A stretch of 64,000 nucleotides of DNA from Acidimicrobiia bacterium (GTDB lineage Bacteria > Actinomycetota > Acidimicrobiia > Spongiisociales > UBA5794), in contig JBPCTY010000060.1 of the NCBI GenBank assembly GCA_051011415.1, positions 10,781-74,780 of the forward strand, read 5' to 3'. Positions within the stretch are counted from its first letter, which is position 1, and each line of letters opens with the position of its first letter. Below, one piece after another: positions 1-64,000 of this stretch. Under the pieces are notes generated by a model. The model saw only the letters and a list, made by a program, of their open reading frames with translations. It made no database searches and had not been told where the DNA came from. The position numbers were made by a program, and so were the translations under genes.

Positions 1-1426
1 CGGTCGGAGGAAGCCCATATTCGAGTGCCAGGATGTAGTCATCGTCCACAGGATGCGCTTCATCGTCTCCTGCTTGCCTCGATGCAGCCTGGTCCTCGAA
101 CCTCGATCGCTGGTCAAACGGATCATTGAGCTCAGAAAAGGCGTTCGCATACTCATCGCCTGCGATGAACAGCTCGAACCGCTCGGTCACATGTGGCTTG
201 GAACGATGCGCACGTGACAAAGGAGAGATTTCGATCGGGTGTTCGGTCACGAAGATCGGATCCCACAACGTTGGCTCCACGACCTCGTCGAACAGCGCCT
301 CAATGAGTTTGCCGCTCCCCCAATGATCCTCGGGTTCCACGCCGTGCGAACGTGCGAGCGCTCGAAGATCGTCGACATCCGTGTCGTAGTCAATATCGGC
401 GGCGACCTCCTGCTGCACGAGCGAAAGCATCGACGCCCGCCGGTACGGACCGGCGAGGGACAGCGAACGGTCCATGTAGTTGATCGTCGTATCCCCGGTC
501 ACGGCGATTGCACAAGCGGCCGCCACCTCCTCGACGAGCAACATGATGTCCTCGTAGTCAGCAAACGCCTCGTACGACTCCAACATTGTGAACTCTGGAT
601 TGTGCGAGGAATCAATTCCTTCGTTGCGGAAGATCCGTCCGATCTCAAAAACACGTTCCAGACCGCCTACGACCAGTCGCTTCAGGTAGAGCTCGGTAGC
701 GATCCGAAGATACATGTCCTGATCAAGGGTGTTGTGATGCGTTCTGAACGGGCGTGCGGTCGCCCCCGTTGCTTGAGGGAGCAGCACCGGTGTCTCGACC
801 TCAATGTATCCCCGACCCTCGAACTGGCGGCGAAGCTCAGAGATCACGGTGGCTCTCGCAATCGCCGTCGCCCTCGCGTCTTCGTTCGCCATCAGATCGA
901 CGTACCGTCGCCTGCTGCGAGCCTCAACATCCTTGAGCCCGTGCCACTTGTCAGGGAGCGGGCGCAGACTCTTCTGGAGAAGCTCAAACGACGAGATGCG
1001 GACGCTCAGCTCTCCTCGCTTCGTGGCGATGACTTCTCCGGTCGCACCGACCCAGTCGCCGCTGTCCAGCTCGGAGAAGCGTCCGAAGCCGTCGTCGCCG
1101 AGCGTTCGCTTATCGACGAAGAGCTGGATCGTGCCCGAGACGTCGGAAAGTACGGCAAAGATCAGCTTCCCCATATTGCGGGTGTTCATCAGACGGCCAG
1201 CGACCGTCACCGCGTCCCCGGTTTCGGCTCCGGGGGCGAGATCGGTGTAGGTGTCTATCAGGTCGGCTGCGGTGTGCGTTCGGGCGAACGAATACGGGAA
1301 GCCTCCGTCCTCCATGACCTCGCGGTACTTGTCGACACGGGCACGGGTGAGTGGATGGTCCTCGAGTGGGTCGCTGTCGTCGATGACCTGCGGGTCGTCC
1401 TGTGTGTCGGCCGGTGTATCCGTCAT
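1..1426 (-). CDS. lysS: Lysyl-tRNA synthetase, class II. Partial: the C-terminus runs off the window start.
   Basis: Manual minus-strand translation from the ATG at 1424-1426 gives MTDTPADTQDD...GRLMNTRNMGKLIFAVLSDVSGTIQLFV (OB anticodon-binding domain) and ...GRIFRNEGIDSSHNPEFTMLE (class II motif 2). The ATG overlaps the coaX stop (ATGA). It is not in the ORF track because there is no in-window stop. It is antisense to the listed + ORF 239..1450. Confidence 0.85.
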   Translation of the reverse strand, partial: MTDTPADTQDDPQVIDDSDPLEDHPLTRARVDKYREVMEDGGFPYSFARTHTAADLIDTYTDLAPGAETGDAVTVAGRLMNTRNMGKLIFAVLSDVSGTIQLFVDKRTLGDDGFGRFSELDSGDWVGATGEVIATKRGELSVRISSFELLQKSLRPLPDKWHGLKDVEARSRRRYVDLMANEDARATAIARATVISELRRQFEGRGYIEVETPVLLPQATGATARPFRTHHNTLDQDMYLRIATELYLKRLVVGGLERVFEIGRIFRNEGIDSSHNPEFTMLESYEAFADYEDIMLLVEEVAAACAIAVTGDTTINYMDRSLSLAGPYRRASMLSLVQQEVAADIDYDTDVDDLRALARSHGVEPEDHWGSGKLIEALFDEVVEPTLWDPIFVTEHPIEISPLSRAHRSKPHVTERFELFIAGDEYANAFSELNDPFDQRSRFEDQAASRQAGDDEAHPVDDDYILALEYGLPPT

Positions 1427-2196
1427 GCAGAGTCCTGGTTGAGTTCGTGAATCAGTCGCAGACCTTCGAGCGTGAGATACGGGTCGATGGTGTCAACGCT
1501 GGTGCAGTGCGGCACGATGGTAGAGGCAAGTCCCCCCGTGGCCACCCTTGTGACGTCGCCACCGAGGTCTGCAGCGATTCGCTCCATGATCCCATCGACG
1601 AGGCCCGCATGGCCGTAGATCGCCCCGGACTGAATCGCCTCGACGGTTCCCTTTCCGATCACCGAGCGTGGCGGTGAGAACTCGACCCGTCGGAGTGCCG
1701 CGGTTCCGGACACAAGCGCGTTCGTTGCAATTTCGAGGCCAGGGGCAATTGCTCCACCGAGGTATGCACCGTTCGGGCCTACAACGTCGAAGTTGGTTGA
1801 GGTTCCGAAATCGACCACAACTACCGGCGTGTCGTACTTCGCCTTGGCGGCCACTGAGTTGACGATTCGATCCGCACCGACCTCCCGTGGATTGTCAATC
1901 TCGATTGAGAGCCCGGTGCGCACGCCGGGTTCTACCACCACAGCGCTTCCGGAAACGACGTGTGGTGCCACGTCGCGGACAGTGGTGGTCATGGCCGGGA
2001 CCACGCTCGAGACACAGAGACCCTTGATGTCCGACTGTCCGAAGCCATCGGCGGCAAGGATGCCGGACACTTGAAGGCGGAGTTCATCCGATGTCGCCGT
2101 CGGGTCTGTGGAGATCCGCCAATGGCCGATGAGCTCTCGACCGTCGAACATACCGAGTGCGACCTGGGTGTTTCCGATGTCAATGGTCAGCAGCAT
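1423..2196 (-). CDS. coaX: Type III pantothenate kinase
   Basis: N-terminus MLLTIDIGNTQVALG, an ASKHA/ROK-like fold, 257 aa. Sits in the conserved lysS-coaX-panC neighbourhood. Confidence 0.9.
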   Translation of the reverse strand: MLLTIDIGNTQVALGMFDGRELIGHWRISTDPTATSDELRLQVSGILAADGFGQSDIKGLCVSSVVPAMTTTVRDVAPHVVSGSAVVVEPGVRTGLSIEIDNPREVGADRIVNSVAAKAKYDTPVVVVDFGTSTNFDVVGPNGAYLGGAIAPGLEIATNALVSGTAALRRVEFSPPRSVIGKGTVEAIQSGAIYGHAGLVDGIMERIAADLGGDVTRVATGGLASTIVPHCTSVDTIDPYLTLEGLRLIHELNQDSA

Positions 2197-3092
2197 TACG
2201 AACCTCCGTAGAGAATGCTTGTACCGGCGAGCCGTACCCCGCGATCAACGGTGCCGGATTGCGTGTCTGTCTCGAACGTCATGTTGTCGATGAGCCTGAC
2301 GCCCCCTACCCGAGCAGCGATTGCCAGGAACTGTCGTCCGGAAAAGGCCATCGCTGGGCGTGCGGTCTCTGCATCGGCGAGTTCCACGTACTCGAGATCT
2401 ACTCCGGGAACCGTCGAGACAGCCGAGGCGACCTGTTCTCTGATGCTTTGCACGGAGCGATCGCCGTCAACGAACCGATCCGCTGCGGTTGACAGCGAAG
2501 CAAAGAGGTTGTCGGCAGCCACCCTGGAGTCTGCATCGAGATGGACGTTCCGGCTCGAGAGAGCGAGCCCGCTGTGTTCCCGCACAATCGGCATGCCCTT
2601 CACCGTCACGGGCAGCGAGAGGTCCGTCCCGAGCGATGACACCACAGCTAGTTGCTGGGCGTCCTTCCTTCCGAAGTAGGCGGTATCCGGCTGAACCCCG
2701 GCAAGGAGCTTCGTCACGACTGTTGCCACTCCATCGAAATGCCCTGGCCGGTGCATGCCCTCCATTGCATCGGCAACGCCACCGACGGAAACGACAGTCC
2801 TGTTCCCGGCCGGATACATGTAGTCGACAGAGGGAGCAAACAGGCACGTTGCGCCTGCCTCCGTGGCAAGAGCCACATCGCGCTCGAAGTCGGTCGGATA
2901 TGCGTCGAGATCCGATGGATCGCCGAACTGTGTCGGGTTGACGAACACGGACACCACCACCGAGTCATTCTCAGCTGCGGCGGCTTCGACCAAGCTGAGG
3001 TGCCCTTCATGCAGGAAGCCCATCGTGGGTACAAGTCCGACCTTCCCGCTGACTGAGGATCTGACCTGCTCGAACGTGTCGAGTACCGTCAC
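2196..3092 (-). CDS. panC: Pantoate--beta-alanine ligase
   Basis: MGFLHEGHLSLV (the HxGH nucleotidyltransferase motif), 298 aa. Overlaps coaX by 1 nt. Confidence 0.92.
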   Translation of the reverse strand: MTVLDTFEQVRSSVSGKVGLVPTMGFLHEGHLSLVEAAAAENDSVVVSVFVNPTQFGDPSDLDAYPTDFERDVALATEAGATCLFAPSVDYMYPAGNRTVVSVGGVADAMEGMHRPGHFDGVATVVTKLLAGVQPDTAYFGRKDAQQLAVVSSLGTDLSLPVTVKGMPIVREHSGLALSSRNVHLDADSRVAADNLFASLSTAADRFVDGDRSVQSIREQVASAVSTVPGVDLEYVELADAETARPAMAFSGRQFLAIAARVGGVRLIDNMTFETDTQSGTVDRGVRLAGTSILYGGS

Positions 3093-3868
3093 TGATCCTG
3101 CTCCTGCGACATCGAGGACAGCGTTATTGCGGCCTCAGTCATCGACCGAAAGGCGATGAACTCTGCCACTCCCACACGGTCGACTGCCTCCATCTGCCTG
3201 TTCACCGTCTCACGATCACCTCGTGCGATGGGGCCCGTACGTGCATTCATCGGACCAAGCGCATATGCGTTTGCGATAGCTGCCTCAACCAGGGGCCTCG
3301 TCGATTCGAATGGGACGTCTGCGGCCGTCATGAGCCTGTATGCAAGTTCGAGAGCCGCGTTGGTGTAGTTCGACGCAGCCGAGGCCGCTGCGTGATACAG
3401 CACCTTGTCCTCGTCGGCCAGCCGGAATGGTCTGCATCCAAGAGATTCTGCGAACTCGTCCAGGGTTGACGCCAACGGTTCGGTTGCGGTCACTGCCATC
3501 CATGCGCCAGCGAGATTCGCTGCACCGGTTTCGGCATCCGGCAGTGTCTGAAGCGGGTGCAGGGAGCCAACCGGAATGCCGATAGTGGCAAGCGGGTCAA
3601 GCGAATGGATCGACACAGACCCAGAGAGATGCACAGTTGGTATCGGATCGGCGGACACGAGTTGCTCGGCGAGAACGGGAATGGCTCCGTCGCTGACTGC
3701 AACAAGCCGCAGATCGGGATGACCTTCGGTAGACCCGACCAATGCCGCAATCCGTGTGACAGCCTCATCACTCCGGCCCCTGACCCCGGTGATCGTGTGA
3801 CCGGATCGGTGGGAAGCGAGGGCCAGCGCGCCTGCAGCACGCCCGGTTCCGACAATCTCAATGTGCAT
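3089..3868 (-). CDS. Rossmann-like/DUF2520-type protein. The probable true start is the internal Met (MHIEIVGTGRAAG).
   Basis: A GxGxxG-like N-terminus (IVGTGRAAGALALA). Ala/Leu-rich. Position between panC and folK is as in mycobacterial synteny. The 5' extension of the listed ORF is Arg/Cys-rich and looks non-coding. Confidence 0.6.
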   Translation of the reverse strand: MHIEIVGTGRAAGALALASHRSGHTITGVRGRSDEAVTRIAALVGSTEGHPDLRLVAVSDGAIPVLAEQLVSADPIPTVHLSGSVSIHSLDPLATIGIPVGSLHPLQTLPDAETGAANLAGAWMAVTATEPLASTLDEFAESLGCRPFRLADEDKVLYHAAASAASNYTNAALELAYRLMTAADVPFESTRPLVEAAIANAYALGPMNARTGPIARGDRETVNRQMEAVDRVGVAEFIAFRSMTEAAITLSSMSQEQDQ

Positions 3869-3912
3869 ATTGGCTCCGATCCGTATGGGTATCGGTCCTT
3901 CGGATGGGGAGG

Positions 3913-5253
3913 CTAGGACACAGCCGGTCTCTGCGAAACAGGAATGGCGAGGTTGAGTGAGTGACCGACAGCGGCATACGACCCGCTCTGTCCCCAGACC
4001 CTGATGGTTCCGGCGACCGTCCGGCCGGCAAAGTGATCGATCGACGCCTCTGCCAAGTACCAAGGCTCATCTACGACCGATGCAAACCGAGCAGAAATTT
4101 CAATGGTGGGCGTGGTCAGCGGGGTGGAATCGGGCAGATACCCCATCGCCTGCAACGTGGCTGGCCAGATGAGTGCGTCGATCGGCATGAAGATCGATGC
4201 GGCCGTCAGATATGGGTCCTTCCATCCCCGAGTCACATTGGGTGTCCAGGCACGCAGCACAGGCTCTGAAGCATCGACGAGATCTGGGACGTCCCAACGC
4301 TCGAATGCGGTCCATGATCGCGCCGAGTTGCCTGGCTTCCCACCGGCGCGGATCGCAAGCTGGTCTCCGGCGTGCGCTTGTGACCGGGGCATCACCTCCG
4401 CAGCTGGGGGACCGGTCACCGGGTTCTTCGGCCGTGCAAGGAGCCCCAGGTTGCAGTCGCCTGCAATCCGTCCGTCGTGATGGAGCGTGACTTTCAGGTC
4501 TATCGAGGATCGAGATCGACGATCCTCATGAACCCGTACCTCGATTGTTTCACCTGCTGGAACTGGCTCGATGTAGCGGTAGTTGAGCTGGGACACCTCC
4601 CCACCCGGCATCGACCGACCGGCTGCACGAAGAGCTATGCCAGCAAGTAAGGCGCCAAATGCATCGCCATTTGAATTCGACCAATCCTTCGAGAGCGTGA
4701 TCTCGTAAGGGCCATCACCTTGCAGCGTTGTGGCATCGGCAAGTCCCTCCAACCACCGCAACTCGTCGACAAGGACGGGCCCAGTCACTCTCTTCAGCCC
4801 GTCGTCGTCCAAGCCCGCCAGCGCATCGGCATAGGTGCCGTCCGCGTCAGAGACGCCTGGGTCGATGTCGGTGAGCGGAACAAGCACGAAGGCTCGATTG
4901 CGCATCTCGGGATGCGGGATGGTTAGCCCGGGCTCATCGACGGTCTCGCCGTCGTACCAAAGGATGTCGCAATCAAGCGTTCGAGGACCCCAACGTGTAT
5001 CCCGTGTTCGACCACGTTCCGCCTCGATGGCAATGAGCGACTTGAGCAGCTCTGATGGGTGCAGCGAGGTTTCAAGAGCGACCACAGCATTCAGGTAGGG
5101 GTGTTGGCCGTCCGGGCCACCAACCGGATTGGTCTCGTATATCGGGGAGCCGTCAACGACTGACCCAAGCTCTCCGATGGCTATCAGCGCTTGGTCAAGA
5201 TGGGCGCGGCGATCGCCGACGTTCGAGCCGAGAGCAACGAATGCCTTCGACAC
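3913..5253 (-). CDS. folK: HPPK (FolK) fused to a C-terminal acyl-CoA thioesterase II-like (TesB-like double hotdog) domain
   Basis: The N-terminal ~160 aa (ALGSNVGDR...PYLNAVVALET...RWGPRTLDCDIL...NRAFVLVPL) are classic HPPK. The C-terminal ~280 aa have two hotdog-like halves resembling TesB (GALLAGIALRAA...ETIEVRV...DGR; TIEISARFAS...). Confidence 0.8.
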   Translation of the reverse strand: MSKAFVALGSNVGDRRAHLDQALIAIGELGSVVDGSPIYETNPVGGPDGQHPYLNAVVALETSLHPSELLKSLIAIEAERGRTRDTRWGPRTLDCDILWYDGETVDEPGLTIPHPEMRNRAFVLVPLTDIDPGVSDADGTYADALAGLDDDGLKRVTGPVLVDELRWLEGLADATTLQGDGPYEITLSKDWSNSNGDAFGALLAGIALRAAGRSMPGGEVSQLNYRYIEPVPAGETIEVRVHEDRRSRSSIDLKVTLHHDGRIAGDCNLGLLARPKNPVTGPPAAEVMPRSQAHAGDQLAIRAGGKPGNSARSWTAFERWDVPDLVDASEPVLRAWTPNVTRGWKDPYLTAASIFMPIDALIWPATLQAMGYLPDSTPLTTPTIEISARFASVVDEPWYLAEASIDHFAGRTVAGTIRVWGQSGSYAAVGHSLNLAIPVSQRPAVS

Positions 5254-5255
5254 GT

Positions 5256-5738
5256 CTAGATCTCGGGAATCAGGCGACGGCCCTCTGGTCCGATCGCTCT
5301 CCCAAGGATGCGTTGGACAACGTCGGTTGCGACGATCGGGTCGTCGAGCATTTCCGAATGGATCAGATACCCCGCGAGCAGGCCGCCAAGCGTGTCGTCG
5401 ATCGTGTCCCGGTGAACAAGGACCACTGCTTCCGGGTCTTCGAGAGCTTCGGAGAGCACTTCGAAAACGGGAAGCGCATCTTCAGGCTCCAGCTCCGTGT
5501 CCACCTCGCACGAATAGAACTCAAAGCCCGCAGCCTCGTACGCAACCGAATTCTGGTTGGTACCGAGGAACGAGACTATTGAGTTGACGCCCTGATCCTG
5601 TAGCCAGATCAGCTCTTCTTCGCGTCGAACCTTGCGATGTTGAAAGCCATAGCCACCGATGCGTTCGGCCACAGCCAAGCGGCTCGTGATCACCCATCGG
5701 AAGCCGCGAGGCTCAAGTCCTGTTGATTTTTTCGGCAT
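5256..5738 (-). CDS. Hypothetical protein with possible dual-specificity-phosphatase-like topology that lacks the CX5R catalytic loop
   Basis: 160 aa. ...VLVHRDTIDDTLGGLLAGYLIH sits where a DUSP P-loop would be, but without Cys or Arg. It occupies the slot where folB normally lies between folK and folP. Confidence 0.45.
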   Translation of the reverse strand: MPKKSTGLEPRGFRWVITSRLAVAERIGGYGFQHRKVRREEELIWLQDQGVNSIVSFLGTNQNSVAYEAAGFEFYSCEVDTELEPEDALPVFEVLSEALEDPEAVVLVHRDTIDDTLGGLLAGYLIHSEMLDDPIVATDVVQRILGRAIGPEGRRLIPEI

Positions 5739-6594
5739 CGTGCTCCTCGGGCACCATAGCCTTGGCCGACACCGCTACATCAACTGCGAGCCGAACATTG
5801 TGAACCCGCAAGATCTTGGCCCCTTTGAGCACCGCAGCAGCCATGGTCGCCGCTGTTGCACCGTCTCGCTCTGACGGTTCCGTATGGCCACGAACCGGCT
5901 CGAGGAGGCTGCCAAGAAAGCCCTTCCGACTGGTCCCTACGACCACCGGATAGCCGAGGTGGGTGAATGCGCCCAGCTCTCGCAAAAGGGTCAGGTTGTG
6001 GTCAAGCGTCTTTCCGAACCCAATGCCCGGATCGATGGCGACCGACTCCACCCGAATGCCGGCCTCTATCGCATCGAGTGACCTCCTGGCGAGGTACTTC
6101 CCGATCTCGACGACGACATCGTCATAGGTCGGGTCGATCTGCATCGTTTCCGGTGTCCCTTGCATATGCATGACCACTACACCAGCGCCCGAGTCTGCAC
6201 ACACTGATCGCATGTCCGGGTTGGTGAGCCCTGTGACGTCATTGACGATCTTTGCACCCGCCGCGAGGGCTTCCTCAGCGATCGCTGGCTTCGACGTATC
6301 GACCGATACGACGATTCCCTCAGATGCCAATGCCGCGACAACCGGCATTACTCGGTCATGCTCGGTTCTCACGTCGATGGGCTCGGCACCCGGCCGTGTG
6401 GACTCTCCACCAATGTCAACGATCGCAGCACCATCAGACACCATCGCACGTGCATGTTCCACGGCGTTGTTGATGTTGACGTAGTCTCCGCCATCGCTGA
6501 ACGAGTCGGGCGTTACGTTCAGAATCCCCATCACAAGTGGATCGCACAGGGGAAGAGAGAGGTCAGCTACCCGCCATACCGATGTGTCATCCAC
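5713..6594 (-). CDS. folP: Dihydropteroate synthase
   Basis: Pterin-binding domain: GILNVTPDSFSDGG, DIGGESTRPGA, VSVDT. Confidence 0.9.
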   Translation of the reverse strand: MDDTSVWRVADLSLPLCDPLVMGILNVTPDSFSDGGDYVNINNAVEHARAMVSDGAAIVDIGGESTRPGAEPIDVRTEHDRVMPVVAALASEGIVVSVDTSKPAIAEEALAAGAKIVNDVTGLTNPDMRSVCADSGAGVVVMHMQGTPETMQIDPTYDDVVVEIGKYLARRSLDAIEAGIRVESVAIDPGIGFGKTLDHNLTLLRELGAFTHLGYPVVVGTSRKGFLGSLLEPVRGHTEPSERDGATAATMAAAVLKGAKILRVHNVRLAVDVAVSAKAMVPEEHDAEKINRT

Positions 6595-6597
6595 CGG

Positions 6598-8511
6598 CTA
6601 GGTGATGCCTTCGGCCCTCGCAGCCGTGATGCCGGCCTCGACAGGGGGCAGCGCCTCGGGAGCCTTGAGCCGAATGGAACCATCCGCAGCGTGCTCCCAC
6701 TTGGGTACATCGTGGAGAACCTCGATGACCTCGTCTGCGCCAAGCGTTTCTCGATCCATCAGCGCATCGGCGATGCGATGGAGGGCCTCTTCATGTGTCG
6801 CAAGAATGGTGCGAGCCTCGTCGTGAGCCTGCGTGATGAGGAAGCGGACCTCCTCATCGATAGAGGCAGCGACTTCGTTGGATAGATCCTGGCCCTTCGA
6901 GTAGTCGCGTCCGAGGAAGACTTCACCCTCGGGCGTTCCGTATCGCAGTGGACCGAGCTTCTCGGACATGCCGTATTCCATGACCATCTTGCGAGCGATG
7001 CTTGTCGCTTTCTCAATGTCGTTAGAAGCTCCGGTGGTTGGGTCGACGAAGATCAGCTCCTCAGCGGTCCGGCCTCCGAGCAACATCGCAAGCTGATCGA
7101 TCATCTCCGACCTGCGTGCGTAGTACTTGTCCTCAAGCGGAAGCGCCATCGTGTAGCCGCCTGCGCGCCCTCGCGGAATGATCGTGACCTTGTGAATTGG
7201 GTCTGCGTTCGGAAGGGCATAACCGACCAATGCGTGCCCACCTTCGTGGTACGCCGTGATCTTCCTCTCCTGTTCGGACATGACCCTGCTCTTGCGTTCT
7301 GGGCCCGCGATAACTCTTTCGATTGCCTCTTCAAGAGTCGGCATCGTGATCTTGTCGTCGTCGCGCCGGGCTGCAAGAAGCGCTGCCTCGTTGATCAGGT
7401 TTGCGAGATCGGCACCGGTGAACCCTGGCGTCTGACGTGCGAGAATGGACAGCTCAATGTCTCCGGCGAGCGGCTTGCCCTTTGCGTGGACTTCGAGAAT
7501 CTTCTCCCGACCGACGAGGTCTGGTCGGTCGACCACGATCTGCCTGTCGAAACGGCCTGGCCGCAATAGGGCGGGATCGAGAATGTCGGGACGGTTGGTC
7601 GATGCGATGACGATCACGCCGGACTTCACGTCGAAGCCATCGAGCTCGACGAGTAGCTGGTTGAGCGTCTGCTCGCGCTCATCGTGGCCACCACCAAGAC
7701 CGGCACCACGATGTCGGCCCACTGCGTCAATCTCATCTATGAAGACGATGGAAGGCGCATTCTGTTTTGCCTGATCAAACAGATCACGCACCCGGGATGC
7801 ACCGACGCCCACAAACATTTCGACGAAGTCGGAGCCGGAGATGGAGTAGAACGGAACGTTCGCCTCACCAGCCACCGCACGGGCAAGCAAGGTCTTTCCT
7901 GTTCCAGGGGGGCCGTACAGCAGGACGCCCTTGGGGATCTTCGCTCCCATGGCGCGGAACTTCTGAGGATGTGCGAGGAATTCTTTGATCTCTTCAAGCT
8001 CCTCGACGGCTTCGTCGGCTCCCGCCACGTCGGAGAACAGAACTTTCGGAGCGTCCTTTGAGACCTGCTTCGCCTTCGACTTGCCGAACTGCATGACGCG
8101 GTTTCCGCCACCCTGCATCTGCATGATGATGAAGATGAACAGACCAAAGATGAGCAGGTACGGCAGGATCGAGGTCAGGAACCACTCAAAGAGCGTCGGG
8201 TTCTCGGCATCAACAGTGAAAGTGACATCCGCCTCTTGCAGCTTCTCTGTGAGCGTTGCTGCGTAGTCAGCTGGATACCTAACGAGGATGTCGACCTCTT
8301 CGCCGTCGACGATTGCGGTGCCGGTGAGTTCGTTCGACCTGTCCTTCATAAGAAGGTCCTGGTTCACATCACCGGTGGCGAGATACGCCTCGAAGTCACT
8401 GAGGGACAATTCGGTCGGCTGTGTCGCCTGATTGAAGACGAGCTGGAAGCCCATCACCACGAGGAATATCACGGCGAGGTACACGAGGATTGTTCTCGCG
8501 GTCCTGTTCAC
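6598..8511 (-). CDS. ftsH: ATP-dependent zinc metalloprotease FtsH
   Basis: N-terminal TM helices, Walker [19 protein letters not shown], the SRH region, and the HEGGHALVG zinc site. 637 aa. Confidence 0.95.
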
Positions 8512-8611
8512 GTTGCTCCTATGGATTGCGACTACATACTTCGTCAGCCTTGGGCTGTCGAAACGTGTTGCAATGGTACGCCGAACCTACGTCAAGTTCG
8601 CGAGTTGGCGG

Positions 8612-9136
8612 TTACTCAACACCCTCTACTTCGGCAACGTATGGAAGGTTCCTGAACTTCCCATCGAAGTCGAGGCCGTAGCCAACGACAAACTTCGGCG
8701 GGATGTGGAATCCTTCGTACTTGACCTCGAGCGGAGGCCGTTCAATGCCATCCTTGATGAGGAGTGCAGCAAGCGACAGGCTCGCTGGCTTTCGCACTCG
8801 AAGGTTCTTGAGCAGATAGTGGAGGGTCAGACCGGTGTCAACGATGTCTTCGACGATGAGAACGTCCCTACCGGCGATCTCTTGATCGAGGTCCTTCAGG
8901 ATCCGAACGACACCCGAACTCTTCGTGGCTGAGCCATACGACGAGACCGCCATGAAGTCGAACTCGACCGGAAGGTCGATGTGTCTGGCGAGGTCAGCCA
9001 TGACGACGAATGCACCTTTGAGGATGCCGACCAGAAGAAGATCACGCCCTTCGTAGTCCTTCGTGATCTGTGCGCCCATCTCCGCCAGCTTGGCGTCGAT
9101 TTCTTCGGCTGAAATCACAACGTTCCCGATGTTCAC
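8612..9136 (-). CDS. hpt: Hypoxanthine-guanine phosphoribosyltransferase. The probable GTG start overlaps the tilS stop (GTGA).
   Basis: PRPP-binding motif VLIVEDIVDTGLTL. The N-terminus ...VISAEEIDAKL matches Hpt. The upstream part of the listed ORF overlaps tilS by 61 nt and is unlikely to be coding. Confidence 0.85.
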   Translation of the reverse strand: MNIGNVVISAEEIDAKLAEMGAQITKDYEGRDLLLVGILKGAFVVMADLARHIDLPVEFDFMAVSSYGSATKSSGVVRILKDLDQEIAGRDVLIVEDIVDTGLTLHYLLKNLRVRKPASLSLAALLIKDGIERPPLEVKYEGFHIPPKFVVGYGLDFDGKFRNLPYVAEVEGVE

Positions 9137-10437
9137 TGGTGCACTTCCCGCTCGATAATGACTGCTTGTTCGCCGTGCGCTGGGACGGCCCAAGCCGCCG
9201 TTCGCACTCCGGCAATGGCTGCGATTCTGCCACCAACTGTGAGCACGAGCGAAACGGGCCGTTGAGAGCGATGTACGCCGGAGACTCGGAGGAGCTCTTT
9301 CACTGGAGTATGCCCGGCTCCAATATCGATACGATCCCCCGGTTCAGGGCCTCGTGCGACGAGCTCGTCCGCGATGTCCAAACGCAGAAGGGTCTTCCGA
9401 CCACCGCCCAAGACCGGGCCAGGGATCGCAGTCCGCACGCCGTACGACTGGCCGCACCACTGGAACGACCCAGGCGTCTGAACCCTGACGGGAGTTTCTG
9501 CTGAGGCCGTCGGTCCGATGACCACGAGCGGTCCGGTATTGGTGGCGGTGATGGCCGCGGAAAGCTGAGCCGTCTTGCCGTCATCGGCACAGGCAATCAC
9601 CGCTCGCACGTCGCTGGACGTCCAGCGAAAACCATCGAGCATGCCAAACGATCTCAGTACTGCCCGCGACGCAATCGGTTCCGGGGCGGTGGAGATCGCT
9701 GCTGCCGACAACCACACACGGTCGCCTTCCAGCCGAACCGGGATCATCGCTGCAACCTCGTCCAGCACTGCACTGTCTACAGCAATCAGCGTTGCGCTCC
9801 GGGCAACACCGCTCGTGGCATCAGGAATTGCATCGCCGAGGGCAGGGAGCACGTCAAGGCGCACTCGGACTCTCTCGAAGCGCGATTCCAAGTTGGCCGG
9901 ATCATCGACGTACATCAGACCAAGGCTGTCAGCCAGTTGGCGAAGATCCGCCCGCCCGAAGGAAAGGAGCGGTCGGTGCCAGCCGTCACGGCGTGCTGGG
10001 ATGCCCGAGATGCCGAGCGCTCCCGATCCGTGGGCCATTCGCATGAGCACGGTTTCCGCTTGATCATCCTTGGTATGCCCGAGCAGGCCAGCATCGTCAT
10101 CGCCGAGCACGTCGGTGAGCGCTGCGTACCGAGCATCGCGAGCCCGCTCCTCAAGGTTCGGGCCGTCGGCTACCGGCGCATCGAGCACGGTGAGAGGTAC
10201 ACCAAGGGACAGACACAGTTCGGTTGCGCTCTTCTCAAGCATCGTTGAACCAGCCAGCCCGTGAGCCACAAAGACTGCACGTGACCATGCTCCGTCATCA
10301 ATGGCGACACTCGCCGCAAGAAGCACTGCAGAGTCTGCCCCTCCGCCAAGCGCCACGACGCGTGCACTGCCGCCTGCCATGCCGGAGACGGCGGTCGATA
10401 CGTGCGGGAGGGTCAGCCCGCCATCCGGTCGAGCCAT
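9133..10437 (-). CDS. tilS: tRNA(Ile)-lysidine synthetase. Start uncertain; probably the Met ~29 aa before the PP-loop.
   Basis: PP-loop VALGGGADSAVLL (the SGGxDS family), followed by a TilS-like substrate domain. Confidence 0.8.
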   Translation of the reverse strand: MARPDGGLTLPHVSTAVSGMAGGSARVVALGGGADSAVLLAASVAIDDGAWSRAVFVAHGLAGSTMLEKSATELCLSLGVPLTVLDAPVADGPNLEERARDARYAALTDVLGDDDAGLLGHTKDDQAETVLMRMAHGSGALGISGIPARRDGWHRPLLSFGRADLRQLADSLGLMYVDDPANLESRFERVRVRLDVLPALGDAIPDATSGVARSATLIAVDSAVLDEVAAMIPVRLEGDRVWLSAAAISTAPEPIASRAVLRSFGMLDGFRWTSSDVRAVIACADDGKTAQLSAAITATNTGPLVVIGPTASAETPVRVQTPGSFQWCGQSYGVRTAIPGPVLGGGRKTLLRLDIADELVARGPEPGDRIDIGAGHTPVKELLRVSGVHRSQRPVSLVLTVGGRIAAIAGVRTAAWAVPAHGEQAVIIEREVHQ

Positions 10438-11453
10438 GCGGCGGGATCCTGGATCTCTTCGAGGGTCGGCAACGCTTCCGGGGACTCCCACGCCATGTCG
10501 AGGGATTCCCACGATGCCTTGTGCTCGACTCCACGAATGAAGGCAGCGCCGAGCTCGTACTGTTTCATCTTCATTTCCATGCCGATGAACCGCATCATGG
10601 CTGCGTTCTTCGGATCCTTGCGCCTGGCGGTGAGTACGTGTGACATGCGCCGCACATCGACGATCTCCCTATCGCCGATCCGATCCATAACGACATGGCC
10701 ATGCCCTTCAAGAAGTGACATCAGGGCCTGCACCCGGTCAAGGACGCCGCGCTGATCGTGGCTTGCCAAGAGTCCAAGGATTCCTGCATCACCAATCGGG
10801 TCTTCGTCGTTCTCCATTGCCGTCCGAACATCGGTTGCGATTCGGTTGAGTCGTCCTTGCTCCTTTGCGCCATCGCCGACAAGATCGTCGACCAGACTCA
10901 GGAAGTACTCACGCATCCAAGGCACTCCCTTGAACTGTGCCCTGTGCGCACACTCATGGAGGGCTACCCAGAATCGGAAATGGGATGGGCGAAACTCATG
11001 CTGACGTTCCATCGACAACACATTCGCACCAACGAAGAAGACCGAGTCTCCCACCTCATCTTCTCCCGATGGAAGCACGAGTTCGTATTGTCCGAGGACC
11101 CGCTTGGACAGGAATCCGAGCACAGCACCAAGTTCCGCTCCCATGACCCTTCCGGCGATACCAGGCGAACCTGCCTCGGATGCCTCTTCGTCGATTGCGT
11201 CCCTAAGCGGAGCAAGCAGCTCGGTAAACGCCCTGATGTTGGTGTCGACCCAGTCAGCTCTGCTGACGACTTGGACATCGGGTTCCCCTGGGAGTTCAAG
11301 ACCCGTCTCATCGGCAACCAGATCCGAAGCTCTCGCAACGTAACCGGGTGCGTCAAGAACGAACCGTCGCTCGTGGTAGGTGCCAGCAAGCGGATAGTCG
11401 CCGGCGAATCGGCTCGCAACGGTTGTGGCCGTGTCCCAATGGATCTTGCTCAT
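10413..11453 (-). CDS. Zinc-dependent metalloprotease (HExxH hydrolase, DUF2342/F420-associated-hydrolase-like)
   Basis: HECAH zinc-binding motif (VALHECAHRAQF). Conserved actinobacterial architecture, 346 aa. Confidence 0.7.
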   Translation of the reverse strand: MSKIHWDTATTVASRFAGDYPLAGTYHERRFVLDAPGYVARASDLVADETGLELPGEPDVQVVSRADWVDTNIRAFTELLAPLRDAIDEEASEAGSPGIAGRVMGAELGAVLGFLSKRVLGQYELVLPSGEDEVGDSVFFVGANVLSMERQHEFRPSHFRFWVALHECAHRAQFKGVPWMREYFLSLVDDLVGDGAKEQGRLNRIATDVRTAMENDEDPIGDAGILGLLASHDQRGVLDRVQALMSLLEGHGHVVMDRIGDREIVDVRRMSHVLTARRKDPKNAAMMRFIGMEMKMKQYELGAAFIRGVEHKASWESLDMAWESPEALPTLEEIQDPAAWLDRMAG

Positions 11454-11496
11454 GAAGCGAGCCTACGGGTCTGCCGGGATGGAGAGGACAGGCGCG

Positions 11497-11814
11497 CTAG
11501 TCCGCAACAACCTTGTACCGGTGCCGGATCGACCGGTTGTAGCCGATGATCAGACCGATGATCAGGATGATCGTGCCGATCACGATGGCTGGGTAGATGA
11601 ATCGTGCGGTCCACGGTTGCTCTTCCTCTTCGACCTCGACGGGAGGAATCACGATTGCCGGAGCTTCGCCGTCCGCGAAGGGGTCCGCAATCGTCGTCGT
11701 GGTGACCTGTTCCTCTTCGCCGCCGGTGTCCTCGGTGGCGAGCGCTGGTGCCATCATCGCGAATGTGGCAAGGACGATGGCGGCGAGTAGGCCGAGACGG
11801 TAGAACCGGTTCAT
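11497..11814 (-). CDS. Small secreted/C-terminally anchored protein. Signal peptide, then an acidic segment, then a C-terminal TM.
   Basis: An internal Met gives MNRFYRLGLLAAIVLATFAMMAPALA (signal-like), then an EEEQ-rich stretch, then IYPAIVIGTIILIIGLIIGY (TM). The upstream part of the listed 188-aa ORF is Arg/Pro/Gly-rich. Confidence 0.4.
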   Translation of the reverse strand: MNRFYRLGLLAAIVLATFAMMAPALATEDTGGEEEQVTTTTIADPFADGEAPAIVIPPVEVEEEEQPWTARFIYPAIVIGTIILIIGLIIGYNRSIRHRYKVVAD

Positions 11815-11942
11815 GAACCGTGAGAATAGACGGACGCCGGGACCTTCATGTTTCTCCGGGCCGCCAGGAAGGCCAACGCAGAGAGGCACCGGGTGTCCGG
11901 TGCCTCTGTGCTGTGCGAGATCTGGTTGCTTGGGAGTGGTTT

Positions 11943-12140
11943 CTAGGCCTCTGCCTTGACGATGCGGCCACGGAGACGTGGGTACTTCGTTGGGGCGTGT
12001 GCGTAGCACCATTCGCGCCTGTTGTACTGCGAGAGGGTTGTCGTACAGCCCTTCTGCTCGCATTCGCGCTTCTTCGCGTACGTCTTCGGTGCACGGGTGG
12101 CGCCGGTGAATTTCCGGCCTTTGAGAGCTGTGTCCTGCAT
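11943..12140 (-). CDS. Small basic C2-C-H zinc-ribbon-like protein, last gene of the sigH-rsrA operon
   Basis: 65 aa. Cys/His spacing CX4C...X13...CX2H (KRECEQKGC...WCYAH). Lys/Arg-rich. Lies 38 nt downstream of rsrA on the same strand. Confidence 0.4.
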   Translation of the reverse strand: MQDTALKGRKFTGATRAPKTYAKKRECEQKGCTTTLSQYNRREWCYAHAPTKYPRLRGRIVKAEA

Positions 12141-12178
12141 GGCGACCTCCGGTTATTGGGTGTCAGGGACCCCGGTCG

Positions 12179-12427
12179 TCAGCAGTCAGGGCCCCCGTTT
12201 TTACGTTCTTGTTGTATTAACGCTCGGAGTTGGTCGAAAAGTTCCTCAGGAGGAGCAGATTTTCCAGATTCGGCGATTTTTGTCTTCAGCGAACGCTCGA
12301 ACTCGTATGCATCGACACATCCGCCGCATCTCTTGAGATGCAGCGAAATACGTGCTCGGCGCGTCACAGTGAGCTCCTGATCGATGTACTGATATACGTA
12401 CTCGACTGCGTTTTCGCATCCGCTCAT
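12179..12427 (-). CDS. rsrA: Anti-sigma factor RsrA/RshA (zinc-associated anti-sigma, ZAS)
   Basis: H-x3-C-x2-C motif ([12 protein letters not shown]) plus an N-terminal Cys ([10 protein letters not shown]). A start at MSGCE gives an ATGA overlap with the sigH stop. Confidence 0.8.
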
Positions 12428-13020
12428 GGCGTTGGCTCCACTAGTCCGTGTTCGACTGCCAGGTTCCACAACTTCCTTTGGAGCGCTTTTCTTCCCCGAT
12501 GTAGCCGAGACATGACGGTTCCAATGGGAACATCAAGGATTTCGGCGATCTCTTTGTACGAGAATCCTTCGACATCCGCGTAGATCACCGGCAACCTGAA
12601 GTTCTCCGGCAGGCTTTCGATCGCCTCAACAATGTCCTCATCCACGAACATGTCGAGTGCTGTGCGTTCGGCACTCTCGCTTGCGCCAGATTGCTCGCCG
12701 AGCCTCCTGAACAAGTACATGTCCTGGAGCTCACCGAGCTCGACCTCACTCGGTCTTCGCTGCTTTTTGCGGTACTTGTTGATATAGGTGTTGGTGAGGA
12801 TGCGATACAGCCAAGCCTTGAGGTTCGTCCCGGCTTCGAACGAGTCGTAGGCCCGATAGGCCTTGAGGTAGGTCTCCTGAACGACATCCTCGGCGTCTGC
12901 AGGGTTGCGAGTCATGCGCAACGCAGCCGAGTACAGCTGCGGTGCGAATTCCATCGCATCTGCCTCAAAGGTTGCCTGGTCCGCCATGTCGCTGAGGGTA
13001 ACGACAGCACGGTGGTTCAC
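12424..13020 (-). CDS. sigH: ECF sigma factor SigH/SigR (thiol-oxidative stress)
   Basis: Near-identical to mycobacterial SigH blocks: [74 protein letters not shown]. Confidence 0.9.
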
Positions 13021-13099
13021 CGTTCGGTGTTTTTGGGACCGGAGTTCGGCGCACCTTCGCTGTTGGGTGCGGACAGCTCGATGTGTTCGACCGTTGGGG

Positions 13100-14029
13100 T
13101 CAGCCCTCGTAATTGCTCACGAAGTTGAACGTACGAATCGTTCCGAAGGCATCCTTTGCCTTGACCTTGAACGTCTGACCCTTTGGCGCCGACGGGAACT
13201 CAACCCGCACCCACCAATTGCCTTCGCCGTCCGCAGTCGTTGAGCCACTCCCGAAGTCGGACGTGATCTTCACGGTGGTTCCCGGCTTTGCGTAGCCGGA
13301 GAACTCGTCATACGGAACCGGTTCTTCGCACGAGCCATACTTCTGATGTGCGGTGAAATCCCAGGCGGCGGCCTTAGTCGTTGTCGTTTCTTTCGGCTCC
13401 GGCTTGTCGTAGTAGACGGTCATACGAACCTCAGCAACGTTGCCTGCAGCGTCCGTCGAGGCAAACACCACGCCGTTCGCCCCGCCCGCAAGAACGAGGT
13501 CGACAGACCATGCTCCGTCTGCGTTGACCTGCGCAGGGAACTTCCCGCTTGCCATGACACTTGCGCCGGCCTCGGTCTCACCCGTAAACGTGACGGTGCT
13601 GGCTTCGAGGTGTTCGCCATTCTGCGGCGAAAGCACAACCAAATGCGGTGGGGTCACGTCAATGGGAGGGGCCTCTTCTGACGGCTCGTCCCCAACGACC
13701 GCTGCTGGCGTCTCTGTCGGGGGCTCAGTCGGTGTGGTTTCAACGACGGTCGTCGTGACCTGATCGTCGGCCGGTGTTGTCGTCGTGACTGCGGTCGTTG
13801 GCGGCTGAGTGGTGTCGGCAGGAACGTCATCCTCTGGCGAAGGGGCAAGCACCAGCACCGCAACGACGGCAATACCTGCAGTCGCACCGGCGACCGCATA
13901 GCGAAGCATCCTCCAAGTTGCGGCCGCGCCAGCGGCTGCACCAACCGTTCCAACAGGGACGGGAAGGTCCGAAACCGACTCATGGACAGCTTCGGCGGCA
14001 GAACGTGCGAGTGTGTCGAGCGAGTTCAT
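13100..14029 (-). CDS. Membrane protein in the anti-sigma position: short cytoplasmic N-terminus, one TM, a Thr/Pro-rich linker, then an extracytoplasmic Ig-like domain plus a Cys-containing C-terminal domain
   Basis: Start [11 protein letters not shown] overlaps the ECF sigma stop (ATGA). TM is [25 protein letters not shown]. The extracellular part is paralogous to CDS 14761..15663 ([15 protein letters not shown]..., TVYYDKP). Confidence 0.6.
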
Positions 14030-14595
14030 CGGTCTTCTCCCAGTACGGCGCCCAAGCGTTCCGCCAGGGTCTGGCGTCCCTTGTGGAGGTGGACTTTCAC
14101 GGTGTTTGGTGAGCATTCGAGGATGTCGGCGATATCGGAGATCGAACGATCCTCCAGGTAGTGGAGGGCAACGGCCTGCGACTGACGCGTTGGCAGCCTC
14201 CGTACTGCATCCCAGAAGACCTCTGCCTCTGCGGGAAGTGATGGCAAGACAGTTGCCTCTCTTCGCATCCCCCCGAGCTTGGCTAGGGCCTTTGTCTCCG
14301 ACACTCGCCGTCGGAAACGCGACACCGACAGGTTCGACACGATCCGGCGAACCCATGCCTCAGGTTTGTCGTAGGCGCTGATTCGATCCCAATTGCGGTG
14401 CGCGGTCAGAAAGGCTTCCTGCGCGAGGTCTTCTGCAGCTGCGCTGCTTCCTGAGAGTGCGTATGCCAGGCCGACCACGGATCGGTACTCCCGTTCGTAG
14501 AAACGTTCGAAAGGTTCCCGAGCGCGAACCGCCGCAGCCGAAGACGCCGAGCCTTCGTCTGTGGCCGTCGATCGGTTGCTAGGTCGAACGGTCAT
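14026..14595 (-). CDS. ECF (extracytoplasmic function) sigma-70 family factor
   Basis: Region 2 (FERFYEREYRSVVGLAYALSG...AEDLAQEAFLTAHRNWDRI) and region 4 HTH (LPTRQSQAVALHYLEDRSISDIADILECSPNTVKVHLHKGRQ). Confidence 0.85.
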   Translation of the reverse strand: MTVRPSNRSTATDEGSASSAAAVRAREPFERFYEREYRSVVGLAYALSGSSAAAEDLAQEAFLTAHRNWDRISAYDKPEAWVRRIVSNLSVSRFRRRVSETKALAKLGGMRREATVLPSLPAEAEVFWDAVRRLPTRQSQAVALHYLEDRSISDIADILECSPNTVKVHLHKGRQTLAERLGAVLGEDR

Positions 14596-14760
14596 CTGTC
14601 ACCTGTTACACGCACGGTGCATCAGTCGGGTTTATCCAGATATCGGCACGGGCTCGAAAGAAAAGAAGGATTTCGATAAACCACCTGGTCGCCTCAAGCG
14701 TGTAACGGTTGGGCAGGGAGTCATGAGGGCATCGCATCAACATGCGAGAGGACAAGAACT
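14596..14760. promoter_or_regulatory. Divergent intergenic region with the 9-nt inverted repeat GTTACACGC ... GCGTGTAAC (~85 nt apart)
   Basis: GTTACACGC lies near 14604 and its exact reverse complement GCGTGTAAC near 14697. It is flanked by the ECF sigma gene (minus) and its paralog-encoding gene (plus). An ECF-like GTAAC -35 candidate is present. Confidence 0.3.
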
Positions 14761-15663
14761 ATGAGGGGCAAGCCCTATCTCGTCGCAGTAGCGGCCTTTG
14801 TGATCGTGCTGTTCGGCGGCGCTGCTATTGCTGGCGTCGGTTCGTTCCGCGATCAGTCGAACGATTCAGCCGGGGTAAGCCCTTATGCGGCACCAAGCAC
14901 CGATCTGGATGTTGCAGAGTGGACGCCGACGACCAAGGCCGAAGCACCAGTGGAAACGACCACAACCACTCCCCAGAAGGAGAAGGAAGCGGTCGAGACA
15001 AAGACGGAGTCCGGCAAGGACCACGGCACCAAGTCCGATGAGAATTCTGATGAGGACACGTCGGATGAGAAGGAAAAGGACCACAAAGAAGAAGCCAAGG
15101 AGACCAAGGCCGGCGACCTGTTCTCCTTGACGTTCCCCAAGGACGGCTCACACGTCACCAAGAAGGTTGTCGCTTTTGGCGGCGAGGCTGCAGAAGGCGT
15201 CATCGTCCACCGTGGCAAGTATTCGGCACAGCCCAAGAATGGCGAGTGGGTGATGGAGCTGGTGCTCTCCCCAGGCAAGAACACGGTCGGGTTCAAGGCG
15301 ATCAACGAAGCTGGCGGGATTGATGAAGCTGTCGTCACCGTCTACTACGACGCCCCAGCGGGCGACGAAGAGAAGAAGGAAAAGCCGAAGTCCGAGTTCT
15401 ATGCAAAGCAGAAGTATGGAAGTTGCGGTGAAGAAGTCCCGTACGACGTGTTCTGGGGCAAAGCGATGCCAGGAGCCACGATCACCGCATCCTCGCCATA
15501 CGGTGGCAACTCCGTCACGGCCAATGCAGAGGGCCACTGGGAAATGAAGGTCACCTTCGCCTCGGCGCCCGTGGGCAAGACCTTTGAGGTCGGCATCAAG
15601 GCATCGACCGGTGAGAAGAAAGGCTTCAAGTTCACCAACACCGGAGGCGGTGGAGACCACTAG
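14761..15663 (+). CDS. Secreted/membrane-anchored protein paralogous to the extracytoplasmic domains of CDS 13100..14029, with a Lys/Glu/Thr-rich low-complexity linker
   Basis: N-terminal TM/signal MRGKPYLVAVAAFVIVLFGGAAIAG. An Ig-like block ...TVYYDAP and a C-terminal domain FYAKQKYGSCGEEVPYDVFWGKAMPGATI...APVGKTFEV both align with the 13100..14029 product. Confidence 0.65.
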   Translation: MRGKPYLVAVAAFVIVLFGGAAIAGVGSFRDQSNDSAGVSPYAAPSTDLDVAEWTPTTKAEAPVETTTTTPQKEKEAVETKTESGKDHGTKSDENSDEDTSDEKEKDHKEEAKETKAGDLFSLTFPKDGSHVTKKVVAFGGEAAEGVIVHRGKYSAQPKNGEWVMELVLSPGKNTVGFKAINEAGGIDEAVVTVYYDAPAGDEEKKEKPKSEFYAKQKYGSCGEEVPYDVFWGKAMPGATITASSPYGGNSVTANAEGHWEMKVTFASAPVGKTFEVGIKASTGEKKGFKFTNTGGGGDH

Positions 15664-15800
15664 CACAAGGCCGAAGGGTCGGAAGCTGGCAACAGTTACC
15701 GATCGGCAACAACAAGATCCGGTGGAGAGGGTGTCGCGCAGGCGGCACCTTCTCTGCGTCTGCATCGATCCGTGTCACACCCACCAGGTACGTTGTCCTC

Positions 15801-16025
15801 ATGACTGCACACGAAGTTTTCACCGCACTTCTCTGGCTCGTCCTGTTGGGGTACCTGATCTTTCTCGGCTGGTTTGTGATGTCGTCCGTTGGAGGCTGGC
15901 GAACACGACAGCCCAGACAACGATCACCACTTCACCCCGCCGTCAGGGCACAGCAAATCGACGACGACCTGTTTGAGTGGGGTGCGACGAACCAAGACGC
16001 AGAGGACACCAACCGCGCTGCGTGA
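15801..16025 (+). CDS. Possible small single-TM protein (weak)
   Basis: 74 aa with a hydrophobic helix ALLWLVLLGYLIFLGWFVM. Third-position GC is lower than in neighbouring genes. Ends 2 nt before the tRNA. Confidence 0.2.
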   Translation: MTAHEVFTALLWLVLLGYLIFLGWFVMSSVGGWRTRQPRQRSPLHPAVRAQQIDDDLFEWGATNQDAEDTNRAA

Positions 16026-16027
16026 TC

Positions 16028-16102
16028 TGGAGCCGGAGGCGGGATTTGAACCCGCGGCCTACGCATTACGAGTGCGTTGCTCTACCCCTGAGCTACCCCG
16101 GC
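16028..16102 (-). tRNA. tRNA-Thr (anticodon CGU), CCA encoded
   Basis: Reverse complement GCCGGGGTAGCTCAGGGGTAGAGCAACGCACTCGTAATGCGTAGGCCGCGGGTTCAAATCCCGCCTCCGGCTCCA folds as a cloverleaf. It has a 7-bp acceptor stem, D-arm GCTC/GAGC, anticodon loop CTCGTAA, T-arm GCGGG-TTCAAAT-CCCGC, and a 3' CCA. Confidence 0.85.
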
Positions 16103-16211
16103 ATGGGCTCTCAGAATCTTCTGAGGGGCGATGCGAGGATACAACGGCCACCCTCCAACAACCCACAGATGATCGGGCGCTTCGCTCCTCCGTTGGCTGC
16201 TGAGGCTCGCG

Positions 16212-17099
16212 CTATCCGAACTCCTGCGACAAGGCAGCATCGACCGTCGGCGCCGAGAACTCGAAGCCAGCATCAGCCAGGCAGACTTGTGCGGCACGCA
16301 CCGAGCCGTACCCGAGCGCGCCAGCGAGCTCGCGGCCAAGCCGTATGTCGAGTGCAAACTTGGGAACAGGGATAACTGCCGGCCGCCCGAGCACGGTGCC
16401 GAACGCCTCGGTGAACTCGGCATTGCGAACAGGATTCGGTGCGACCAGGTTGACCGGACCCGAAATCTCGGTGTCGATCAAGAACATCAGCGCCCGGATC
16501 TCGTCCTCGATTCCGATCCAACTCCACCATTGCGACCCATCGCCGAGTTTGCCTCCAACCCCCATCTTGAACAGCGGCGTCATCGGCTTGAGTGCGCCAC
16601 CGTCTCGGGACAGCACAATCCCTGTCCGAGGGTGCACGACGCGAACGCCAGCCTCGGCAGCCGATCCGGCAGCTTCCTCCCACGCGACACAGACTTCGGC
16701 TTGAAAGTCGTCACCGGCCGGTGACGACTCGTCCACCAGCCGATCGCCGGTATCCCCGTAGAAGCCGATCGCCGATGCAGACACAAATGCCTTTGGAGGG
16801 TTCTCCATCGATGCCATCGTCTCAGCAAGAAGCGAGGTTGCATCAACACGAGACTTCAGAATCAGCTTCTTGCGATCATCACTCCAGCGCTTGTCCCCAA
16901 TGCCTACGCCGTTCAGGTTTACGACAGCGTCAGCTCCTGCCAGCAGTTCCGGTTCAAGACGTCGAGAACCAGGATCCCACGTCGAGGAACCCGTCCCTCT
17001 CGTCAGAACGGTGACGTGATCGTCTCGGCCCCGGAGAGCCTCGACCAACTTCGATCCGATCAGCCCAGAGGCCCCGGTGAGAACGATCGACTTACTCAT
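16212..17099 (-). CDS. Epimerase-family protein (TIGR01777/YfcH-like NAD-binding, DUF1731 C-terminus)
   Basis: N-terminus ILTGASGLIGSKLVEAL (Rossmann GxxGxxG), 295 aa, typical YfcH architecture. Confidence 0.8.
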   Translation of the reverse strand: MSKSIVLTGASGLIGSKLVEALRGRDDHVTVLTRGTGSSTWDPGSRRLEPELLAGADAVVNLNGVGIGDKRWSDDRKKLILKSRVDATSLLAETMASMENPPKAFVSASAIGFYGDTGDRLVDESSPAGDDFQAEVCVAWEEAAGSAAEAGVRVVHPRTGIVLSRDGGALKPMTPLFKMGVGGKLGDGSQWWSWIGIEDEIRALMFLIDTEISGPVNLVAPNPVRNAEFTEAFGTVLGRPAVIPVPKFALDIRLGRELAGALGYGSVRAAQVCLADAGFEFSAPTVDAALSQEFG

Positions 17100-17739
17100 G
17101 TGCTGTCTCCCATGGTTCGAGGTGGGTGTTCATTGCGTGGTACCAGTCATCCATCATTGCAGTGAGCGGATCGGTTCGATCGACATAGTCGTACCACCAC
17201 AGCGGTCGCTCGATCCAAATGCGCACGGCAGTTCGCGCCAGACCCTTCTCAGCCGGTCCCAACGTGTGCTCTGTTCCATGTATCGCTACCGGCACAAGAG
17301 GCGCCCCGGTCATCCAGGCAAGCCATGCCGCTCCGTTCTTTGGTGCGTTGATCCCCCATGCTTCGACCCTTCGGCCCTCTGGGAACAGACCGACGGCGTC
17401 TCCTGACTCAAGGTGATCGATGGCAGCGCGCAAGGCGCGCACCGGATACCCATCACGGTCAAGCGGAATCGCACCGAAGAAGTTCAGCGTCGCATCCAAG
17501 GCGATGTGCTGCCCGTACAACTGATCGACCGCCAGGAATCGGATAAAGCGATCCAGATTGGTCCCGATGAGGTACGGATCCAGGTGGGAAAAGTGGTTGG
17601 CAGCAATCACGACCGGCCCGGACGGAACGTGACGCTTCCCTGTGACCTCAAGGTCGAGGATCGCGCTTGCGAGCATATGGTTTGGCAGGCGTAGCACTCG
17701 CTCGATAGAGCGAGCAAGACGCAGTTTGATCTCAGGCAT
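17092..17739 (-). CDS. plsC: 1-acyl-sn-glycerol-3-phosphate acyltransferase (lysophospholipid acyltransferase); starts at the internal Met MPEIKL
   Basis: HX4D motif AANHFSHLDP and FPEGRR motif. Overlaps the holB stop by 8 nt. Confidence 0.75.
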   Translation of the reverse strand: MPEIKLRLARSIERVLRLPNHMLASAILDLEVTGKRHVPSGPVVIAANHFSHLDPYLIGTNLDRFIRFLAVDQLYGQHIALDATLNFFGAIPLDRDGYPVRALRAAIDHLESGDAVGLFPEGRRVEAWGINAPKNGAAWLAWMTGAPLVPVAIHGTEHTLGPAEKGLARTAVRIWIERPLWWYDYVDRTDPLTAMMDDWYHAMNTHLEPWETAHE

Positions 17740-18793
17740 CGGTTCCAAGATCGACGAACAACGCGGCGAGCGCAAGCTGAGGGCGTTGATTGGCTTCCAG
17801 CGACTCGACTGTTTCGAGCACACGCTCTGCGTTGGACACCGCAGTCAGAGGCGTTATGCGGGTAAACGACGAAACAGATACATCGCTGTTCATGACCGAT
17901 GCGCCGAACTGTGCTGCGGCAACATCTCGGTAGAACGTGGCGAGCAGCTCAAGACCTGTGGCGTAGAGAGCATCGGAACTCCGGGCGAGCTCCCGCTGGT
18001 GTCGTTCCGTGACGTGCTTTGGAACCGATTCGCCCTGGTAGGCAAGGTCGACCTCATCCTGCTGGCGACGCTTCACCGCCTCCAACAGCGGCTCGGTAGC
18101 GTCGAGCACTTTCGTCACAAGCCGATAGCTGTCTCCTGGGTGGTCGGTGAGATTCTCTGGAACGTCAACCCACGCCTCTCTGAATGCAGCAACAGCGGGC
18201 TCTGTCGCAAGAGCGATCGCAAGCCCTGGTCTGCCACCTGAAATCCGTGCGGTCATCTCTGCAGCGTCTGCATCGACTCCTCGAGCGACAAGACCATCAG
18301 CGACCTCTGCGTCGGTGACTCTTGAAAAGACGATCGTGCGGCACCGGCTGGCAACAGTCGGAGGCAGATCGTCTTCGGATTCAGCAACGAGGACGAACCT
18401 TGTGGAGTCGATCGGCTCCTCGATTGTCTTGAGCAATGCGTTCGCAGCCTCGTCATTGAGCAAAGAGGCCTCCTCGATCAGGAACACCTTGCGGTCAGCA
18501 TCAAGCGGCGACCGGACGGCGTCGGCCACGATGCCCCTCGCCTGATCAACGGTGATTGAGGCGCGACCTTCAGGAGCGATCACGACGAGATCCGGATGGT
18601 TCCCTCCAACGGCGCGGCGCTCGGCGTCATCGTCTCCCCCCGCAACGACTGCAGAGGCGAACCGTCGTGCGATGGTTGCCTTGCCAACATTGGATGGCCC
18701 GACAAACAGGTACGCCTGAGACGGAACCGCGACTTCCTTCTCCAGAAGCTCGATGACGCTTTCGTGTCCGATCACACCTTCGTACCGGCTCAC
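17732..18793 (-). CDS. holB: DNA polymerase III subunit delta-prime
   Basis: AAA-like N-terminus (AYLFVGPSNVGKATIARRFA) and a tmk-holB-topA neighbourhood as in mycobacteria. Confidence 0.85.
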   Translation of the reverse strand: MSRYEGVIGHESVIELLEKEVAVPSQAYLFVGPSNVGKATIARRFASAVVAGGDDDAERRAVGGNHPDLVVIAPEGRASITVDQARGIVADAVRSPLDADRKVFLIEEASLLNDEAANALLKTIEEPIDSTRFVLVAESEDDLPPTVASRCRTIVFSRVTDAEVADGLVARGVDADAAEMTARISGGRPGLAIALATEPAVAAFREAWVDVPENLTDHPGDSYRLVTKVLDATEPLLEAVKRRQQDEVDLAYQGESVPKHVTERHQRELARSSDALYATGLELLATFYRDVAAAQFGASVMNSDVSVSSFTRITPLTAVSNAERVLETVESLEANQRPQLALAALFVDLGTDA

Positions 18794-19410
18794 GACGGCA
18801 ACCCCAGTAGGCCAATCACCGTCTCGACGACCTGCCTGAGGGGCTTTGCCGCATCCACGATTGTGAACCGGTCAGACTCAGCCTCGGCGAGGGCGTCAAA
18901 CGTCGTTGAAACCGCCCTATGAAAGCCGTCTGGTTCGTCGCCGATGCGATCTCCAACCGATTGTCGGGCGAGACCCTCCTGATGATCGAGCCTGAGAAGC
19001 ACTACTCGCCCCGGCCACAGGCCGCCGATAGCGATGTCATTGAGCGTGCGCACTTCGTCAAGATCGAGACCCCGTCCGCCCGCCTGATACGCAAGGGACG
19101 AGTACACCGATCGGTCGGATACGACCCATGCACCGCCCTCGAGGGCTGGCCGAACAATCTCCGCCACAAGCTCGGCGCGAGCCGCCGCAAACAGGGCAGC
19201 CTCAGCACGCGGGGACGGATGATGGCCGTCGCCGAGCACGATCTCTCTCACGGCTTCGCCGACGGCGGTTCCCCCAGGTTCCCTCACCCTGACCGCGGTT
19301 TCGCCAACCGACGTCAGGTGCGCAACCAGTCTTGAGGCCACCGTCGATTTGCCGGCACCCTCGACACCCTCAAAGGAGATATACCTCGATGCGTCTGGCG
19401 GGTTCGTCAT
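18790..19410 (-). CDS. tmk: Thymidylate kinase
   Basis: P-loop FEGVEGAGKST, LID region and DR(S/Y) motif (VVSDRSVYSSLAYQ). 206 aa. Confidence 0.9.
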   Translation of the reverse strand: MTNPPDASRYISFEGVEGAGKSTVASRLVAHLTSVGETAVRVREPGGTAVGEAVREIVLGDGHHPSPRAEAALFAAARAELVAEIVRPALEGGAWVVSDRSVYSSLAYQAGGRGLDLDEVRTLNDIAIGGLWPGRVVLLRLDHQEGLARQSVGDRIGDEPDGFHRAVSTTFDALAEAESDRFTIVDAAKPLRQVVETVIGLLGLPS

Positions 19411-19470
19411 GACGTCAGTTTGGCAGTCTGGTGCGTCAAGAAACAGGCGACAAGGTGTCCCCCGCCATCG

Positions 19471-22035
19471 TCAGCCCTTCTTCGCCCGCTTCTCTGCAAG
19501 ACGCTCCGCAGCATGGTCGAGCGTTATGTTGTCGAGGTTCTCGGCCACACGGAACGACACGTTGGTTTCCCCATCAGTCATGTACAGACCGAATCGGCCA
19601 TCCTTCACCACGATCTCTTTGCCGGTCGCGGGATCCTTGCCGAGCTCCTTGAGGGGTGGCTTGGCACCGCGGCGCTTTCGTGGCTGCTCCAGCACCACAA
19701 CCGCTTGATCCATTGTGATGGTGAACAACTCTTCCTCGGTTTCGATGCTCCGAGATTCCGATCCCCACTTGATATACGGTCCGTAGCGTCCGTTGAGGGC
19801 CATGACTGGTTCGCCATCGGAGGGATGTGGGCCGACCTCGCGTGGCAGAGTCAACAGCTGCTGCGCTTGCTCGAACGTGACATCGGTGAGCGACATCGAC
19901 TTGAACAGCGATGCCGTAGGCGGCTTCTCCTTCGAATCGGGATCTCGTTCACCAAGCTGCACGTACGGACCGAAGCGGCCGGCCTTTGCGAATATCTCGA
20001 GTCCGGTTTCTGGGTCTATGCCGAGCACCCTGTCATCGCTCGGAGCGTCGAGGAGCGCCTCTGCCGTCTCGATCGTGAGCTCGTCCGGTGCCAGATCCGG
20101 AGGGATCGAAGCCTTGCGCTCACCGTGTTCGAGGTACGGGCCGTACTGCCCAGCTCGGGCAACGATTGGTTCGCCGTCCTCGCCCATTCCGATTGGGAAC
20201 GAGTTGACGGCCTTCGGGTCGATTCGCTCGAGCGCCTGCTCAGAAACCAGTTCGACCAATCCGGGATGGCCATTTCCTTTGTAGAACGCATCAAGGTACG
20301 GGACCATCTCCTGATCTCCACCCGCGATGCGGTCGAGGTCCGCTTCCATCCGTGCGGTGAACTCGTAGTCGACGTAGTCGGAGAAGTACTGCTCAAGAAG
20401 TCCGACGACAGAGAATGCTCGCCACGTTGGAATCAACGCGGAACCTTGCTTCCGTGCGTACTCGCGGTCGAGCACTGTCGCGATGATCGACGCATACGTC
20501 GACGGTCGCCCAATACCGAGTTCTTCAAGCCGCTTGATGAGGGATGCTTCGGTGTAACGAGCCGGTGGCTTGGTGTGATGCTCGGTCGGTTCGAGATCAG
20601 CGAGCCGTACCTGGTCCTTTTCCACCAACTCCGGCAGATGCGTTTCCTGGTCGTCGAGGGCGGCATCGGGATCGTCGCTCCCTTCGACGTATGCACGCAG
20701 AAATCCGGGGAACGTGATCGTTCTCCCCGACGCCTGGAACATGGCAGTGCGCTCATCGAGGGCATCGCCACTGACCTGGACGACAAGGCTCTCACCTTTG
20801 GCGTCCTGCATCTGCGAGGCCACTGTTCGCATCCAAATGAGTTCGTAGACGCGCGTCTCATCGGAAGTCGGTCCGAACTGCGTCGCAGCAGTGTCCATGT
20901 CCTGAAACTGCTCACCCGCCGGACGGATCGCCTCGTGGGCTTCTTGTGCACCCTTGGCTTGCTTTCCATAGAAGCGAGGCTCGTCCGGGAGGAACTTGGA
21001 CCCGTAGCGGTCAGACACAAGCGATCGTGCTGCGCTTAGCGCCGTTCCCGAGAGGTTCGTTGAATCGGTCCTCATGTACGTGATGAACCCAGCCTCGTAG
21101 AGGCGCTGAGCAGCGCTCATCGTTCGGCGTGCACCAAACCGGAGTTTTCTCCCCGCTTCCTGCTGAAGCGTGGATGTCCGGAATGGCGGATACGGCTTGC
21201 GCGTGTATGGCTTGCGTTCGACGCTCGTCACGGAGAACTCTGCACCGCTCAGACCTGTGGCAAGACCCACCGCATCATCTACAGACAGACGGACACGGTC
21301 CTTCTTGGTCAACTCGCCGGCGTCGTTGAAGTCTGAACCCTCAGCTACCCGAACCGCATCCACTTCCTTGAGACTTGCGGGAAAGTCGGTGCCGTCCGAG
21401 GAGAACACAGCCTTGAGTCCCGCATATCCGGCGCTGACATGCGCCATGCGCTCTCGCTCGCGTTCGACGAGAACCCGGGTGGCTGGCGACTGTACCCTTC
21501 CGGCAGACAGCCCTCTCTGCACTCGGCGCCACAGCACAGGGCTCACTTCGTAGCCGAACAATCGGTCCAAGATTCGCCTTGCTTCTTGTGCTTGCACGAG
21601 AGGGATATCCAGATCTCGGGGATTCTGGGCTGCCTCCTGGATGGCCTTTTCGGTGATCTCATGGAACACCATCCGTCTGACGGGGACCTTGGGCTTGAGA
21701 ACTTCGAGCAGATGCCAGGCAATGGCCTCACCCTCGCGGTCTTCATCCGTCGCGAGATAGAGCTCGTCCACTTCTTTGAGCTTCTTCTTGAGCAGCGTGA
21801 CCTGCTTCTTCGATTTGTCCGTGACGATGTAGACGGGTTCGTAGTCGTTGTCGACATCCACGCCGAACCTCGTCGTCTTCCAGAGATCCTTCTTTGCCGC
21901 GGGAAGGTCCGCCGCACGCGAAGGAATGTCGCGGATGTGTCCCACGGACGACTCCACGATGTAGTCACTTCCGAGATACCTGTTGATGGTCTTGGCCTTC
22001 GCAGGTGACTCAACGATGACAAGTTTCTTTGGCAT
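19471..22035 (-). CDS. topA: DNA topoisomerase I
   Basis: TOPRIM N-terminus MPKKLVIVESPAKAKTINRYLG, active-site Tyr region, C-terminal repeats. 854 aa. Confidence 0.95.
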   Translation of the reverse strand: MPKKLVIVESPAKAKTINRYLGSDYIVESSVGHIRDIPSRAADLPAAKKDLWKTTRFGVDVDNDYEPVYIVTDKSKKQVTLLKKKLKEVDELYLATDEDREGEAIAWHLLEVLKPKVPVRRMVFHEITEKAIQEAAQNPRDLDIPLVQAQEARRILDRLFGYEVSPVLWRRVQRGLSAGRVQSPATRVLVERERERMAHVSAGYAGLKAVFSSDGTDFPASLKEVDAVRVAEGSDFNDAGELTKKDRVRLSVDDAVGLATGLSGAEFSVTSVERKPYTRKPYPPFRTSTLQQEAGRKLRFGARRTMSAAQRLYEAGFITYMRTDSTNLSGTALSAARSLVSDRYGSKFLPDEPRFYGKQAKGAQEAHEAIRPAGEQFQDMDTAATQFGPTSDETRVYELIWMRTVASQMQDAKGESLVVQVSGDALDERTAMFQASGRTITFPGFLRAYVEGSDDPDAALDDQETHLPELVEKDQVRLADLEPTEHHTKPPARYTEASLIKRLEELGIGRPSTYASIIATVLDREYARKQGSALIPTWRAFSVVGLLEQYFSDYVDYEFTARMEADLDRIAGGDQEMVPYLDAFYKGNGHPGLVELVSEQALERIDPKAVNSFPIGMGEDGEPIVARAGQYGPYLEHGERKASIPPDLAPDELTIETAEALLDAPSDDRVLGIDPETGLEIFAKAGRFGPYVQLGERDPDSKEKPPTASLFKSMSLTDVTFEQAQQLLTLPREVGPHPSDGEPVMALNGRYGPYIKWGSESRSIETEEELFTITMDQAVVVLEQPRKRRGAKPPLKELGKDPATGKEIVVKDGRFGLYMTDGETNVSFRVAENLDNITLDHAAERLAEKRAKKG

Positions 22036-22127
22036 GAATTCCGATCATTCGGCGTCGACTCGTGTCAACGGCGTACAGGAATACGGCAACCTCAACGCAA
22101 TGTCAAGGGATCTAGCGGTGCAGGAAC

Positions 22128-23192
22128 CTAACGCAGATGTGCGTCGAACTCATCATGGAAGCGTTCAACAACCCGATCCCACGTGAATTCTGACTCTACA
22201 AATCTCCGACCCTCTCGGCCCATCTGGACCCCGAGCGCAGGGTCACCAAGCACAAGCTCAAGGCCCTCGACGATGTCGCCCACTGACGACACAACGTATC
22301 CGGTGACACCAGGCAGAACCGTTTCAGGCGATCCCCCCGAGTCACCTGCGAGGACAGGAAGACCCGATGCGGATGCCTCCAGATACACGAGTCCAAGCCC
22401 TTCGACTTCTAGCCCACCCCACCGCGACGAGGTCGGCATACAGAACACATCCATCTCCTGGTACAAGCCCGGAAGGGAGGACCAAGGAACATCGACCTCG
22501 AACCGAACGTCGAGACCGAGCTTGTCTGCCTGTCTTCTCAGCGCCCCCTCCGTTCTGCCTTTGCCAACCAGGAGCACCTCGACATCACGATCGAGCTCAG
22601 CCACAGCATCGAGCAGTCGCTGTTGCCCTTTGCGCGGCACAAAACGCGACACGCACCCGATGACCGGTCGACCCTTGGCAGATCTGTTCTCGGCGGGCAC
22701 GAACGTCTCCGTCTCAACCCCAGCTCCGAGAAACGCGACGGGCCTTCCCGAGAGACGTTCAACCTTGCTTGCAGTAAATCGGCTCACGGCGAAGCGAATA
22801 TCGGCGGCAGCAAGCATGCGTCCGGGCGTCTGACGAACCCCAGGCGCTGCACTGGGAAGCGTGACCTCGGCACCATGGCTCAGGACCGCAAAGGGGGCAC
22901 CCAGTGCTTCTCGCAGCGCGGGCCCCATCTTTGGCAGGGGGTGGGGGGCGCCGAAGAGGATCGCATCTGGCTGAAAACTCTGTGCGGCCGCGATCACATC
23001 TGCGGCGGTGTCCTTGGTGGGAAGCATGTATCCCCTGCTCCCCCTGACGACGCCTTCTTCAACGCCAGCGTCGTCGTTGTCCGGCCCATAGACCAGCACC
23101 TCGCCGTCAAACGCATCAACGAAGTTCTTCAGATACATCTGAATGCCACCGGGGGTTGGTGGATAGTCGTTTGTGACGAGGAGAAGCCGCAT
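22128..23192 (-). CDS. GT4-family glycosyltransferase (PimA/PimB/MgtA-like)
   Basis: N-terminal GT-B domain MRLLLVTNDYPPTPGGIQ. C-terminal nucleotide-sugar domain with EASASGLPVLAGDSGG and the E-x7-E region. The start is 3 nt from the upstream phosphatase stop. Confidence 0.8.
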   Translation of the reverse strand: MRLLLVTNDYPPTPGGIQMYLKNFVDAFDGEVLVYGPDNDDAGVEEGVVRGSRGYMLPTKDTAADVIAAAQSFQPDAILFGAPHPLPKMGPALREALGAPFAVLSHGAEVTLPSAAPGVRQTPGRMLAAADIRFAVSRFTASKVERLSGRPVAFLGAGVETETFVPAENRSAKGRPVIGCVSRFVPRKGQQRLLDAVAELDRDVEVLLVGKGRTEGALRRQADKLGLDVRFEVDVPWSSLPGLYQEMDVFCMPTSSRWGGLEVEGLGLVYLEASASGLPVLAGDSGGSPETVLPGVTGYVVSSVGDIVEGLELVLGDPALGVQMGREGRRFVESEFTWDRVVERFHDEFDAHLR

Positions 23193-23194
23193 TG

Positions 23195-24424
23195 TCAGTC
23201 GAGGTGGGGCGCAACGTTGTACGCCGCAACGACAGGTGCATGGTCGGTGAGCACGATCCTGCTCATCGACGTGTTCCGGGGAACAGGCAGCTTGTTCCTC
23301 TCTGGGAACTCGAGCCCAAGGACGGACGTGACATACGCCCTGATCACGGCTCCATGCGAGATGGCGCCTATCTCGTCACCGTTGCCATTCGAACCGATGT
23401 CGGCAACAGCAGCCCGCATACGAATGCCGGCTTCGGTGAACGACTCGCCCGTTGTCCCCCGGGGCACATCGACACCCTCGACGTACACCTTGTGGAACAA
23501 GCCTGGATCCCTCAGCTTCGCCTCATCGATTGTGAGGTCTTCCCATTCCCCGAACGACATCTCCACGAGTCCTTCATGGGCCACCGGATCCGGATTGCCG
23601 TTCCCACCGGTGAGAATCCGTGCTGTCTCCGTCGTTCTCCCAAGCGGCGACGTGAACACCGTGTCGAATGCCGGCATCTGTCCGGCTGCAGCCTCGGCTT
23701 GGGATCGACCGAGCTCTGTGAGATCGCTGTCGGACCGGCCCTGCCAGCGACCAAGCACGTTGCCTTCCGTTTGGCCATGCCGAACGAGAGTGACCCGAGG
23801 GCCCTCCGGCCCATAGTGGTCTGGCGCATCATCGAGATGCGACGCATCGTTGAAGGTCGAAAGCTGGAAGCCACCGGCATCATCGATTCGAAGCTTCGTG
23901 AGCGACGTGTTGAAGGGTGCAACGGCTGGCGCCATCGGACCATCTCGGTCAAGCACTCGATTGAGCGCACTCCAGATCACGCCACCGTGCGTGACAACGA
24001 TTGTCGTATCGCCGTCATCCATCGCATCGACTGTCGAATCCAATGTTTCGGCAATGCGACGGTTGAAGTCCGACAGCCGATCTCCTCCGCCGAGCAGAAT
24101 GTCCTCTCCCTTGAACAGCCCTTCGAGTTGTCCGGGAAACTTCGCTTCGATCTCCTCATGGGTGAGGCCGTCCCATCCGCCGACATTGAACTCGCGCCAC
24201 GACGTGTTTAGCTCTGGCTCCCCGACCGCAGCAGCGGTTCGAGCGGCGCGGTCGAGATCGCTCGAGATCAGCCTGGTGTGCCGAGAACCAGCAAAGCGCT
24301 TCCCGAGCCTGGCGACCTGGTCGATACCGACATCGGAGAGACCCGAGTCGAGGGTGCCTTGCCAACGACGTTCAGCATTGGCGTTGGATTCGCCATGGCG
24401 TATCAGTATGAGGGTGCGAGACAT
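23195..24424 (-). CDS. Tandem (duplicated) histidine phosphatase / phosphoglycerate-mutase-family protein
   Basis: Two complete PGM-like domains, each with a catalytic RHG motif (LIRHGESNAN at the N-terminus, LVRHGQTEGN at ~residue 215) and downstream His motifs (VVTHGGV and ISHGAV). Confidence 0.8.
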   Translation of the reverse strand: MSRTLILIRHGESNANAERRWQGTLDSGLSDVGIDQVARLGKRFAGSRHTRLISSDLDRAARTAAAVGEPELNTSWREFNVGGWDGLTHEEIEAKFPGQLEGLFKGEDILLGGGDRLSDFNRRIAETLDSTVDAMDDGDTTIVVTHGGVIWSALNRVLDRDGPMAPAVAPFNTSLTKLRIDDAGGFQLSTFNDASHLDDAPDHYGPEGPRVTLVRHGQTEGNVLGRWQGRSDSDLTELGRSQAEAAAGQMPAFDTVFTSPLGRTTETARILTGGNGNPDPVAHEGLVEMSFGEWEDLTIDEAKLRDPGLFHKVYVEGVDVPRGTTGESFTEAGIRMRAAVADIGSNGNGDEIGAISHGAVIRAYVTSVLGLEFPERNKLPVPRNTSMSRIVLTDHAPVVAAYNVAPHLD

Positions 24425-24458
24425 CGACTCTCCGAAGCGGTGTCCGTAGGCTAGGAGA

Positions 24459-24746
24459 ATGATCCTCCTTCAGATCGTCGCCCAGGAAACGAACCTGCCA
24501 ACCGGTGGAACTGGCCAAATCATCTTCTGGCTCATCGGGGCCGGGACAATCGCCGGTTTGTACTTCCTCATCGCACGAACGAGGAAGAAGTCGTACAACG
24601 AGTATTGGGACCGCCGCCGCACTGCAGAGCAGCAGAAACGCAACGATCCTGACATGGCGCACGAGTCAGCAGACGATGAACCCGACGAAGATCAGTCGAC
24701 TGACTCAAGTTCTCTCGATGGCGACATCGGCGATCCCGACATTTGA
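24459..24746 (+). CDS. Possible small membrane protein with an acidic C-terminal tail
   Basis: TM helix IIFWLIGAGTIAGLYFLIA followed by RTRKK (positive-inside), then a D/E-rich tail. High GC3. Sits in an otherwise empty intergenic gap between minus-strand genes. Confidence 0.35.
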   Translation: MILLQIVAQETNLPTGGTGQIIFWLIGAGTIAGLYFLIARTRKKSYNEYWDRRRTAEQQKRNDPDMAHESADDEPDEDQSTDSSSLDGDIGDPDI

Positions 24747-24771
24747 GGTCAGGTCATCGTCCGGCAGTTGG

Positions 24772-26223
24772 TCACTTCCGCCAGACTTCGCGGTTCATGA
24801 GGATCAGGATCGGAAGAATCTCAAGGCGACCGACGATCATGAGGAAGCCAAGCAGCAATTTGCCTGCCCATGGCACTCCGAGATAGTTCCCAGTCGGACC
24901 GACCTCACCGAGACCGGGACCAACGTTGCCGAGCGAAGATGCAACTGCTGACACCGTCGTCACCATGTCGAGATCCTGTCCGCTGAAGAACCCGATCAGC
25001 CCGAGCAGGAAGGTCCCCGTCATGAAGGCAAACATGTACAACAGGAAGAACGTCTGCACTGTCTCGACGACAAGATCCGGGACCGGCGTCTTCCCAATCC
25101 GGGTCACGAACACGCCCCTTGGATGGATAAGGCGCCGTACGTCCATCCGCGACGCTTCGTAGAGAATGTGCAAGCGGTCGGTCTTGATGGCGCCGGACGT
25201 GGAACCGGCCATTGCACCAACGAACATGAGCCCAACGATCATGATCTCAAGCGCTGGTATCCAGACCGCATAGTCGACCGTGCCGAATCCTGTGGTTGTG
25301 ATGATCGTGAGAGAGGTGAACAGTGCGTCTCTGATGGCATTCGCAACGCCTCCGCCCCATGTCCCCCACAGCATCAACAGGGCTGCCACAACAACGATCC
25401 CTGCATAGACACGCAGTTCGGCAGACTTGAAGTAGACGAGCCTGTCCCTGCGGACGAACTTGTAATGGAGTGCGAATGATGTTCCGGCAAGTGCCATGAA
25501 CACGATCACCACCCACTGCGAGTACGACGAGTAGGCACCGAGAGACCCAGCGTTTGTCGAGAAGCCACCGGTCGACATTGTTGTCAGCGAGTGGTTCACG
25601 GCCTCGAAGAACGACATGTCGCCGAACGCCAAGAAGATGACCTCTATCCCTGTGAGGATGAGATATGCATACCACAGCCGCTTTGCGGTCTCCCTGAACC
25701 GAGGGGTCAGCCGATCTGGCATCGGCCCGGGAGACTCGGCACGAGCGAGCTGCACCGCACCCATTCCCAACAACGGCAGAATCGCGACGGACAGCACGAT
25801 GATTCCCATGCCACCAATCCACTGCGTCAGCGACCTCCAGAACACAACACCTTGACTGAGTTGTCCTGGATCTGGTACCACTGAAGCGCCGGTCGTAGTA
25901 ATCCCTGCCGTCGCTTCGAAGATTGCGTCGACGACGTTGGTTATCGAACCGGTGAAGAGATAGGGCAATGCACTGAACAGCGAGATACCGATCCATGCCA
26001 GACCGACAGTTGCGAAACCTTCCCTCGTGCTCAGCTCCCCGGGTCGGTCGTAGATCCTCCAGAGGAGAAAGCCGATGATCGACGTCGTGGCGGCCGCAAG
26101 GAGCAGACCGGGTAGATCTGACCACTCCTGGTAGATGAGGCTGACGAGAACCGGGGCGAACATCGACAGCCCGATGGCCCCAATAACGGCTCCGACAACG
26201 TGGAGGAGGTGTCTCCAGGACAT
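24772..26223 (-). CDS. trkH: Trk/Ktr/HKT-family potassium transporter membrane subunit
   Basis: Repeated pore-loop signatures (TTTGAS, STGGFST, TTTGFGTVD), ~10 TM. 483 aa. Confidence 0.85.
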   Translation of the reverse strand: MSWRHLLHVVGAVIGAIGLSMFAPVLVSLIYQEWSDLPGLLLAAATTSIIGFLLWRIYDRPGELSTREGFATVGLAWIGISLFSALPYLFTGSITNVVDAIFEATAGITTTGASVVPDPGQLSQGVVFWRSLTQWIGGMGIIVLSVAILPLLGMGAVQLARAESPGPMPDRLTPRFRETAKRLWYAYLILTGIEVIFLAFGDMSFFEAVNHSLTTMSTGGFSTNAGSLGAYSSYSQWVVIVFMALAGTSFALHYKFVRRDRLVYFKSAELRVYAGIVVVAALLMLWGTWGGGVANAIRDALFTSLTIITTTGFGTVDYAVWIPALEIMIVGLMFVGAMAGSTSGAIKTDRLHILYEASRMDVRRLIHPRGVFVTRIGKTPVPDLVVETVQTFFLLYMFAFMTGTFLLGLIGFFSGQDLDMVTTVSAVASSLGNVGPGLGEVGPTGNYLGVPWAGKLLLGFLMIVGRLEILPILILMNREVWRK

Positions 26224-26227
26224 CGCG

Positions 26228-27556
26228 TCAGCCGGAGAGCTTCTCTGCGGTGGCGATGGCTTCGGGAAGCGCGATCACGATGAGATGATCGCCAGCCTCG
26301 ATGGTGGTGTTCCCACGTGGGACAAACGAGTCCGACCCTCGTTGCACCCCTCCAATGATGAGCGAGTGAGGCAATCTCAAGTCGGCGAGCGTCTTCCCGA
26401 TCGCCGGGCTCTTCTTCCCGACCTCAAGCTCAATCGCCTCAGCATCGGAGTCGGAGAAGGTGACGACAGAGTGGATGGTTCCGCGGCGCACGAACCGCAA
26501 TATCTCGTTTGCTGCCGACAACCGAGCACTGACGGTTGCATCGATACCGATGCCTGACAGCAGCCCGACCAGATCGGTGTTGGTGAATCTGGCGATGACC
26601 TCGCGTGCACCGAGCGACTTGGCCGCCAGGGCGCTCAATACGTTCTCACTGTCCCACCCCGTGAGCGACATCACCGTGTCTGCTGAGTCAACTCCTTCGG
26701 ACTTCAGGACCTTCACATCGGACGGCTCCCCACACACGGTGATCACCGACGGAAGGGTCTCCGCGATATAGCGGCATCTGTCCATATCGCTATCGATCAG
26801 CGTCGTGTGGATGCCTCGTTCGGAAAGCAGTCGGGCGGTGAGCTTTGCAAGCCTTGTACCTCCAAGCACGATGACCTTCTCTGCTGGTTCGCTCGAGAGC
26901 CCAAGCCACTGGTAGGCGTCCTCCGTGCTGTCTCGCTTGGCCATCATGAGGACATGGTCGCCCGGTTCGAGTGCGGTTGAACCTCTTGCGATGATGGTCT
27001 CGCCGTGGCGGATGACGGCAACAACAAGCCAATCCCAGCCAACAACTGTTTGCCGTAGGTCCATCAGTGTCTTTCCGACGAACGGGGCATTCTGCTCGAC
27101 ATGAGCACCGAGAAGCACGAGCTCGCCGTCTGCGAATTCGATCTTTTCCGAAATGTCGCCGCTCGAAGCGAGCTGGTACAGCTCTCTCGCTGCTGCCTCG
27201 CCCGGATCGATCACAAGATCGACACCAAGCGCCTCGACTTCTGCCTTGAGCTGGTCGTCTTCTACGCGTGCAACCTTCCGAGGGATCTTGAGCTTGTTGC
27301 CAGCAGAGCACGCAAGCACATTCACCGCATCTGATGAGCTGACCGCAATGAGAAGATCGGAGCCAGCAAGGCCCGCCTTCTTCAGTGTTTCAGCCGATGC
27401 ACCGTTGCCATTGATGACGAGGCAGTCGATCTCTGTTTGGGCAACCGCGGCGCGCACCGGATCGGACTCGATGACCACCACGTCCTGACCTTCGTACGAC
27501 AGCTTCTCCGCAAGATACGAGCCCACTGCACCTGCGCCGATGATGACGATTCGCAT
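26228..27556 (-). CDS. trkA: Trk system potassium uptake protein TrkA (tandem RCK/NAD-binding domains)
   Basis: Two Rossmann GxGxxG motifs (IVIIGAGAVGSYLA and VIVLGGTRLAKLTA), each followed by an RCK_C domain. Confidence 0.9.
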   Translation of the reverse strand: MRIVIIGAGAVGSYLAEKLSYEGQDVVVIESDPVRAAVAQTEIDCLVINGNGASAETLKKAGLAGSDLLIAVSSSDAVNVLACSAGNKLKIPRKVARVEDDQLKAEVEALGVDLVIDPGEAAARELYQLASSGDISEKIEFADGELVLLGAHVEQNAPFVGKTLMDLRQTVVGWDWLVVAVIRHGETIIARGSTALEPGDHVLMMAKRDSTEDAYQWLGLSSEPAEKVIVLGGTRLAKLTARLLSERGIHTTLIDSDMDRCRYIAETLPSVITVCGEPSDVKVLKSEGVDSADTVMSLTGWDSENVLSALAAKSLGAREVIARFTNTDLVGLLSGIGIDATVSARLSAANEILRFVRRGTIHSVVTFSDSDAEAIELEVGKKSPAIGKTLADLRLPHSLIIGGVQRGSDSFVPRGNTTIEAGDHLIVIALPEAIATAEKLSG

Positions 27557-27600
27557 ATGAACGCGAGGTTAGACCGGCCCGCAGCAAGAAAGCCGTCAGT

Positions 27601-27642
27601 CGCCCACAACGCAACACAGCCGCCGGCTCTCGCCGACGGCTG
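27601..27642 (-). terminator. Candidate intrinsic terminator downstream of hppA
   Basis: Interrupted GC-rich hairpin CAGCCGCCGGC-TCTC-GCCGACGGCTG at ~27617-27642, with a U/G-rich tail on the minus strand. Located between the hppA stop and the trkA start. Confidence 0.3.
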
Positions 27643-27671
27643 CGTGTGGTATTCCTTCGAGGTTGCTGTGC

Positions 27672-29753
27672 CTAGAGCAGGCCACCAAAGCTTGCGAACG
27701 CCGACGCAAAGATCAGCGACACAATCGTCATGACCTTGATCACGATGTTCATCGCCGGACCAGACGTGTCCTTGAATGGGTCACCGATGGTGTCACCCAC
27801 GACAGCGGCTTTGTGTGCATCCGAGCCCTTGCCACCGAAGGCACCGGACTCAATGAACTTCTTGGCGTTGTCCCATGCTCCACCTGCATTTGCCATGTAG
27901 ATGGCGAGGAGGAAGCCGGAGACCAGCGCACCAGCAAGCAGCCCGCCAAGCATGTCGACGGAGATGAATCCGACGATAAGCGGTAGGGCGACAGCCATCG
28001 CACCCGGAATGATCATCTCCCGCAGCGACGCCTTGGTCGAGATATCGACACACTTTGCATATTCCGGTACCACGCCCGGTTTACCCTCACGCAACCCTGG
28101 GATTTCTCTGAACTGGCGCCTGACTTCTTCGATCATCTGGAACGCTGCTCGCCCAACCGCCTGAATGGTCATGGCAGCGAACAGGTAGGGGAACATGCCT
28201 CCGAGGAACAGACCAACCGACACCTTGATGTCGAGAATGCCGAATCCGCTCACGCCTACCGCTTGCGCAAAGGTGAAGAACAAGGCCAGCGCAGTCACTG
28301 CAGCGGATGCAATTGCAAAGCCCTTTGCCACAGCGGCTGTGGTGTTGCCGAGTGCATCGAGCTGGTCTGTTGCTTCTCTCACCTCTGGGGGAAGCTCCGC
28401 CATCTCTGCGATGCCACCGGCGTTGTCAGCAATCGGACCATACGCGTCGACAGATACGGTGATACCTAGTGTTGCGAGAACACCGATTGCCGCAATCGCA
28501 ACACCGTAGATACCGCCGTCGTCCACGGCCAGGTCACCAGCCCAGTACGCAGCGCCCATGCCGAGTGCAACGACGATGACCGAATAGGCAGCCGAACGCT
28601 TGCCCTCTGCGATACCAGCGAGGGTCACCGTCGCAGGACCGGTTTCCGCCTGACGCGCGATCTCCTTGACGGTCTTGTAGTGATCAGAGGTGTACCACTC
28701 GGAAATCTTGCCAACGATGAGGCCGATCGAAAGACCAACGATCACCGCAATGAAGAATCCCCACGAGTTCTTCACGCCGGCAACGTCGTTGAACATCACC
28801 GGCGTCAGAATCGCCACGCCGACAACGGTCAACCCGGCTGCCGCCCACGTACCAGTGTGGAGCGCTGCCGCGAGGTTGTCGCCCCGTGGCCGAACGAGGA
28901 ACGAGCCAATGATCGATGCGAGCATGCCGATCGAGGCGATCATGAGCGGGTAGAAGATGGTCTGTGGAAGGAAGTCGTTGCCGCTGAACACAATCGCTGC
29001 AAAAGCGATCGGTGCGATCAGCGAACCGACGTAGGACTCGAAGAGGTCTGCACCCATTCCTGCGACGTCACCGACGTTGTCACCAACGTTGTCAGCGATC
29101 GTGGCCGGGTTGCGGGGATCGTCTTCTGGGATACCCGCCTCGACCTTGCCGACCAGATCAGCGCCGACGTCCGCGGCCTTGGTGTAGATACCACCACCGA
29201 CACGTGCGAAGAGGGCGATCGACGATCCACCGAGACCGATCGCGGTGACAATCTGAACCCAGTTGTCATCTTCGAGCACCTCGCCAAAGAAGTACACACC
29301 GAGCGCAAAACCGAGAAGACCGAGGCCTGCAACGGTGAAGCCCATGACTGCACCGCCGCGGAACGCAACGGGAAGCGCCTTTGCCGTTCCACCCTGACGT
29401 GCGGCTTCCGCCGTTCGTGCGTTTGCGGCTGTCGCAATCCGCATGCCGATAAAGCCGGCGGACGCGGACAGAATCGCACCGAATACGTATGCAACTGCGC
29501 CCCACGGTCGACCCCAATCGAGGAAGACAAGGATGAGCACTGCCATGATCGCGACGAATCCGGCGATCGCCAGATACTCGCGACGCATGAAGGCCATTGA
29601 CCCTTCGCGGATGGCGGACATGAGTTCGACCATCCGGTCGTTTCCGGGCGATGCTGCAACAACCTGTCTGCCGTAGAAGGCAGCGAGGATGAGCGCAGCG
29701 ATACCCATGACAATGGCTACGTAGAGCCACACATCGGCGTTCACTAAGACCAC
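27672..29753 (-). CDS. hppA: Membrane-bound proton-translocating pyrophosphatase (H+-PPase)
   Basis: Signature GDNVGDNVGDVAGMGADLFESYVGSLIA and multiple TM helices. 693 aa. Confidence 0.92.
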   Translation of the reverse strand: MVLVNADVWLYVAIVMGIAALILAAFYGRQVVAASPGNDRMVELMSAIREGSMAFMRREYLAIAGFVAIMAVLILVFLDWGRPWGAVAYVFGAILSASAGFIGMRIATAANARTAEAARQGGTAKALPVAFRGGAVMGFTVAGLGLLGFALGVYFFGEVLEDDNWVQIVTAIGLGGSSIALFARVGGGIYTKAADVGADLVGKVEAGIPEDDPRNPATIADNVGDNVGDVAGMGADLFESYVGSLIAPIAFAAIVFSGNDFLPQTIFYPLMIASIGMLASIIGSFLVRPRGDNLAAALHTGTWAAAGLTVVGVAILTPVMFNDVAGVKNSWGFFIAVIVGLSIGLIVGKISEWYTSDHYKTVKEIARQAETGPATVTLAGIAEGKRSAAYSVIVVALGMGAAYWAGDLAVDDGGIYGVAIAAIGVLATLGITVSVDAYGPIADNAGGIAEMAELPPEVREATDQLDALGNTTAAVAKGFAIASAAVTALALFFTFAQAVGVSGFGILDIKVSVGLFLGGMFPYLFAAMTIQAVGRAAFQMIEEVRRQFREIPGLREGKPGVVPEYAKCVDISTKASLREMIIPGAMAVALPLIVGFISVDMLGGLLAGALVSGFLLAIYMANAGGAWDNAKKFIESGAFGGKGSDAHKAAVVGDTIGDPFKDTSGPAMNIVIKVMTIVSLIFASAFASFGGLL

Positions 29754-29850
29754 TCCTGGTGTTCGGGGGGAGGTTTGAAACCGGCGGCATTATAGGGAAT
29801 GTGCGTGATCCGGCGCCTCTCGGATCCGACGCGACGGGTCACTGCGTAGA

Positions 29851-30861
29851 GTGCCGTCCATGCCATGGACACAAAGCCTTCCAAACGGATACGTCGGCTC
29901 GGTCGGCGCACCGACCGACCTCAGCGAGCTTCAAGCCCTCGTCGCGACCGTCGACACGATGCTCGAGGGAACCAGCACAATGACAGTGGACACGCTGGAA
30001 ACCTCCTTCGGAGAGCCCGACTTCGATCGCACGCGACATGTCGCGTTGGTCCACAGCAACGATGGAAAGCTCGTCGGCGCAGCTTGGTTCAACCTCATCC
30101 AACCATTTGTCGCATCGTTCGCCCCCGGATATGTGCACCCTGACTATGAGGGCCTTGGGATCGGTGGCTCACTCACCGAATGGCTAATCGCCGCAGCGCA
30201 CGCAAACGAGAGCAAGGCACCAGACGACACACGCGTGACGCTGGCTGTTGGGATCCATGACTCGAACGAGCGGGCCAAGCGGCTCTTCAGCGCACGAGGG
30301 TTTGAGGTCGAGCGCTACTTCCTCGAGATGGAGATCGCACTCGGTCAGCCCATCTCCATCCCGCCGCTTGCGGAAGGTCTCACCCTTCGAACGATGTCGC
30401 CAGATGAAGATGTCGACGCTCTCTCCGCAGCAGTGACCGGGTCCTTCAAGGACCACTACGGGTTCACCGAGCGGCCGCCAGAGGTGAGTAACGCCAGGTG
30501 GCGTCAGTGGCGAACAAGCGAGGTCTGGGATGACGATCTGGTGTGGCTGGCTATGGCAGACGACCGAATCGTTGGAGTCAATGTATGCCTTCGCACCCAC
30601 GGTGCCCGTGAGGACCAGGGCTACGTTGCATCGCTTGGCGTTTTGCCCGATTGGCGGGGCAAAGGACTGGCCAGGCACTTGTTGACGACGAGTTTCGCCG
30701 AGTATCAATCAAGGGGAATGGACTCTGTGGCGCTTCATGTCGACGCCGACAGCCTCACCGGGGCGACCCGTCTCTATGAGGGAGTTGGAATGCATGAGAC
30801 TCAGCGCACGGTCGACTTTCAGCTCGAGATCCGGGCAGGTCGCGACATCACCGTTCGATGA
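29851..30861 (+). CDS. Tandem-GNAT N-acetyltransferase, MshD-like (possible mycothiol synthase)
   Basis: Two GNAT domains with acetyl-CoA (R/Q)xxGxG/A motifs (YEGLGIGGSL and WRGKGLARHL). Overall ~320-aa two-domain architecture like MshD. The 3' end overlaps the downstream aminotransferase by 4 nt. Confidence 0.6.
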   Translation: MPSMPWTQSLPNGYVGSVGAPTDLSELQALVATVDTMLEGTSTMTVDTLETSFGEPDFDRTRHVALVHSNDGKLVGAAWFNLIQPFVASFAPGYVHPDYEGLGIGGSLTEWLIAAAHANESKAPDDTRVTLAVGIHDSNERAKRLFSARGFEVERYFLEMEIALGQPISIPPLAEGLTLRTMSPDEDVDALSAAVTGSFKDHYGFTERPPEVSNARWRQWRTSEVWDDDLVWLAMADDRIVGVNVCLRTHGAREDQGYVASLGVLPDWRGKGLARHLLTTSFAEYQSRGMDSVALHVDADSLTGATRLYEGVGMHETQRTVDFQLEIRAGRDITVR

Positions 30862-32099
30862 CCGACAGGAGTCAACTGAGCAGCTTCGGCGAGGCCCTCG
30901 CAGCAGACAGCTCGCTGCCGTTCTATCTCCTCGCACATCTCGAGAAGGCATCTGAAGCAACAGATAGTTCGGCAGGGAATCAGCCGTATACATGTCTGTC
31001 TGTCTCCGAGAACAAGCTGATGTGGGATCTCCTTTCCGAGAAGGTGAACACCAACCGCGATGTCCCCATGTCTGCGATGGGATACGGACCAAAGCCTGGT
31101 TCGCCGGAGTTTCGCACCGCGATATCTGACTTCGGATCCGAATTCGTGTGGGGAGTCAATGTTCCTGCAGACGAAATCGTGTCAATCGCGGGGGCCGGCG
31201 CTGCGGTCGAGGCAATCGCAGCAACCCTGTGTGAGCCAGGCGAGGCGATCCTGATACCGACACCAACGTATGCGGTGTATTGGGTCGACATTGAGTCGCG
31301 TTTTGGCGTGAAAGCCGTCGGCGCACCGATGGCCGTCGATGACGACTTCCTTCTATCGGTCGAGCATCTGGAGGCGGCCTATGCCGCCTCTGCCTACCCG
31401 GTCAAGGTTCTCTTGCTCACGACACCGAGCAACCCCCTTGGACGTATCACCGAACCTGAGCGAATCAAGAAGGCTGTCGCATGGGCGCGATCCAAGAATC
31501 TCCATGTGATCATCAATGAGCTGTACGCCCTGTCGACATTCGGTCCAACTGAGTGGGCGTCGGCTGCGTTATACCTCGACCGACTTGCAGACGATGTGCA
31601 CTTGATGTGGGGCTTCAGCAAGGACTTCTCGGTCAGCGGCCTGCGAGCCGGCGTCGTGCACTCCAAGAACCCCGATGTACTCGCAGCACTCGCCCACCAT
31701 GCGATATTCAGCGCGGTCTCTGGCGATACGCAACACCTCCTCACGAACATGCTCACCGACCGCAGCTGGTCAGACAGGTACCTCGCTTCAATGCGATCCA
31801 GACTCTCGGATGCCAGAGCCGGGGTGGAGTCCGCGCTTTCTGCGCACGGCCTACGAGCGGTGGATGGCGACGCAGCGTTGTTTCTCGTCGCAGACCTGCG
31901 GCCTCTGCTTATCGGCAACAGCTGGGAAGGCGAACGAAATCTCTGGCAGCAGATGCTTGACCACGAGAACGTGAACATCACTCCTGGCTCTTCCTGCCGA
32001 ATGCCCGAACCAGGCTTCATGCGCATTTGCTTTGCAACTGCGCCCACACCGGTGGTTGTCGACGCCGTCGACAGAGCGCTCACTTCAGCTGCTCGCTGA
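30858..32099 (+). CDS. PLP-dependent class I/II aminotransferase, ACC-synthase-like subfamily
   Basis: PLP-Lys motif GFSKDFSVSGLRAGVV (compare ACC synthase SLSKDxGxPGFRVG). 413 aa. Confidence 0.8.
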   Translation: MTDRSQLSSFGEALAADSSLPFYLLAHLEKASEATDSSAGNQPYTCLSVSENKLMWDLLSEKVNTNRDVPMSAMGYGPKPGSPEFRTAISDFGSEFVWGVNVPADEIVSIAGAGAAVEAIAATLCEPGEAILIPTPTYAVYWVDIESRFGVKAVGAPMAVDDDFLLSVEHLEAAYAASAYPVKVLLLTTPSNPLGRITEPERIKKAVAWARSKNLHVIINELYALSTFGPTEWASAALYLDRLADDVHLMWGFSKDFSVSGLRAGVVHSKNPDVLAALAHHAIFSAVSGDTQHLLTNMLTDRSWSDRYLASMRSRLSDARAGVESALSAHGLRAVDGDAALFLVADLRPLLIGNSWEGERNLWQQMLDHENVNITPGSSCRMPEPGFMRICFATAPTPVVVDAVDRALTSAAR

Positions 32100-32141
32100 G
32101 GTACCGCTCGGTTAAGGGACTCGGACCTACACTCCGCGCCG

Positions 32142-33401
32142 ATGGCCAGATTTCGTCGATTCACTGCTCTGTGCGGCGCGCTCGCGATCGTGGTGAGTGC
32201 GTGTTCGACCGCTTCGACTCCCGAATCCACAACTGCAACCTCCTCGACGTCGACGACGCTCCAGGCAGCTGCTGTCGCGTCGACGAGCACGACAACACCT
32301 GCGACAACAACCACCGAACAGCCGATCGATCCGGTCTCCGTTACTGGCGATCTCGACGCGGCCATCGCCGCTGTGCTCAGCAACGCCCTCACGGCGCTCA
32401 ACGACCCCAGAGCTGAATCTGACCTCCCGGAAGTCATGGGTGAACATCACGCAACCGATGTCGGCACCTTCGCATCAACCTACGGCGCTGTAGCCACGAT
32501 CGCAGAGCTGGCGGACGGCACACAGGTGGGCGTTGTGCGCCTTGATTCCGATGACGTCGTGCTGATCGCCGACGAAGGCGATGGGTGGCAGGTGGTCGGG
32601 ACACACATGACGTCACTTGATGCTGCGCCCTTCTACGGCGAATCTCCCCGCCGGGTCCTGGTACTCGGAAGCGATGCACGACCCGGGCAGAATCCCCCGG
32701 TCTTCCGCATGGACTCGATACATGTGCTCACCGCTGTTCCGTCCGAAAACACCGGGGCCATCCTCGGCTACCCGCGGGATAGTTGGGTCGATACCGAATA
32801 CGGTTCGATGCGAGTCAATGCCTTGACATCAAGCGGCAGGGGGCCCGATGCGTTGTACTCGTTCTTCACGAACGAGTGGGAAACTCCAGTCGAGGGCTAC
32901 ATCCTTACTGGCTTCTCCGGGTTCGAGCGCCTGGTCGACGCAACCCTTGGAAGACTCGAGATCCGTATTCCGATCCCGATCCCGACCCAAGAGTGGTTCG
33001 ATGGGTTCTCGGCAGGTGAACAGCGGCTGAGCGGTCTGCGTACGCTCGACTTCGCTCGCACTCGCAAGCTGATCCCTGGCGGAGACTTCACGCGCTCGTT
33101 CCACCAGGGGATCGTCATGCTTGCGGTGCTCACCATGCTTCAGCGCGGAGAAGTGGAAACGGTGCCGATGTTGCTCGCTGAGCTCTCCAAGTACACAGAA
33201 ACCAACCTTTCCGCATCGGATCTGATCCAGCTCGGTGCAGCGGCGATGGATATGGACATCGGGACCATCACGAACGAGGTTCTCCCTGGTTCGCTCGGGC
33301 GCACAAGCGGAGGTGCATCTGTGGTCTTCCTTGACGGCGGTTGGCAGACCATCGTGCAGGACGTCGTCGACGACGGTATTCGAAACGAATCGAGCGGCTA
33401 G
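32142..33401 (+). CDS. LCP-family (LytR-CpsA-Psr) cell-envelope phosphotransferase, probable lipoprotein
   Basis: Lipobox-like LAIVVSAC, a Thr/Ser-rich linker, and an LCP core (VLVLGSDARPG...RMDSIHVLT). Confidence 0.8.
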   Translation: MARFRRFTALCGALAIVVSACSTASTPESTTATSSTSTTLQAAAVASTSTTTPATTTTEQPIDPVSVTGDLDAAIAAVLSNALTALNDPRAESDLPEVMGEHHATDVGTFASTYGAVATIAELADGTQVGVVRLDSDDVVLIADEGDGWQVVGTHMTSLDAAPFYGESPRRVLVLGSDARPGQNPPVFRMDSIHVLTAVPSENTGAILGYPRDSWVDTEYGSMRVNALTSSGRGPDALYSFFTNEWETPVEGYILTGFSGFERLVDATLGRLEIRIPIPIPTQEWFDGFSAGEQRLSGLRTLDFARTRKLIPGGDFTRSFHQGIVMLAVLTMLQRGEVETVPMLLAELSKYTETNLSASDLIQLGAAAMDMDIGTITNEVLPGSLGRTSGGASVVFLDGGWQTIVQDVVDDGIRNESSG

Positions 33402-34744
33402 ACGACCTCGTAGATATCCCAGTCGCCTGGGACACCCTTGAGTTGGTACGTCCCGAGCAAGTCGTAGGTGATCGACGATCCAACCGTGAGATCCTTCACC
33501 GTGGATGACACCGCAATCCTGCCGTCGGGTGCTCTGTCGATCACACGCGATGCGATGTGCACTCCGATGCCCGCGATGTTATCGCCGGTCAAGGTGATCT
33601 CGCCGGTGTGGATTCCCGCACGAAGCTGGACGTCAAGCGCCCCAACCTCAAAGAGAATCTGCCGGGCTGCATCAATCGCTCTCGCCGGAACGTCAAAGGT
33701 TGCGAGGTGACCATCTCCGGTTGTGAACACCGTCTGCCCGCCAAATCGGCGGACCTGCTGCGCACTGATCTCATTGATCTCGGCGAGCAGATCTGTCCAA
33801 CGCTCATCGCCAAGCTGCGCCGCGGTTTCAGTCGATGCCACGATGTCGGTGAAAAGCACCGTGGCAAGCTTCCTGTCCGACGCAGAGTTCGATGTCTCGC
33901 CCGTGACGAACTCCTCCACGTGGTCAAGCACCGCGTTGAAGTCCCCTGTGTGAAACGGCAGGGTGTCTGCGCCAGGAAGAACGACGAACCGGGCATTGGG
34001 AATGTTGTCTGCCAGCCACTTGCCGCCAGCAATCCGGTGATAGAACGCGTCCTCCCGGTGGATCACCAGGGTCGGAAGGTCCAACGCCTTGGCCTCTTCT
34101 CGTACATCCTGCCTGAGCACCCAGTCGAGACCGCGGCCCACCGTGCCTGGAGGCATCGTCGATCGCTGGAACTTGAGCCACCACCGCACAAAGCGTGCAT
34201 CGTTCGCAACCGATGGGGCAGTGCGTACCAAGAGGATTCCGTCCTGACCGTACGTTGAAACAAAGACGTCCCAGGTCCGCTCCACGATGTCTGGCGGCAT
34301 ACCCTCGGGATAGTCGTCTGCGCGCATCGCCCTTGCCTGTGAGTTTGCGAGGACAAGCGACGTCACCCTTTCGGGATGTGCCGCGGCATAGGCGATGCAC
34401 ATCAACCCACCTTCGGCGTCCCCGAACAGCACAGCTTCCTCAACACCAACCTCATCAAGAACGCAAGTGATGTCCTCTCGCCATACGTCCATGGTCGGAA
34501 GCTCTGGCGAGGCAATCGGGTCGGAAACGCCGGTCCCTCGCTTGTCCAAGAGAATGACTCTTGAGAAGCTGGCGAGGCGATCGAGATAGCGGGCAGCCGA
34601 TGGCTCATCCCAGAATGTGTCGATATTCGTCGACCATTGCGTGACGAACACCAGATCGGGTGGCCCTTCACCGAAGACCTGATACGCAACAGCTCCCTCT
34701 GGGCCGCGAGCGAACTTCGTCTCAGGTGGCACGGTGGCCTTCAT
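33398..34744 (-). CDS. Alpha/beta-hydrolase fused to a class III adenylate/guanylate cyclase domain (LipJ-like)
   Basis: N-terminal hydrolase fold (FGDAEGGLMCIAYAAAHPERV; the nucleophile-elbow Ser is replaced by Glu). C-terminal cyclase (LATVLFTDIVASTETAAQLGD...VFTTGDGHLATF). 448 aa. Confidence 0.8.
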   Translation of the reverse strand: MKATVPPETKFARGPEGAVAYQVFGEGPPDLVFVTQWSTNIDTFWDEPSAARYLDRLASFSRVILLDKRGTGVSDPIASPELPTMDVWREDITCVLDEVGVEEAVLFGDAEGGLMCIAYAAAHPERVTSLVLANSQARAMRADDYPEGMPPDIVERTWDVFVSTYGQDGILLVRTAPSVANDARFVRWWLKFQRSTMPPGTVGRGLDWVLRQDVREEAKALDLPTLVIHREDAFYHRIAGGKWLADNIPNARFVVLPGADTLPFHTGDFNAVLDHVEEFVTGETSNSASDRKLATVLFTDIVASTETAAQLGDERWTDLLAEINEISAQQVRRFGGQTVFTTGDGHLATFDVPARAIDAARQILFEVGALDVQLRAGIHTGEITLTGDNIAGIGVHIASRVIDRAPDGRIAVSSTVKDLTVGSSITYDLLGTYQLKGVPGDWDIYEVV

Positions 34745-34778
34745 GACGCTGAAGCATCACGCGACCCTACTCGCCATC

Positions 34779-35240
34779 TCAATCGTCGTCGGCACCAGCT
34801 TGCAGCATCGCCAGCGGTTCGAAGGTCGCCCTGCTCTCAGCCTCGACAGTGACCAATCCGACGACGGGGAAGCGCAGTCTCTTCACCACGTACACCGTCA
34901 CGGTCCTCGGGTCCCACGAACGATCGACTGGGCAGGTGCACGTTCGGAGCTGTGCGCCGTTGATTGAAGCAAACTTCGCGGCCTCGCCTGCCGGTGAGCC
35001 GGATGCGCCAAAGGGTCGAAAGGTCACCGGAGCGGCGGCAAGAGCGGCAGCGTCGGCAGCGTTTGCGGCAGCCGTGTGTGCGGCGACGATCATTCCAGCC
35101 GATCCAACTCCCAGCGCAAGCAGTACGACAACGATCGACAGCGCGAAGCCGATAACAATCGAGCCGCTCTCATCGCTCCGTTCGCATCGACGTGGTCGCG
35201 CGAAGATCAACGGTGAACCCACCGAGAAGCGGAGCCGCAA
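34779..35240 (-). CDS. TadE/TadG-like pseudopilin-family protein (start uncertain)
   Basis: TadE-like N-terminal motif ERSDESGSIVIGFALSIVVVLLALGV. Last gene of the Tad cluster. Confidence 0.5.
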   Translation of the reverse strand: MRLRFSVGSPLIFARPRRCERSDESGSIVIGFALSIVVVLLALGVGSAGMIVAAHTAAANAADAAALAAAPVTFRPFGASGSPAGEAAKFASINGAQLRTCTCPVDRSWDPRTVTVYVVKRLRFPVVGLVTVEAESRATFEPLAMLQAGADDD

Positions 35241-35532
35241 CGGTGTGGCGCAGCGAAACTGCCACCGTTGCGGGCTGGCCGACGGCTGCTGGCCTGCTCA
35301 CCGACACGCTCGCCCTGCTGCCGGAGCTCCCGAGCGCTGCCCTCGCTGCCGCTGCTGCCCGTCGGGTGTCTGGAGAAGTCGCAGCCTGACGTGCACCTTC
35401 CCTGGAAGCGTGAAGAAGCTGGACTTCGGTCTTGGCGACCAGCGCTACCTCGACAATTCCAAACAGCAGAACGAGAACGACAGGCACGACGAGGGCGAAT
35501 TCGACGACTGCGCTCCCCCGCTCCAGATTCAC
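35170..35532 (-). CDS. tadE: TadE-like protein. GTG start overlaps the flp stop (GTGA).
   Basis: Canonical TadE N-terminus ERGSAVVEFALVVPVVLVLLFGIVE. Confidence 0.6.
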   Translation of the reverse strand: MNLERGSAVVEFALVVPVVLVLLFGIVEVALVAKTEVQLLHASREGARQAATSPDTRRAAAAARAALGSSGSRASVSVSRPAAVGQPATVAVSLRHTVAAPLLGGFTVDLRATTSMRTER

Positions 35533-35699
35533 ACACTGTCCGCGATCGAGATCACTCTCGCAAGAACCGTGTTGAAGAACGACGGGAGCATGTCCGATGT
35601 TGATGCCCACGTGATGAGCGCAAGCGCGACGATCGCCGCGGCGACAAGCACCAGGGCGTACTCCGCGGTCGCCTGCCCATTCTGTTTCTCGAGACGCAT
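35529..35699 (-). CDS. flp: Flp-family type IVb prepilin
   Basis: 57 aa from the internal Met: MRLEKQNGQATAEYALVLVAAAIVALALI. It has the Flp processing motif G/QATAEY and a hydrophobic helix. The listed 91-aa ORF has a spurious 5' extension. Confidence 0.7.
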   Translation of the reverse strand: MRLEKQNGQATAEYALVLVAAAIVALALITWASTSDMLPSFFNTVLARVISIADSV

Positions 35700-35760
35700 T
35701 CGTCTCCTCCTTACACCGTGGCTTCCGGCCACTTCGGTGGGAAGCTGGAACAGCCAGACA

Positions 35761-36363
35761 TCACAACGAGATGCGCGAGAGACCACCCACCACAGCCGGG
35801 CCAACGGTCAGAAGCACAAAGCCGGGGAGAGTCAGAAACGCAAGAGGGAAGAGAAGCTTCACTGGCAGCCGGTTGAGTCGTTCTTGTGCTGCCGCAGCCC
35901 TGTCCGCCCTCATCGTCATCGCAAGTGCCGACAGACCTGGCCCCAACGGACCGCCGGTGGTAGAGGACTTCTCAGCCTCGACAAAGATCTTCCTGATGGC
36001 CTCGGAATTGGGCTCAGCCCGCAGACCCGAACCAGTTCGCCGGAGCGCTTGTGCGATGTCAATGGCTACAGCTCCGCCAGCTTCACGCCCAGCGAGGGAA
36101 ACCGCGGAAATGAACGGCAAACCCGAGGCCGAAGCGAGCGACGTCACATCAACGGCCAACAACTCGGACTCCGCATCGATCCCGGTGCGAGCCTTCTTTG
36201 CGAGAGCCTTCCTCCAAGCAACAATGATCACGATCGCACCACTCGCGGCGAGCGTGAGCAGCGGACCGGCCACGATGACCGAAAGCGCAATGCCAAGGGC
36301 CAACGCAATCCAGTGCTTGCCGAGAAACGTCGCAATTGCTGTAGCCACTGCGACAGCTACCAC
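35761..36363 (-). CDS. tadC: Tad pilus assembly inner-membrane protein TadC (GspF-like)
   Basis: Multi-TM, T2SSF-like, directly downstream of tadB. Confidence 0.65.
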   Translation of the reverse strand: MVAVAVATAIATFLGKHWIALALGIALSVIVAGPLLTLAASGAIVIIVAWRKALAKKARTGIDAESELLAVDVTSLASASGLPFISAVSLAGREAGGAVAIDIAQALRRTGSGLRAEPNSEAIRKIFVEAEKSSTTGGPLGPGLSALAMTMRADRAAAAQERLNRLPVKLLFPLAFLTLPGFVLLTVGPAVVGGLSRISL

Positions 36364-37031
36364 CTCGACACTCGCTTGGTGACCGCAAGCACCACCGTCG
36401 CACCGACGACCATCATCAACGACCCGAGCAACATCGGCACCACAACCGGGGCACCTCCGGGTTCTGGCACTCCCCGGAGCAACACGATTGCAACGCCTAT
36501 CGCGAGTGGGAGTACACCCACGACGATCGCCGAGAACTTCGCCTGAGCAAGCGCAACGCCCGCATCCCTGCGCTGCTGTCGTTGGTCGCTCGCCTGGTGG
36601 GCAAGCATCAGCAGCGCTGGCCCGATTGAAGACCCTGCTTCCTCTGAAACAGATGCGACCGCAATGAACTCCCTACCCGTCGTTCGAAGATGAGGCATCA
36701 GCGATGCAGCGACATCTCGCATTGGTGCCCCCAACTCACACAACCGCCGGGTCGATCTGTCGACCAGGGTCGATGGCGAACTCGCAACCGCAGTCCTGAG
36801 GTCTGCTCCTGCCCGCACACCCGCCGAGAGATCACGGAGAAGCCGTTGAACCGCGTCTTCGTCGTGCGATCTCCTGCGGCTTTGAACCACACGGCTCGTG
36901 ATGACCACACCGAGGGCAGCGAAGGCGACCAGCGGCGACAGCACAAACGCAGCCGCAACCAAGACCGCACCAACCGGTGCGCGAAGAGCAAGAAGCGTTG
37001 CTGCGACGACAGCCGGAACGAGACGAATCAT
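36357..37031 (-). CDS. tadB: Tad pilus assembly inner-membrane protein TadB (GspF-like)
   Basis: Multi-TM, T2SSF-like. Start overlaps the tadA stop (ATGA). Confidence 0.65.
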   Translation of the reverse strand: MIRLVPAVVAATLLALRAPVGAVLVAAAFVLSPLVAFAALGVVITSRVVQSRRRSHDEDAVQRLLRDLSAGVRAGADLRTAVASSPSTLVDRSTRRLCELGAPMRDVAASLMPHLRTTGREFIAVASVSEEAGSSIGPALLMLAHQASDQRQQRRDAGVALAQAKFSAIVVGVLPLAIGVAIVLLRGVPEPGGAPVVVPMLLGSLMMVVGATVVLAVTKRVSRW

Positions 37032-38074
37032 TGGCGAGGAACCTCAGCGATGGGCGTCACCGAAGAGACTCGCCGACCGCCTGGGTGCCGCTCCACCATC
37101 ACCACCTGATCGATGGCCGTTCTTACGAGAGCACCGAGCGCACCGTGCGGCACATCCTCGGGAGCCATCGCGGCCAAGGTCTCGATGCGTGCAAGCGCTT
37201 GATCTGGTGATCGCGCATGCACTGTCGACATCGACCCGCTGTGCCCGGTTGCAAGGGCCTGCACCATGTCGAGTGCCTCGGCTCCCCTGACTTCGCCTAC
37301 GACGATCCTGTCTGGTCTCAACCGCAGGGCGTGTCGAACGAGCTGGCGCATCGTCACGTCACCAACTCCGTCCACGTTCGCTCTTCGGCTCTCAAGGCGC
37401 ACGACGTGGCCGCCAACCCGTAGTTCTGCGGCATCTTCGATCGTGACAATCCGCTCTCCGTCTTTCACCATCGAACACAGCACATTGAGCAGGGTTGTCT
37501 TGCCCGCACCTGTACCTCCCGCAACCACGAGGTTGGCTCTCGTATCTATGGCGACCCGAAGCTGTTCGGCGATCTCTGCGGTGAGGCAATCGCCCTCAAT
37601 CAGGTCATCAAGGGTGCGAACCGTGGGGTGAAACCTTCGTATCGCGACCACGGGCCCATCGACCGACGCAGGCGGTATCGCCGCATGCAATCTGGACCCG
37701 TCCGCAAGCCGTGCATCGACCGCTGGCTCGGACCGATCGATCCGGAGACCCAGAGGCGCAATCACCCTCCGCACCATCGCCAACACATCGTCGGCGTTCC
37801 GGAATCCGACATCAACGCGAACGAGCTCGCCCGACCGCTCCACCCAGACGTCGTCGTGGCCGTTGACCAGCACGTCGGTGATGCGTGCGTCACCAAGGAG
37901 AGACTCAAGCGGTCCGAGTCCAACCATCGCGTCGACCGCACGAACGACCGACTCGTTGCCTGCAAGCGGCGCTATCTCGGGCTGCAACCGAGCGCCCTCC
38001 GCAAGAAGGGCTTCTCGGTCCACGGGAGTGTCGGATGCAACAAGCGATGCGACCAGCCGGTCAACCTCACTCAC
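37028..38074 (-). CDS. tadA: Tad/Flp pilus assembly ATPase TadA/CpaF
   Basis: Walker A VVAGGTGAGKTTLLN, Asp box, Walker B and His box (ALATGHSGSMSTVHA). 348 aa. Confidence 0.9.
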   Translation of the reverse strand: MSEVDRLVASLVASDTPVDREALLAEGARLQPEIAPLAGNESVVRAVDAMVGLGPLESLLGDARITDVLVNGHDDVWVERSGELVRVDVGFRNADDVLAMVRRVIAPLGLRIDRSEPAVDARLADGSRLHAAIPPASVDGPVVAIRRFHPTVRTLDDLIEGDCLTAEIAEQLRVAIDTRANLVVAGGTGAGKTTLLNVLCSMVKDGERIVTIEDAAELRVGGHVVRLESRRANVDGVGDVTMRQLVRHALRLRPDRIVVGEVRGAEALDMVQALATGHSGSMSTVHARSPDQALARIETLAAMAPEDVPHGALGALVRTAIDQVVMVERHPGGRRVSSVTPIAEVPRQ

Positions 38075-38606
38075 GAAGCCACATCCTTCCGAGGGCCGAA
38101 AGCCACCGATCTCGTCCAGACGGCTGAGCTCCTTTCATCAACGCGGAAACCGTTCCTCTTCGTGGGATAGGAAGAACCACGGAGTCGGCACGACCGGAAG
38201 GCGACAGCGCCGACCGCTGGTAAACGCAAGGATCCGGTGAAGTCGGTGTGAAGGGGCTCGGGAGCAGCGGGAGGAATGCGACTGCTCCCTCAGGCCTCGG
38301 ACCAGCTGCTGGGCACTTGAGAACCACCCGTGGCCAGCGCTCCACGAATGCTTCGATGACATTGGAGGCCGCTGCCACGTCGACTCCGCCGTTTGACAGA
38401 TACCCCCTTCGACCGCTGGTGAAGCGAAGCTGTTCGGCAGTAGGTCCATCGTTCACCAGTTGTGCAAGTGTGGGGCCTGGGCCCACTGCAGGCCCAGCCC
38501 GATCAAGATCAATCACCAGACCACCCGTTGGCGTCGACACCAGTCCGAGCGGAATGAGGACATTGAGTGCGGCGTCCACAGGGATCCATGAGGCGAGTAC
38601 GGGCAT
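38067..38606 (-). CDS. Hypothetical Pro-rich protein in the tadZ/cpaE position, without a recognisable ParA/MinD ATPase domain
   Basis: In-frame ORF overlapping the tadA start by 8 nt. No Walker A. Low-complexity Pro/Gly-rich C-terminus. Confidence 0.35.
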   Translation of the reverse strand: MPVLASWIPVDAALNVLIPLGLVSTPTGGLVIDLDRAGPAVGPGPTLAQLVNDGPTAEQLRFTSGRRGYLSNGGVDVAAASNVIEAFVERWPRVVLKCPAAGPRPEGAVAFLPLLPSPFTPTSPDPCVYQRSALSPSGRADSVVLPIPRRGTVSALMKGAQPSGRDRWLSALGRMWLRE

Positions 38607-38730
38607 CAGATGTTCCTCCGGGCGTCGGAGGGGAAGCAGTCCGAACGTATCGAGACGGCCATTGCGATGCAATACCCCTGTGTGATGTTCCCTCATGAGG
38701 CGACGTCATGGTGTCGATACACTTCCCACG

Positions 38731-39513
38731 ATGCAGGAAGCAGCCTTCTTCGATCTCGACAAGACGATCATCGCTGGGTCGTCGACCCTTGCGTTTGGTC
38801 GTCCGCTGTACCGCGCCGGCTTCCTTCATCGACGCACGCTGCTTCGGCTTGGCATCGCCTCGGTCTCATACATGCTCTTTGGCGCAGATGAGGACAGCCT
38901 TGAACGAGCAAGAGACGAAATGCTTGACCTGGTATCCGGATGGGACCGTGCAGAGATCGACTCGATCGTCGAAGAGACCCTCTCCGAGGTCATCGACCCA
39001 CTCGTATTCGCCGAGGCGCTCTTCTTGATCGATGAGCACAAGCGATCCGGTCGCGAGGTGTATGTGGTCTCAGCGAGCCCGGAGGAGTTCGTTGCACCGA
39101 TTGCGCGAATGGTCGGCATCGACAAGGTGGTCGCGACGCAGATTCGGACGGATGCGATGGGTCGCTATGTGCCCGAGCTTGAGCGGTATGTGATGGGGCC
39201 AGGGAAGGCCAAGGCGATGCAGGACGTCGCCGAACGCGACGGCATCGACCTCGACAAGTCATTTGCATATACAGACAGCTTCACCGACATGCCAATGCTC
39301 GATGCAGTCGGCAACCCTGTGGCAGTGAATCCTGAAAAGGAGCTTCGGGAGGCCGCCGAAGAGAACGACTGGCCGATCCTTGAATTCCAGCGCCCTGTTT
39401 CCCTCGGTCCCAGGGTTCCTGCTCCACCGCCAAAGGTGTGGGTTGGCGTGGCAGCTGGAGCCCTTGCGGCTGCAGCCATTGTTGCGGTGTCAAAGCGCCG
39501 GAGTCACGCCTGA
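38731..39513 (+). CDS. HAD-IB family hydrolase (phosphoserine-phosphatase-like)
   Basis: Motif I FFDLDKTII, motif II VVSASP, and motifs III/IV K...DSFTDMPML. C-terminal hydrophobic anchor. Divergent from the tad locus, as with the mycobacterial Rv3661-type gene. Confidence 0.75.
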   Translation: MQEAAFFDLDKTIIAGSSTLAFGRPLYRAGFLHRRTLLRLGIASVSYMLFGADEDSLERARDEMLDLVSGWDRAEIDSIVEETLSEVIDPLVFAEALFLIDEHKRSGREVYVVSASPEEFVAPIARMVGIDKVVATQIRTDAMGRYVPELERYVMGPGKAKAMQDVAERDGIDLDKSFAYTDSFTDMPMLDAVGNPVAVNPEKELREAAEENDWPILEFQRPVSLGPRVPAPPPKVWVGVAAGALAAAAIVAVSKRRSHA

Positions 39514-39521
39514 GTCAGGCG
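39507..39521. terminator. Weak GC-rich hairpin between convergent genes
   Basis: CGCCTG-AGT-CAGGCG overlapping the HAD gene stop. No U-tract. Confidence 0.2.
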
Positions 39522-39576
39522 CCGATCCTGGTGCCCCGACACCGTGATCGATGTCGAACACCAGGCCGGAGGCAAG

Positions 39577-41001
39577 CTACTGACCCTCGCTTGGTGAATC
39601 CTCTTCAGAGGCCTCTGCGGCTGCAGCTGTCGCTGCTTCCTTCGCTGCAACGCCCTCTTCACGGGCCGACTCGATCTTTTCCGTTGTCAGCTTCGGAGCT
39701 GCCCAGAAGAACAGGAGAAGGAGCGCTGCTGCGGCTACGAAGTAGGGCATCCGAAGCGCCATCACCCGGTCGAGGCCCGCTGCTTCGGAGCCCGCCACGA
39801 TCAAGCCACCGAAGGCGAGACCAATCGGCATCATGCCCCACGCAAAGAATCGATAGACGGAATTGACCCGGCCAAGCAGGTGATCGGGAATGATCGTTTG
39901 GCGAAGCGACACGGTGATCACGTTCCACAGCACGGCCGTGGCGGAGAAGAAGAGGAACATGATCCAGGCGATGATCCAGTGTGTGGCAAGGCCAATGACA
40001 AGGGTTGCAACGATTTGCCCAACCAAGGTGATGTACAGCGACGTGCCACTCCCAAGCTTCTTGGAGACGCGGGGTGCCACGATCGACCCGATGACGCCGC
40101 CGACCGCACCCGCCATCATGAGAATCGCAAAAATGGTGGCGGTCGTGCCGAGCACCTCCTGCGCAAAGAGCACAATCGTCGCAAAGATCATCGAGAACAG
40201 CGCGTTCATGATCCCGAGGATGATCGCCATGGGTCGAAGCAGGGGGTGTGCCCACAGCCATGTCACACCCTCCTTGATCTCGGCCCAGAATCCTTGGTTT
40301 TCAGACTCGGGAGACGCCATCGATCGATCGACGGTGAACACGCCACTCAATGCAAAGATCAAGGCCGCTGCAATGGCGAACGTCCCTGCGTCGAAGAAGA
40401 ACGGGACTGCGAAAGCGATAGCAATCAGAAAGCTTCCGAGCGGCGGGCCGACGAACTGATTCATCACCATTTCAGCGCCCCACAGCCGGCTGTTCGCCTT
40501 CTCGAGACCCTCTGGCTCCACAATCGCCGGAAGGATCGTCTGGGCTGCGTTGTCGTAGAGGACCTCTGCAACCCCGAAGAGCAGGGCGGAGATCAGAAGC
40601 GTCAGATACACCGTCGTGTTCGACACGACCTCGTCGCCGGTAGCAATAACGTCGGATGACGGCAGGAGATCCTGGTTCAGCAAGACGATGATCGCCACGG
40701 TCAGGGTCAGTGCGAATCGGAAGACCGACATCGCAGCCATGATCTTTCGCCGATCAACCCTGTCGGTGATGACACCCGCAGGGAGGGTGAACACAAGCCA
40801 CGGAATGCGCTGGGCGATGGCAATCAAGGCAATCGCCATTGGATCCCTGGTAACTGCCGAGGCAAGCCATGGGTAGGCAATCCCAGCGACGCCGTCGCCG
40901 AGATTTGAGACAACGCTTGCGGTCCAGAGCTTCCAATAGTTCGCACCGAGCTTGATCTTGTCCTTCACCGGTGTGCCCTTATCGGCTGCAACGTCAGTCA
41001 T
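39577..41001 (-). CDS. MFS transporter
   Basis: 12-14 TM with the MFS D-R-x-x-R-like loop (GVITDRVDRRK). Start at MTDVAADKG. Overlaps the upstream ArsR-family gene by 8 nt. Confidence 0.8.
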   Translation of the reverse strand: MTDVAADKGTPVKDKIKLGANYWKLWTASVVSNLGDGVAGIAYPWLASAVTRDPMAIALIAIAQRIPWLVFTLPAGVITDRVDRRKIMAAMSVFRFALTLTVAIIVLLNQDLLPSSDVIATGDEVVSNTTVYLTLLISALLFGVAEVLYDNAAQTILPAIVEPEGLEKANSRLWGAEMVMNQFVGPPLGSFLIAIAFAVPFFFDAGTFAIAAALIFALSGVFTVDRSMASPESENQGFWAEIKEGVTWLWAHPLLRPMAIILGIMNALFSMIFATIVLFAQEVLGTTATIFAILMMAGAVGGVIGSIVAPRVSKKLGSGTSLYITLVGQIVATLVIGLATHWIIAWIMFLFFSATAVLWNVITVSLRQTIIPDHLLGRVNSVYRFFAWGMMPIGLAFGGLIVAGSEAAGLDRVMALRMPYFVAAAALLLLFFWAAPKLTTEKIESAREEGVAAKEAATAAAAEASEEDSPSEGQ

Positions 41002-41584
41002 CGCGACCCTCCGCATCTTCAAACGCAGGATGATCGGTGGGGAACACACCGGCGAGGAGTCCGTAGACAGTGTCGCCACTTCGCGGCAGCTCGATGAACT
41101 CGTCGGCGATCTCCGCAATGCGATCGAAGAACTCGACCGCTCGTTCGGCGGGAATCCTTGCCATCCGAGAGGTGAACATCGGGGTCGGATCTTCCTCGGT
41201 TCTTGTCATGCCTCGGAGGGCATCGGTGACAAACCACATTGGATCGTCCGTCGTTGGCGAGACCATGAAGTGAATAGTTCGTCCCGTTCGGCCGTAGTAC
41301 TTCTCGGTCATCGCCCTGACCTTGGCCGTGCGCACGACCCGCACAAGTCCGGCATCCTCAAGCACCTTCACGTGATACCCGACGGTCCCCTTCGGCTTGT
41401 CGAGCGCATCCGCCAACTGCGATTGGGTGGCGGCCCGCTCGAGCAAGAGGTTGAGAATGTTCATGCGCGTGTCGTCCGCAACGGCCTTCATCTGCGAGTG
41501 ATCGCTCACCGCAACCATCTCATCAAGCTCGTAGTCGAGCGTGTGGGTCGATTCGGAAGGCGGTGCTGGGTCTGGTTCGGCCAT
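40994..41584 (-). CDS. ArsR/SmtB-family HTH transcriptional regulator
   Basis: wHTH: DDTRMNILNLLLERAATQSQLADALDKPKGTVGYHVKVLEDAGLV. Confidence 0.7.
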   Translation of the reverse strand: MAEPDPAPPSESTHTLDYELDEMVAVSDHSQMKAVADDTRMNILNLLLERAATQSQLADALDKPKGTVGYHVKVLEDAGLVRVVRTAKVRAMTEKYYGRTGRTIHFMVSPTTDDPMWFVTDALRGMTRTEEDPTPMFTSRMARIPAERAVEFFDRIAEIADEFIELPRSGDTVYGLLAGVFPTDHPAFEDAEGRDD

Positions 41585-41652
41585 GTGTCCGTATTGTCGA
41601 AGAAACACGAATGTTCGACTATTCCCGACCGTTTGTCAAATGTCGGGACACG

Positions 41653-42156
41653 TCAGGTGCTGGACGGTCCCTCCGGTGCAGCGTCATCCTCACGATTCGG
41701 CATGAATGCCCACCAGGCAAGTGCGCCCAAGGCAGCGAGTGCAAGCCCTGCACCGATGATGAGCCACACGGTGGTTGACGAGATCGAAGACGCCGGCGGT
41801 GGACTCGGATCGCCATCGAGCACGACAGGATCCACCCCAAGTTCCAAGAGATTGGTGGTCTCGGACCTCGTTGTTTCGCCCTCCGGCGGAATCGCTTCAA
41901 ACACGATCGACCAGTTCTCAGCAGACGGAACGACAACCCGTGCGCCCCACACGCCGTTTCCCCTATCGATCATGGCGGTTGGCCCGAGTTCCTCGTACGA
42001 GCTGAACGGTCGAACAATCACTGCCTCGAAGCTTGCGTCCATCTCAACGGTGACCTCCAGCTCCAGTCCTTCCTCATCAGACAGGGCAGTCGCCGCGGCT
42101 TCGCCGAAGGGAGACGAAAGAAGGACTGACGCGATGATTGCGGCAACAACGAGCAT
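41653..42156 (-). CDS. Hypothetical secreted protein with a C-terminal TM anchor
   Basis: N-terminal signal-like MLVVAAIIASVLLSSPFGEA, an acidic stretch, and a C-terminal TM VWLIIGAGLALAALGALAWWAF. Confidence 0.4.
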   Translation of the reverse strand: MLVVAAIIASVLLSSPFGEAAATALSDEEGLELEVTVEMDASFEAVIVRPFSSYEELGPTAMIDRGNGVWGARVVVPSAENWSIVFEAIPPEGETTRSETTNLLELGVDPVVLDGDPSPPPASSISSTTVWLIIGAGLALAALGALAWWAFMPNREDDAAPEGPSST

Positions 42157-42248
42157 CTGAGGATCGTATATCGCTCGACGACTGACCCGTGGCTTGCTGT
42201 GGACCTCGCATGGTTACCCTCCCCGCACTCGCAAGATTCAGCTGACAC

Positions 42249-43676
42249 TTGGATGTCATGACCACAGCACCCACAGCACCCACAACACTGTTCGACAAGG
42301 TGTGGAACCAGCACGTTGTTCATCATGAGCCCGGAAAGCCTGATCTGCTCTACATCGATCTGCACCTTGTTCATGAGGTCACATCACCGCAGGCATTCGA
42401 ATCTCTCTCCCTCAGCGGACGGCCAGTACGTCGGCCTGAGCTCACCCTTGCAACGATTGATCACGCGGTACCGACAACCTCACGTGCCGACGGGATCAAG
42501 GATCCGCTTTCAGCGACGCAGATCGCAACTCTGCGCCGCAACGCAGACACCAACGACATCCTCCTTCTCGACATCCATGACGAACGACAAGGGATCGTCC
42601 ACGTGGTTGGCCCGGAGCAGGGAGCGACGCAACCCGGTGCGACAATCGTGTGCGGGGACTCGCACACCGCAACGCATGGTGCATTTGGTGCCCTCGCCTT
42701 CGGAATCGGCACCTCCGAGGTAGAGCATGTGCTCGCCACACAGACGCTCCAGCAACAACGTCCAAAGTCCATGGCGGTCACCGTCGACGGCGAGCTTCCT
42801 GCCGGTGTCACTGCCAAGGACATCATCCTTGCAGTCATCGCGCAAATAGGGACTGCTGGCGCCTCGGGCCATGTGATCGAGTACCGCGGCTCAACAATCC
42901 GTGCCCTCGGCATGGAGGGCCGCATGACCGTCTGCAACATGTCGATCGAGGCTGGTGCGCGGGCTGGAATGATCGCACCCGACGAAACGACCTTCGATTA
43001 TCTCGCAGGAAGACCAATGGCGCCACGGGGGGCTGATTGGGACGACGCTGTAAACGAGTGGCGCAAGTTGGTCACCGATGACGGAGCCGTCTTCGACAAG
43101 GAGATCACGATCGACGCCTCGACCCTCGAGCCATACGTCTCATGGGGCACCAACCCTGGCCAAACACTTCCGATCAGCGCCTCCGTACCTTCACCTTCGG
43201 ACTTCGATGACCCAGTTGATATCGACTCGACTGAACGAGCCCTCGCCTACATGGATCTTGAGCCGGGGACGCCACTGCGTGAGGTCTCAATCGATTTCGT
43301 TTTCATCGGATCGTGTACGAACGGCAGGATCGAGGATCTGCGGGCGGCGGCGAGCGTCCTCGAAGGCAAACACATCGCAGATTCTGTCACTGGCATCGTC
43401 GTTCCGGGGTCAGGGCTCGTGAAACACCAGGCCGAAGCCGAAGGGCTCGATGCCGTCTTCCTGAGTGCCGGCCTTGAATGGAGAGAGCCGGGCTGTTCGA
43501 TGTGTCTCGCGATGAATCCCGACGTCCTTGCCCCTGGCGTACGTTGCGCCTCGACATCGAACCGGAACTTCGAGGGACGACAGGGACGAGGCGGCCGCAC
43601 ACATCTCGTTTCGCCAGAGATGGCAGCCGCCGCCGCGGTCGCAGGACACCTCACCGATGTCAGGGAGGTACTCTGA
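42249..43676 (+). CDS. leuC: 3-isopropylmalate dehydratase large subunit
   Basis: Aconitase-family motifs and Cys ligands ([15 protein letters not shown]). 475 aa. Confidence 0.92.
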
Positions 43677-44278
43677 TGGAACCAGTGAGCACCGTCGTGG
43701 GAACTGCAGTCCCCCTGCCTTTGGCAAACGTGGATACCGATCAGATTGTCCCAAAGCAGTTCCTGAAGCGCGTCGAACGAAGCGGTTTCGGAGAGTTCCT
43801 CTTCTACGACTGGGCTCGTGACGCCGAAGGTGAACTTGAGCCATCGTTCGTTCTGAACGACCCCGCGTATGCCGATGGCAAGATCCTCGTTGCGGGACCC
43901 AACTTCGGATCGGGTTCCTCGAGAGAGCATGCCCCTTGGGCGCTTGAGGACTGGGGCTTCAAGGCGGTAATCGCCCAATCCTTCGCCGACATCTTCTCCA
44001 ACAACTGCACGAAGATCGGCGTGCTGCCGATCGTGCTGTCACCGCTCGAGGTTGATGCACTCATGGAGCTCGCTTCACGGACACCGAACACGGTCACCGT
44101 CGACCTCAATGACCAGACAGTGACAGCGGAAGGCTTCGCTGCATCGTTCGATATCGACCCTCACACCAAGCATTGCCTACTTCACGGCCTCGACGACATA
44201 GCGCTGACTCTTGAACAGAACCAAGAGATCGGCGGGTTCGAGGAGGAGCGACCAGCGTTCAAGACGGTTGTTCGCTGA
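43676..44278 (+). CDS. leuD: 3-isopropylmalate dehydratase small subunit
   Basis: Start [30 protein letters not shown] overlaps the leuC stop (TGATG). Aconitase swivel domain. Confidence 0.9.
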   Translation: MEPVSTVVGTAVPLPLANVDTDQIVPKQFLKRVERSGFGEFLFYDWARDAEGELEPSFVLNDPAYADGKILVAGPNFGSGSSREHAPWALEDWGFKAVIAQSFADIFSNNCTKIGVLPIVLSPLEVDALMELASRTPNTVTVDLNDQTVTAEGFAASFDIDPHTKHCLLHGLDDIALTLEQNQEIGGFEEERPAFKTVVR

Positions 44279-44323
44279 GTCCATGGTCGCAGTCCGACCA
44301 CGATGTGAGCCTCGAGATCCTGC

Positions 44324-44731
44324 TTGCAGATGGCACCTGGCTTACGCCCCCAAGATCGATTCGGACGTGTGATGTTCACACGACAGGAGCAGGCGCAGGC
44401 CATTATCGAGCGGCGAGCACGACGCGTTGCAAGCCAGATGCTCGGTCGTCAGGCAACCACGGGAGATGACTTCCGAGCGGCGCTCACCGTCGAACGGCTC
44501 GATCTCGTCGCCGAGATCCCTGACCGAGAATCACTTCTCGCACTCGGTCGCAATGTTGCAGGGCCAAAGAATGGCCTCTACATCATCGAGAAGGACACCG
44601 GGTACACCGTGTACCACCAGCACAACGGAGTCCCCTACGAAGAATTCTCAGACCTTTCGTTCGACGCAGCACGCGACGCCGCAATCGATTCACTCGTGAT
44701 GCTCAACGGAATCCCGTACGAGATCGGCTAG
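44324..44731 (+). CDS. Hypothetical protein
   Basis: In-frame ORF downstream of leuD. No recognisable motif. The true start may be the internal MFTRQEQ. Confidence 0.35.
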
Positions 44732-44748
44732 CGCGAACAGCAGGCCCG

Positions 44749-45132
44749 CTATGCGCCCTCGTCGAGTATCAATCGCTCGGCAGTCAGTGACGACCCCTGC
44801 GCCGATCCGGTGTTCACGACATTCGATGGTTCAAGAAGCAGCGCCTTGGTGAGCTCATCAGCCCTCGGTCGATGCGCTTCGCCTGCAGGGACAACGAATA
44901 TCTCGCCCGGTCCAAGTTCGACTGCGTCACCCTGTTCGAGATCGATTGTCAACCTTCCCTCGGTGACCAGGAAAAGTTCGTCCGTGTCCTCATGGTGATG
45001 CCAGACAAACTCGCCCTGGACCTTCACGACCCGAACGTCGTAGTCGTTCATGGTGGCGACTGTTCGAGGAGCCCACAGTTCATCGAAGGCCGCAAAGCAC
45101 GAGTCGAGGTCGACCACCTTGCGGTCGCTCAT
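44749..45132 (-). CDS. Cupin-domain protein
   Basis: Cupin motifs HHHEDTDELFLVTEG and PAGEAH. 127 aa. Confidence 0.6.
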   Translation of the reverse strand: MSDRKVVDLDSCFAAFDELWAPRTVATMNDYDVRVVKVQGEFVWHHHEDTDELFLVTEGRLTIDLEQGDAVELGPGEIFVVPAGEAHRPRADELTKALLLEPSNVVNTGSAQGSSLTAERLILDEGA

Positions 45133-45713
45133 GCGCCGAGATACACACGGTCGCCGACGATCAGTTCAACGGCGGTTGGTGAATGGTCAGCGGCGACGAT
45201 GAATCCACGTCTCCCGTCATGCAAATCCGCAAGCGGTGCCTCGATCTCTGCGAGTGGCGCAACTTCCTCCAGCCCAAGCATGAAGCTTGTGAACTCGACG
45301 CATGGCGCAGCGACTCGAGGACGTTCGAGAGGGACAATGTCACCCGCTGTCGTTTCAACCACCAAACCCTCGCCGAGCTCATCGAGAGACATGGCCGGAC
45401 CTTCTACGACGATGTTCTCGCCGGCGACGCCGAGCGGTGCCGATCCGAAACGTGTCTCCATCTCGGCATAGTGTCCGGTGAAGCCGACGCTGAGCGGGCG
45501 ACGACCACCGCCTCGCCGTGACGGGTGTGCCTTGTGGTGTGCATCGACCACCCACTTCTCCCCGTCCCAGCCCAACATGCCCCATGCATCTATTGCAGCC
45601 CTGTCGACTACCAGAATCTGTTCTGGGAGATATCCCTCTCCCTTGACCTTGATTGGCACTTGCTGAATCTGGAGTCTGACGATCTTCCCTACTTCGTCAC
45701 CCTTGCTGAGCAT
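45129..45713 (-). CDS. Possible MOSC-like beta-barrel domain protein (uncertain)
   Basis: 194 aa. Stop overlaps the cupin start. Weak resemblance only. Confidence 0.35.
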   Translation of the reverse strand: MLSKGDEVGKIVRLQIQQVPIKVKGEGYLPEQILVVDRAAIDAWGMLGWDGEKWVVDAHHKAHPSRRGGGRRPLSVGFTGHYAEMETRFGSAPLGVAGENIVVEGPAMSLDELGEGLVVETTAGDIVPLERPRVAAPCVEFTSFMLGLEEVAPLAEIEAPLADLHDGRRGFIVAADHSPTAVELIVGDRVYLGA

Positions 45714-46497
45714 CTCGTTCCTCCACTACGTTGTTCAATAGATCTGGTCGGTCCGTGATGATGCCATCAACCCCCATGTCGAGCAGGGAATGCATCTGGT
45801 CTGGTTCATCGATTGTCCATGTGTGAATCTGCGCACCAGCGCGATGCACCGCATCGACAAGTTTCTTGTCCACGGCTGCACCTTTTATCTTTGCCGGGAG
45901 CTGATATGCATCCGGCGCTCGGTTGACCGTACGACCGACCCGCGATGCTGCGTACATCGACATTGCGGCCTGGGGACCTGCGGAGGTAGCAACTGCACCT
46001 TTCATGATTCTCCTGAACCTTGCGATCCTGCGATCGGAAAACGAGCCAATCAGCACCGTGTCATGCCGCCGCATCCGTGTAATCACCTCCGCAGTCGCCC
46101 ACTCGGACCCCTTCGCCTTCAGATCGATGTTGAACCGAGTGTCGGGGTAGCGGTCGAGCGTCGCATCGAGGGCGGAGATGCGAACACCTGATCCTCGAAG
46201 TGGGAAGCTCTCGGCGTCAGGACTGAAGCGGTATGCGGCGTCGAGGCTCACAAGATCCTCAAACAGCCAGTCCCGCACTGCACCAACACCGTTTGTTGTG
46301 CGTTCCAACGTGTCGTCATGGAATACCACCACGACTCCATCCTTGGTCACCTGCACGTCTGTCTCGATGTAGCGATAGCCGAGACCCTCGACCGCCTGAT
46401 CGAAACCATGCCACGTGTTCTCAGGCCAGAGCTCGCGACTTCCTCTGTGCGCAAGGCGAAGAGGGTCCTCTGCATCGAAGTACGGAACCACGCTCAT
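45697..46497 (-). CDS. Glycerophosphodiester phosphodiesterase family protein
   Basis: GDPD motifs LAHRGS, YIETDVQVTKDGVVVVFHDDTLERTTNG. Confidence 0.8.
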   Translation of the reverse strand: MSVVPYFDAEDPLRLAHRGSRELWPENTWHGFDQAVEGLGYRYIETDVQVTKDGVVVVFHDDTLERTTNGVGAVRDWLFEDLVSLDAAYRFSPDAESFPLRGSGVRISALDATLDRYPDTRFNIDLKAKGSEWATAEVITRMRRHDTVLIGSFSDRRIARFRRIMKGAVATSAGPQAAMSMYAASRVGRTVNRAPDAYQLPAKIKGAAVDKKLVDAVHRAGAQIHTWTIDEPDQMHSLLDMGVDGIITDRPDLLNNVVEERDAQQG

Positions 46498-46529
46498 GAG
46501 TGAACGGTAGGCCTCGGTGCGGCCCTGAC

Positions 46530-47774
46530 CTATCGGATATCCCCGTAGGGCTGCCCGGATTTCACGACCAGATCGACAAGATCACCGTCGGGCCGATACG
46601 CAAGATGCTCGTGGCTCGGCGCACCGATCGCAACCAGATCTCCAACCATTCCGGGTACAACAGCGCCACGATCATCAAGGAGGAGCGACCGAGCACCCCC
46701 GGCCGTGGCAGCCCACACCGCCTCGCCCGCAGTGAGATTTGACTCCACAACGGCGAGACTTATCACGAACTGCATGGTCTCGATGTATGAGGTCCCGGGA
46801 TTGCAGTCAGTTGCGATCGCAACCTCAACTCCGGAATCCCAGAATCGACGCCCATCGGGCGCAGGTTCGCGCATCGCATACGACACGCCTGGAAGAAGCA
46901 CCGCAACGGTGCCAGCGTCTGCGAGCGCCTCAAGATCATTGTCGGTCGCGTGATCCAAATGGTCAGCTGATGCCGCACCGAGCTCGGCAGCAAGCGCTGC
47001 GCCACCCGTTCGGCTCAGCTGGTCGGCGTGCAGACGAATGGGAAGGCCTTTCGCTGCAGCCGCACTAGCGATGGTGCGGGTCTCCTCAATTCCGAACGCT
47101 GCCCCGTCACAGAACACATCAACGAATGAGACCTCGCCAGCAAGAGAATCGAGCATTGGGCCAGCAACAAGGTCGACATACGCCCCTCGATCGCCCGAGA
47201 ATTCTGGTGCGACGACATGGCCTCCGAGCAGTGTCGAAATCACATCAATGGGAAGCGCCATATCGAGCGCTCGTCCAGCAGCAACCATCTTCGTCTCGGA
47301 CTCGACATCGAGGCCGTAGCCCGTCTTCACCTCGACCGTCGTGGTTCCGGCGCCGAACATGCGTTGAAGGCGGGGCATCGACTCGCCGATCAAATCGACA
47401 AACGACGCTTCTCTCGTGGCCCCAACGGTCGAATAGATGCCGCCACCGGCAGCCAGCAGCTCGGCGTAGCCGGCGCCAGCCATCCGCTTCGAGAACTCGT
47501 TTGCCCGGTCACCGGCAAATACCGTGTGCGTGTGTGCATCAACGAAGCCTGGAAGCACTGCCCTCCCCTCAAGATCCAGACTCCGGACTCCCGAATACGC
47601 GGCGGGGAGATCAGTGGATGCACCAACCCACTCAATCCGACCATCGACGACTGCCACGGCTGCATCGTGTACGAGGCCTAGTAGTCCGCTCCGTTCAGGG
47701 TCGTTCGTTACCAACTCTCCGATGCCCGAAAGTACGAGGGAGTTGGTTGACCCTGAGGCATCGGCGTCGGTCAT
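46530..47774 (-). CDS. hutI: Imidazolonepropionase
   Basis: Amidohydrolase fold, [14 protein letters not shown]. Confidence 0.9.
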
Positions 47775-49711
47775 TTGGTGTTCGTCTCGAATCCAGCATC
47801 CTGATCCTGCATCGGAATCACAACGCCTCGGTCGCGTGCGACCGCAACTGCTTTCTCATATCCCGCATCTGCGTGGCGAATGACCCCCATCCCTGGGTCG
47901 TTCGTCAATACCCGCGTGAGCCTGCGGTCGGCTTCCCGCGTCCCGTCTGCGACGACCTGCGCACCAGCATGGATCGACTTGCCGATCCCAACTCCCCCTC
48001 CGTGGTGGACGGCTACCCATGCCGCACCTGACGCCGTGTTGAGAAGTGCGTTCAGGATGGGCCAGTCGGCAACGGCGTCTGATCCGTCAGCCATGCCCTC
48101 GGTCTCTCGGTAAGGAGACGCAACCGATCCAGAATCGAGGTGGTCTCTGCCAATGACGACCGGGGCGGAAACCCTTCCGGATCGTACGAGTTCATTGAAC
48201 GCCAGACCCGCCAAGTGGCGCTCGCCGTAGCCAAGCCAGCAGATCCGGGCTGGAAGGCCCTGAAACTCGACCTGATCCTCAGCCATATCGAGCCACCGGA
48301 GCAACGGTTCGTTGTCAGGAAAGAGCTCACGGAGCACATCATCGGTCGCCTTGATGTCATCGGGGTCACCCGACAGTGCCACCCAGCGGAACGGGCCGAG
48401 GCCCTCACAGAACAGGTCTCGGATGTATGCGGGGACAAATCCTGGGTACGAGAACGCATCTTGGTACCCGCCCTCGATCGCCTCGCCCCGAAGGTTGTTT
48501 CCATAGTCAAAGACGACCGCACCAGCTTCCTGCCAGCCCACCATTGCCTCGCAGTGCATGGCCATTGCAGCTCGTGACTTCTCGATGTACTGGTCAGGAT
48601 CTTCGACGCGCAACGCATCCGCCTCCGTAAGCGTCATCCCGTTGGGTACATAGCCGTGGAGCGGATCGTGCGCTGAGGTCTGATCCGTGACGATGTCGAC
48701 CGATACTCCTCGCTTGAGGAGTGCAGGAAATACGTCTGCAGCGTTCCCGACGACAGCGATCGACACAGCTTCCTTTGCATCTCTTGCTTCGAGCGCCCTG
48801 TCAATCGCAGCCTCGACGCTTGGGGCAAGCTCATCCACGTACTTGGTGTCGAGCCGCTTCTGGATACGTTCCTCGTCGACATCAACGGCGAGGCATACGC
48901 CTCCGTTCATGGTGACAGCAAGGGGTTGGGCGCCGCCCATTCCCCCGAGCCCAGCGGTCAACGTGAGCGTTCCCGCAAGCGTTCCACCAAATGACTTGTC
49001 TGCAACGGCAACGAACGTCTGATAGGTGCCCTGGAGGATCCCTTGCGTGCCTATGTAGATCCACGAGCCAGCGGTCATCTGTCCGTACATCATGAGACCC
49101 GCATCCTCAAGGTCCCAGAAGTTCTGCCATGTGGCCCAGTCAGGAACGAGGTTCGAGTTCGCAATCAGAACCCGAGGCGCCATTGAGTGCGTTTGGAATC
49201 GCCCGACGGGTTTGCCTGACTGGATCAGAAGTGTCTCATCACTCTCAAGCTCGGTCAGCGAGCGCACGATCGCATCAAACGAGTCCCAGTCTCGTGCTGC
49301 CTTCCCTTTTCCCCCGTACACGACGAGATCGAGAGGCATCTCGGCGACCTCAGGATCAAGGTTGTTCAGAAGGCACCTCAACACTGCCTCTTGGAGCCAC
49401 CCCTTCGTATTGAGACCGCTACCCGTTGGTGCACCCAGCGTGCGTGGCCCAGATCCGTAGGCAAAGGCCGAGTTGGATGGATCCGCCGGAGGAGCAGCTG
49501 TGGACCGCTCCTGATAGCTTCTCGACGCTTCATCGACGCCCTCGTCCAGTGCTTCTGCTGCCTTGGCAGCGGCGACCTTCGTCGACTCCCATGCATCCGA
49601 CCTGGTGTCTGATGTCTTCTCCCAGGCGTCCGTCGCCGCCTGGGCGGCCTTGTCGACGGACTCTGACATCTTGTCGAGCCAGTCCTTTTTGTCCTCTGCC
49701 ATGCGGTCCAC
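47771..49711 (-). CDS. hutU: Urocanate hydratase
   Basis: 646 aa with typical urocanase blocks ([13 protein letters not shown]-binding core). Confidence 0.95.
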
Positions 49712-49714
49712 CCT

Positions 49715-51217
49715 TCAGTCCGAGAATGCTCCGGTTTCGATCAGTTCGGCGATTCTTTCGATGTCTGGGCCAGGGGGTCGGTCTTCGACCAGTGGATCAC
49801 ACACCGACCGAACAAGATCCAGTACATGCTTGGTACCGGCGGCGGGAGATGCCTCTCGCTGCTCGAGTCCTTGCGCTGCACACATCAGCTCCACCGCGAT
49901 CACCTTCGCTGTGTTGTCGAGCACGGTTTCGAGCTTTCTCGCAGCTCCGAAACCCATTGACACGTGGTCCTCCTGCAAGCCGGAGGTCGGGATTGACTCG
50001 ACGCTTGCCGGATGCGCCAGAACCTTGTTCTCGGCAACGATTGCAGCTGCGGTGTACTGGGTCAGCATGTACCCGCTCGACACTCCCGCTTCTGTCGCGA
50101 GAAATGGCGTGAGACCGGACGACCTGTCGGGGTCGAGAAGCCTATCCGTTCGTCTTTCAGAGATAGAGCCGAGCTCTGTGGTCGCGATCGCGAGGTAGTC
50201 GAGCGCAAATGCAAGGGGTTGACCGTGGAAGTTCCCAGCGGACAAAACCTCGCCATCGTCTGCGAAGACAATGGGGTTATCGACCACAGCCCCGAGCTCT
50301 CTCGAAAACACTGCTGCAGCGAAGGCGATCGTGTCCCTGACCGCACCGTGCACCTGTGGGGCGCATCGAAGGCTGTAGGCATCCTGCACCTTGTGCGCAA
50401 AGTCGTCGTGGTGCGACGCATCGATCTCGGAGCCCTCGAGGAGGTGTGCGATCCGAGCGGCGGAGGTTGCTTGCCCAGGATGCGGTCGTAGCGCATGAAT
50501 CCGCTGCTCAAAGGGTCGTGACGACCCCATCAACGCCTCAACGGACAATGCACATGCGGCATCAACAGCATCGACCAGCTGTCCTGCGCGGTGGACAGCA
50601 AGGCAACCGTGCGCAAGCATGCCCTCCGTTCCGTTGAGCAGGCTCAAACCCTCTTTGGGCTCCAGGACGAGCGGCTCGATACCCGCCCTGGCGAGCGCAA
50701 CCGAAGCGGCCTCCGTTCCGCCGTCCGCAAGAACTTTGCCCTCGCCAACGAGGGGCAGCGCCAGATGTGCAAACGGTGCGAGATCGCCCGACGCACCAAC
50801 CGAACCCTGTGCGGGGACCGCTGGAACGATCCCTGCATCGAGCAACGCAACGATCTGCAACACAACTTCCGGGCGCACACCTGAGTAGCCCTGGGCCAAG
50901 GTCCGAGCCCGACACACCTGCATGGCCCGCACCACGGATGCGTCAAGCAGCGGGCCCACACCGGCTGCGTGGCTTCGGATCAGGTCGTACTGGAGATCTA
51001 CGGTTCGCTCCGTTGGTATCCGGGTGCTTGCCAGTGCGCCGAACCCTGTCGTTATTCCGTAGACGACTTCGTCGTTGTCGATCACCCGTTGCACAAGCTC
51101 GCGCGCCGGGGCCATCCGATCGGTGACCGTGTCATCCACCACGACGTTCGCATCACCGTTTGCGACTGCCACCACGTCAGCGATGGTCAGTGGCGATCCG
51201 TCGACAACGACCTGCAC
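49715..51217 (-). CDS. hutH: Histidine ammonia-lyase
   Basis: MIO-forming ASG triad within GSVGASGDLAPF. 500 aa. Confidence 0.95.
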   Translation of the reverse strand: MQVVVDGSPLTIADVVAVANGDANVVVDDTVTDRMAPARELVQRVIDNDEVVYGITTGFGALASTRIPTERTVDLQYDLIRSHAAGVGPLLDASVVRAMQVCRARTLAQGYSGVRPEVVLQIVALLDAGIVPAVPAQGSVGASGDLAPFAHLALPLVGEGKVLADGGTEAASVALARAGIEPLVLEPKEGLSLLNGTEGMLAHGCLAVHRAGQLVDAVDAACALSVEALMGSSRPFEQRIHALRPHPGQATSAARIAHLLEGSEIDASHHDDFAHKVQDAYSLRCAPQVHGAVRDTIAFAAAVFSRELGAVVDNPIVFADDGEVLSAGNFHGQPLAFALDYLAIATTELGSISERRTDRLLDPDRSSGLTPFLATEAGVSSGYMLTQYTAAAIVAENKVLAHPASVESIPTSGLQEDHVSMGFGAARKLETVLDNTAKVIAVELMCAAQGLEQREASPAAGTKHVLDLVRSVCDPLVEDRPPGPDIERIAELIETGAFSD

Positions 51218-51281
51218 TGTCTACTCCGATCGGTAGCGGCGTCGATTGAGCGCCAGCGTAGGAACACTCAGCATCGGATGC

Positions 51282-53789
51282 CTAGCGAAGCGCCTCGCCG
51301 ATGCGACGGGATTCACGGTCTCGCAGCTGTACACGAACCTCCAGCTGCTCAAGCCTCTGGCTCACCGACTTCTCGGCACCAGGCAGCGGCTGCTCTCTGA
51401 GGAAGGCTGCAATGCGGTCTGCGACTTCGGGTTCCGAACGGACCCATACGAAGTCCAACATGCGGTACACGTTGTTGGGTGGCATGACAGCGGTGACCTC
51501 GTCCCAACGACTCGTGATGGCCTCCCACGCACGAGCTCCGTTGTCTCTTTGGGCGATAAGCAGAGCGAACACCCAGAATGAGTCCTGGGATCGGATTTCG
51601 CCGTTGATAACCATCTCAACCATCCGTGCGGGCACCTGTGGATCCGGGACCGAGGCAGCGGCCCGAAGGTACTTCACGGTGAGCTGGGGTGTCGACGCTC
51701 CGGCTGACATTCGAAGGAATCTCTCGAAGTCTCCTATGTCTCCGTGCGATGCGGTGACCGAAAGGGCCGCATCGGCCACCTCTGCATCGACCTCGGCGTC
51801 GGCTGACATCTCGATTGAACGAGCCTGTGCGATTGTCTCACGATCGTCGCCGAGGTTGCCAAGCGCCTTCAGCAAGTGGCCACGAAGCGCACGCGTGCGG
51901 TCTGTGTCTTCAGCACCGACGTCCCATCCCAGCCGATCGGTCTGAGTGCCAACGAGATCCCGGGTGAATGACTGAAGCTTGCTGCGGTCATCGGACGACA
52001 CAACGCGGTCGAGCTCTCCAAGTCCGGCGAGGGCGATGGACCAAACATCCTTCTCGTCTTCGTCCTTCAACATCGAAATGAGCGAAAGGAATGCTGCTGA
52101 GGTCGTTGTTCCCGCAAGCAGGTTCGCATATGCATCCGACACCACAGACAAGCGCTCCAGCGGCGCAAGCTCGGGGAGTGACGCTTCGACCGACGCATAG
52201 AGCTCATTGTCATACGCAACCCGGAAGAACCCCTCTCCCCCGGTGTTGACCAACACGTTCGCACCAACATCCACAGTGACTGGTTCATCCTCGATGAGCA
52301 CCGATTGGGTGCCTTCGTCCGACGAGTAGATGACCGGGACCTTCCACGTCGATTCACCTTCGCCGAGATATCGGAACTGTCGCTGGGACATCGTCATCGT
52401 GTCGTCCCCCGAAGTGACGTCGATCACGGGGAACCCACCTTGAAAGATCCATGAGTTCATGATCTCTCCGACAGGCTCGTTAGACACGGCTTCAAGCGAC
52501 GCCCACAGATCTTCGTTGTCGGTGTTGGAAAACGAGTGTGTCTTCAGATAGTGAGATACGCCGGCACGGAACGTGTCCTCACCGAGGTACTGCTCGAGCA
52601 TCCGAAGGACTGACGAGCCCTTCTCATATGTGAGCACGTCAAACATCGCATCCGCCTCTGCAGGCGAAGCCACCGTGAACTCGATCGGCCGCGTTGCCTT
52701 GAGTGCATCGGTCTCCTGGCTGCGGGCCCTGTCAGTCGCGAAGAGCAGCCAGATATCCCATTCAGGACGCCACGCCTCGGTTGCCTTGTTCTCGGCAAAG
52801 GTGGCAAACGCCTCGTTCAGCCAGACACCGTTCCACCACTTCATCGTGACAAGATCGCCAAACCACATGTGGGCGATCTCGTGGGCGATGACGGTACCCA
52901 CACGAACCATTTCGCTCTGGGTAGCTGTTGCTTTGTCGATCAACAATGCTGTCTCGCGATACGTGATGCACCCGAGGTTCTCCATGGCGCCGAACGAGAA
53001 ATCGGGGATGGCGACCATGTCAAGCTTGTCACCCGGGTACGGCACGTCGTAATACTCAGCGAAGTAGCGCAGCGCATGCTCGCCGGCTTCGATGGCGAAG
53101 TCCGCCATATGCAGCTGCCCGGGCGGGGCGACGATGCGCAGCGGAACCCCATCCACATCGACCGGCTCCGTGAACTCGAATTCCCCGACGACGAAGGCAA
53201 CGAGGTAGGTCGACATCTTCATTGTCCTTGCGAAGACGACCTCGTCCTTGCCTCGGCCGACGGGTGTCCGTGAGACTTCAGATGCATTCGAGATAGCGGC
53301 GAGATCCTCCGGAACGACGAGCGTCACCTCGTAGGTTGCCTTGAGATCGGGCTCGTCCCAACAAGGGAAGGCCCTGCGCGCATCGGTTGACTCGAACTGG
53401 GTCGTGGCGATCACATGCTCGGCGCCCTCATCATCTGTGTAGGTCGACCGGTAGAAACCCCTGAGCAAGTCGTTCAGTTCGCCGGTGAATGCAATGTGGA
53501 CCACGGCACGACCAACGGGCAGCAGGTCAGCGGTCGTCAGGTGCAGCCGTTGGGCCGCTTCATCGAGCGACCATGTCGCATCGAAAAGCGCTCCATCGAC
53601 ATCGACAGCAGCTGACACGATCTCCAGATCAACGGCGTTGAGCGAGACCGAGGCTGTCGCCTCCACAACGTCGACGTCGATGGCAACCGACCCGGCAAAA
53701 GCCGCACGGTCCAGATCCGGCTCAAGATGGATCGCATAGTTGCTCGGAATGACGGTTCGCGGCAGTCGATAATCGGCTTCTGTTGGCAT
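51282..53789 (-). CDS. pepN: Aminopeptidase N (M1 family)
   Basis: GAMEN exopeptidase motif (FGAMEN) and zinc HExxH-x18-E (HEIAHMWFGDLVT...WLNEAFA). 835 aa. Confidence 0.95.
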   Translation of the reverse strand: MPTEADYRLPRTVIPSNYAIHLEPDLDRAAFAGSVAIDVDVVEATASVSLNAVDLEIVSAAVDVDGALFDATWSLDEAAQRLHLTTADLLPVGRAVVHIAFTGELNDLLRGFYRSTYTDDEGAEHVIATTQFESTDARRAFPCWDEPDLKATYEVTLVVPEDLAAISNASEVSRTPVGRGKDEVVFARTMKMSTYLVAFVVGEFEFTEPVDVDGVPLRIVAPPGQLHMADFAIEAGEHALRYFAEYYDVPYPGDKLDMVAIPDFSFGAMENLGCITYRETALLIDKATATQSEMVRVGTVIAHEIAHMWFGDLVTMKWWNGVWLNEAFATFAENKATEAWRPEWDIWLLFATDRARSQETDALKATRPIEFTVASPAEADAMFDVLTYEKGSSVLRMLEQYLGEDTFRAGVSHYLKTHSFSNTDNEDLWASLEAVSNEPVGEIMNSWIFQGGFPVIDVTSGDDTMTMSQRQFRYLGEGESTWKVPVIYSSDEGTQSVLIEDEPVTVDVGANVLVNTGGEGFFRVAYDNELYASVEASLPELAPLERLSVVSDAYANLLAGTTTSAAFLSLISMLKDEDEKDVWSIALAGLGELDRVVSSDDRSKLQSFTRDLVGTQTDRLGWDVGAEDTDRTRALRGHLLKALGNLGDDRETIAQARSIEMSADAEVDAEVADAALSVTASHGDIGDFERFLRMSAGASTPQLTVKYLRAAASVPDPQVPARMVEMVINGEIRSQDSFWVFALLIAQRDNGARAWEAITSRWDEVTAVMPPNNVYRMLDFVWVRSEPEVADRIAAFLREQPLPGAEKSVSQRLEQLEVRVQLRDRESRRIGEALR

Positions 53790-53910
53790 TTCGCTCCTGA
53801 CGGTTCGACAGGAAAGGTAGGGAGGATGGCCATACAGACTGCAGTTGCCTCATCGGGGCTATCTACGCATCGCTAGCGTTCCCCGCACAAACGAAAGGAC
53901 CAAGTACCAG

Positions 53911-54120
53911 ATGTGTCGATCGATTCACCGACTACGGGATGGGGCTGTCGTAGACGACCGTGAGGCCATGGAGGAAGCCGCACGCCAGTATGTCCGGAAG
54001 GTCTCTGGATTCGGGAAGCCTGCTGCGCACAATCGAGAGGCCTTCAACCAAGCCGTCGTCGAAATCACGGATGCGACGGAACGGCTGATGGGGAGACTCG
54101 TCGTGCGTGGCGCACGCTGA
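53911..54120 (+). CDS. Small DUF2277-like protein (starts at MCRSIH)
   Basis: The MCR(S/N)I N-terminus and ~70-aa length match my recollection of DUF2277. The upstream part of the listed ORF is probably non-coding. Confidence 0.45.
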   Translation: MCRSIHRLRDGAVVDDREAMEEAARQYVRKVSGFGKPAAHNREAFNQAVVEITDATERLMGRLVVRGAR

Positions 54121-54125
54121 GCTCG

Positions 54126-54758
54126 CTAGCGATTCTCGATTTCGCCAGTCGAAATCTCGCCAATGGTCTCGCCAAGAATGATCTGATCGAGCGTTCGTGA
54201 CAGCAGGGCGTAGCTGACGGGGCCAGACACCTTTCCGACGACAATTCCGCTCCGGTCAACGAAGAAGGTTTCGGGTAGACCGAGCACACCCCACTCGAAA
54301 GCAGTCGCTGACCCTTCATCGAGCGCATACACGGTTGCGTCACTGACACCGAGTTCTGCAAGGAAGCCGTCCGCGTTGGAAGCCGAGTCCTGATAGTTGA
54401 CTGCGATAAAGGTGGTACCGAGTTCCGAGTAATCCTCCGCACCAGCAACGAGTGCCGCATGCTCTTGACGGCAGGCCAAACACCACGACGCCCAGAAGTT
54501 CACCACCACAATGTCACCTGCATGGTCGGCAACACTCACCGTGCCGTCTTCGTATTGCAGCGCCATCTCGCCTGTCGGAGCGGCTTCACCGATGAGCGGC
54601 GACGATGAGAGCGTCGGGTCTGATCCGAAACGGCTGGCAAAGACGATTCCGACGAGGATGAAGATCGCAGCACCTGCGATCGCTACCCAGGCCATCCTTG
54701 CGCCTCTGGCTTGCGGCTCGGCGCCAGGTCCATGCTGCTCGCTGTCCGCTGCCATCAC
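54126..54758 (-). CDS. ccmG: Thiol:disulfide oxidoreductase CcmG/DsbE/ResA-like (membrane-anchored thioredoxin fold)
   Basis: N-terminal TM, then a CxxC thioredoxin motif VVNFWASWCLACRQE. Last gene of the ccm operon, with an ATGA overlap to ccmI. Confidence 0.75.
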   Translation of the reverse strand: MMAADSEQHGPGAEPQARGARMAWVAIAGAAIFILVGIVFASRFGSDPTLSSSPLIGEAAPTGEMALQYEDGTVSVADHAGDIVVVNFWASWCLACRQEHAALVAGAEDYSELGTTFIAVNYQDSASNADGFLAELGVSDATVYALDEGSATAFEWGVLGLPETFFVDRSGIVVGKVSGPVSYALLSRTLDQIILGETIGEISTGEIENR

Positions 54759-55525
54759 TGGCTCTCAATCTGTGCGAGCAGAGCCACCACGCCATCTCGA
54801 ATCTCATCAGGAAGATCCGGTTCTCGTGCGAGAGCAAGGAGCAAGGGGACTGCTTCCGATGGGCGATCGAGAGTTACGAGGACGTTTGCGATGAACCATT
54901 GCGCAGGGAGGTAGTCGGGCTGGCGTTCGAGGGCTCTTTCGAGATAACCGAGCGCTACGTCTGGTCTTCCGGACAGGTAGGTCATCCAACCGACGTTTGC
55001 GAGTGCTTCCGGATGTCGTTCACGATCCGGTATCTCGAAGTAGTGATCGAGCGCCTTGTCGAATTCGCCTTCCTCGAAGTATCGGCGCGCAAGTGCAAGG
55101 CGCATCCCGATGACGTCGGGGTTCTGGGCGACGACCTCTTCCATCTGCTCATTCGAAATCTCAGACAGATCGACATCGCTGCCGTCGTCGAGCGCCTCAC
55201 TCGCCACACCCTCTGCGCCTTGCGTCGTGCCGTCCTCGAGCGAAACAACAGCGAGAACACCGATCGCAACGATGGCTACCCCAACGAGGACTGCACCAAG
55301 CAATGCCCTGGTCGAGATTCTCGTCGAGACAACCAGTGAAGAGGCTGAGTCGGATTCTGGAGGTGTGGCTTCGGTTGATTCAAGGGCTGCCAGCTCGCCC
55401 TCATACCGGCTGCGCAGATTCGCGGCGGTGTCGGAATCGAGATCCCCGGCGTCGACCTGGACCTGAAGATCGGCAAGCTCTTCTTTGAGTAGGGCGATCT
55501 GATCAGCTGCACCGGACGTACTCAT
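54755..55525 (-). CDS. ccmI: CcmI/CycH-like TPR protein of System I cytochrome c maturation
   Basis: One TM followed by TPR-like repeats (ALARRYFEEGEFDKALDHYFEI...ALGYLERALERQPDY). Overlaps the ccmH stop (ATGA). Confidence 0.6.
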   Translation of the reverse strand: MSTSGAADQIALLKEELADLQVQVDAGDLDSDTAANLRSRYEGELAALESTEATPPESDSASSLVVSTRISTRALLGAVLVGVAIVAIGVLAVVSLEDGTTQGAEGVASEALDDGSDVDLSEISNEQMEEVVAQNPDVIGMRLALARRYFEEGEFDKALDHYFEIPDRERHPEALANVGWMTYLSGRPDVALGYLERALERQPDYLPAQWFIANVLVTLDRPSEAVPLLLALAREPDLPDEIRDGVVALLAQIESQ

Positions 55526-55941
55526 GCGTCCGCTCCATCGCGTGTTCGAGAGCTTCGTCGCATCGACCCAAGCACGACAGCGCCGCCGATCAAGACCCCA
55601 ACGGGAACGGCCCACAGAGCTGCGGACCAGCGCAGCCTTCCCGAATCAAGCACGTAGCTCTCTCCGAAGTTCTCTGCGAACTCGTCGAGAATCTCATCGT
55701 CCGTGTAGCCATCGGCAACGAGGTCGGCAATCAGGATCCGGTAGTCGCCCGCGACACCAGAAGCCGAATCAGCAAGCGACTCACCGTTGCAAAATGGGCA
55801 CTTGATCTGACCGGACAGCGAAGCGACCCGTTCTTCAGCAGTGGGCTCTGATCTGTCGCCCGAGGCCAAACCAGCCACGATCACGACAAGCGCGACGGCA
55901 CCGAGGACGATCGCGATGATGTTCTTTGTCTTCTCAGGCAT
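55522..55941 (-). CDS. ccmH: Cytochrome c-type biogenesis protein CcmH (NrfF-like)
   Basis: CxxC-containing motif IKCPFCNGESLADSASGVA (compare CcmH RCPxCQNQSLxES), with TM helices on both sides. Confidence 0.75.
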   Translation of the reverse strand: MPEKTKNIIAIVLGAVALVVIVAGLASGDRSEPTAEERVASLSGQIKCPFCNGESLADSASGVAGDYRILIADLVADGYTDDEILDEFAENFGESYVLDSGRLRWSAALWAVPVGVLIGGAVVLGSMRRSSRTRDGADA

Positions 55942-57967
55942 CAGTATCCGCCGTACCAACGTTGTCCGCTTTGTTCTTTGACGCTGGTGGACCCCTGAGG
56001 GGTTTCCGCAAAGCGGCAAGTACACCACCGGCTACGACGACGAATCCACCGAACCAGAGCAGCCACTGCAGCGGGAAGACAAACACGTTGAGATCGACCT
56101 CTTCAGCGTTCCCCCCTGCGATCCCGATGTACACGTCGTCGATAACACCCGTCCAGACATCCGGCGTTCCAATTGGCTGTGGCACTCCGCGGTAGGTGTG
56201 CAGTCTTGGCTCAAGAACTGCCTTGGTCGAGGAGCATGACTCGTCGAGCACGGCGACCCTCACGCCGACCACCTCACGGTTGGCTTCCGATCGTGAGAAT
56301 GGCTCGACGTATGAAATGCAATGTCCTGCCACGACCGCCGACTCCCCCGGCGCCAATGTGACTACGTCACGGACAGCGAGTCCGTTCGAGGTAGCAAGGC
56401 TGACCGCAACGAGCGCAATTCCGATGTGTGCGAGTTGACCACCCCAATAGCCAGCATCGTTCCGAACGACCTTCGCTGCGGCACGGTCGAACCGCTCCGG
56501 GCGTGCTCCGACGACCGCTGCGAAACGAAACCCAATCGCCGAGACGACGAAGGCCGCAAGAGCGATCGTCAACACAACCGCCCACGACGACACACCGAAC
56601 AGCACGGCAGCAGCGCCGCTACCAAGACCGACGATGACGGGCCATCGCAGTCGCTGCCACATGACGTGTGCAGTGGCAACGCGCCAAGGAGCGACCGATC
56701 CGAGACCTATCAGGAGCAACAGCATCAGCGCAAGCGGAACCGCTGCACGATCGAAGAAGGACCGGCCGACCGACACCTCCGATCCTGACGTTGCCTGCAC
56801 GATGAGGGGATACATCGTGCCAAAGAGCACCGCGATCGTGAACACCGTGAGCACAAGGTTGTTGAACAGGATGTAGCCCTCTCGCGACGACAACGAGTCG
56901 AGGCGGGGAACCTGTGCGATGTCCTTCGCCCGCCACACGAACAGGCCGAGCGAGCCAACGACGACGATCGCAAGGAAGATCAAGAGCGCAGGCCCCACCG
57001 CGGATTGGGTGAAGGCGTGAACCGACGCGATGACGCCAGATCTGGTCAGGAAGGTGCCGAAGATCGTCAGCGAGAATGTGGCGATGACGAGGATGAAGTT
57101 CCATGCCTGAAGCATGCCTCGCTTTCGCTGAACGATTGCTGAGTGGATGAAGGCAGTTGCGGTCAGCCACGGCAGGAAGGCCGCGTTCTCGACTGGATCC
57201 CAGGCCCAGTACCCACCCCACCCGAGGACTTCGTAGCTCCACCAGCCCCCGAGCACGATTCCCGCAGTGAGAAAGATCCACGCGATCAGGGTCCAACGGT
57301 GGGTGCGGTCAAGCCAGGACCGCCCCACATCACCTCGTATGAGCGCTGCGATTGCAAAGGCGAAGGGAACTGTGAGCCCGACGTATCCGAAGTACAGGAG
57401 CGGAGGATGCACCGCCATCAGGATGTGGTTCTGGAGCAGCGGGTTCGGGCCCCTCCCGTCGGAAGGCGAAGATACATCTGCAAGCGGCCACCAGGACGAT
57501 GAGGCACAGGCATTCCCGATCGCCTCGGTACACACCGCAAACGGATTGCCACCGGTTGCCATCAGACCGAACCAGAAGATTGCCACTGCACCCATGACAC
57601 CGAGCGCCGCAGTACCGAGGTGGTCTGTGTCGGCCAGCGTCCTCCACACCAGAAACACGAATACTGCAAGAACGACGCCCCACAGCACGATGGAGCCTTC
57701 GAGGGCTGCCCAGCCTGCGGCCAGCAGAAATATGAACGGTGTGGCTGTCGCAGTGTTGTTGGCAACGTATGCGATCGAGAAGTCATGGCTGAGAATCGCT
57801 ACTTCGAGCAGGAGGAAGGCTGCGACGGCCGAACCGAGAAGGATGAGTACTGGAATCTTGAGAGCGGACTTTGCACCAACGGAGTAGGTACGAACCGCTT
57901 GGATGACGACAGCGAATGATGCTGCAAGAGCGGTAACCACCGCTGCGTTTCCGAGGACGGCGATCAC
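55934..57967 (-). CDS. ccmF: Cytochrome c-type biogenesis protein CcmF (haem lyase component)
   Basis: WWD domain WGGYWAWDPVENAAFLPWL and many TM helices. 677 aa. Confidence 0.9.
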   Translation of the reverse strand: MIAVLGNAAVVTALAASFAVVIQAVRTYSVGAKSALKIPVLILLGSAVAAFLLLEVAILSHDFSIAYVANNTATATPFIFLLAAGWAALEGSIVLWGVVLAVFVFLVWRTLADTDHLGTAALGVMGAVAIFWFGLMATGGNPFAVCTEAIGNACASSSWWPLADVSSPSDGRGPNPLLQNHILMAVHPPLLYFGYVGLTVPFAFAIAALIRGDVGRSWLDRTHRWTLIAWIFLTAGIVLGGWWSYEVLGWGGYWAWDPVENAAFLPWLTATAFIHSAIVQRKRGMLQAWNFILVIATFSLTIFGTFLTRSGVIASVHAFTQSAVGPALLIFLAIVVVGSLGLFVWRAKDIAQVPRLDSLSSREGYILFNNLVLTVFTIAVLFGTMYPLIVQATSGSEVSVGRSFFDRAAVPLALMLLLLIGLGSVAPWRVATAHVMWQRLRWPVIVGLGSGAAAVLFGVSSWAVVLTIALAAFVVSAIGFRFAAVVGARPERFDRAAAKVVRNDAGYWGGQLAHIGIALVAVSLATSNGLAVRDVVTLAPGESAVVAGHCISYVEPFSRSEANREVVGVRVAVLDESCSSTKAVLEPRLHTYRGVPQPIGTPDVWTGVIDDVYIGIAGGNAEEVDLNVFVFPLQWLLWFGGFVVVAGGVLAALRKPLRGPPASKNKADNVGTADTDA

Positions 57968-58374
57968 GCTTCGGGGCAGGCGTGGTCTGTCTCGTCGTAG
58001 TCCTCGTAATCAGTTCGGTACTGCTCGTCGTGCTTCACGAGCATCGTGTCTGAAGAGAAGATGGATCCGTCCCACTCGCCCTCGACGACCACGCCGATGC
58101 CTTCTGCAAACAGCTGCGGGGGTGTGCCTGTATGTGCGACGGCGACAAACGTCTCGCAATCCTCGACATCGAACGTCACGACACCGTCGCCGTCGACGAC
58201 CGATCCGGGAACGACTCGTCCACCGAGCCTGATGCGTTCATCGCTTCCTTCCTCTGCGACAAGCTCAGTCGGCGTATGGAAATAGACAAGCGCGCTACTC
58301 AAGTTGACCATCAGAACGACAAGTGCAACGACGATGACCAGCGCGGGGATCACAAACTTGGCGTACCGTTTCAT
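57964..58374 (-). CDS. ccmE: Cytochrome c-type biogenesis protein CcmE (haem chaperone)
   Basis: N-terminal TM, OB fold, and haem-binding H-x3-Y motif LVKHDEQY. Confidence 0.85.
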   Translation of the reverse strand: MKRYAKFVIPALVIVVALVVLMVNLSSALVYFHTPTELVAEEGSDERIRLGGRVVPGSVVDGDGVVTFDVEDCETFVAVAHTGTPPQLFAEGIGVVVEGEWDGSIFSSDTMLVKHDEQYRTDYEDYDETDHACPEA

Positions 58375-58502
58375 GCGTCCTCTTCAAGCACGCTCTTGGC
58401 ACGGGTGATCCGGATTGCGATTGATGCAACGTACGCAACAAGGACCGTGTAGGTGAAGCCGTAGGCAAGCAGTACCCAGTTCCATTCGGTTGCGGTATCC
58501 AT
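58371..58502 (-). CDS. ccmD: Haem exporter protein CcmD (43 aa; below the ORF-track cut-off)
   Basis: Manual translation gives MDTATEWNWVLLAYGFTYTVLVAYVASIAIRITRAKSVLEEDA: a single TM with a basic C-terminal flank. Its ATG overlaps the ccmC stop and its TGA overlaps the ccmE ATG. Confidence 0.7.
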   Translation of the reverse strand: MDTATEWNWVLLAYGFTYTVLVAYVASIAIRITRAKSVLEEDA

Positions 58503-59236
58503 CAGCCACCCCCTTCAACGTTCGGCGTGGTCACAGCCTCACCAGCCAACGGAGCATCATCGCCGTAGGTGCGTTCGGTGATTGCGTCTTCGAGTCGGCC
58601 GAGTTCGATGCGCTTGAACATCATTGCGACGTACATCGCGGTGAACGCAACAACGGCAATCAACAGAGTGACGACGATCTCGGTATCCATGTCGATCGGT
58701 TCGGGCTTCAGGATTGAAGGTGGTTGATGGAGAGTGCGCCACCATGTCACTGAGAAGTGCACCAGCGGAACCTGGACGACTGCGATGACACCAAGGATCG
58801 CTGAGCGCTTCGCTCGTGATTCGAGATCGTTCGTCGTTCGTCTGAGTGCGAGGTACCCGATATAGACGAAGAACATGATTGCGGTGAGGGTGAGTCGTGC
58901 ATCCCACGTCCACCACACCCCCCACGTCGGTTTCGCCCAGATCATGCCAAGGCCGAGTGCCATCCCGGTGAACACGACGCCAATCTCAGCCGATGCGTGG
59001 GCACGCCTGTCCCATGCGAGGTCCTTCTTCCAGAGGTACATCGCAGAAGCAAGCATCGTGACGATGAACGCCAAGTAGGCCAACCACGCGGCCGGCACAT
59101 GGACGTAGAGAATTCGCGACAACTCACCTTGACGGGCGTCCGGACCGACCGTCATCGAAGCGACGAACGTGACCAGTCCAGCAATTGCCATGACGATCCA
59201 TGGCCAGGTCGTTGTGGAGTGTTCCCGGGATGTCAT
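58502..59236 (-). CDS. ccmC: Haem exporter protein CcmC
   Basis: WWD motif WGVWWTWDARLT, ~6 TM. 244 aa. Confidence 0.9.
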   Translation of the reverse strand: MTSREHSTTTWPWIVMAIAGLVTFVASMTVGPDARQGELSRILYVHVPAAWLAYLAFIVTMLASAMYLWKKDLAWDRRAHASAEIGVVFTGMALGLGMIWAKPTWGVWWTWDARLTLTAIMFFVYIGYLALRRTTNDLESRAKRSAILGVIAVVQVPLVHFSVTWWRTLHQPPSILKPEPIDMDTEIVVTLLIAVVAFTAMYVAMMFKRIELGRLEDAITERTYGDDAPLAGEAVTTPNVEGGG

Positions 59237-59901
59237 CCGGTCTCCTGCAGGGGTCGGGCTGAGAGCACTCCCGCAACCGCCAGTAGTAGCACTGTGACGA
59301 CCATCAGGAGTACCCAGCTAAGGCTACTGCGACCAAGCCGTAAGGCTTCCAGCGCCTGGGTTGCGCCGATCAGGAGAGGGATCGAGAGCGGAGCGACCAA
59401 CAGGGGAACAAGCGCAGCAGCGTTTCCACCAGTTGAAGCGATTCCAGCGGCGAGGGTTCCCAGCAGCGCCAACCCTGCTCCAACGATGACGAAGGTCACA
59501 GGCAACTGCCAAAGTCCAGCGACCTCGACGTCATACAGAAGGACGGCAACAACGCCGAGCACTGCCTGGAACACCAGCAGGTAGAGGAAGCTCGCACCAG
59601 CCCTGCCAACGAACACCGCTGCAGGATCCAACCCGGACAACGCAACCTGATCTCGCTGCGACTGGGTCTCGCTCGATGTCTGACGGATCGCGATGAGCAC
59701 CCCGAAGAGCATGACCACGACCCAGTACAGCCCCGCACCGATGCGTTGGAGCGTCGGGACATCCGTGCCGATCGCGATCGGGATCAAAAGCAGTGCGATG
59801 GCCCCGAAAGGCAGAGTGATCCAGATCACCTCGCCAGCCCGTCGTTCTCGAAGCAGATCGCGACGCATCACCGACGACGCTTGGTGCCAGAAGCCGGTCA
59901 T
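59233..59901 (-). CDS. ccmB: Haem exporter permease CcmB
   Basis: ~6 TM, CcmB-like length and N-terminus. Overlaps ccmA and ccmC by 4 nt each. Confidence 0.8.
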   Translation of the reverse strand: MTGFWHQASSVMRRDLLRERRAGEVIWITLPFGAIALLLIPIAIGTDVPTLQRIGAGLYWVVVMLFGVLIAIRQTSSETQSQRDQVALSGLDPAAVFVGRAGASFLYLLVFQAVLGVVAVLLYDVEVAGLWQLPVTFVIVGAGLALLGTLAAGIASTGGNAAALVPLLVAPLSIPLLIGATQALEALRLGRSSLSWVLLMVVTVLLLAVAGVLSARPLQETG

Positions 59902-60539
59902 ACGAGATTCCCTCCGGCGACCTCGAAGGTACGGTCGGCAACGTTGAGCACTCGCTCCTTGTCATGCGAAACCAAGACTGCTGCGCCACCCTGCGATGCT
60001 GTTCGTTGGACGAGAGAGTCGACCAGATCGATGGCATCGGCGTCGAGGGCAGAGTGTGGCTCGTCCAGCAGAAGGAGATCCGGTCTGGTCATCAGGACGC
60101 GGGCAAACTCCGCCCGACGCTGCATGCCGTGACTGCATTGATCTGCAAGCCGCCGCGAGGCTCCTTCAAGACCGACAGCAGCAAGGCTCTTCTCGACGAC
60201 GGCGTCGTCGAGGCCACGAGCTCGGGCCATGAACGACAGGTTTTCGGAGAGGGTTAGTTCGCCGTAGAGCCCGGGGACGTGTCCCACATATCCGATGTTC
60301 TGCCGAACGTCGTATCGCTCTTGGCTCGATAGCTGTGCTCCGAGGACAGACCCTGAGCCGGCGGAGGGCCGAATCAGCGTTGCGAGCAACCTGAGAAGTG
60401 TCGTCTTTCCGGCGCCGTTCGAGCCGAAGACGCCGACGATCTCGCCAGGTTCAACCCGTAGGTCAACGGTGCGGAGAATCTGGAGCGAGCCGGCACGAAC
60501 GGAAACCCCGTCGAGGACTACAAGAGATGGTGTGGACAC
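59898..60539 (-). CDS. ccmA: Haem exporter ATP-binding protein CcmA
   Basis: Walker A GSNGAGKTTLLRLLA, ABC signature LSHGMQRR, Walker B LLLLDEP. 213 aa. Confidence 0.85.
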   Translation of the reverse strand: MSTPSLVVLDGVSVRAGSLQILRTVDLRVEPGEIVGVFGSNGAGKTTLLRLLATLIRPSAGSGSVLGAQLSSQERYDVRQNIGYVGHVPGLYGELTLSENLSFMARARGLDDAVVEKSLAAVGLEGASRRLADQCSHGMQRRAEFARVLMTRPDLLLLDEPHSALDADAIDLVDSLVQRTASQGGAAVLVSHDKERVLNVADRTFEVAGGNLV

Positions 60540-60598
60540 GTTGTGAGTCTACGAGGGCTCACATCTTGGCATGGCCCTTGGAACAGCCGATCAACGCC

Positions 60599-60988
60599 TC
60601 AGACGGCTGGTTGATCTTCTTCCTCTGATGCGATCTCCTTGCGGATCTCATCCATGTCCAAATCCTTGATCTGGCCGATGAGGTCCTCGAGGGCCTCTTC
60701 GGGTAGCGCACCCGGCTGAGAGAAGACTCCGATCTGGTCGCGGAACGCGACGAGGGTGGGAATCGATCGAATCCCAAACCCGGCTGCCAGCTCCTGCTCC
60801 GCCTCGGTATCGACCTTTGCGAACGCGATCTTCAGATCATCGTTCTGATAACGCTCGGACACCTTCTCATAGGTCGGGCCAAACATGCGACAAGGACCGC
60901 ACCATTCCGCCCAGAAATCGATGAGCACGATGTCATTGCTTTCGATTGTCTCGTGCAGGCTCTCCTGCGTGATGTCAATGGTTGCCAT
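60599..60988 (-). CDS. trxA: Thioredoxin
   Basis: WCGPC active site (FWAEWCGPCRMF) on a thioredoxin fold, plus an acidic C-terminal tail. Confidence 0.9.
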   Translation of the reverse strand: MATIDITQESLHETIESNDIVLIDFWAEWCGPCRMFGPTYEKVSERYQNDDLKIAFAKVDTEAEQELAAGFGIRSIPTLVAFRDQIGVFSQPGALPEEALEDLIGQIKDLDMDEIRKEIASEEEDQPAV

Positions 60989-61017
60989 TGTGAAACTCCG
61001 TGGTGTGTGTCAGGGAT

Positions 61018-61043
61018 TCAACCCGTTGACAACAACGGTATTC
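61018..61043 (-). promoter_or_regulatory. Candidate SigH/SigR-type promoter (GGAAT-N17-GTTG) upstream of trxA and the ccm operon
   Basis: The minus-strand sequence reads cgtgacGGAATaccgttgttgtcaacggGTTGaatccc. The GTT lies ~34 nt upstream of the trxA ATG. It matches the actinobacterial SigR/SigH consensus GGAAT-N17-18-GTT. Confidence 0.45.
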
Positions 61044-61066
61044 CGTCACGAGGCTATCGCCATCCC

Positions 61067-61291
61067 TTACTGATCTGAGCCCAGCTCCTTCATAAACCCG
61101 GCGAGTTCGGTTTGCGCCGCCTCAAGATTGTCCCGGTCAACCATCACCGACACGCGATATGCGCCCATGATTCCTGGGTCGGTTACGACCGAGGAAGGAA
61201 TCCCTGCCTCCATCAGCAGTCCCCACGCCTCATCTGCATGGTCACGAGTGGTGAACACCGCAGCAGCCGCCATTTCACCAAGGGCACCCAT
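61067..61291 (-). CDS. Small DUF2007-like protein (starts at MGALGEMAAAA)
   Basis: ~74 aa with a beta-alpha-beta pattern (AVFTTRDHADEAWGLLMEAGIPS...). Stop is adjacent to the pmbA start. Confidence 0.45.
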   Translation of the reverse strand: MGALGEMAAAAVFTTRDHADEAWGLLMEAGIPSSVVTDPGIMGAYRVSVMVDRDNLEAAQTELAGFMKELGSDQ

Positions 61292-62622
61292 CAGCCGTCG
61301 ACACCTCCGGTGAACTTCCACGATCCGAGCCGCATCGATGGTGCATGGATGAAGGTCGGCCCGAACTCCGAGTCCGCAAAACGATCATCGTTCCCGATGT
61401 CGAGCACATTTCCTGCGCCGAGGGCGTCCACAAACGACTGGGTGAACCGCAGGTTCGAAACTGCATCGGTGATGCGACCGTTCTCGATCATGAAGGTGCC
61501 ATTTCTCGTCAGGCCGGTCACGACGAGTGACTTTGGGTCGAGCACCCTGCAGTAGTTGAACGTTGACACATAGATGCCTCGGTCGACTGAGGCGATCAAG
61601 TCATCCGCAGCCGTGTCTCCACCACCAACAAACATGTTCCACGCAAACGGGCCAAAAGCTTCGGCTCCCTGCGCAGCGTGTCCTGTCGACGCAACCCCAG
61701 CCTTTGCCGCAGTTCGCCGGTTGTGCACGAGGCTGCGCGTCACTCCGGATGACACGAGATCGACCTTGCGCTTTGGTGTCCCCTCAACGTCGAAAGGAGC
61801 AAACAGGGCTCTTGGGTCCGTCGCATCGTCCCAAATGTTGACCTGGTCATCGAACTGGGACTCGCCGAGTTCCACGAAGGACATACCTTCTTCGTGAACC
61901 TTTGCGTTGAAGCCATATGCATCGAGGAACACTGCGATCGTCGCAACGCACTCGGGTGAGAGCACTACCTCGTATTCGCCTGGTTTTGCATCGAATGGGT
62001 TCATCGAATCTGTTGCTCGGGTCGCAGCCAATGATCCAACGGCGTGCGCATCAATGGCGTCAAGCGAGACTCCAGCAGCATGGCCAGAGCCTGCGGACTG
62101 CCCGGTCTGGTGGATGCCATCGAGGATGGCGGTGGTGTATCGCCCGGATACGGTGCGCCCCTCGGTATTCCCATATGCATGAGCACGCCCCTCGGTTTGG
62201 CAATACCCGGCTGCAGACAGCCCTCCACCTGCATCGACAAACTGCTTGACCTTCTCTGCCCTTGCGACCGGGTCTGCTGTCGCGGTGGCCTCGTCAAAGT
62301 GCTCGACCGTTGGCGGGTCGACAACTCCACCCAGACCGGGCCAATTGTCGTCCACCGGCTGATCTGCCGCGAGTTCGATCGTTGAATCGACCAATCGCTC
62401 GAGCGCATCGGTCGTGACAACGGTCCCCGTGGCACTTGCGATCCGGCCATCCCTCGCGACACGCACGGATACCTGAGATGCGTCTTCGGACACGTTCTGG
62501 TGGATGAAGGAATTCGCAAATCGGGTGAGGGATGACTCCCCAACGTCGGCATACACCTCAGCGTCTGCCCGATCTCCGACCATCTCCAGGGCTGCGTCCA
62601 CGAGTTGGCGTTCGTTGCTCAT
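61291..62622 (-). CDS. pmbA: TldE/PmbA-family metalloprotease-like protein (start at MSNERQLVD)
   Basis: TldD/PmbA fold; pairs with tldD upstream (overlap ATGA). The listed 517-aa ORF has an Arg-rich 5' extension that is unlikely to be coding. Confidence 0.75.
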   Translation of the reverse strand: MSNERQLVDAALEMVGDRADAEVYADVGESSLTRFANSFIHQNVSEDASQVSVRVARDGRIASATGTVVTTDALERLVDSTIELAADQPVDDNWPGLGGVVDPPTVEHFDEATATADPVARAEKVKQFVDAGGGLSAAGYCQTEGRAHAYGNTEGRTVSGRYTTAILDGIHQTGQSAGSGHAAGVSLDAIDAHAVGSLAATRATDSMNPFDAKPGEYEVVLSPECVATIAVFLDAYGFNAKVHEEGMSFVELGESQFDDQVNIWDDATDPRALFAPFDVEGTPKRKVDLVSSGVTRSLVHNRRTAAKAGVASTGHAAQGAEAFGPFAWNMFVGGGDTAADDLIASVDRGIYVSTFNYCRVLDPKSLVVTGLTRNGTFMIENGRITDAVSNLRFTQSFVDALGAGNVLDIGNDDRFADSEFGPTFIHAPSMRLGSWKFTGGVDG

Positions 62623-64000
62623 CCCTTCACCCCCACTCTGACGTTCGCAAACCGTCCCGGCGATGCGCTGTGACCGGTGTGTGCAACCTGCATCGGCTGC
62701 CCCTTTCCACAGTTTGGTGTGCCCCAGTGGACCCACTCCGACTCGCCTGCCAGCCGATCGAGCGACCCCCAGAACTGAGGTGTGATCCCGGTGTAGGTCG
62801 GGTTCTTCAGCATCCGGCCAAGTTCTCCGTTCTTGATCTCCCAAGCAATCTCGGTTCCGAACTGGAAGTTGAGGCGTCTGTCGTCAATCGACCAGGAACG
62901 ATTCGTGGACATATACACACCGTCGTCGGTGTCAGCGATGATGTCGTCAAGGGTTCCAGAGCCCGGGAGAAGACCAACGTTGGTCATCCGAACCATCGGC
63001 AATCGGTCGTAGCCATCGCCTCTAACCATTCCACCGGGTGGGAGTCCGGCAATCGCGGCAGAGTCCCTCCCGGACAGGACCCCAACCCAGATCCCGTCCT
63101 TCACAATGTCGACGCGCTGGGCAGGGGTCCCCTCATCGTCATAGCCAAAGGTGCCGAGTGCACCGGGCAGCGTTGCATCAGCCGTGATGTTCATCAGCTC
63201 TGACCCGTACCGATGACTGTGCAGTTTCGGCAGCTCGAGATGGCTTGTCCCGGCAAACGCGGCTTCCCACCCGAGAATCCGGTCGAGTTCGATTGCGTGC
63301 CCAACACTCTCGTGAATCTGGAGAGCAAGCTGCGAGCCTTCCAGGATCAGATTGGTCTCCCGCTCCTCCAACTCGTCTGCGGTGAGCAGCGCAACGGCCT
63401 CCTCGCCGATCCGTTGAGCATTGTCTCGGTAGTTCCACGCTTGAACTGTCTCAAACCCACCTGTCTCGTATTGTCCGAACGATTGTGGATACGACCGTCG
63501 CTGTGTCTCGTGTTCGCCGATCGCTGTGGCGTCATAGCCGCCCCCCGACTCGACGAGATGCTGATGGATTCGATGGCCTTGCGATGACACAAACCACTTG
63601 TTGGTATCCCAGAAGGTCAGCGTCCCCGTTGCGATCGACACACCGTCAACGCCTCGCATCGTGCCTGTGACATCGACCAAGAGATCGACCTTGTCAGACA
63701 TTGCGATGTCGAGCGGATTGATCTCATAGGGCGTCTCCCACGCTGTTTGATGGACAGGTACGTCCGCAAACTCCATTGGAGGCCCGGGTACAAGCGCCGA
63801 CGCCTTTGCGATGGCAGCAGCCCGTTCGCCCGCAGCGCGGATCGCTTCAGACGTGAGGTCAGCAGTTGCAGCAAATCCCCACGACGAGCCAATCAACGCA
63901 CGAACGCCAACACCTAGATGCTCGGAGCGGTCATATCGCTCAAGACTCTGATTCTGCACATTGATGGTTTCCGTAGTCACGTGGACCACTCTGGCGTCGG
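62619..64000 (-). CDS. tldD: TldD-family metalloprotease. Partial: the N-terminus lies beyond the window end.
   Basis: HESVGH metal-binding motif, GVGVRALIGSSWGFAAT and the Gly-rich C-terminal blocks of TldD. The ~60 N-terminal residues expected for TldD are missing, so the gene probably continues past 64000. Confidence 0.85.
   Translation of the reverse strand, partial: DARVVHVTTETINVQNQSLERYDRSEHLGVGVRALIGSSWGFAATADLTSEAIRAAGERAAAIAKASALVPGPPMEFADVPVHQTAWETPYEINPLDIAMSDKVDLLVDVTGTMRGVDGVSIATGTLTFWDTNKWFVSSQGHRIHQHLVESGGGYDATAIGEHETQRRSYPQSFGQYETGGFETVQAWNYRDNAQRIGEEAVALLTADELEERETNLILEGSQLALQIHESVGHAIELDRILGWEAAFAGTSHLELPKLHSHRYGSELMNITADATLPGALGTFGYDDEGTPAQRVDIVKDGIWVGVLSGRDSAAIAGLPPGGMVRGDGYDRLPMVRMTNVGLLPGSGTLDDIIADTDDGVYMSTNRSWSIDDRRLNFQFGTEIAWEIKNGELGRMLKNPTYTGITPQFWGSLDRLAGESEWVHWGTPNCGKGQPMQVAHTGHSASPGRFANVRVGVKG

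Follow-up and report, generated by a model that had tools for sequence, protein, structure and literature searches.

The gene cluster described here, from an uncultured member of the Acidimicrobiia, raises the question of why a pterin kinase, HPPK (FolK), should be joined within one ORF to a domain resembling acyl-CoA thioesterase II (TesB), in a folate operon where folB, folE and panD are not seen. We examined if the fusion is genuine, if its C-terminal part has the fold and the active site of a thioesterase, and if that part could stand in for the missing FolB. The "window" refers to the whole 64-kb stretch of DNA that was analysed; its features are listed in Table 1.

Table 1. Position of the folK::hotdog ORF, its domains and candidate active-site codons, and of the neighbouring genes, within the window.
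Feature	Position	Strand	Description and basis
coaX (type III pantothenate kinase)	1423..2196	(-)	Pfam scan
panC	2196..3092	(-)	Pfam scan
DUF2520 / Rossmann-like, PanG-type ketopantoate reductase homolog	3089..3868	(-)	PF10728, E 5e-29
folK::hotdog ORF	3913..5253	(-)	446 aa; GTG start; TAG stop at 3913-3915
HPPK (FolK) domain, aa 1-135	4849..5253	(-)	PF01288, TIGR01498, PDB matches, Foldseek, motif table
Linker (structured) and N-terminal extension of hotdog domain, aa 136-164	4762..4848	(-)	AlphaFold secondary structure, pLDDT >90
TesB-type double-hotdog domain, aa 165-446	3916..4761	(-)	PF13622, Foldseek, PF20789 in homologs
Hotdog halves within aa 165-446			first ~165-272, second ~331-436
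R245 codon	4519..4521	(-)	CoA-contacting TesB Arg82, invariant; bridged MAFFT
D359 codon	4177..4179	(-)	TesB catalytic Asp204; motif PIDALIW vs TesB SDxxFL; hhalign and bridged MAFFT
T383 codon	4105..4107	(-)	TesB Thr228; hhalign and bridged MAFFT
S432 codon	3958..3960	(-)	at TesB Gln278 position; bridged MAFFT
160-aa conserved DSP/PTP-fold ORF	5256..5738	(-)	AlphaFold, Foldseek, homolog alignment
folP (dihydropteroate synthase)	5713..6594	(-)	PF00809, E 2.5e-84; TIGR01496
ftsH	6598..8511	(-)	Pfam scan

The fused protein and its distribution

The segments FGALLAGIALRAAG, GETIEVRV, HHDGRIAGD and TIEISARFAS were all found in the translation of the fused ORF. Its N-terminal part matched PF01288 at aa 5-132 (E 5e-39; 133.7 bits, cutoff 25.7) and the NCBIfam folK model TIGR01498 (137.3 bits, cutoff 54.1), and PDB matches to HPPK had E values of 1e-38 to 1e-43. 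Foldseek superposed this half on the HPPKs of E. coli, S. aureus and Y. pestis with a target TM of 0.85-0.91 and an rmsd of 1.4-2.5 Å; identity to solved bacterial HPPKs was 41-46%. None of the 26 scored motif positions departed from the family consensus, and residues D94, D96, R82, R84, R91, H114, R120, N55 and F122 are present, which we take to be the equivalents of the Mg-binding Asp pair, the loop-3 Arg residues, His115, Arg121, Asn55 and Phe123 of E. coli HPPK. Compared with monofunctional HPPK the domain is standard, with all catalytic motifs kept, and it is encoded next to folP. Judged by these residues, it would be canonical and catalytically intact, and would pyrophosphorylate 6-hydroxymethyl-7,8-dihydropterin for FolP, encoded two genes upstream.

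The first hotdog half was matched by PF13622 (4HBT_3) at aa 189-261 with 34-35 bits (cutoff 24.3). The model for the C-terminal half, PF20789 (4HBT_3C), gave no match in the window protein even at E<=10; it is marked in the precomputed annotation of several homologs, with P0370 unmarked. The AlphaFold model and Foldseek nevertheless showed this second half: the ~280-aa C-domain superposed on the double hotdogs 3rd7, 4r4u and 1c8u (E 1e-17 to 1e-18, target TM 0.77-0.82) over 271-290 alignment columns, as two tandem hotdogs in one chain. The original prediction of an HPPK followed by a TesB-like double hotdog is upheld by Pfam, AlphaFold and Foldseek, and its own alternative, that the C-terminal region might have no hotdog fold, is contradicted by the PF13622 match and the superposition on TesB. 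The model of the whole protein (pLDDT 94.9, pTM 0.93) would mean that the two domains pack against each other in a fixed way.

Within a group of uncultured Acidimicrobiia, the fusion is a genuine and old feature. At least 117 protein clusters of 438-455 aa aligned to it over 97-100% of the query at 42-100% identity; in each of the 25 related loci spanning the junction, contigs of megabase size included, HPPK and hotdog share one ORF; and a scan of species-representative genomes with full-length alignment gave at least one full-length fusion locus (L006) among the matches listed. The suspicion that a sequencing, assembly or frameshift error had joined two genes can be set aside as having next to no probability, since the same architecture recurs in the 117 clusters from NCBI, ENA, JGI and Logan assemblies and in the 25 junction-spanning loci, and since AlphaFold gives the linker an ordered structure with high confidence. 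The order ftsH-folP-small ORF-folK::hotdog-DUF2520-panC-coaX is shared by the window and 27 other loci, with C-domain identity down to 27-33%. A single origin is probable, in an Acidimicrobiia lineage and at the point of a conserved operon where the folate and pantothenate-CoA genes adjoin. An unfused hotdog gene downstream of folK was considered as its source and rejected, no such gene being seen there in the non-fused relatives.

The domain combination had been called unexpected, and no paper joining HPPK, thioesterase and fusion in this sense was found in the literature searched; the architecture is of a known kind, in a variant not described before. Known HPPK fusions are FolB-FolK (SulD, 2cg8), HPPK-DHPS (plants, Plasmodium, Francisella) and the fungal FolB-HPPK-DHPS, where the partners are neighbouring folate enzymes, whereas here the partner is a thioesterase-fold domain without a known folate role. 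In relatives, FolK is extended at its C-terminus by PanC (L005) or by a membrane PEMT-like segment (L004 and L092); in L003 it is preceded by NUDIX-FolB at its N-terminus. It had also been allowed that the fusion might be common and already annotated; it is common in the lineage and can be seen in precomputed Pfam assignments, but is named only "HPPK". Annotation pipelines label it just HPPK and, in one case, "thioesterase family protein".

Active-site residues of the hotdog domain

TesB acts through the triad Asp204 / Thr228 / Gln278, with Arg82 contacting CoA and the catalytic Asp carried by the pi-helix motif SDxxFL (PMC4388271). The four equivalent positions (D359, T383, S432 and R245) are invariant in 57/57 fusions; in 66 unfused relatives the Asp, Thr and Gln positions are occupied by D, S/T and S/Q. 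Bridged MAFFT alignment placed an Asp at the D359 position in every one of the 66, and about half of them have Ser, rather than Gln, where all 57 fusions have Ser. At the place of the pi-helix motif the sequence reads P-I-D-A-L-I-W; it retains the Asp and the hydrophobic pattern but has Ile for Ser and Ile-Trp for Phe-Leu. The retention of catalytic Asp and Thr, of Ser at the Gln278 position and of the CoA-contacting Arg makes thioester hydrolysis the most likely chemistry.

The best Foldseek matches of the C-domain were TesB and TesB-like structures, among them the CoA complex 4r4u. In TesB, CoA is bound between protomers. Like TesB of E. coli and Y. pestis (1c8u, 4qfw, 4r4u) and the actinobacterial 4HBT_3 proteins (3rd7, 3u0a, 4r9z, 3bbj), it has two hotdogs in one chain of ~280 aa, an Asp on the central helix of the second hotdog, a Thr 24 residues further on and an Arg at the Arg82 position. 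Unlike TesB, it shows just 15-19% identity, has Ser at the Gln278 position and PIDALIW in place of SDxxFL, carries clade-specific invariant Trp, His, Asn and Arg residues, and sits behind an HPPK domain. No NCBIfam thioesterase model, TesB-type included, matched the window protein at E<=0.01, where only the folK models matched, so the C-domain is to be regarded as a TesB-family relative and not as a TesB ortholog. The Ser in place of the triad Gln, the lack of an NCBIfam thioesterase match and the undetected PF20789 count against a thioesterase assignment.

The fusion hotdogs make up a compact subfamily: 7 clusters score at E<=1e-30, and the unfused relatives follow only after a gap (E 1e-18 or weaker). 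W167, N193, R226, W320, P338, H407 and N434 are invariant in the core clade and absent from the unfused relatives, which, as a hint from the alignment, could reflect a specialised and possibly non-standard substrate, or a domain interface.

The operon without folB and the 160-aa neighbour

A Pfam scan of the ORFs of <=320 aa and of ORFs in unassigned gaps found no folB, folE or panD within the 64-kb window, nor did a six-frame tblastn of the window with Acidimicrobiia FolB and FolE and E. coli PanD; none of the three was present in any fusion locus. Their absence from the cluster, as originally predicted, is borne out, as is the close apposition of folP and ftsH, which are 3 nt apart. Both panD and folE are also absent from the cluster in some non-fused Acidimicrobiia loci, and hence their absence is not special to the window; folB lies exactly at the missing position, between the DSP-like ORF and folK, in the non-fused relatives L004, L005 and L092. 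It is present in 3/3 non-fused clusters, and in L003 as a FolB-containing fusion, and in 0/28 fused loci. Among the best 120 of 7412 matches of a FolB profile search, none lay on a contig of the same length as a fusion-bearing one, a weak negative, and no paper joining Acidimicrobiia, folate and auxotroph was found in the literature.

On the pantothenate side, the DUF2520 gene (for PanG-type ketopantoate reductase, see PMC4572677) likely starts at the ATG at 3868 and not at the upstream TTG of a 324-aa ORF, as its homologs are 259-270 aa in length.

The 160-aa ORF overlaps folP by 26 nt, and its TAG stop is followed after 2 nt by the GTG of folK::hotdog; the 2-nt spacing was correctly predicted, but the ORF comes before folK in the direction of transcription, not after it. 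Nor is it an unrelated ORF, as had been thought: it encodes a conserved, cysteine-less DSP/PTP-fold protein which co-occurs with FolB in relatives and is as conserved as FtsH. Neither Pfam nor NCBIfam matched it. Its AlphaFold model (pLDDT 87) gave Foldseek matches to 1yn9, 4erc, 2img and 5z59 (TM 0.63-0.73, E 1e-6 to 1e-7), and its profile matched PDB 25xa_A (E 8e-4). Its C-terminal half, searched as a single sequence against the PDB, gave no match, and the "Pizza" designer-protein matches of its profile were rejected as summed weak repeat matches with no significant single stretch. With the Cys-dependent DSPs (baculovirus RNA 5'-phosphatase 1yn9, DUSP23/VHZ, Tk-PTP, Cdc14, PIR1) it shares the fold (TM 0.6-0.7) and a P-loop set between beta strand and helix (VLVH...GYL); it differs from them in reading HRDTIDDT for HCxxGxxR and in being embedded in a folate operon. 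This loop (H109-R110-D-T-I-D-D-T116) lacks both the Cys and the Arg and is invariant in 39 homologs; L005 reads HAEEVNDR here, and L004 HREIIDDV. Without the HCx5R signature and its nucleophilic Cys, the protein is a member of the fold and not a canonical DSP/PTP. It was rejected as a replacement for FolB: its homologs adjoin a canonical folB in L004, L005 and L092, and an ORF that lies between folP and folB in non-fused relatives is no stand-in for FolB.

The same synteny raises the possibility that FolB has been replaced non-orthologously by the hotdog, which, by itself or together with the DSP-like ORF product, would make 6-hydroxymethyl-dihydropterin or hand it straight to the fused HPPK. 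A domain found where folB is missing in 28/28 loci, predicted to pack tightly on HPPK (pTM 0.93) and bearing polar invariants of its own (H407, N434, R226), would suit such a role, and cases of missing FolB are an acknowledged unsolved problem (PMC1971073). The count is to be read with care, as the association is probably one evolutionary event and not 28 independent observations. Moreover, the divergent fusions L090 and L091 are without H407, N434 and S432 and are likewise without folB; and the residues that are conserved in the fusions include those of TesB catalysis and the Arg that contacts CoA. Hotdog enzymes are known as thioesterases and dehydratases (PMC516016). The fate of the hotdog where the folate pathway has decayed, given below, also bears on this reading, which we consider highly improbable. 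Retro-aldol cleavage of a pterin side chain is not known to us for any hotdog enzyme.

Selection on the two domains after loss of folP

The integrity of the HPPK motifs tracked the presence of folP in 23/23 scorable loci, which indirectly supports the predicted kinase activity. The 20 related loci with folP had 0-3 of the 26 positions off consensus, compared with 9-15 for the three loci without it (L086, L089 and L098), which stem from two sublineages. The hotdog did not follow: all 25 of its invariants were kept in 57/57 fusions, including seven with a decayed HPPK from at least three sublineages. For the decayed pair L086 and L089, dN/dS was 0.28 for the HPPK-like domain and 0.088 for the hotdog, compared with 0.075 and 0.070, respectively, for the intact pair L001 and L006; the distant intact pairs (L001 vs L002 or L087) were left out because they were saturated (dS >1). 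A value of 0.28, and not 1, means that the decayed domain is still under some constraint; together with the pTM of 0.93, this indicates that the two halves are not fully independent structurally.

A pure FolB substitute should decay with its pathway, and the hotdog in these three folP-less loci does not; the lineage-specific replacement proposed originally is accordingly disfavoured. Where the folate part has decayed and the hotdog is kept, the latter looks like an independent enzyme and not like a new folate step. The same loci bear on the suggestion that the hotdog is a ligand-sensing module which binds CoA or acyl-CoA, modulates HPPK and so links the supply of folate to pantothenate/CoA synthesis. 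PanB depends on methylene-tetrahydrofolate, and the fusion lies precisely where the folate genes of the operon give way to those for pantothenate and CoA, with a fixed domain packing predicted. Linkage of folK with pantothenate genes is also widespread (PMC1971073). A pure sensor, however, would not need the invariant catalytic Asp, Thr and Ser, and the hotdog is retained unchanged where HPPK is dead and folP is gone; we regard this suggestion as unlikely.

A further reading would have FolB (and FolE) lost genome-wide, with pterin supplied by a non-orthologous route using the hotdog (H407, N434, R226, W320) and/or the cysteine-less DSP-fold neighbour, both having a second, folate-independent role. 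Such a second role would explain why they persist after folP is lost, and even so the reading is very unlikely. In its milder version, the clade would run only the FolK-FolP salvage branch on exogenous hydroxymethyl-pterin and would repeatedly lose even that.

We lean, with some reserve, towards a two-domain protein of largely independent enzymes, HPPK and an autonomous acyl-CoA-type thioesterase, encoded where the folate and pantothenate-CoA genes meet. In the thioesterase model the C-terminal ~280 aa would be a TesB-family double-hotdog hydrolase, where D359 (in the second hotdog's central helix), T383 and S432 would activate water, and an acyl-CoA-type thioester would be hydrolysed between the hotdog halves. 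This activity would be selected for independently of folate synthesis and may be tied to the downstream PanG-like DUF2520, panC and coaX genes, e.g., by releasing free CoA. The perfect association of the fusion with the absence of folB from the cluster is left unexplained by this model.

The fusion adds a putative TesB-family thioesterase, previously undescribed in this position, to the partners of FolK. Loci in which HPPK turns into a pseudoenzyme whenever folP is lost, with the hotdog staying under full constraint, provide a clean natural experiment. The operon also exposes a highly conserved, cysteine-less phosphatase-fold protein among the folate genes of Acidimicrobiia, and a lineage whose conserved actinobacterial folate operon is without folB gives the long-standing "missing FolB" problem a specific candidate that can be checked.

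Domain structure and putative active site of the FolK fusion protein

The product of folK::hotdog, an HPPK gene extended by a TesB-like (acyl-CoA thioesterase II) part, was originally predicted to carry a double hotdog behind the kinase, and domain and structure searches upheld this. Pfam placed HPPK at residues 5-132 (E 5e-39) and 4HBT_3, an N-terminal thioesterase domain, at residues 189-261 (34 bits vs a cutoff of 24.3); the C-terminal ~175 residues taken alone matched no Pfam family, and NCBIfam matches to the protein were to folK models only. An AlphaFold model prepared with 57 homologs as input had a pLDDT of 94.9 and a pTM of 0.93. With Foldseek, the whole C-terminal ~280 residues superposed on double-hotdog thioesterases of the TesB type, namely 3rd7 of M. 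avium, 1c8u of E. coli and 4r4u, a CoA complex of Y. pestis TesB (E 1e-17 to 1e-18, target-normalised TM ~0.8), and the N-terminal part resembled solved HPPKs (TM ~0.9, 41-46% identity).

Hotdog residues were mapped to E. coli TesB (reference sequence identical to PDB 1c8u) by two routes, a profile alignment and a bridged MAFFT alignment that combined TesB with the C-domains of 57 fusions and with 66 unfused relatives 255-300 aa long. The conserved active-site residues of TesB are Asp204, Thr228 and Gln278, and Arg82 contacts CoA (PMC4388271). Asp204 corresponded to D359, present in 57/57 fusions and 66/66 unfused relatives; Thr228 to T383, which is T in 57/57 fusions and S, T or N in the unfused relatives; Gln278 to S432, a serine in 57/57 fusions and S or Q in the unfused relatives; and Arg82 to R245, again found in all 57 fusions. 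Residues W167, N193, R226, W320, P338, H407 and N434 are invariant in the core clade and absent from the unfused relatives.

We think it rather probable that the protein is bifunctional, combining a canonical HPPK with a TesB-family hydrolase that acts as a thioesterase on an acyl-CoA-type substrate and is linked to CoA; thioesterase chemistry, substrate class and CoA link are what we infer. The two activities would be essentially autonomous, and the hydrolase half would most likely cleave an acyl-CoA-type thioester by an Asp/Thr/Ser site between its hotdog halves. At the fusion point the folate genes give way to a pantothenate/CoA module made up of DUF2520, panC and coaX, a position that lends plausibility to a role related to CoA; DUF2520 is homologous to the ketopantoate reductase PanG (PMC4572677). 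The predicted gene junctions were confirmed: the TAG of the 160-aa ORF is separated by 2 nt from the GTG of the fusion, and folP and ftsH are spaced by 3 nt. The DUF2520 gene probably starts at an ATG at 3868, judging from homolog lengths of 259-270 aa and the sequence, leaving an intergenic gap of ~45 nt.

Features of the window and of related loci (L numbers); L003, L004, L005 and L092 are non-fused Acidimicrobiia relatives
Feature	Location	Strand	Remarks
folK::hotdog ORF	window 3913-5253	-	GTG start, 446 aa
DSP-like small ORF	window 5256-5738	-	160 aa
DSP-like ORF homolog	L004:7158-7631		
DSP-like ORF homolog	L005:7053-7616		
DSP-like ORF homolog	L092:9522-9995		
DUF2520 / PanG-like mechanical ORF	window 3089-4063	-	324 aa, TTG start, overlaps fusion gene end by 150 nt
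folP-less locus	L086:7460-11317		same sublineage as L089
folP-less locus	L089:7462-11317		same sublineage as L086
folP-less locus	L098:1-3302		another sublineage
FolK::PanC	L005:8001-9410		469 aa; ftsH-folE-folP-small ORF-folB-folK::panC-coaX
FolK with C-terminal membrane PEMT-like extension	L004:8001-8951		316 aa; ftsH-folP-small ORF-folB-folK
FolK with C-terminal membrane PEMT-like extension	L092:10366-11316		316 aa; ftsH-folP-small ORF-folB-folK
NUDIX::FolB::HPPK	L003:2495-3856		453 aa; adjoins folE
Secreted or membrane-anchored protein	window 13100-14359	-	divergent paralog of next
Secreted or membrane-anchored protein	window 14761-15663	+	
ECF-type sigma-70 gene	window 12424-13020	-	
ECF-type sigma-70 gene	window 14026-14595	-	
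Redoxin, TPR and cytochrome c maturation genes	window 54126-60539	-	
DUF4244 and T2SSF-type genes	window 35529-37043	-	
598-aa ORF	window 34753-36546	+	probably a shadow ORF

Distribution of the fusion

The fusion is common in the lineage. A protein search returned 117 clusters of 438-455 aa spanning 97-100% of the fusion query at 42-100% identity, drawn from NCBI, ENA, JGI and Logan assemblies; an identical protein from an NCBI Acidimicrobiia MAG is named only "HPPK". The gene order ftsH, folP, 145-160-aa ORF, folK::hotdog, DUF2520, panC, coaX, lysS was fixed, both on the contigs of 1.84, 2.09 and 2.70 Mb and on numerous shorter contigs, and two divergent fusions whose C-domains are 27% and 33% identical to that of the window keep the same order. 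Scanning metagenomes with the C-domain alone added 18 loci. HPPK and hotdog formed a single ORF in 25/25 loci covering the junction, which, together with the four assembly sources, refutes the suggestion that a sequencing or assembly frameshift had joined two genes.

The C-domain forms a tight subfamily. When 1.84 billion cluster representatives were searched exhaustively with HMMER, 7 clusters scored E<=1e-30 and, after a gap, generic unfused ~280-aa relatives followed (E 1e-18 and weaker, 25-32% identity). One 277-aa cluster representative (P0362), 51% identical to the window C-domain, starts at the hotdog domain; it may be either an unfused form or a gene call that was cut short.

HPPK decay and retention of the hotdog domain

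Loss of 7-15 of 26 HPPK motif residues marks seven of 57 family members, which belong to no fewer than three distinct sublineages; counterparts of Asn55, the loop-3 Arg, His115 and Phe123 are among those lost. The hotdog invariants, 25 in number, are all kept in 57/57. The state of the motifs follows the presence of folP without exception: among related loci, the 20 that have folP deviate at 0-3 positions (none in the window fusion, where folP is present), and the three that lack it, with the small ORF directly after ftsH, deviate at 9-15. In these three (L086, L089, L098) the HPPK is a pseudoenzyme-like domain beside an unchanged hotdog, and a third sublineage (family members P0113, P0114) also shows motif decay. 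For the close pair L086 and L089, dN/dS was 0.28 for the HPPK-like domain vs 0.088 for the hotdog; for L001 and L006, which are intact and about equally divergent, the values were 0.075 and 0.070.

Taken together, the tracking of folP, the hotdog invariants and the dN/dS contrast argue from sequence that HPPK does work together with FolP to make folate, that selection keeps the hotdog and the DSP-like ORF on grounds independent of HPPK catalysis or FolP, and that some constraint persists on the HPPK-like domain even after its decay. A structural role for that domain beside the hotdog would be consistent with the pTM of 0.93. The hotdog could instead regulate HPPK as a sensor of CoA or acyl-CoA; since it is retained where HPPK has decayed, we regard such a role as unlikely. 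Autonomous kinase and hydrolase activities are preferred, and functions of other kinds take up the remaining probability. Repeated loss of folP and HPPK function within the clade would, speculatively, fit a lineage with little need to make pterin de novo (genome-size contigs of 1.8-2.7 Mb).

The conserved small ORF and the absence of folB from the cluster

The window was said to lack folB, folE and panD, and this was borne out. Pfam detected no FolB, GTP cyclohydrolase I or IB, PTPS or aspartate decarboxylase in the window among ORFs <=320 aa and ORFs in unassigned gaps, and neither the window nor any fusion locus gave a six-frame tblastn match to FolB or FolE of Acidimicrobiia or to E. coli PanD (query sequence checked against the PDB). 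A cluster without folE (L004, L092) or panD (all loci) is not peculiar to the window. Fusions at the C-terminus of FolK evidently arise readily in this class: relatives carry PanC or a membrane domain at that end.

The folB gene lies between the small ORF and folK in 3/3 non-fused clusters (L004, L005, L092) and in 0/28 fusion loci, window included. This association could suggest that the hotdog substitutes for FolB or serves as a channelling partner; the association, though perfect, probably represents a single ancestral event and is not statistically weighable, and we give this reading very little credence beside a separate TesB-family hydrolase.

The small ORF, at first taken to be unrelated, proved a conserved operon member: it has 997 detectable homologs (the best 120 of them 68-100% identical) and a dN/dS of 0.026, comparable to 0.037 for FtsH. 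It matched no Pfam or NCBIfam family. Its AlphaFold model (pLDDT 87) has a dual-specificity/PTP phosphatase fold, with baculovirus RNA 5'-phosphatase, DUSP23, Tk-PTP and Cdc14 as best matches (TM 0.6-0.7); the P-loop is an invariant HRDTIDDT without both the Cys and the Arg of the phosphatase HCx5R. Such cysteine-less proteins of 157-187 aa are conserved in the Acidimicrobiia folate operon between folP and folB or folK, even where folP is lost and HPPK decayed. Because L004 and L005 carry homologs of the window's small ORF, this ORF coexists with FolB and is ruled out as a FolB substitute.

Elsewhere in the window, the two divergent paralogs share a C-terminal region (KYGSC.E.VPYD...) and one matches Glucodextran_B; of the two ECF sigma genes, one overlaps the 13100-14359 stop-to-stop ORF in its upstream part and the other is located immediately downstream of it, and L087 has a similar sigma and Glucodextran_B pair. 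By Pfam, a thioredoxin-fold redoxin gene and a TPR-repeat gene precede a cytochrome c maturation cluster (CcmH, CcmE, CcmC-like, CcmB, CcmA ABC ATPase). A small DUF4244 protein and two T2SSF-type membrane proteins look like part of a Tad/Flp-type pilus locus; the 598-aa ORF opposite them has no Pfam match.

No description of an HPPK-thioesterase fusion was found in the searchable literature, and a 2007 comparative-genomics survey of folate genes (PMC1971073) does not mention one. Both domains belong to familiar families, and precomputed Pfam annotations already show their combination. To a folate specialist this architecture, and an operon lacking folB, would be noteworthy; the evidence, however, leans against a new folate enzyme.

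Follow-up and report, generated by a model that had tools for sequence, protein, structure and literature searches.

A predicted autoregulated ECF sigma factor circuit in Acidimicrobiia, apparently dedicated to secreted Ig-like paralogs of its candidate anti-sigma factor

Among documented systems, RsgI6/SigI6-Xyn10D of C. thermocellum comes closest in its logic to the circuit proposed here. The GH10 module of RsgI6 and Xyn10D share 57% identity; the promoter of xyn10D is activated by SigI6, which also autoregulates and shares a transcript with RsgI6 (PMC4711584). Among the ECF sigma factors, SigmaBldN of Streptomyces is paired with RsbN, a single-pass anti-sigma factor unlike others; the inducing signal is unknown, and the regulon is made up of the chaplins and rodlins, cell-surface proteins that are secreted and form small families (PMC6101532). 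More generally, ECF sigma factors commonly autoregulate, and a single-TM anti-sigma factor that is encoded in the +1 position and matches no Pfam family is common (PMC7826278). The usual ECF promoter combines an AAC-containing -35 element with a spacer of 16-17 bp (PMC6767563). In a different sigma family, the proposed role of the long extracytoplasmic disordered region of B. subtilis RsgI is to probe the peptidoglycan meshwork for gaps (PMC9732909).

The locus described here lies in a 64-kb stretch of Acidimicrobiia DNA, referred to below as the window. The Acidimicrobiia are a widespread group, known here solely from metagenome-assembled genomes. An ECF sigma factor gene (14026-14595, minus strand; 189 aa ORF) is followed in the anti-sigma (+1) position by a gene for a single-pass membrane protein, protein A (13100-14029, minus strand; 309 aa ORF), and the sigma stop codon and the start of A share a 4-nt ATGA overlap. 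Protein B, a predicted signal-peptide protein, is encoded divergently (14761-15663, plus strand; 300 aa ORF). An earlier note on this DNA had singled out this arrangement, and the search for it in relatives bears it out: of the 23 related Acidimicrobiia genome loci whose flanks are long enough, about 20 have the triad, and so does the distant member L082. A-type genes adjoin sigma orthologues in 26 loci; essentially all of these pairs have the 4-nt overlap, with sigma orthologues down to ~50% identity. Judged by these sequence comparisons, the genes for the sigma factor, A and B make up a real conserved unit.

The sigma factor is built of sigma2 and sigma4 only. Pfam places Sigma70_r2 at residues 32-97 (E=2.5e-15) and Sigma70_r4_2 at residues 127-177 (E=3.3e-16), and the same scan gave no match to region 3 or region 1.1. 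This domain content and the length of 189 aa (typically ~170-200) are those of an ECF (group 4) sigma factor, as is the score of 75.6 bits with the TIGR02937 sigma70-ECF model (cutoff 42.9). The top NCBIfam family is TIGR02983 SigE-fam_strep (135.3 bits, E=1.7e-39), which narrowly misses the curated cutoff of 141.55 bits; the likeness to the SigE-type ECFs (TIGR02983; the ECF38/39/51/222 clade) is thus that of a best family match, though under the cutoff. The anti-sigma factors of this clade are described as having one type of cytoplasmic region in common (PMC7826278). Unlike the case of ECF39 SigE, no two-component system was found near the sigma gene. BldN (6dxo_A) is detectable as a relative within sigma2 (E=2.7e-8). 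Families named SigI or RsgI are absent from the sigma matches (16 in Pfam and the best 25 of 93 in NCBIfam) and from all matches of A. SigI is not an ECF sigma factor and RsgI has an N-terminal domain family of its own; the resemblance to SigI6/RsgI6 is one of logic only.

The surroundings of the triad are conserved as well. A SigH/RsrA-like pair lies directly downstream in the window and in close relatives, and a neighbourhood of SigH, Zincin_2 (PF10103 metalloprotease) and tilS is kept among the relatives. The only zf-HC2 protein nearby pairs with this separate SigH-like sigma factor. Neither a convincing sigma-70-type promoter nor a convincing terminator was found between A and the SigH-like gene. 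On the other side of the triad, a tRNA-Thr(CGT) gene (16028-16102, minus strand) is the sole known RNA element found in the region. This neighbour, together with the odd composition of B, was considered as a possible sign of a mobile island, an idea that was rejected: the tRNA-Thr gene is syntenic in relatives L001, L003 and L006, the neighbourhood is conserved, and the GC content of the B gene is native (0.586 vs 0.601 for the window, with a GC3 of 0.72), and therefore no mobile island is indicated. The description of B as compositionally distinct holds for its unusual amino-acid content and not for its GC.

For protein A, the architecture given in the earlier note (a short N-terminus, one TM segment, a Thr/Pro linker and two ectodomains) matches both the AlphaFold2 model and the composition of the protein. 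The predicted cytoplasmic part comprises about 40-43 aa and has no Cys. Within it, a predicted helix at residues 3-20 (13970..14023, minus strand; pLDDT ~70) carries the motif LDxxARxAAxAxxxSV, in which L4, D5, A8, R9 and V19 are each at least 90% conserved among homologues (~85 at full length). The mean frequency of the major residue is 0.70 in this helix and 0.69 in the folded domains, as against 0.47 in the spacer and 0.42 in the linker. This helix is proposed to be the sigma-binding segment. The transmembrane segment (residues 44-62; 13844..13900, minus strand; 32-60 for the membrane helix in the AlphaFold2 model) has WRxxRY on its N-terminal side and acidic residues on the other, from which, by the positive-inside rule, we infer a single-pass protein with its N-terminus inside and its C-terminus outside. 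It leads into a Thr/Pro-rich disordered linker (residues 63-125; 13655..13843, minus strand; 61-125 for the disordered segment in the AlphaFold2 model; T 25%, P 21%), predicted to be extracytoplasmic, whose length and sequence differ among orthologues. AlphaFold2 assigns it no secondary structure and a pLDDT mostly of 43-58, with ~70 nearing the Ig domain. Beyond the linker are a first Ig-like domain of the Glucodextran_B type (residues 126-208; 13406..13654, minus strand) and a terminal Ig-like 'tip' domain (residues 223-305; 13115..13363, minus strand) with a single invariant Cys234 (codon 13328-13330). Both are modelled as beta-sandwiches, at residues 128-208 and 225-305, with pLDDT >95.

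None of the anti-sigma models in Pfam and NCBIfam matches A. The RsrA-like neighbour does match zf-HC2, and therefore anti-sigma models work in this genome. Protein A does not have the attributes of class I anti-sigma factors of the zf-HC2/RsrA/RseA/RskA type (a helical domain of ~80-90 aa, often with HxxxCxxC), and its cytoplasmic part is shorter than both class I and class III anti-sigma domains (PMC6101532); the class III cytoplasmic domain of RsbN has 117 residues, compared with ~43 in A. The sequences of A and RsbN do not match, and the RsbN ectodomain, unlike that of A with respect to B, has no reported paralogy to chaplins or rodlins. The closest class in size is class II (CnrY, NepR), where a very short sigma-binding segment forms a small two-helix clamp (PMC6101532). 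Class II has two helices, whereas A has one confident predicted helix (3-20), and the N-terminus of A has no sequence similarity to any solved chain. A profile of this N-terminus found no match in Pfam, nor in the PDB even at E up to 10, and when run against 5.8 billion proteins it returned three short uninformative matches, with candidates swamped by Ala-rich words. The earlier note held that the mechanism may be atypical in view of the short cytoplasmic part. A membrane protein in the +1 position without a Pfam match is the norm for ECF anti-sigma factors (PMC7826278), and that feature alone is not atypical. With its 63-aa disordered Thr/Pro linker, A also recalls B. subtilis RsgI, which serves another sigma family. 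The differences are that A ends in two well-folded Ig-like domains and that nothing found here ties it to cell-wall homeostasis.

Protein B begins with MRGK, followed by PYLVAVAAFVIVLFGG, AAIA and then G; between the initial MRGKP and A-I-A lie 16 hydrophobic residues. Residues 1-24 are predicted to be a signal peptide, with A-I-A before the predicted cleavage point. An M[KR]GKP-hydrophobic-AxA region at the N-terminus and one Cys are common to ~90 B homologues. Instead of a cleaved Sec signal, the N-terminus of B may be an uncleaved signal anchor. A linker of 94 aa (about residues 25-121), rich in Thr, Glu, Asp and Lys, separates it from an Ig-like domain (residues 122-199, by HMM domain match) and a terminal domain (residues 211-294) that contains Cys222 (codon 15424-15426).

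That A and B are paralogous in both extracytoplasmic domains, as claimed earlier, is upheld by BLASTP: the two are 41% identical over 171 aa (E=5e-37), an alignment that takes in the Ig-like block as well as the C-terminal domain with its Cys. The match to PF09136 Glucodextran_B, a bacterial Ig-like domain, reaches the gathering cutoff (27 bits). Of the well-conserved ectodomain positions, 45 carry the same residue in A and B and only 3 differ consistently. Each protein has exactly one Cys, which is invariant and confined to the terminal domain. Identity statistics and a neighbour-joining tree of the tip domains do not cleanly separate A from B: the mean identity is 0.52 among A proteins compared with 0.45 between A and B, and the A-type sequences form no clade. 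A recent conversion event between the A and B genes of one genome was considered and rejected. The sole pair at 88% identity involves a contig-end fragment of unknown type, and therefore gives no evidence for gene conversion. A fold-based search for the function of the terminal domain returned generic Ig-like adhesin and S-layer matches only. An Ig fold as such occurs throughout the adhesins.

An ECF-type motif, TAAACC-N16-CG(T/A)GT(A/G)AC, occurs twice and in mirrored orientation in the region between the sigma and B genes. The copy facing the sigma-A operon (TAAACC-N16-CGTGTAAC; 14605..14634, minus strand) ends ~10 nt before the sigma ATG, and the mirrored copy facing B (TAAACC-N16-CGTGTAAC; 14677..14706, plus strand) lies 55 nt before the B ATG. 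These are the 2 matches in the window, where 0.04 would be expected. The sigma-side motif belongs to nested inverted repeats and occupies an identical position in all orthologous loci. Like the promoters of S. coelicolor sigmaE, the motif has an AAC-containing -35 element and a spacer of 16-17 bp (PMC6767563); the -10 element, CG(T/A)GT(A/G)AC, is distinctive and sets it apart from SigE-type ECFs. In the clade of the window, a GCCGATATC element with a GATATC palindrome is situated between the two -35 elements.

The distribution of the motif is narrow. Across 785 kb of related loci there are 71 matches, of which 19 lie shortly before sigma genes, 50 shortly before B-type genes (unlinked copies included) and 2 at contig ends; no match fell elsewhere. 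Positions outside the search pattern are also conserved in these sites, with a purine at -1 in 100%, A at +28 in 93% and C at +29 in 88%. In an independent scan, a strict version of the motif was run against all metagenome contigs and 80 of the 97 matches were read. Approximately 24 of these lie before sigma orthologues and 13 before B-type genes. The remainder are mostly on low-GC contigs, without a plausible downstream ORF, or before a gene that does not recur, and among the 80 read there was no recurrent other target in an Acidimicrobiia-like (GC >= 0.58) context. Some B-like subfamilies have no motif and carry other elements upstream instead. The earlier note had proposed to test whether B is read from an ECF-type promoter; in silico it is preceded by one, with the bipartite motif shared by the sigma operon, here and in relatives. 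The sequence upstream of the sigma orthologues shows the pattern of ECF autoregulation, an AAC-containing -35 and a CGT-like -10. By the logic of autoregulation, the motif is probably recognised by this particular sigma factor.

The explanation that we consider probable is an autoregulated ECF sigma factor with a single-pass candidate anti-sigma factor, whose regulon is apparently dedicated to secreted Ig-like paralogs of the anti-sigma ectodomain. Given the observed gene arrangement, translational coupling could fix the ratio of sigma to A. Protein A would then tether the sigma factor at the membrane by its conserved cytoplasmic N-terminus of ~40 aa, mainly through helix 3-20, while its Ig-like domains, carried on the long Thr/Pro linker, would be positioned at or beyond the cell wall. 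A cue would act on the ectodomain of A; by analogy with RsgI, the likeliest cue is a ligand or surface that is bound by B. This would inactivate A, probably by regulated proteolysis, and the cue and the inactivation form the weakest step of the scheme. The freed sigma factor would transcribe the sigma-A operon and the B-type genes from the TAAACC-N16-CG(T/A)GT(A/G)AC sites found before them. Such a circuit would share with SigI6/RsgI6 an anti-sigma sensor domain paralogous to a secreted product of its own regulon. It would differ in that the sensor consists of two non-enzymatic Ig-like domains, in that the host is an actinobacterium and not a clostridium, and in that the regulon is seemingly limited to the paralog family.

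The same conserved ectodomains can be read as a means of homotypic feedback, in line with the idea of the earlier note that the sigma factor monitors its own secreted target. Secreted B would bind to the A ectodomain through contacts between Ig domains or between tips, and possibly through a disulfide between the lone Cys residues, so that sigma activity reports exported or assembled B. The near-identity of A and B at conserved ectodomain positions, the one invariant Cys of each terminal domain, the standing of B as an apparent sigma target and the adjacency of A and B in most genomes are all consistent with this. However, one common external ligand for A and B predicts identical conserved surfaces equally, and several genomes carry B at an unlinked site or with 2-4 additional domains, while A keeps two. 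Literature searches yielded no precedent for such a mechanism, and to our knowledge no ECF system has been described that controls a secreted protein by homotypic feedback. We regard this reading as unlikely. Its more specific form, a self-referential gauge of the surface coat in which the A ectodomain would pair with B via the tip domain and the lone Cys, and sigma activity would measure external B, seems distinctly doubtful.

Two further alternatives question the roles of A and of the sigma factor themselves. Protein A might be a membrane-anchored isoform of the surface protein and not an anti-sigma factor, with the sigma factor controlled otherwise, for example by a transcription factor that binds between the promoters. 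The cytoplasmic part of A is indeed very short and unlike known anti-sigma domains, A is driven by the predicted sigma-dependent promoter just as B is, and the GATATC-containing element of the window's clade could provide a site for such a factor. Yet a mere membrane anchor would not need an N-terminal helix conserved like the folded domains, and the overlap of the sigma and A genes persists among widely diverged sigma orthologues. Across non-syntenic loci no other candidate regulator is conserved, and the zf-HC2 protein nearby already has its SigH-like partner, which together leave this isoform reading improbable. It is very improbable that a different sigma factor, such as the neighbouring SigH-like one, reads the motif and that the ECF sigma factor and B are merely co-regulated targets. 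The SigH/RsrA-like pair is suitably close in the window and its close relatives, but both motif and triad are also present at loci whose ~6-kb flanks contain no SigH-like gene (L019, L021, L051 and L082). The SigH/SigR consensus, GGAAT-N18-GTT, is also unlike the motif found. Moreover, the motif always precedes the sigma factor's own gene, which is the classic pattern of ECF autoregulation (PMC7826278).

The favoured reading, that of an autoregulated sigma/anti-sigma pair, would give the Acidimicrobiia a predicted ECF circuit defined in sequence by its sigma factor, candidate anti-sigma factor, promoter motif and target family. The module could serve synthetic biology as an orthogonal sigma/promoter pair. 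If it is true that the short N-terminal helix binds the sigma factor, A would represent a very small anti-sigma module beside the three known structural classes. The apparent regulon, composed of the sigma factor's own operon and paralogs of the sensor ectodomain, is unusually narrow, and the circuit is therefore an attractive test case for the recruitment of anti-sigma sensor domains from the proteins that are regulated.

The earlier note described, in DNA of an uncultured Acidimicrobiia bacterium, an ECF sigma factor flanked by two paralogous extracytoplasmic proteins, and this observation has been confirmed and extended. The sigma gene (14026-14595, minus strand) is followed by the gene for protein A, a single-pass membrane protein (13100-14029, minus strand), whose start shares 4 nt (ATGA) with the sigma stop codon. 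The gene for protein B, which carries a putative signal peptide (14761-15663, plus strand), diverges from the sigma gene at a distance of 165 bp. A and B are identical to the NCBI MAG proteins ACR2N2_04140 and ACR2N2_04150, respectively, and align with 41% identity over 171 residues (E=5e-37) covering both extracytoplasmic domains, which bears out their paralogy. The sigma factor consists of regions 2 and 4 only, and its best family is TIGR02983 (the Streptomyces-type SigE family), where its 135.3 bits fall just short of the 141.55 cutoff. A separate SigH-like/RsrA-like pair (12179-13020) lies directly downstream of A; this second sigma factor is canonical (TIGR02947 at 257 bits, which exceeds the cutoff), and its gene is followed by that of an RsrA-like zf-HC2 anti-sigma. 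After the latter comes a 65-aa Cys-rich ORF (11943-12140) without a Pfam match, and an ORF of equal length occupies the matching position (7117-7314) in the related locus L001.

A scan of a genome collection gave 79 related loci, and nearly every one comes from a record titled as an Acidimicrobiia or unclassified Actinomycetota MAG. Their ORFs were called and scored with HMMs for three protein parts (the N-terminus of A, the Ig domain, the terminal domain), as well as with both sigma factors of the window. At 26 loci, an A-type gene comes after a sigma orthologue, and the 4-nt overlap between sigma stop and A start is kept in essentially all 26 pairs (values of -7 in the overlap listing reflect an HMM offset of one residue). 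The triad recurs in related genomes, since a divergent B-type gene is also present in about 20 of the 23 sigma/A loci that have enough upstream sequence; the complete triad is also present at L082, a distant member. B is not adjacent to the sigma/A pair at L012, L016 and L064; in the L012 MAG, a B-type gene lies elsewhere, on contig L046. Stand-alone B-type genes occur at many other loci and encode a single Ig domain with one to four terminal-type domains. The tRNA-Thr(CGT) gene (16028-16102) and the SigH/RsrA/Zincin_2 (PF10103 metalloprotease)/tilS neighbourhood are syntenic in close relatives and the GC content is native; no signs of a mobile element were seen at the locus.

Two further arrangements were encountered among these loci. 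Beside its triad, L082 (190-3777) carries a second overlapping gene pair (158 aa and 450 aa, 4-nt overlap) and a divergent 502-aa gene, with no Pfam matches recorded for the three products; this may be another regulator/membrane-protein/target unit. At L066, L079, L080 and L081, more distant ECF sigmas (65-88 bits against the window sigma; 212 bits for L081) are followed by long membrane proteins with one to five terminal-type domains. The pairing of an ECF sigma with this type of ectodomain therefore reaches past the core family, and includes an Ilumatobacter MAG and a Nitriliruptorales MAG.

Intergenic alignments revealed a bipartite motif, (G/A)(G/A)TAAACC(T)-N14-(G/A)CG(T/A)GT(A/G)AC, in two mirrored copies that form nested inverted repeats, one facing the sigma operon (14605-14634, minus strand) and the other facing B (14677-14706, plus strand). 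These are the only matches in the 64 kb window, where 0.04 would be expected. The core, TAAACC-N16-CG(T/A)GT, occurs 71 times in 785 kb of family loci: 19 sites lie upstream of sigma genes, 50 upstream of B-type genes (unlinked ones included), and the remaining two at contig ends, where the sequence breaks off at the expected gene, with none elsewhere in these loci. Thus, the ECF-type promoter that the earlier note considered for B has a counterpart both in the window and across the family. Positions outside the search pattern are also conserved (purine at -1, 100%; A at +28, 93%; C at +29, 88%). As an unbiased test, the strict motif GTAAACCT-N14-GCGAGTRAC was scanned over all metagenome contigs. 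Of the 97 matches, 80 were read; about 24 of these lie upstream of sigma orthologues and 13 upstream of B-type genes. The others mostly lie on low-GC contigs, have no credible ORF downstream, or stand ahead of a gene without recurrence in an Acidimicrobiia-like context (GC >= 0.58); in the few cases where downstream sequences do recur, they are low-GC contigs or junk ORFs. ECF promoters typically have an AAC-containing -35 element and a 16-17 bp spacer (PMC6767563), and ECF sigmas commonly transcribe their own genes, which is the accepted basis for target prediction (PMC7826278). The simplest reading of the motif distribution is that the sigma factor acts on its own operon and on the B family, and, provisionally, its regulon would contain little else.

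Several other features of the upstream regions were observed. Only about 10 nt separate the end of the sigma-side motif from the sigma start codon (3-11 nt in metagenome orthologues), so the sigma mRNA is probably almost leaderless; the first sigma codons (MTVRP) are conserved at the DNA level within the window's clade. Between both -35 elements (14635-14676) lies a GCCGATATC element with a GATATC palindrome, conserved in that clade (L001, L003, L005, L008, L011). More distant clades instead have GCCGATA within the spacer, immediately before CGAGT on the sigma side. Either element may serve as a binding site for a regulator or extend the promoter. There are also B-like subfamilies without the ECF-type motif (L022, L034, L039, L041, L049; L065, L069, L071). 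One motif-less group shares an upstream element, CATAGGTCG...GGGATAATG, with a sigma-70-like -10, and a GTGTCATAGATC-like element is common to proteins that have the terminal domain only. Some B-like family members would be outside the control of this sigma.

The AlphaFold2 model of protein A, built from an alignment of 107 sequences, has an N-terminal helix (residues 3-20), a membrane helix (32-60), a disordered stretch (61-125; 25% Thr, 21% Pro) and two beta-sandwiches (128-208 and 225-305, each with pLDDT >95). With Arg40 and Arg43 ahead of the hydrophobic core and acidic residues behind it, the N-terminus is placed in the cytoplasm and the Ig domains outside. The position of A directly after sigma, the conserved overlap and the translational coupling it suggests, the single-pass N-in topology and an N-terminal helix motif (LDxxARxAAxAxxxSV) form a circumstantial but consistent case for A as the candidate anti-sigma factor. 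This helix is as conserved (0.70) as the folded domains (0.69); the neighbouring spacer (0.47) and extracellular linker (0.42) are much more variable. Putative anti-sigmas accompany 114 of 157 ECF groups, usually in the +1 position, with one membrane helix and without a Pfam domain of a characterised anti-sigma (PMC7826278). However, the cytoplasmic part of A has only about 43 residues, in contrast to the 117-residue class III domain of RsbN (PMC6101532). It does not fit the class I anti-sigma models, resembles the small class II clamps in size at most, and has no detectable relatives in the PDB.

Protein B begins with MRGKP, a 16-residue hydrophobic run and A-I-A, a pattern that, including A-x-A, is conserved across about 90 homologues and resembles that of a cleaved Sec signal peptide. 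Next come a 94-aa linker with abundant Thr, Glu, Asp and Lys and the same two domains as in A. The signal-peptide region (14761-14841) is unusually conserved for such a sequence (M[KR]GKP[FL]LVAVAAFVIVLxGGAAxAG), and the A membrane helix (13844-13915) has a small-residue motif, AGAxAG; if uncleaved, the B N-terminus could pack against this helix in the membrane.

The earlier note would have been undermined if the shared domains were ubiquitous, and at the fold level they are: a full-length profile matched 21,324 proteins of a representative library, with giant adhesins of 20-58 repeats at the top. At the family level, however, A and B are far closer to each other than to adhesin repeats. Each has exactly one cysteine (codons 13328-13330 in A and 15424-15426 in B), invariant and found only in the terminal Ig-like domain, where it lies in the conserved loop YGSCxExxPYD. 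It is present in 24 of 25 A-type and 69 of 76 B-type terminal domains, and in 5 of 60 inner repeats of longer paralogs. A single conserved cysteine on the extracytoplasmic side points to a role in an intermolecular disulfide, in ligand chemistry or in redox sensing.

In the proposed scheme, sigma and A would be made together, with A tethering sigma at the membrane and its Ig-like domains held at or beyond the wall by the long flexible linker. A cue acting on the ectodomain would lead to the loss of A, probably by proteolysis, and the freed sigma would then transcribe its own operon and the genes for the secreted B proteins at a higher level. The best-documented precedent for this logic is RsgI6 of Clostridium thermocellum, whose sensor module shares 57% identity with the xylanase Xyn10D; SigI6 targets xyn10D, and sensor and enzyme bind the same polysaccharide (PMC4711584). 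Applied here, the analogy would make A a tethered version of the B binding module that detects the ligand or surface of B. The interpretation given in the earlier note is partly supported. Its idea that A may recognise B itself is a less likely reading, though of greater novelty if true; A and B have 45 identically conserved positions and share the lone cysteine, and these features fit this reading and the tethered sensor alike. Another possibility, suggested by RsgI of Bacillus subtilis (PMC9732909), is that the disordered linker of A probes the cell wall.

Literature searches turned up no such system in Acidimicrobiia. The module is most likely an ECF sigma/anti-sigma system of standard overall design, and three features set it apart: the cytoplasmic segment of A is very short and unclassified, the promoter motif is sharply defined, and the regulon is apparently dedicated to paralogs of the sensor's own ectodomain.

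What the first reader, a model, noticed from the sequence alone, without database searches (positions are those of the whole stretch)
22128..24424. Tandem-duplicated histidine phosphatase translationally coupled to a GT4 glycosyltransferase, upstream of topA
**What the sequence shows**
- The 409-aa protein contains two full PGM-like histidine-phosphatase domains, each with its own catalytic RHG motif (LIRHGESNAN and LVRHGQTEGN).
- Its stop is 3 nt from the start of a PimA/PimB-like GT4 glycosyltransferase, so the two are likely translationally coupled in an operon.

**Established knowledge**
- A synthase-plus-phosphatase pair is the logic of compatible-solute or glycolipid-precursor pathways. 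Examples are glucosyl- and mannosyl-3-phosphoglycerate synthase/phosphatase (GpgS/GpgP, MpgS/MpgP) and MshA with its still-unidentified phosphatase MshA2.

**Inference**
- This pair may make and dephosphorylate a glycosyl-phosphate intermediate.
- The internal duplication of the phosphatase (possibly one active and one regulatory/pseudo domain) is uncommon.
Basis: partly seen in the sequence, partly recalled or inferred. Interest (0 to 1): 0.55.

Follow-up and report, generated by a model that had tools for sequence, protein, structure and literature searches.

The report
Double histidine phosphatase with PimB′ mannosyltransferase
In an uncultured Acidimicrobiia bacterium, a phosphatase made of two fused, apparently active copies of the same enzyme is co-translated with the cell-envelope mannosyltransferase PimB′; the pair is conserved across this bacterial class, but what the phosphatase acts on is still unknown.

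Summary
On the minus strand, 24424..23195 encodes a 409-aa protein with two His_Phos_1 domains. Both domains keep the full catalytic set, and this set is unchanged in all 28 relatives checked.

Two nucleotides after its stop codon starts a 354-aa GT4 gene (23192..22128), and topA follows. The phosphatase–GT4 junction is tight, -4 to +10 nt, in 23 of the 28 Acidimicrobiia loci examined. topA has its own conserved promoter-like motif, so the pair looks like a discrete two-gene operon.

The GT4 is a PimB′ orthologue:
- It is 38% identical to C. glutamicum PimB′.
- Every residue shown by mutagenesis to matter in PimB′ is conserved.
- PimB′ is its best structural match.

Its expected acceptor is therefore the membrane lipid PIM1, not a soluble phospho-acceptor. 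It does not match MshA, sucrose-phosphate synthase or GpgS-type synthases.

The phosphatase reaches no curated substrate-specific family. Partners also vary:
- One clade couples it to a methyltransferase.
- One lineage separates it from the GT4.
- Myxococcota relatives, whose second domain is decayed, lie in unrelated contexts.

The phosphatase could be the missing actinobacterial phosphatidylinositol-phosphate phosphatase, but this is speculative (about 0.15). Interest is modest.

The parts
23195..24424 (-). Gene for the 409-aa tandem histidine phosphatase (called HP2x here), including its stop codon TGA at 23197..23195
   Evidence: ORF. Pfam His_Phos_1 matches twice, E 1.5e-88. The protein is 100% identical to an NCBI Acidimicrobiia MAG protein. 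AF2 model has pLDDT 93.5 and pTM 0.92.
23816..24424 (-). Domain 1 of HP2x (residues 1-203), with catalytic residues R9 H10 N16 R59 E78 H146
   Evidence: Aligned residue by residue to PhoE 1H2E, E 2e-22. The catalytic columns are invariant.
23198..23815 (-). Domain 2 of HP2x (residues 204-409), with catalytic residues R215 H216 N222 R263 E288 H357
   Evidence: Matches the E. histolytica and H. thermophilus His-type phosphoserine phosphatases (5ZKK, 4IJ5) and Rv3214. The catalytic columns are invariant. It is 27% identical to domain 1.
24428..24433 (-). Shine-Dalgarno-like GGAGAG, 3 nt upstream of the HP2x ATG
   Evidence: Read directly from the sequence. No comparable purine run precedes the GT4 ATG.
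23193..23194 (-). Two-nucleotide spacer (ca) between the HP2x stop codon and the GT4 start codon
   Evidence: The equivalent distance is -4 to +10 nt in 23 related loci.
22128..23192 (-). Gene for the 354-aa GT4 glycosyltransferase, a PimB′ orthologue
   Evidence: Best PDB sequence hit is C. glutamicum PimB′ 3OKA: E 2e-57, 198 bits, full length. Identity is 38%. N8 D9 I17 Q18 H106 R183 R187 K188 E264 E272 correspond to Cg N12 D13 I21 Q22 H118 R206 R210 K211 E290 E298. Foldseek best match is 3oka_A, E 8e-27, TM 0.87.
22078..22106 (-). Conserved promoter-like motif for topA in the GT4-topA spacer: TTGACA (22106..22101), 17 nt, TATTCC (22083..22078)
   Evidence: Alignment of this spacer from 15 loci shows a conserved TTGACA and a TAnnnC/T box at fixed spacing. 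The consensus scanner did not call it, because the second hexamer ends in C.
19471..22035 (-). topA (854 aa), the next transcription unit downstream. It is context, not part of the operon.
   Evidence: ORF. Toprim / Topoisom_bac Pfam families hit the orthologues. Syntenic in 24 of 25 loci that carry the GT4.

Best explanation
This is a two-gene operon that is conserved in the class Acidimicrobiia.

**Gene 1: the phosphatase.** It encodes a soluble, acidic branch-1 histidine phosphatase that arose by an old internal duplication.
- The two halves are about 27-31% identical to each other.
- They are under equal constraint.
- Each keeps a complete active site.

By inference, each half works by the standard phosphohistidine mechanism:
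- His10 / His216 attack the phosphomonoester.
- Arg9, Arg59 and His146 (Arg215, Arg263 and His357 in the second half) hold the phosphate.
- Glu78 / Glu288 protonate the leaving group.

The fusion probably replaces the homodimer that many relatives form. That would give one polypeptide with two active sites.

**Gene 2: the glycosyltransferase.** It is the PimB′ orthologue. By inference it transfers mannose from GDP-mannose to O-6 of the inositol of (acyl-)PIM1 at the cytoplasmic face of the membrane, making PIM2. Cultured members of this class contain this lipid class.

**How the two genes are linked.**
- The GT4 has no ribosome-binding site of its own, and its start lies within a few bases of the phosphatase stop. 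It is therefore probably translated by re-initiation.
- topA, just downstream, has its own promoter.

**Not a synthase-plus-phosphatase couple.** The glycosyltransferase product carries no phosphomonoester to remove.

**What the phosphatase acts on.** The substrate is not established. My committed ranking is below; the second item is a subset of the first.
- About 0.3: a step in the same inositol-lipid pathway.
- About 0.15 of that 0.3: specifically PIP to PI, the only orphan phosphatase step in that pathway.
- About 0.4: a housekeeping small-molecule phosphatase held in the operon by the translational coupling.

The confidence given (0.6) is for the parts above the substrate ranking: a discrete bicistron, two working active sites, a PimB′ orthologue, and no shared glycosyl-phosphate intermediate.
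For: **Domain content and catalytic residues**
- The duplication is old and both halves are equally constrained. Domain 1 versus domain 1 averages 51% identity, domain 2 versus domain 2 averages 52%, and domain 1 versus domain 2 averages 31%.
- The two-domain AF2 model is confident, with pLDDT 93.5 and pTM 0.92.
- Its nearest structures are PhoE, GpgP Rv2419c, PspA, CobC and the riboflavin-pathway HFP. Each covers only one domain.

**PimB′ assignment**
- JGI names dozens of orthologues phosphatidylinositol alpha-1,6-mannosyltransferase.
- PI and PIM are reported in cultured Acidimicrobiia (PMC12263773).

**Operon structure**
- The junction is 2 nt here and -4 to +10 nt in 23 loci.
- A Shine-Dalgarno-like sequence precedes only gene 1.
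- A conserved topA promoter-like motif lies in the next spacer.
- The junction survives where neighbouring junctions were broken: the TrkAH position varies, an MFS gene is inserted, and a glyoxalase gene is inserted between GT4 and topA in L088.

**An orphan phosphatase step exists in the pathway**
- See PMC6506517 and bioRxiv 10.64898/2026.07.15.738315.
Against: **No activity was measured, and membership of specific families fails**
- Neither domain reaches any curated substrate-specific model. The best is CobC, at 99 and 102 bits against a cutoff of 162.9.

**The link to PimB′ rests on gene order within one class, where the whole block is syntenic**
- The conserved order is PPase, phosphatase, GT4, topA, tmk, holB, PlsC.
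- The functionally unrelated GT4-topA adjacency is kept just as well.

**The phosphatase does not always travel with the GT4**
- In L016 and L022 it is coupled to a generic SAM methyltransferase instead. In L023 that methyltransferase lies downstream on the opposite strand, and there is no GT4 nearby.
- In L086 two kinase genes separate it from the GT4.
- Myxococcota relatives sit in unrelated contexts.

**Other gaps**
- No other PI or PIM genes lie in the 64-kb window.
- The protein is acidic (pI 4.9) and I saw no obvious membrane-binding segment in the sequence or the AF2 model; no formal prediction was run.
- PimB′ was told apart from its paralogue MgtA only indirectly, because no MgtA sequence was available.
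Confidence: 0.6

Rival explanations
1. The phosphatase is a housekeeping small-molecule phosphatase with no role in PIM synthesis. Candidates are a PhoE/GpmB-type sugar-phosphate phosphatase, a PspA-type phosphoserine phosphatase, or a riboflavin or cobalamin pathway phosphatase. The operon is a frozen accident: once the GT4 came to depend on upstream translation, the junction could not easily be broken.
For: - The nearest characterised relatives are all soluble-metabolite phosphatases.
- The unrelated neighbour topA is retained just as faithfully.
- The partner gene differs in one clade, and the pair is split in L086.
- Myxococcota relatives lie in unrelated contexts.
Against: - Tight coupling is maintained down to 36% identity while other junctions in the block were rearranged.
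- No curated family cutoff is reached for any of these specific functions.
Confidence: 0.4
2. The phosphatase is the missing phosphatidylinositol-phosphate (PIP) phosphatase of the actinobacterial PI pathway, or it acts on a mannosylated PIP. It would supply PI or PIM1 to the co-translated PimB′.
For: - PIP to PI is the only known phosphatase step in the PI/PIM pathway.
- Its enzyme is unidentified in Actinobacteria. It was still described as 'long-sought' in 2026, with only a non-biochemical candidate, EphE.
- Bacteroides uses an unrelated PgpA-like enzyme, so non-orthologous solutions exist.
- The phosphatase is operonic with a PIM enzyme.
Against: - The family is confined to part of one class, whereas the PI pathway occurs throughout Actinobacteria.
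- I saw no obvious membrane-interaction feature, and the protein is acidic.
- I know of no branch-1 histidine phosphatase that acts on a lipid (my own knowledge).
- The operon partner is not always PimB′.
Confidence: 0.15
3. The GT4 glycosylates a soluble phosphorylated acceptor such as inositol-phosphate or 3-phosphoglycerate, and the phosphatase removes the phosphate. The logic would be that of MshA/MshA2 or GpgS/GpgP, giving a compatible solute or a thiol precursor.
For: - The genes are in an operon.
- GpgP itself is a branch-1 histidine phosphatase and is among the nearest structures.
- PimB′-type inositol and phosphate contacts (D9, R187) could in principle bind a soluble inositol phosphate. 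This is inference.
Against: - The GT4 scores far below the cutoffs for MshA (63 versus 462 bits) and sucrose-phosphate synthase (29 versus 576 bits).
- It resembles lipid-acting PimB′ over its whole length, including the acceptor-binding N-terminal domain.
- GpgS and MpgS belong to other GT families (my own knowledge).
Confidence: 0.08
4. The protein is a protein phosphatase of the PGAM5, Sts or SixA type. It would regulate envelope synthesis, possibly by opposing Ser/Thr kinases.
For: - Weak SixA similarity, 24 bits.
- In L086 two Ser/Thr kinase genes lie between the phosphatase gene and the GT4 gene.
Against: - This is a single anecdotal context.
- The closest relatives by sequence and by fold are metabolite phosphatases.
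- The SixA score is far below its cutoff of 74.5 bits.
Confidence: 0.05

Closest known systems
C. glutamicum / M. tuberculosis PimB′ (NCgl2106, Rv2188c; PDB 3OKA/3OKP), the GDP-mannose-dependent PIM2 synthase
   Same: - GT4 family with a GT-B fold.
- 38% identity over the full length.
- Every residue shown critical by mutagenesis is conserved: Asn12, Asp13, Ile21, Gln22, His118, Arg206, Arg210, Lys211, Glu290, plus ribose-binding Glu298.
- It is the best match by both sequence and structure.
   Different: - About 25 residues shorter.
- It sits in a different genomic setting, downstream of a histidine phosphatase and upstream of topA. To my knowledge the mycobacterial and corynebacterial genes have no phosphatase neighbour.
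- Activity has not been tested.
PhoE (YhfR) of Geobacillus stearothermophilus, a broad-specificity branch-1 histidine phosphatase (PDB 1H2E)
   Same: - Best sequence and fold match to domain 1 (E 2e-22; Foldseek 1.9e-15, 31% identity).
- Same catalytic residues and same cap-region pattern.
   Different: PhoE is a single 207-aa domain. Here two such domains are fused, and each is only about 30% identical to PhoE.
Mycobacterial glucosyl-3-phosphoglycerate phosphatase GpgP (Rv2419c; PDB 4PZ9, 6S2Q)
   Same: - Branch-1 histidine phosphatase from Actinobacteria.
- It works downstream of a glycosyltransferase in a synthase/phosphatase pathway.
- It is 27-28% identical and among the top structural matches.
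   Different: - It is a single-domain protein. That it forms a homodimer, and that its partner synthase GpgS belongs to another GT family, is from my own knowledge.
- No curated GpgP model was available to test membership.
Hydrogenobacter thermophilus PspA/PspB histidine-type phosphoserine phosphatase (PDB 4IJ5)
   Same: - Similar fold and about 25% identity.
- From my own knowledge, it occurs as a PspA homodimer or as a PspA-PspB heterodimer with one inactive subunit. This parallels the two-active-domain form seen here and the one-active-plus-remnant form seen in Myxococcota.
   Different: - Its subunits are separate polypeptides.
- The NCBIfam PspA model gives 70 and 77 bits per domain against a cutoff of 350.
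MshA plus the unidentified MshA2 phosphatase (mycothiol pathway)
   Same: A GT4 enzyme whose acceptor contains inositol phosphate, followed by an orphan phosphatase step.
   Different: - The GT4 here scores 63 bits against the MshA cutoff of 462.5.
- It scores 47-52 bits against MshA structures, versus 198 bits for PimB′.

Membership tests
Histidine phosphatase superfamily, branch 1 (Pfam PF00300) | Match to the family profile above the curated cutoff | tested here: met
   296 bits against a cutoff of 21.7, in two stretches.
Histidine phosphatase superfamily, branch 1 (Pfam PF00300) | Catalytic core in each domain: the RH(G/A) nucleophile His, two further phosphate-binding residues (Arg and His), and a Glu proton donor | tested here: met
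   R9 H10 R59 E78 H146 and R215 H216 R263 E288 H357 align to the PhoE catalytic positions. They are invariant in the family.
Histidine phosphatase superfamily, branch 1 (Pfam PF00300) | The alpha/beta fold of the PGM-like phosphatases | tested here: met
   The AF2 model has pLDDT 93.5. Foldseek to 1H2E, 4QIH and 4IJ6 gives target TM scores of 0.85-0.89, each over one domain.
Histidine phosphatase superfamily, branch 1 (Pfam PF00300) | Phosphomonoesterase activity through a phosphohistidine intermediate | not testable with these tools
   Needs an enzyme assay.
Alpha-ribazole phosphatase CobC (TIGR03162) | A single domain scoring above the equivalog cutoff of 162.9 bits | tested here: not met
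   The whole protein scores 197 bits only because two domains add up. Alone, the domains score 99.4 and 101.9 bits.
PimB′ (phosphatidylinositol monomannoside alpha-1,6-mannosyltransferase) | Full-length similarity to characterised PimB′ that clearly exceeds similarity to other GT4 enzymes | tested here: met
   198 bits to 3OKA against 52 bits or less for SPS, MshA and PimA. BLASTP gives 38% identity, E 1e-64. Foldseek gives 8e-27 against 1e-20 for the next match. MgtA (Rv0557) could not be compared.
PimB′ (phosphatidylinositol monomannoside alpha-1,6-mannosyltransferase) | Residues shown critical by mutagenesis, including acceptor-orienting Asp13 (Tyr in PimA), His118, Arg206, Arg210, Lys211 and Glu290 | tested here: met
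   The equivalents N8 D9 I17 Q18 H106 R183 R187 K188 E264 E272 are present. They are conserved in 25 orthologues, apart from H106Y in three and E264D in one.
PimB′ (phosphatidylinositol monomannoside alpha-1,6-mannosyltransferase) | The host makes PI and PIM and carries the rest of the pathway (ino1, pgsA1, pimA, patA) | tested here: inconclusive
   PI and PIM are reported in cultured Acidimicrobiia. No CDP-alcohol transferase motif and no second PIM gene were found in the 64-kb window. The rest of the genome is not available.
PimB′ (phosphatidylinositol monomannoside alpha-1,6-mannosyltransferase) | Transfer of mannose from GDP-mannose to (Ac)PIM1 | not testable with these tools
   Needs an assay or complementation.
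MshA (mycothiol D-inositol-3-phosphate glycosyltransferase, TIGR03449) | Score above the equivalog cutoff of 462.5 bits | tested here: not met
   62.9 bits, over the C-terminal domain only.
Sugar-phosphate synthase / phosphatase compatible-solute pairs (SPS/SPP, GpgS/GpgP, TreT and the like) | The glycosyltransferase belongs to one of the synthase families that take a phosphorylated soluble acceptor | tested here: not met
   The sucrose-phosphate synthase domain scores 28.7 against 576, and TreT 27.3 against 775. The GT is PimB′-like over both domains.

The most novel reading that the evidence does not exclude
The fused double histidine phosphatase is the long-sought phosphatidylinositol-phosphate phosphatase of an actinobacterial lineage, or it acts on a mannosylated PIP. 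It would be co-translated with PimB′ so that dephosphorylation of the inositol 3-position precedes mannosylation. This fits the PimB′ model, in which Asp13 needs free 3- and 4-hydroxyl groups on the inositol.
Probability: 0.15. Interest if true: 0.8.

Novelty: new variant of a known kind. Interest (0 to 1): 0.35.

Why it matters
- **Cell envelope.** The operon is genomic evidence that these uncultured, largely environmental Acidimicrobiia can make PIM-type glycolipids.
- **Enzyme architecture.** It adds an undescribed form to the histidine phosphatase superfamily: one chain with two intact active sites. A related lineage in Myxococcota lets the second site decay. This is a natural series for asking why these enzymes dimerise.
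- **Open questions.** The phosphatase is a cheap, testable candidate for orphan phosphatase steps in inositol metabolism, namely PIP to PI and MshA2. The evidence for this is only gene order.

Tried and rejected
**Family assignments tested and rejected**
- CobC assignment. The whole-protein score passes the cutoff only because two domains add up, and each domain alone fails.
- MshA, sucrose-phosphate synthase and TreT identity for the GT4. All score far below their cutoffs.

**Context searches**
- Independent contexts for the pairing outside Acidimicrobiia.
  - Single-domain relatives in Firmicutes and other phyla have no GT4 neighbour.
  - The closest out-of-class relatives are in Myxococcota. 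They have an intact domain 1 and a degenerate domain 2, and they lie among unrelated genes.
- Other PI or PIM genes in the window. A CDP-alcohol transferase motif search and inspection of the ORFs found none.
- The methyltransferase that replaces the GT4 in three loci. It is generic and matches no equivalog.

**Signal scans**
- The consensus promoter and terminator scan found nothing useful. The topA promoter-like motif emerged only from aligning the spacers.

**Literature**
- I found nothing on tandem bacterial histidine phosphatases or on a PimB-phosphatase link.

- A look-up of the window's own phosphatase in the contig index returned nothing.
Full report
**1. The observation**

The minus strand carries a run of genes in the same direction:
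- H+-pyrophosphatase, 29753..27672
- TrkA, 27556..26228
- TrkH, 26223..24772
- a 409-aa ORF, 24424..23195
- a 354-aa ORF, 23192..22128
- topA, 22035..19471
- tmk, holB, a PlsC-type acyltransferase and a YfcH-type epimerase

Pfam finds two His_Phos_1 stretches in the 409-aa protein (E 1.5e-88) and the GT4 domain set in the 354-aa protein. The junction reads gacTGAcaATG, so the spacer is 2 nt. Both proteins are identical to proteins of an NCBI 'Acidimicrobiia bacterium' MAG.

**2. The phosphatase (called HP2x here)**

*Both halves look active.*
- A residue-by-residue alignment to PhoE (1H2E) places R9, H10, N16, R59, E78 and H146 on that enzyme's catalytic positions.
- The second half carries R215, H216, N222, R263, E288 and H357.
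- All twelve columns are invariant in 27 homologues at 43-64% identity.
- They are also invariant in the 28 orthologues I extracted from genomic loci, down to 36% identity. A frameshifted assembly lacks the N-terminus.

*The duplication is old.*
- Domain 1 and domain 2 are 27% identical in this protein and average 31% across the family.
- Domain 1 against domain 1 averages 51%, and domain 2 against domain 2 averages 52%.
- The duplication therefore predates the family's radiation, and both halves are under similar constraint.

*Structure.*
- AlphaFold gives a confident two-domain model (pLDDT 93.5, pTM 0.92). This implies a fixed arrangement of the two domains.
- I read this as an intramolecular version of the dimers that relatives form.

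*Nearest relatives.*
- The nearest solved structures are PhoE, GpgP Rv2419c, the His-type phosphoserine phosphatases, CobC and a riboflavin-pathway phosphatase. Each covers only one domain.
- No curated NCBIfam model is reached by either domain alone. CobC gives 99 and 102 bits against a cutoff of 162.9. The apparent pass is the sum of two domains.
- The substrate therefore cannot be read from homology.
- The protein is acidic (pI 4.9), and I saw no obvious hydrophobic segment; no formal membrane-segment prediction was run.

**3. The glycosyltransferase**

*Sequence.*
- Its best solved relative is C. glutamicum PimB′ (3OKA): E 2e-57, 198 bits, full length.
- The next hits, sucrose-phosphate synthase, MshA and PimA, score 52 bits or less.
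- BLASTP gives 38% identity.

*Functional residues.*
- The PimB′ structure paper (PMC2988379) identifies Asp13 as the residue that orients the inositol 3- and 4-hydroxyls. It is strictly Asp in PimB′ and Tyr in PimA.
- It also shows that Asn12, Ile21, Gln22, His118, Arg206, Arg210, Lys211 and Glu290 are needed for activity.
- The equivalents here are N8, D9, I17, Q18, H106, R183, R187, K188, E264 and E272.
- They are all present and are conserved in 25 orthologues, with four single-residue exceptions.

*Structure and annotation.*
- An AlphaFold model (pLDDT 85.9) matches 3OKA best: E 8e-27, TM 0.87, 37% identity. The next match, GlgM, scores 1e-20.
- JGI labels many orthologues phosphatidylinositol alpha-1,6-mannosyltransferase.
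- Cultured Acidimicrobiia of the Iamiaceae are reported to contain PI and PIM (PMC12263773).

I therefore file the GT4 as a PimB′ orthologue. One caveat remains: I could not compare it with the paralogue MgtA.

**4. Gene neighbourhood**

*Distribution.*
- A scan of GTDB species representatives returned 24 two-domain loci. Twenty-three are labelled Acidimicrobiia or broader actinobacterial taxa, and one (L012) is labelled an Acidobacteria MAG.
- A search of 50%-identity representatives gives roughly 55 full-length two-domain clusters.

*Order of genes.*
- Mapping the window's proteins onto these loci shows the order PPase, HP2x, GT4, topA, tmk, holB, PlsC in 21 of 24.
- Four further contigs reached from either gene were also examined.

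*Spacing.*
- The HP2x stop to GT4 start distance is -4 to +10 nt in 23 of the 24 cases where the genes are adjacent.
- HP2x has a GGAGAG sequence 3 nt before its ATG. The GT4 has nothing comparable.
- The GT4-topA spacer is usually 79 nt. It holds a conserved TTGACA, 17 nt, TAnnnC/T motif.
- So topA looks independently transcribed, and HP2x-GT4 looks like a discrete bicistron with re-initiation at the junction.

*How robust the junction is.*
- The junction survives rearrangements that hit its neighbours:
  - TrkAH lies either between PPase and HP2x or upstream of PPase.
  - An MFS gene is inserted after topA.
  - In L088 a glyoxalase gene is inserted between GT4 and topA.
- The pairing is not universal:
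  - In L016 and L022, HP2x is followed and overlapped by a roughly 200-aa generic SAM methyltransferase instead. L023 has the methyltransferase downstream on the opposite strand. None of the three has a GT4 nearby.
  - In L086 two opposite-strand Ser/Thr kinase genes separate the pair.
- The GT4-topA adjacency, which has no functional rationale, is conserved about as well. Gene order in this block is therefore weak evidence of shared function.

**5. Relatives outside the class**

- The next tier of homologues consists of 310-350-aa proteins. They have an intact domain 1 and a short remnant of domain 2.
- The remnant keeps the core strands (VxLV, VALxA, LVDYGV) but has lost the RHG motif, the Arg, the Glu and the cap region.
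- Source names place these proteins in Myxococcota, in Sandaracinaceae and Polyangiales.
- Two long contigs show them among unrelated genes, with no GT4 or inositol genes.
- The tandem architecture is thus wider than the class. The second domain can decay, and the family as such is not tied to PimB′.

**6. What it most likely does**

*Shown*
- Two intact active sites.
- PimB′-type residues in the GT4.
- A conserved, tightly coupled two-gene unit.

*Inferred*
- Catalysis through a phosphohistidine intermediate in each half.
- PIM2 synthesis by the GT4.
- Translation of the GT4 by re-initiation.

- It proposed a synthase making a glycosyl-phosphate that the phosphatase then cleaves.
- It does not fit, because the PimB′ product carries no phosphomonoester.
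- The GT4 also fails every test for the synthase families that use phosphorylated soluble acceptors.

*A possible pathway link*
- If the phosphatase does serve the same pathway, the only known orphan step is PIP to PI.
- The enzyme for that step was 'yet-unidentified' in 2019 (PMC6506517).
- In a 2026 preprint it was still 'long-sought', with EphE proposed but without biochemistry.
- Bacteroides uses a PgpA-like enzyme (PMC9246714).
- I give the specific PIP-phosphatase reading about 0.15.
- I give any role in inositol-lipid metabolism about 0.3.
- I give an unrelated housekeeping role, held in place by the translational coupling, about 0.4.

**7. Novelty and score**

- The GT4 is a new member of a known kind.
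- The phosphatase is a new architectural variant of a well-known superfamily. I found no description of it in the literature searched, and no solved structure covers both domains.
- A specialist would find it mildly interesting rather than surprising. The exciting reading rests on gene order alone.
- Interest: 0.35.

Noticed in passing
window 24459..24746 (+): A 95-aa ORF is transcribed divergently from the phosphatase gene. Only 34 nt separate the two start codons. It has one hydrophobic stretch that could span the membrane (IIFWLIGAGTIAGLYFLIA) and an acidic tail, and it has no Pfam match. It is conserved at the same position and orientation in L001, L002, L004, L005 and L009 (45-56% identity). 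Small genes are also called there in L085 and L087.
   Followed up: partly
window 22078..22106 (-); same spacer in L001-L020, L085, L086: The GT4-topA spacer has a conserved promoter-like motif: TTGACA, 17 nt, TAnnnC/T. In L013, L019 and L020 the GT4 stop codon TGA is itself part of the TTGACA box.
   Followed up: partly
window 29851..30861 (+): A 336-aa protein with two GNAT domains lies divergent from the pyrophosphatase gene. It aligns end to end with the mycothiol synthase MshD model but scores only 68 bits against a cutoff of 163. It shares the MshD architecture but is not an MshD equivalog.
   Followed up: partly
P0304, P0305, P0309, P0318, P0319, P0324, P0348; loci L081, L083: Myxococcota (Sandaracinaceae, Polyangiales) carry 310-350-aa relatives. 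These have an intact first phosphatase domain and a shortened second domain that has lost its catalytic residues. They lie in unrelated gene contexts.
   Followed up: yes
L016 7224..7823, L022 5558..6145, L023 7345..7974 (opposite strand): In a divergent Acidimicrobiia clade the tandem phosphatase is followed by a roughly 200-aa Methyltransf_11-type SAM methyltransferase instead of the GT4. The methyltransferase overlaps the phosphatase gene in L016 and starts 1 nt after it in L022. No homologue of it exists in the window or in the other loci.
   Followed up: partly
L086 9308..11653: Two Ser/Thr protein kinase genes on the opposite strand are inserted between the tandem phosphatase gene and the PimB′-like gene.
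   Followed up: no
L024 4093..10971: The pyrophosphatase, phosphatase and topA genes are each split into several tblastn segments in different frames. The contig is 1.13 Mb. This looks like indel errors in the assembly rather than pseudogenes.
   Followed up: no
window 24772..27556 compared with L010, L014, L015, L085: The TrkA-TrkH potassium-uptake pair lies between the pyrophosphatase and the phosphatase gene in this window and its close relatives. It lies upstream of the pyrophosphatase in more distant loci. The older order appears to be PPase directly followed by the phosphatase gene.
   Followed up: partly
window 1..13000 (-): By eye only, from N-terminal sequences, the left part of the window looks like the conserved actinobacterial block panC, folK/folB/folP, ftsH, hpt, tilS. 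This block neighbours topA and holB in mycobacteria as well. I did not test it with profile searches.
   Followed up: no
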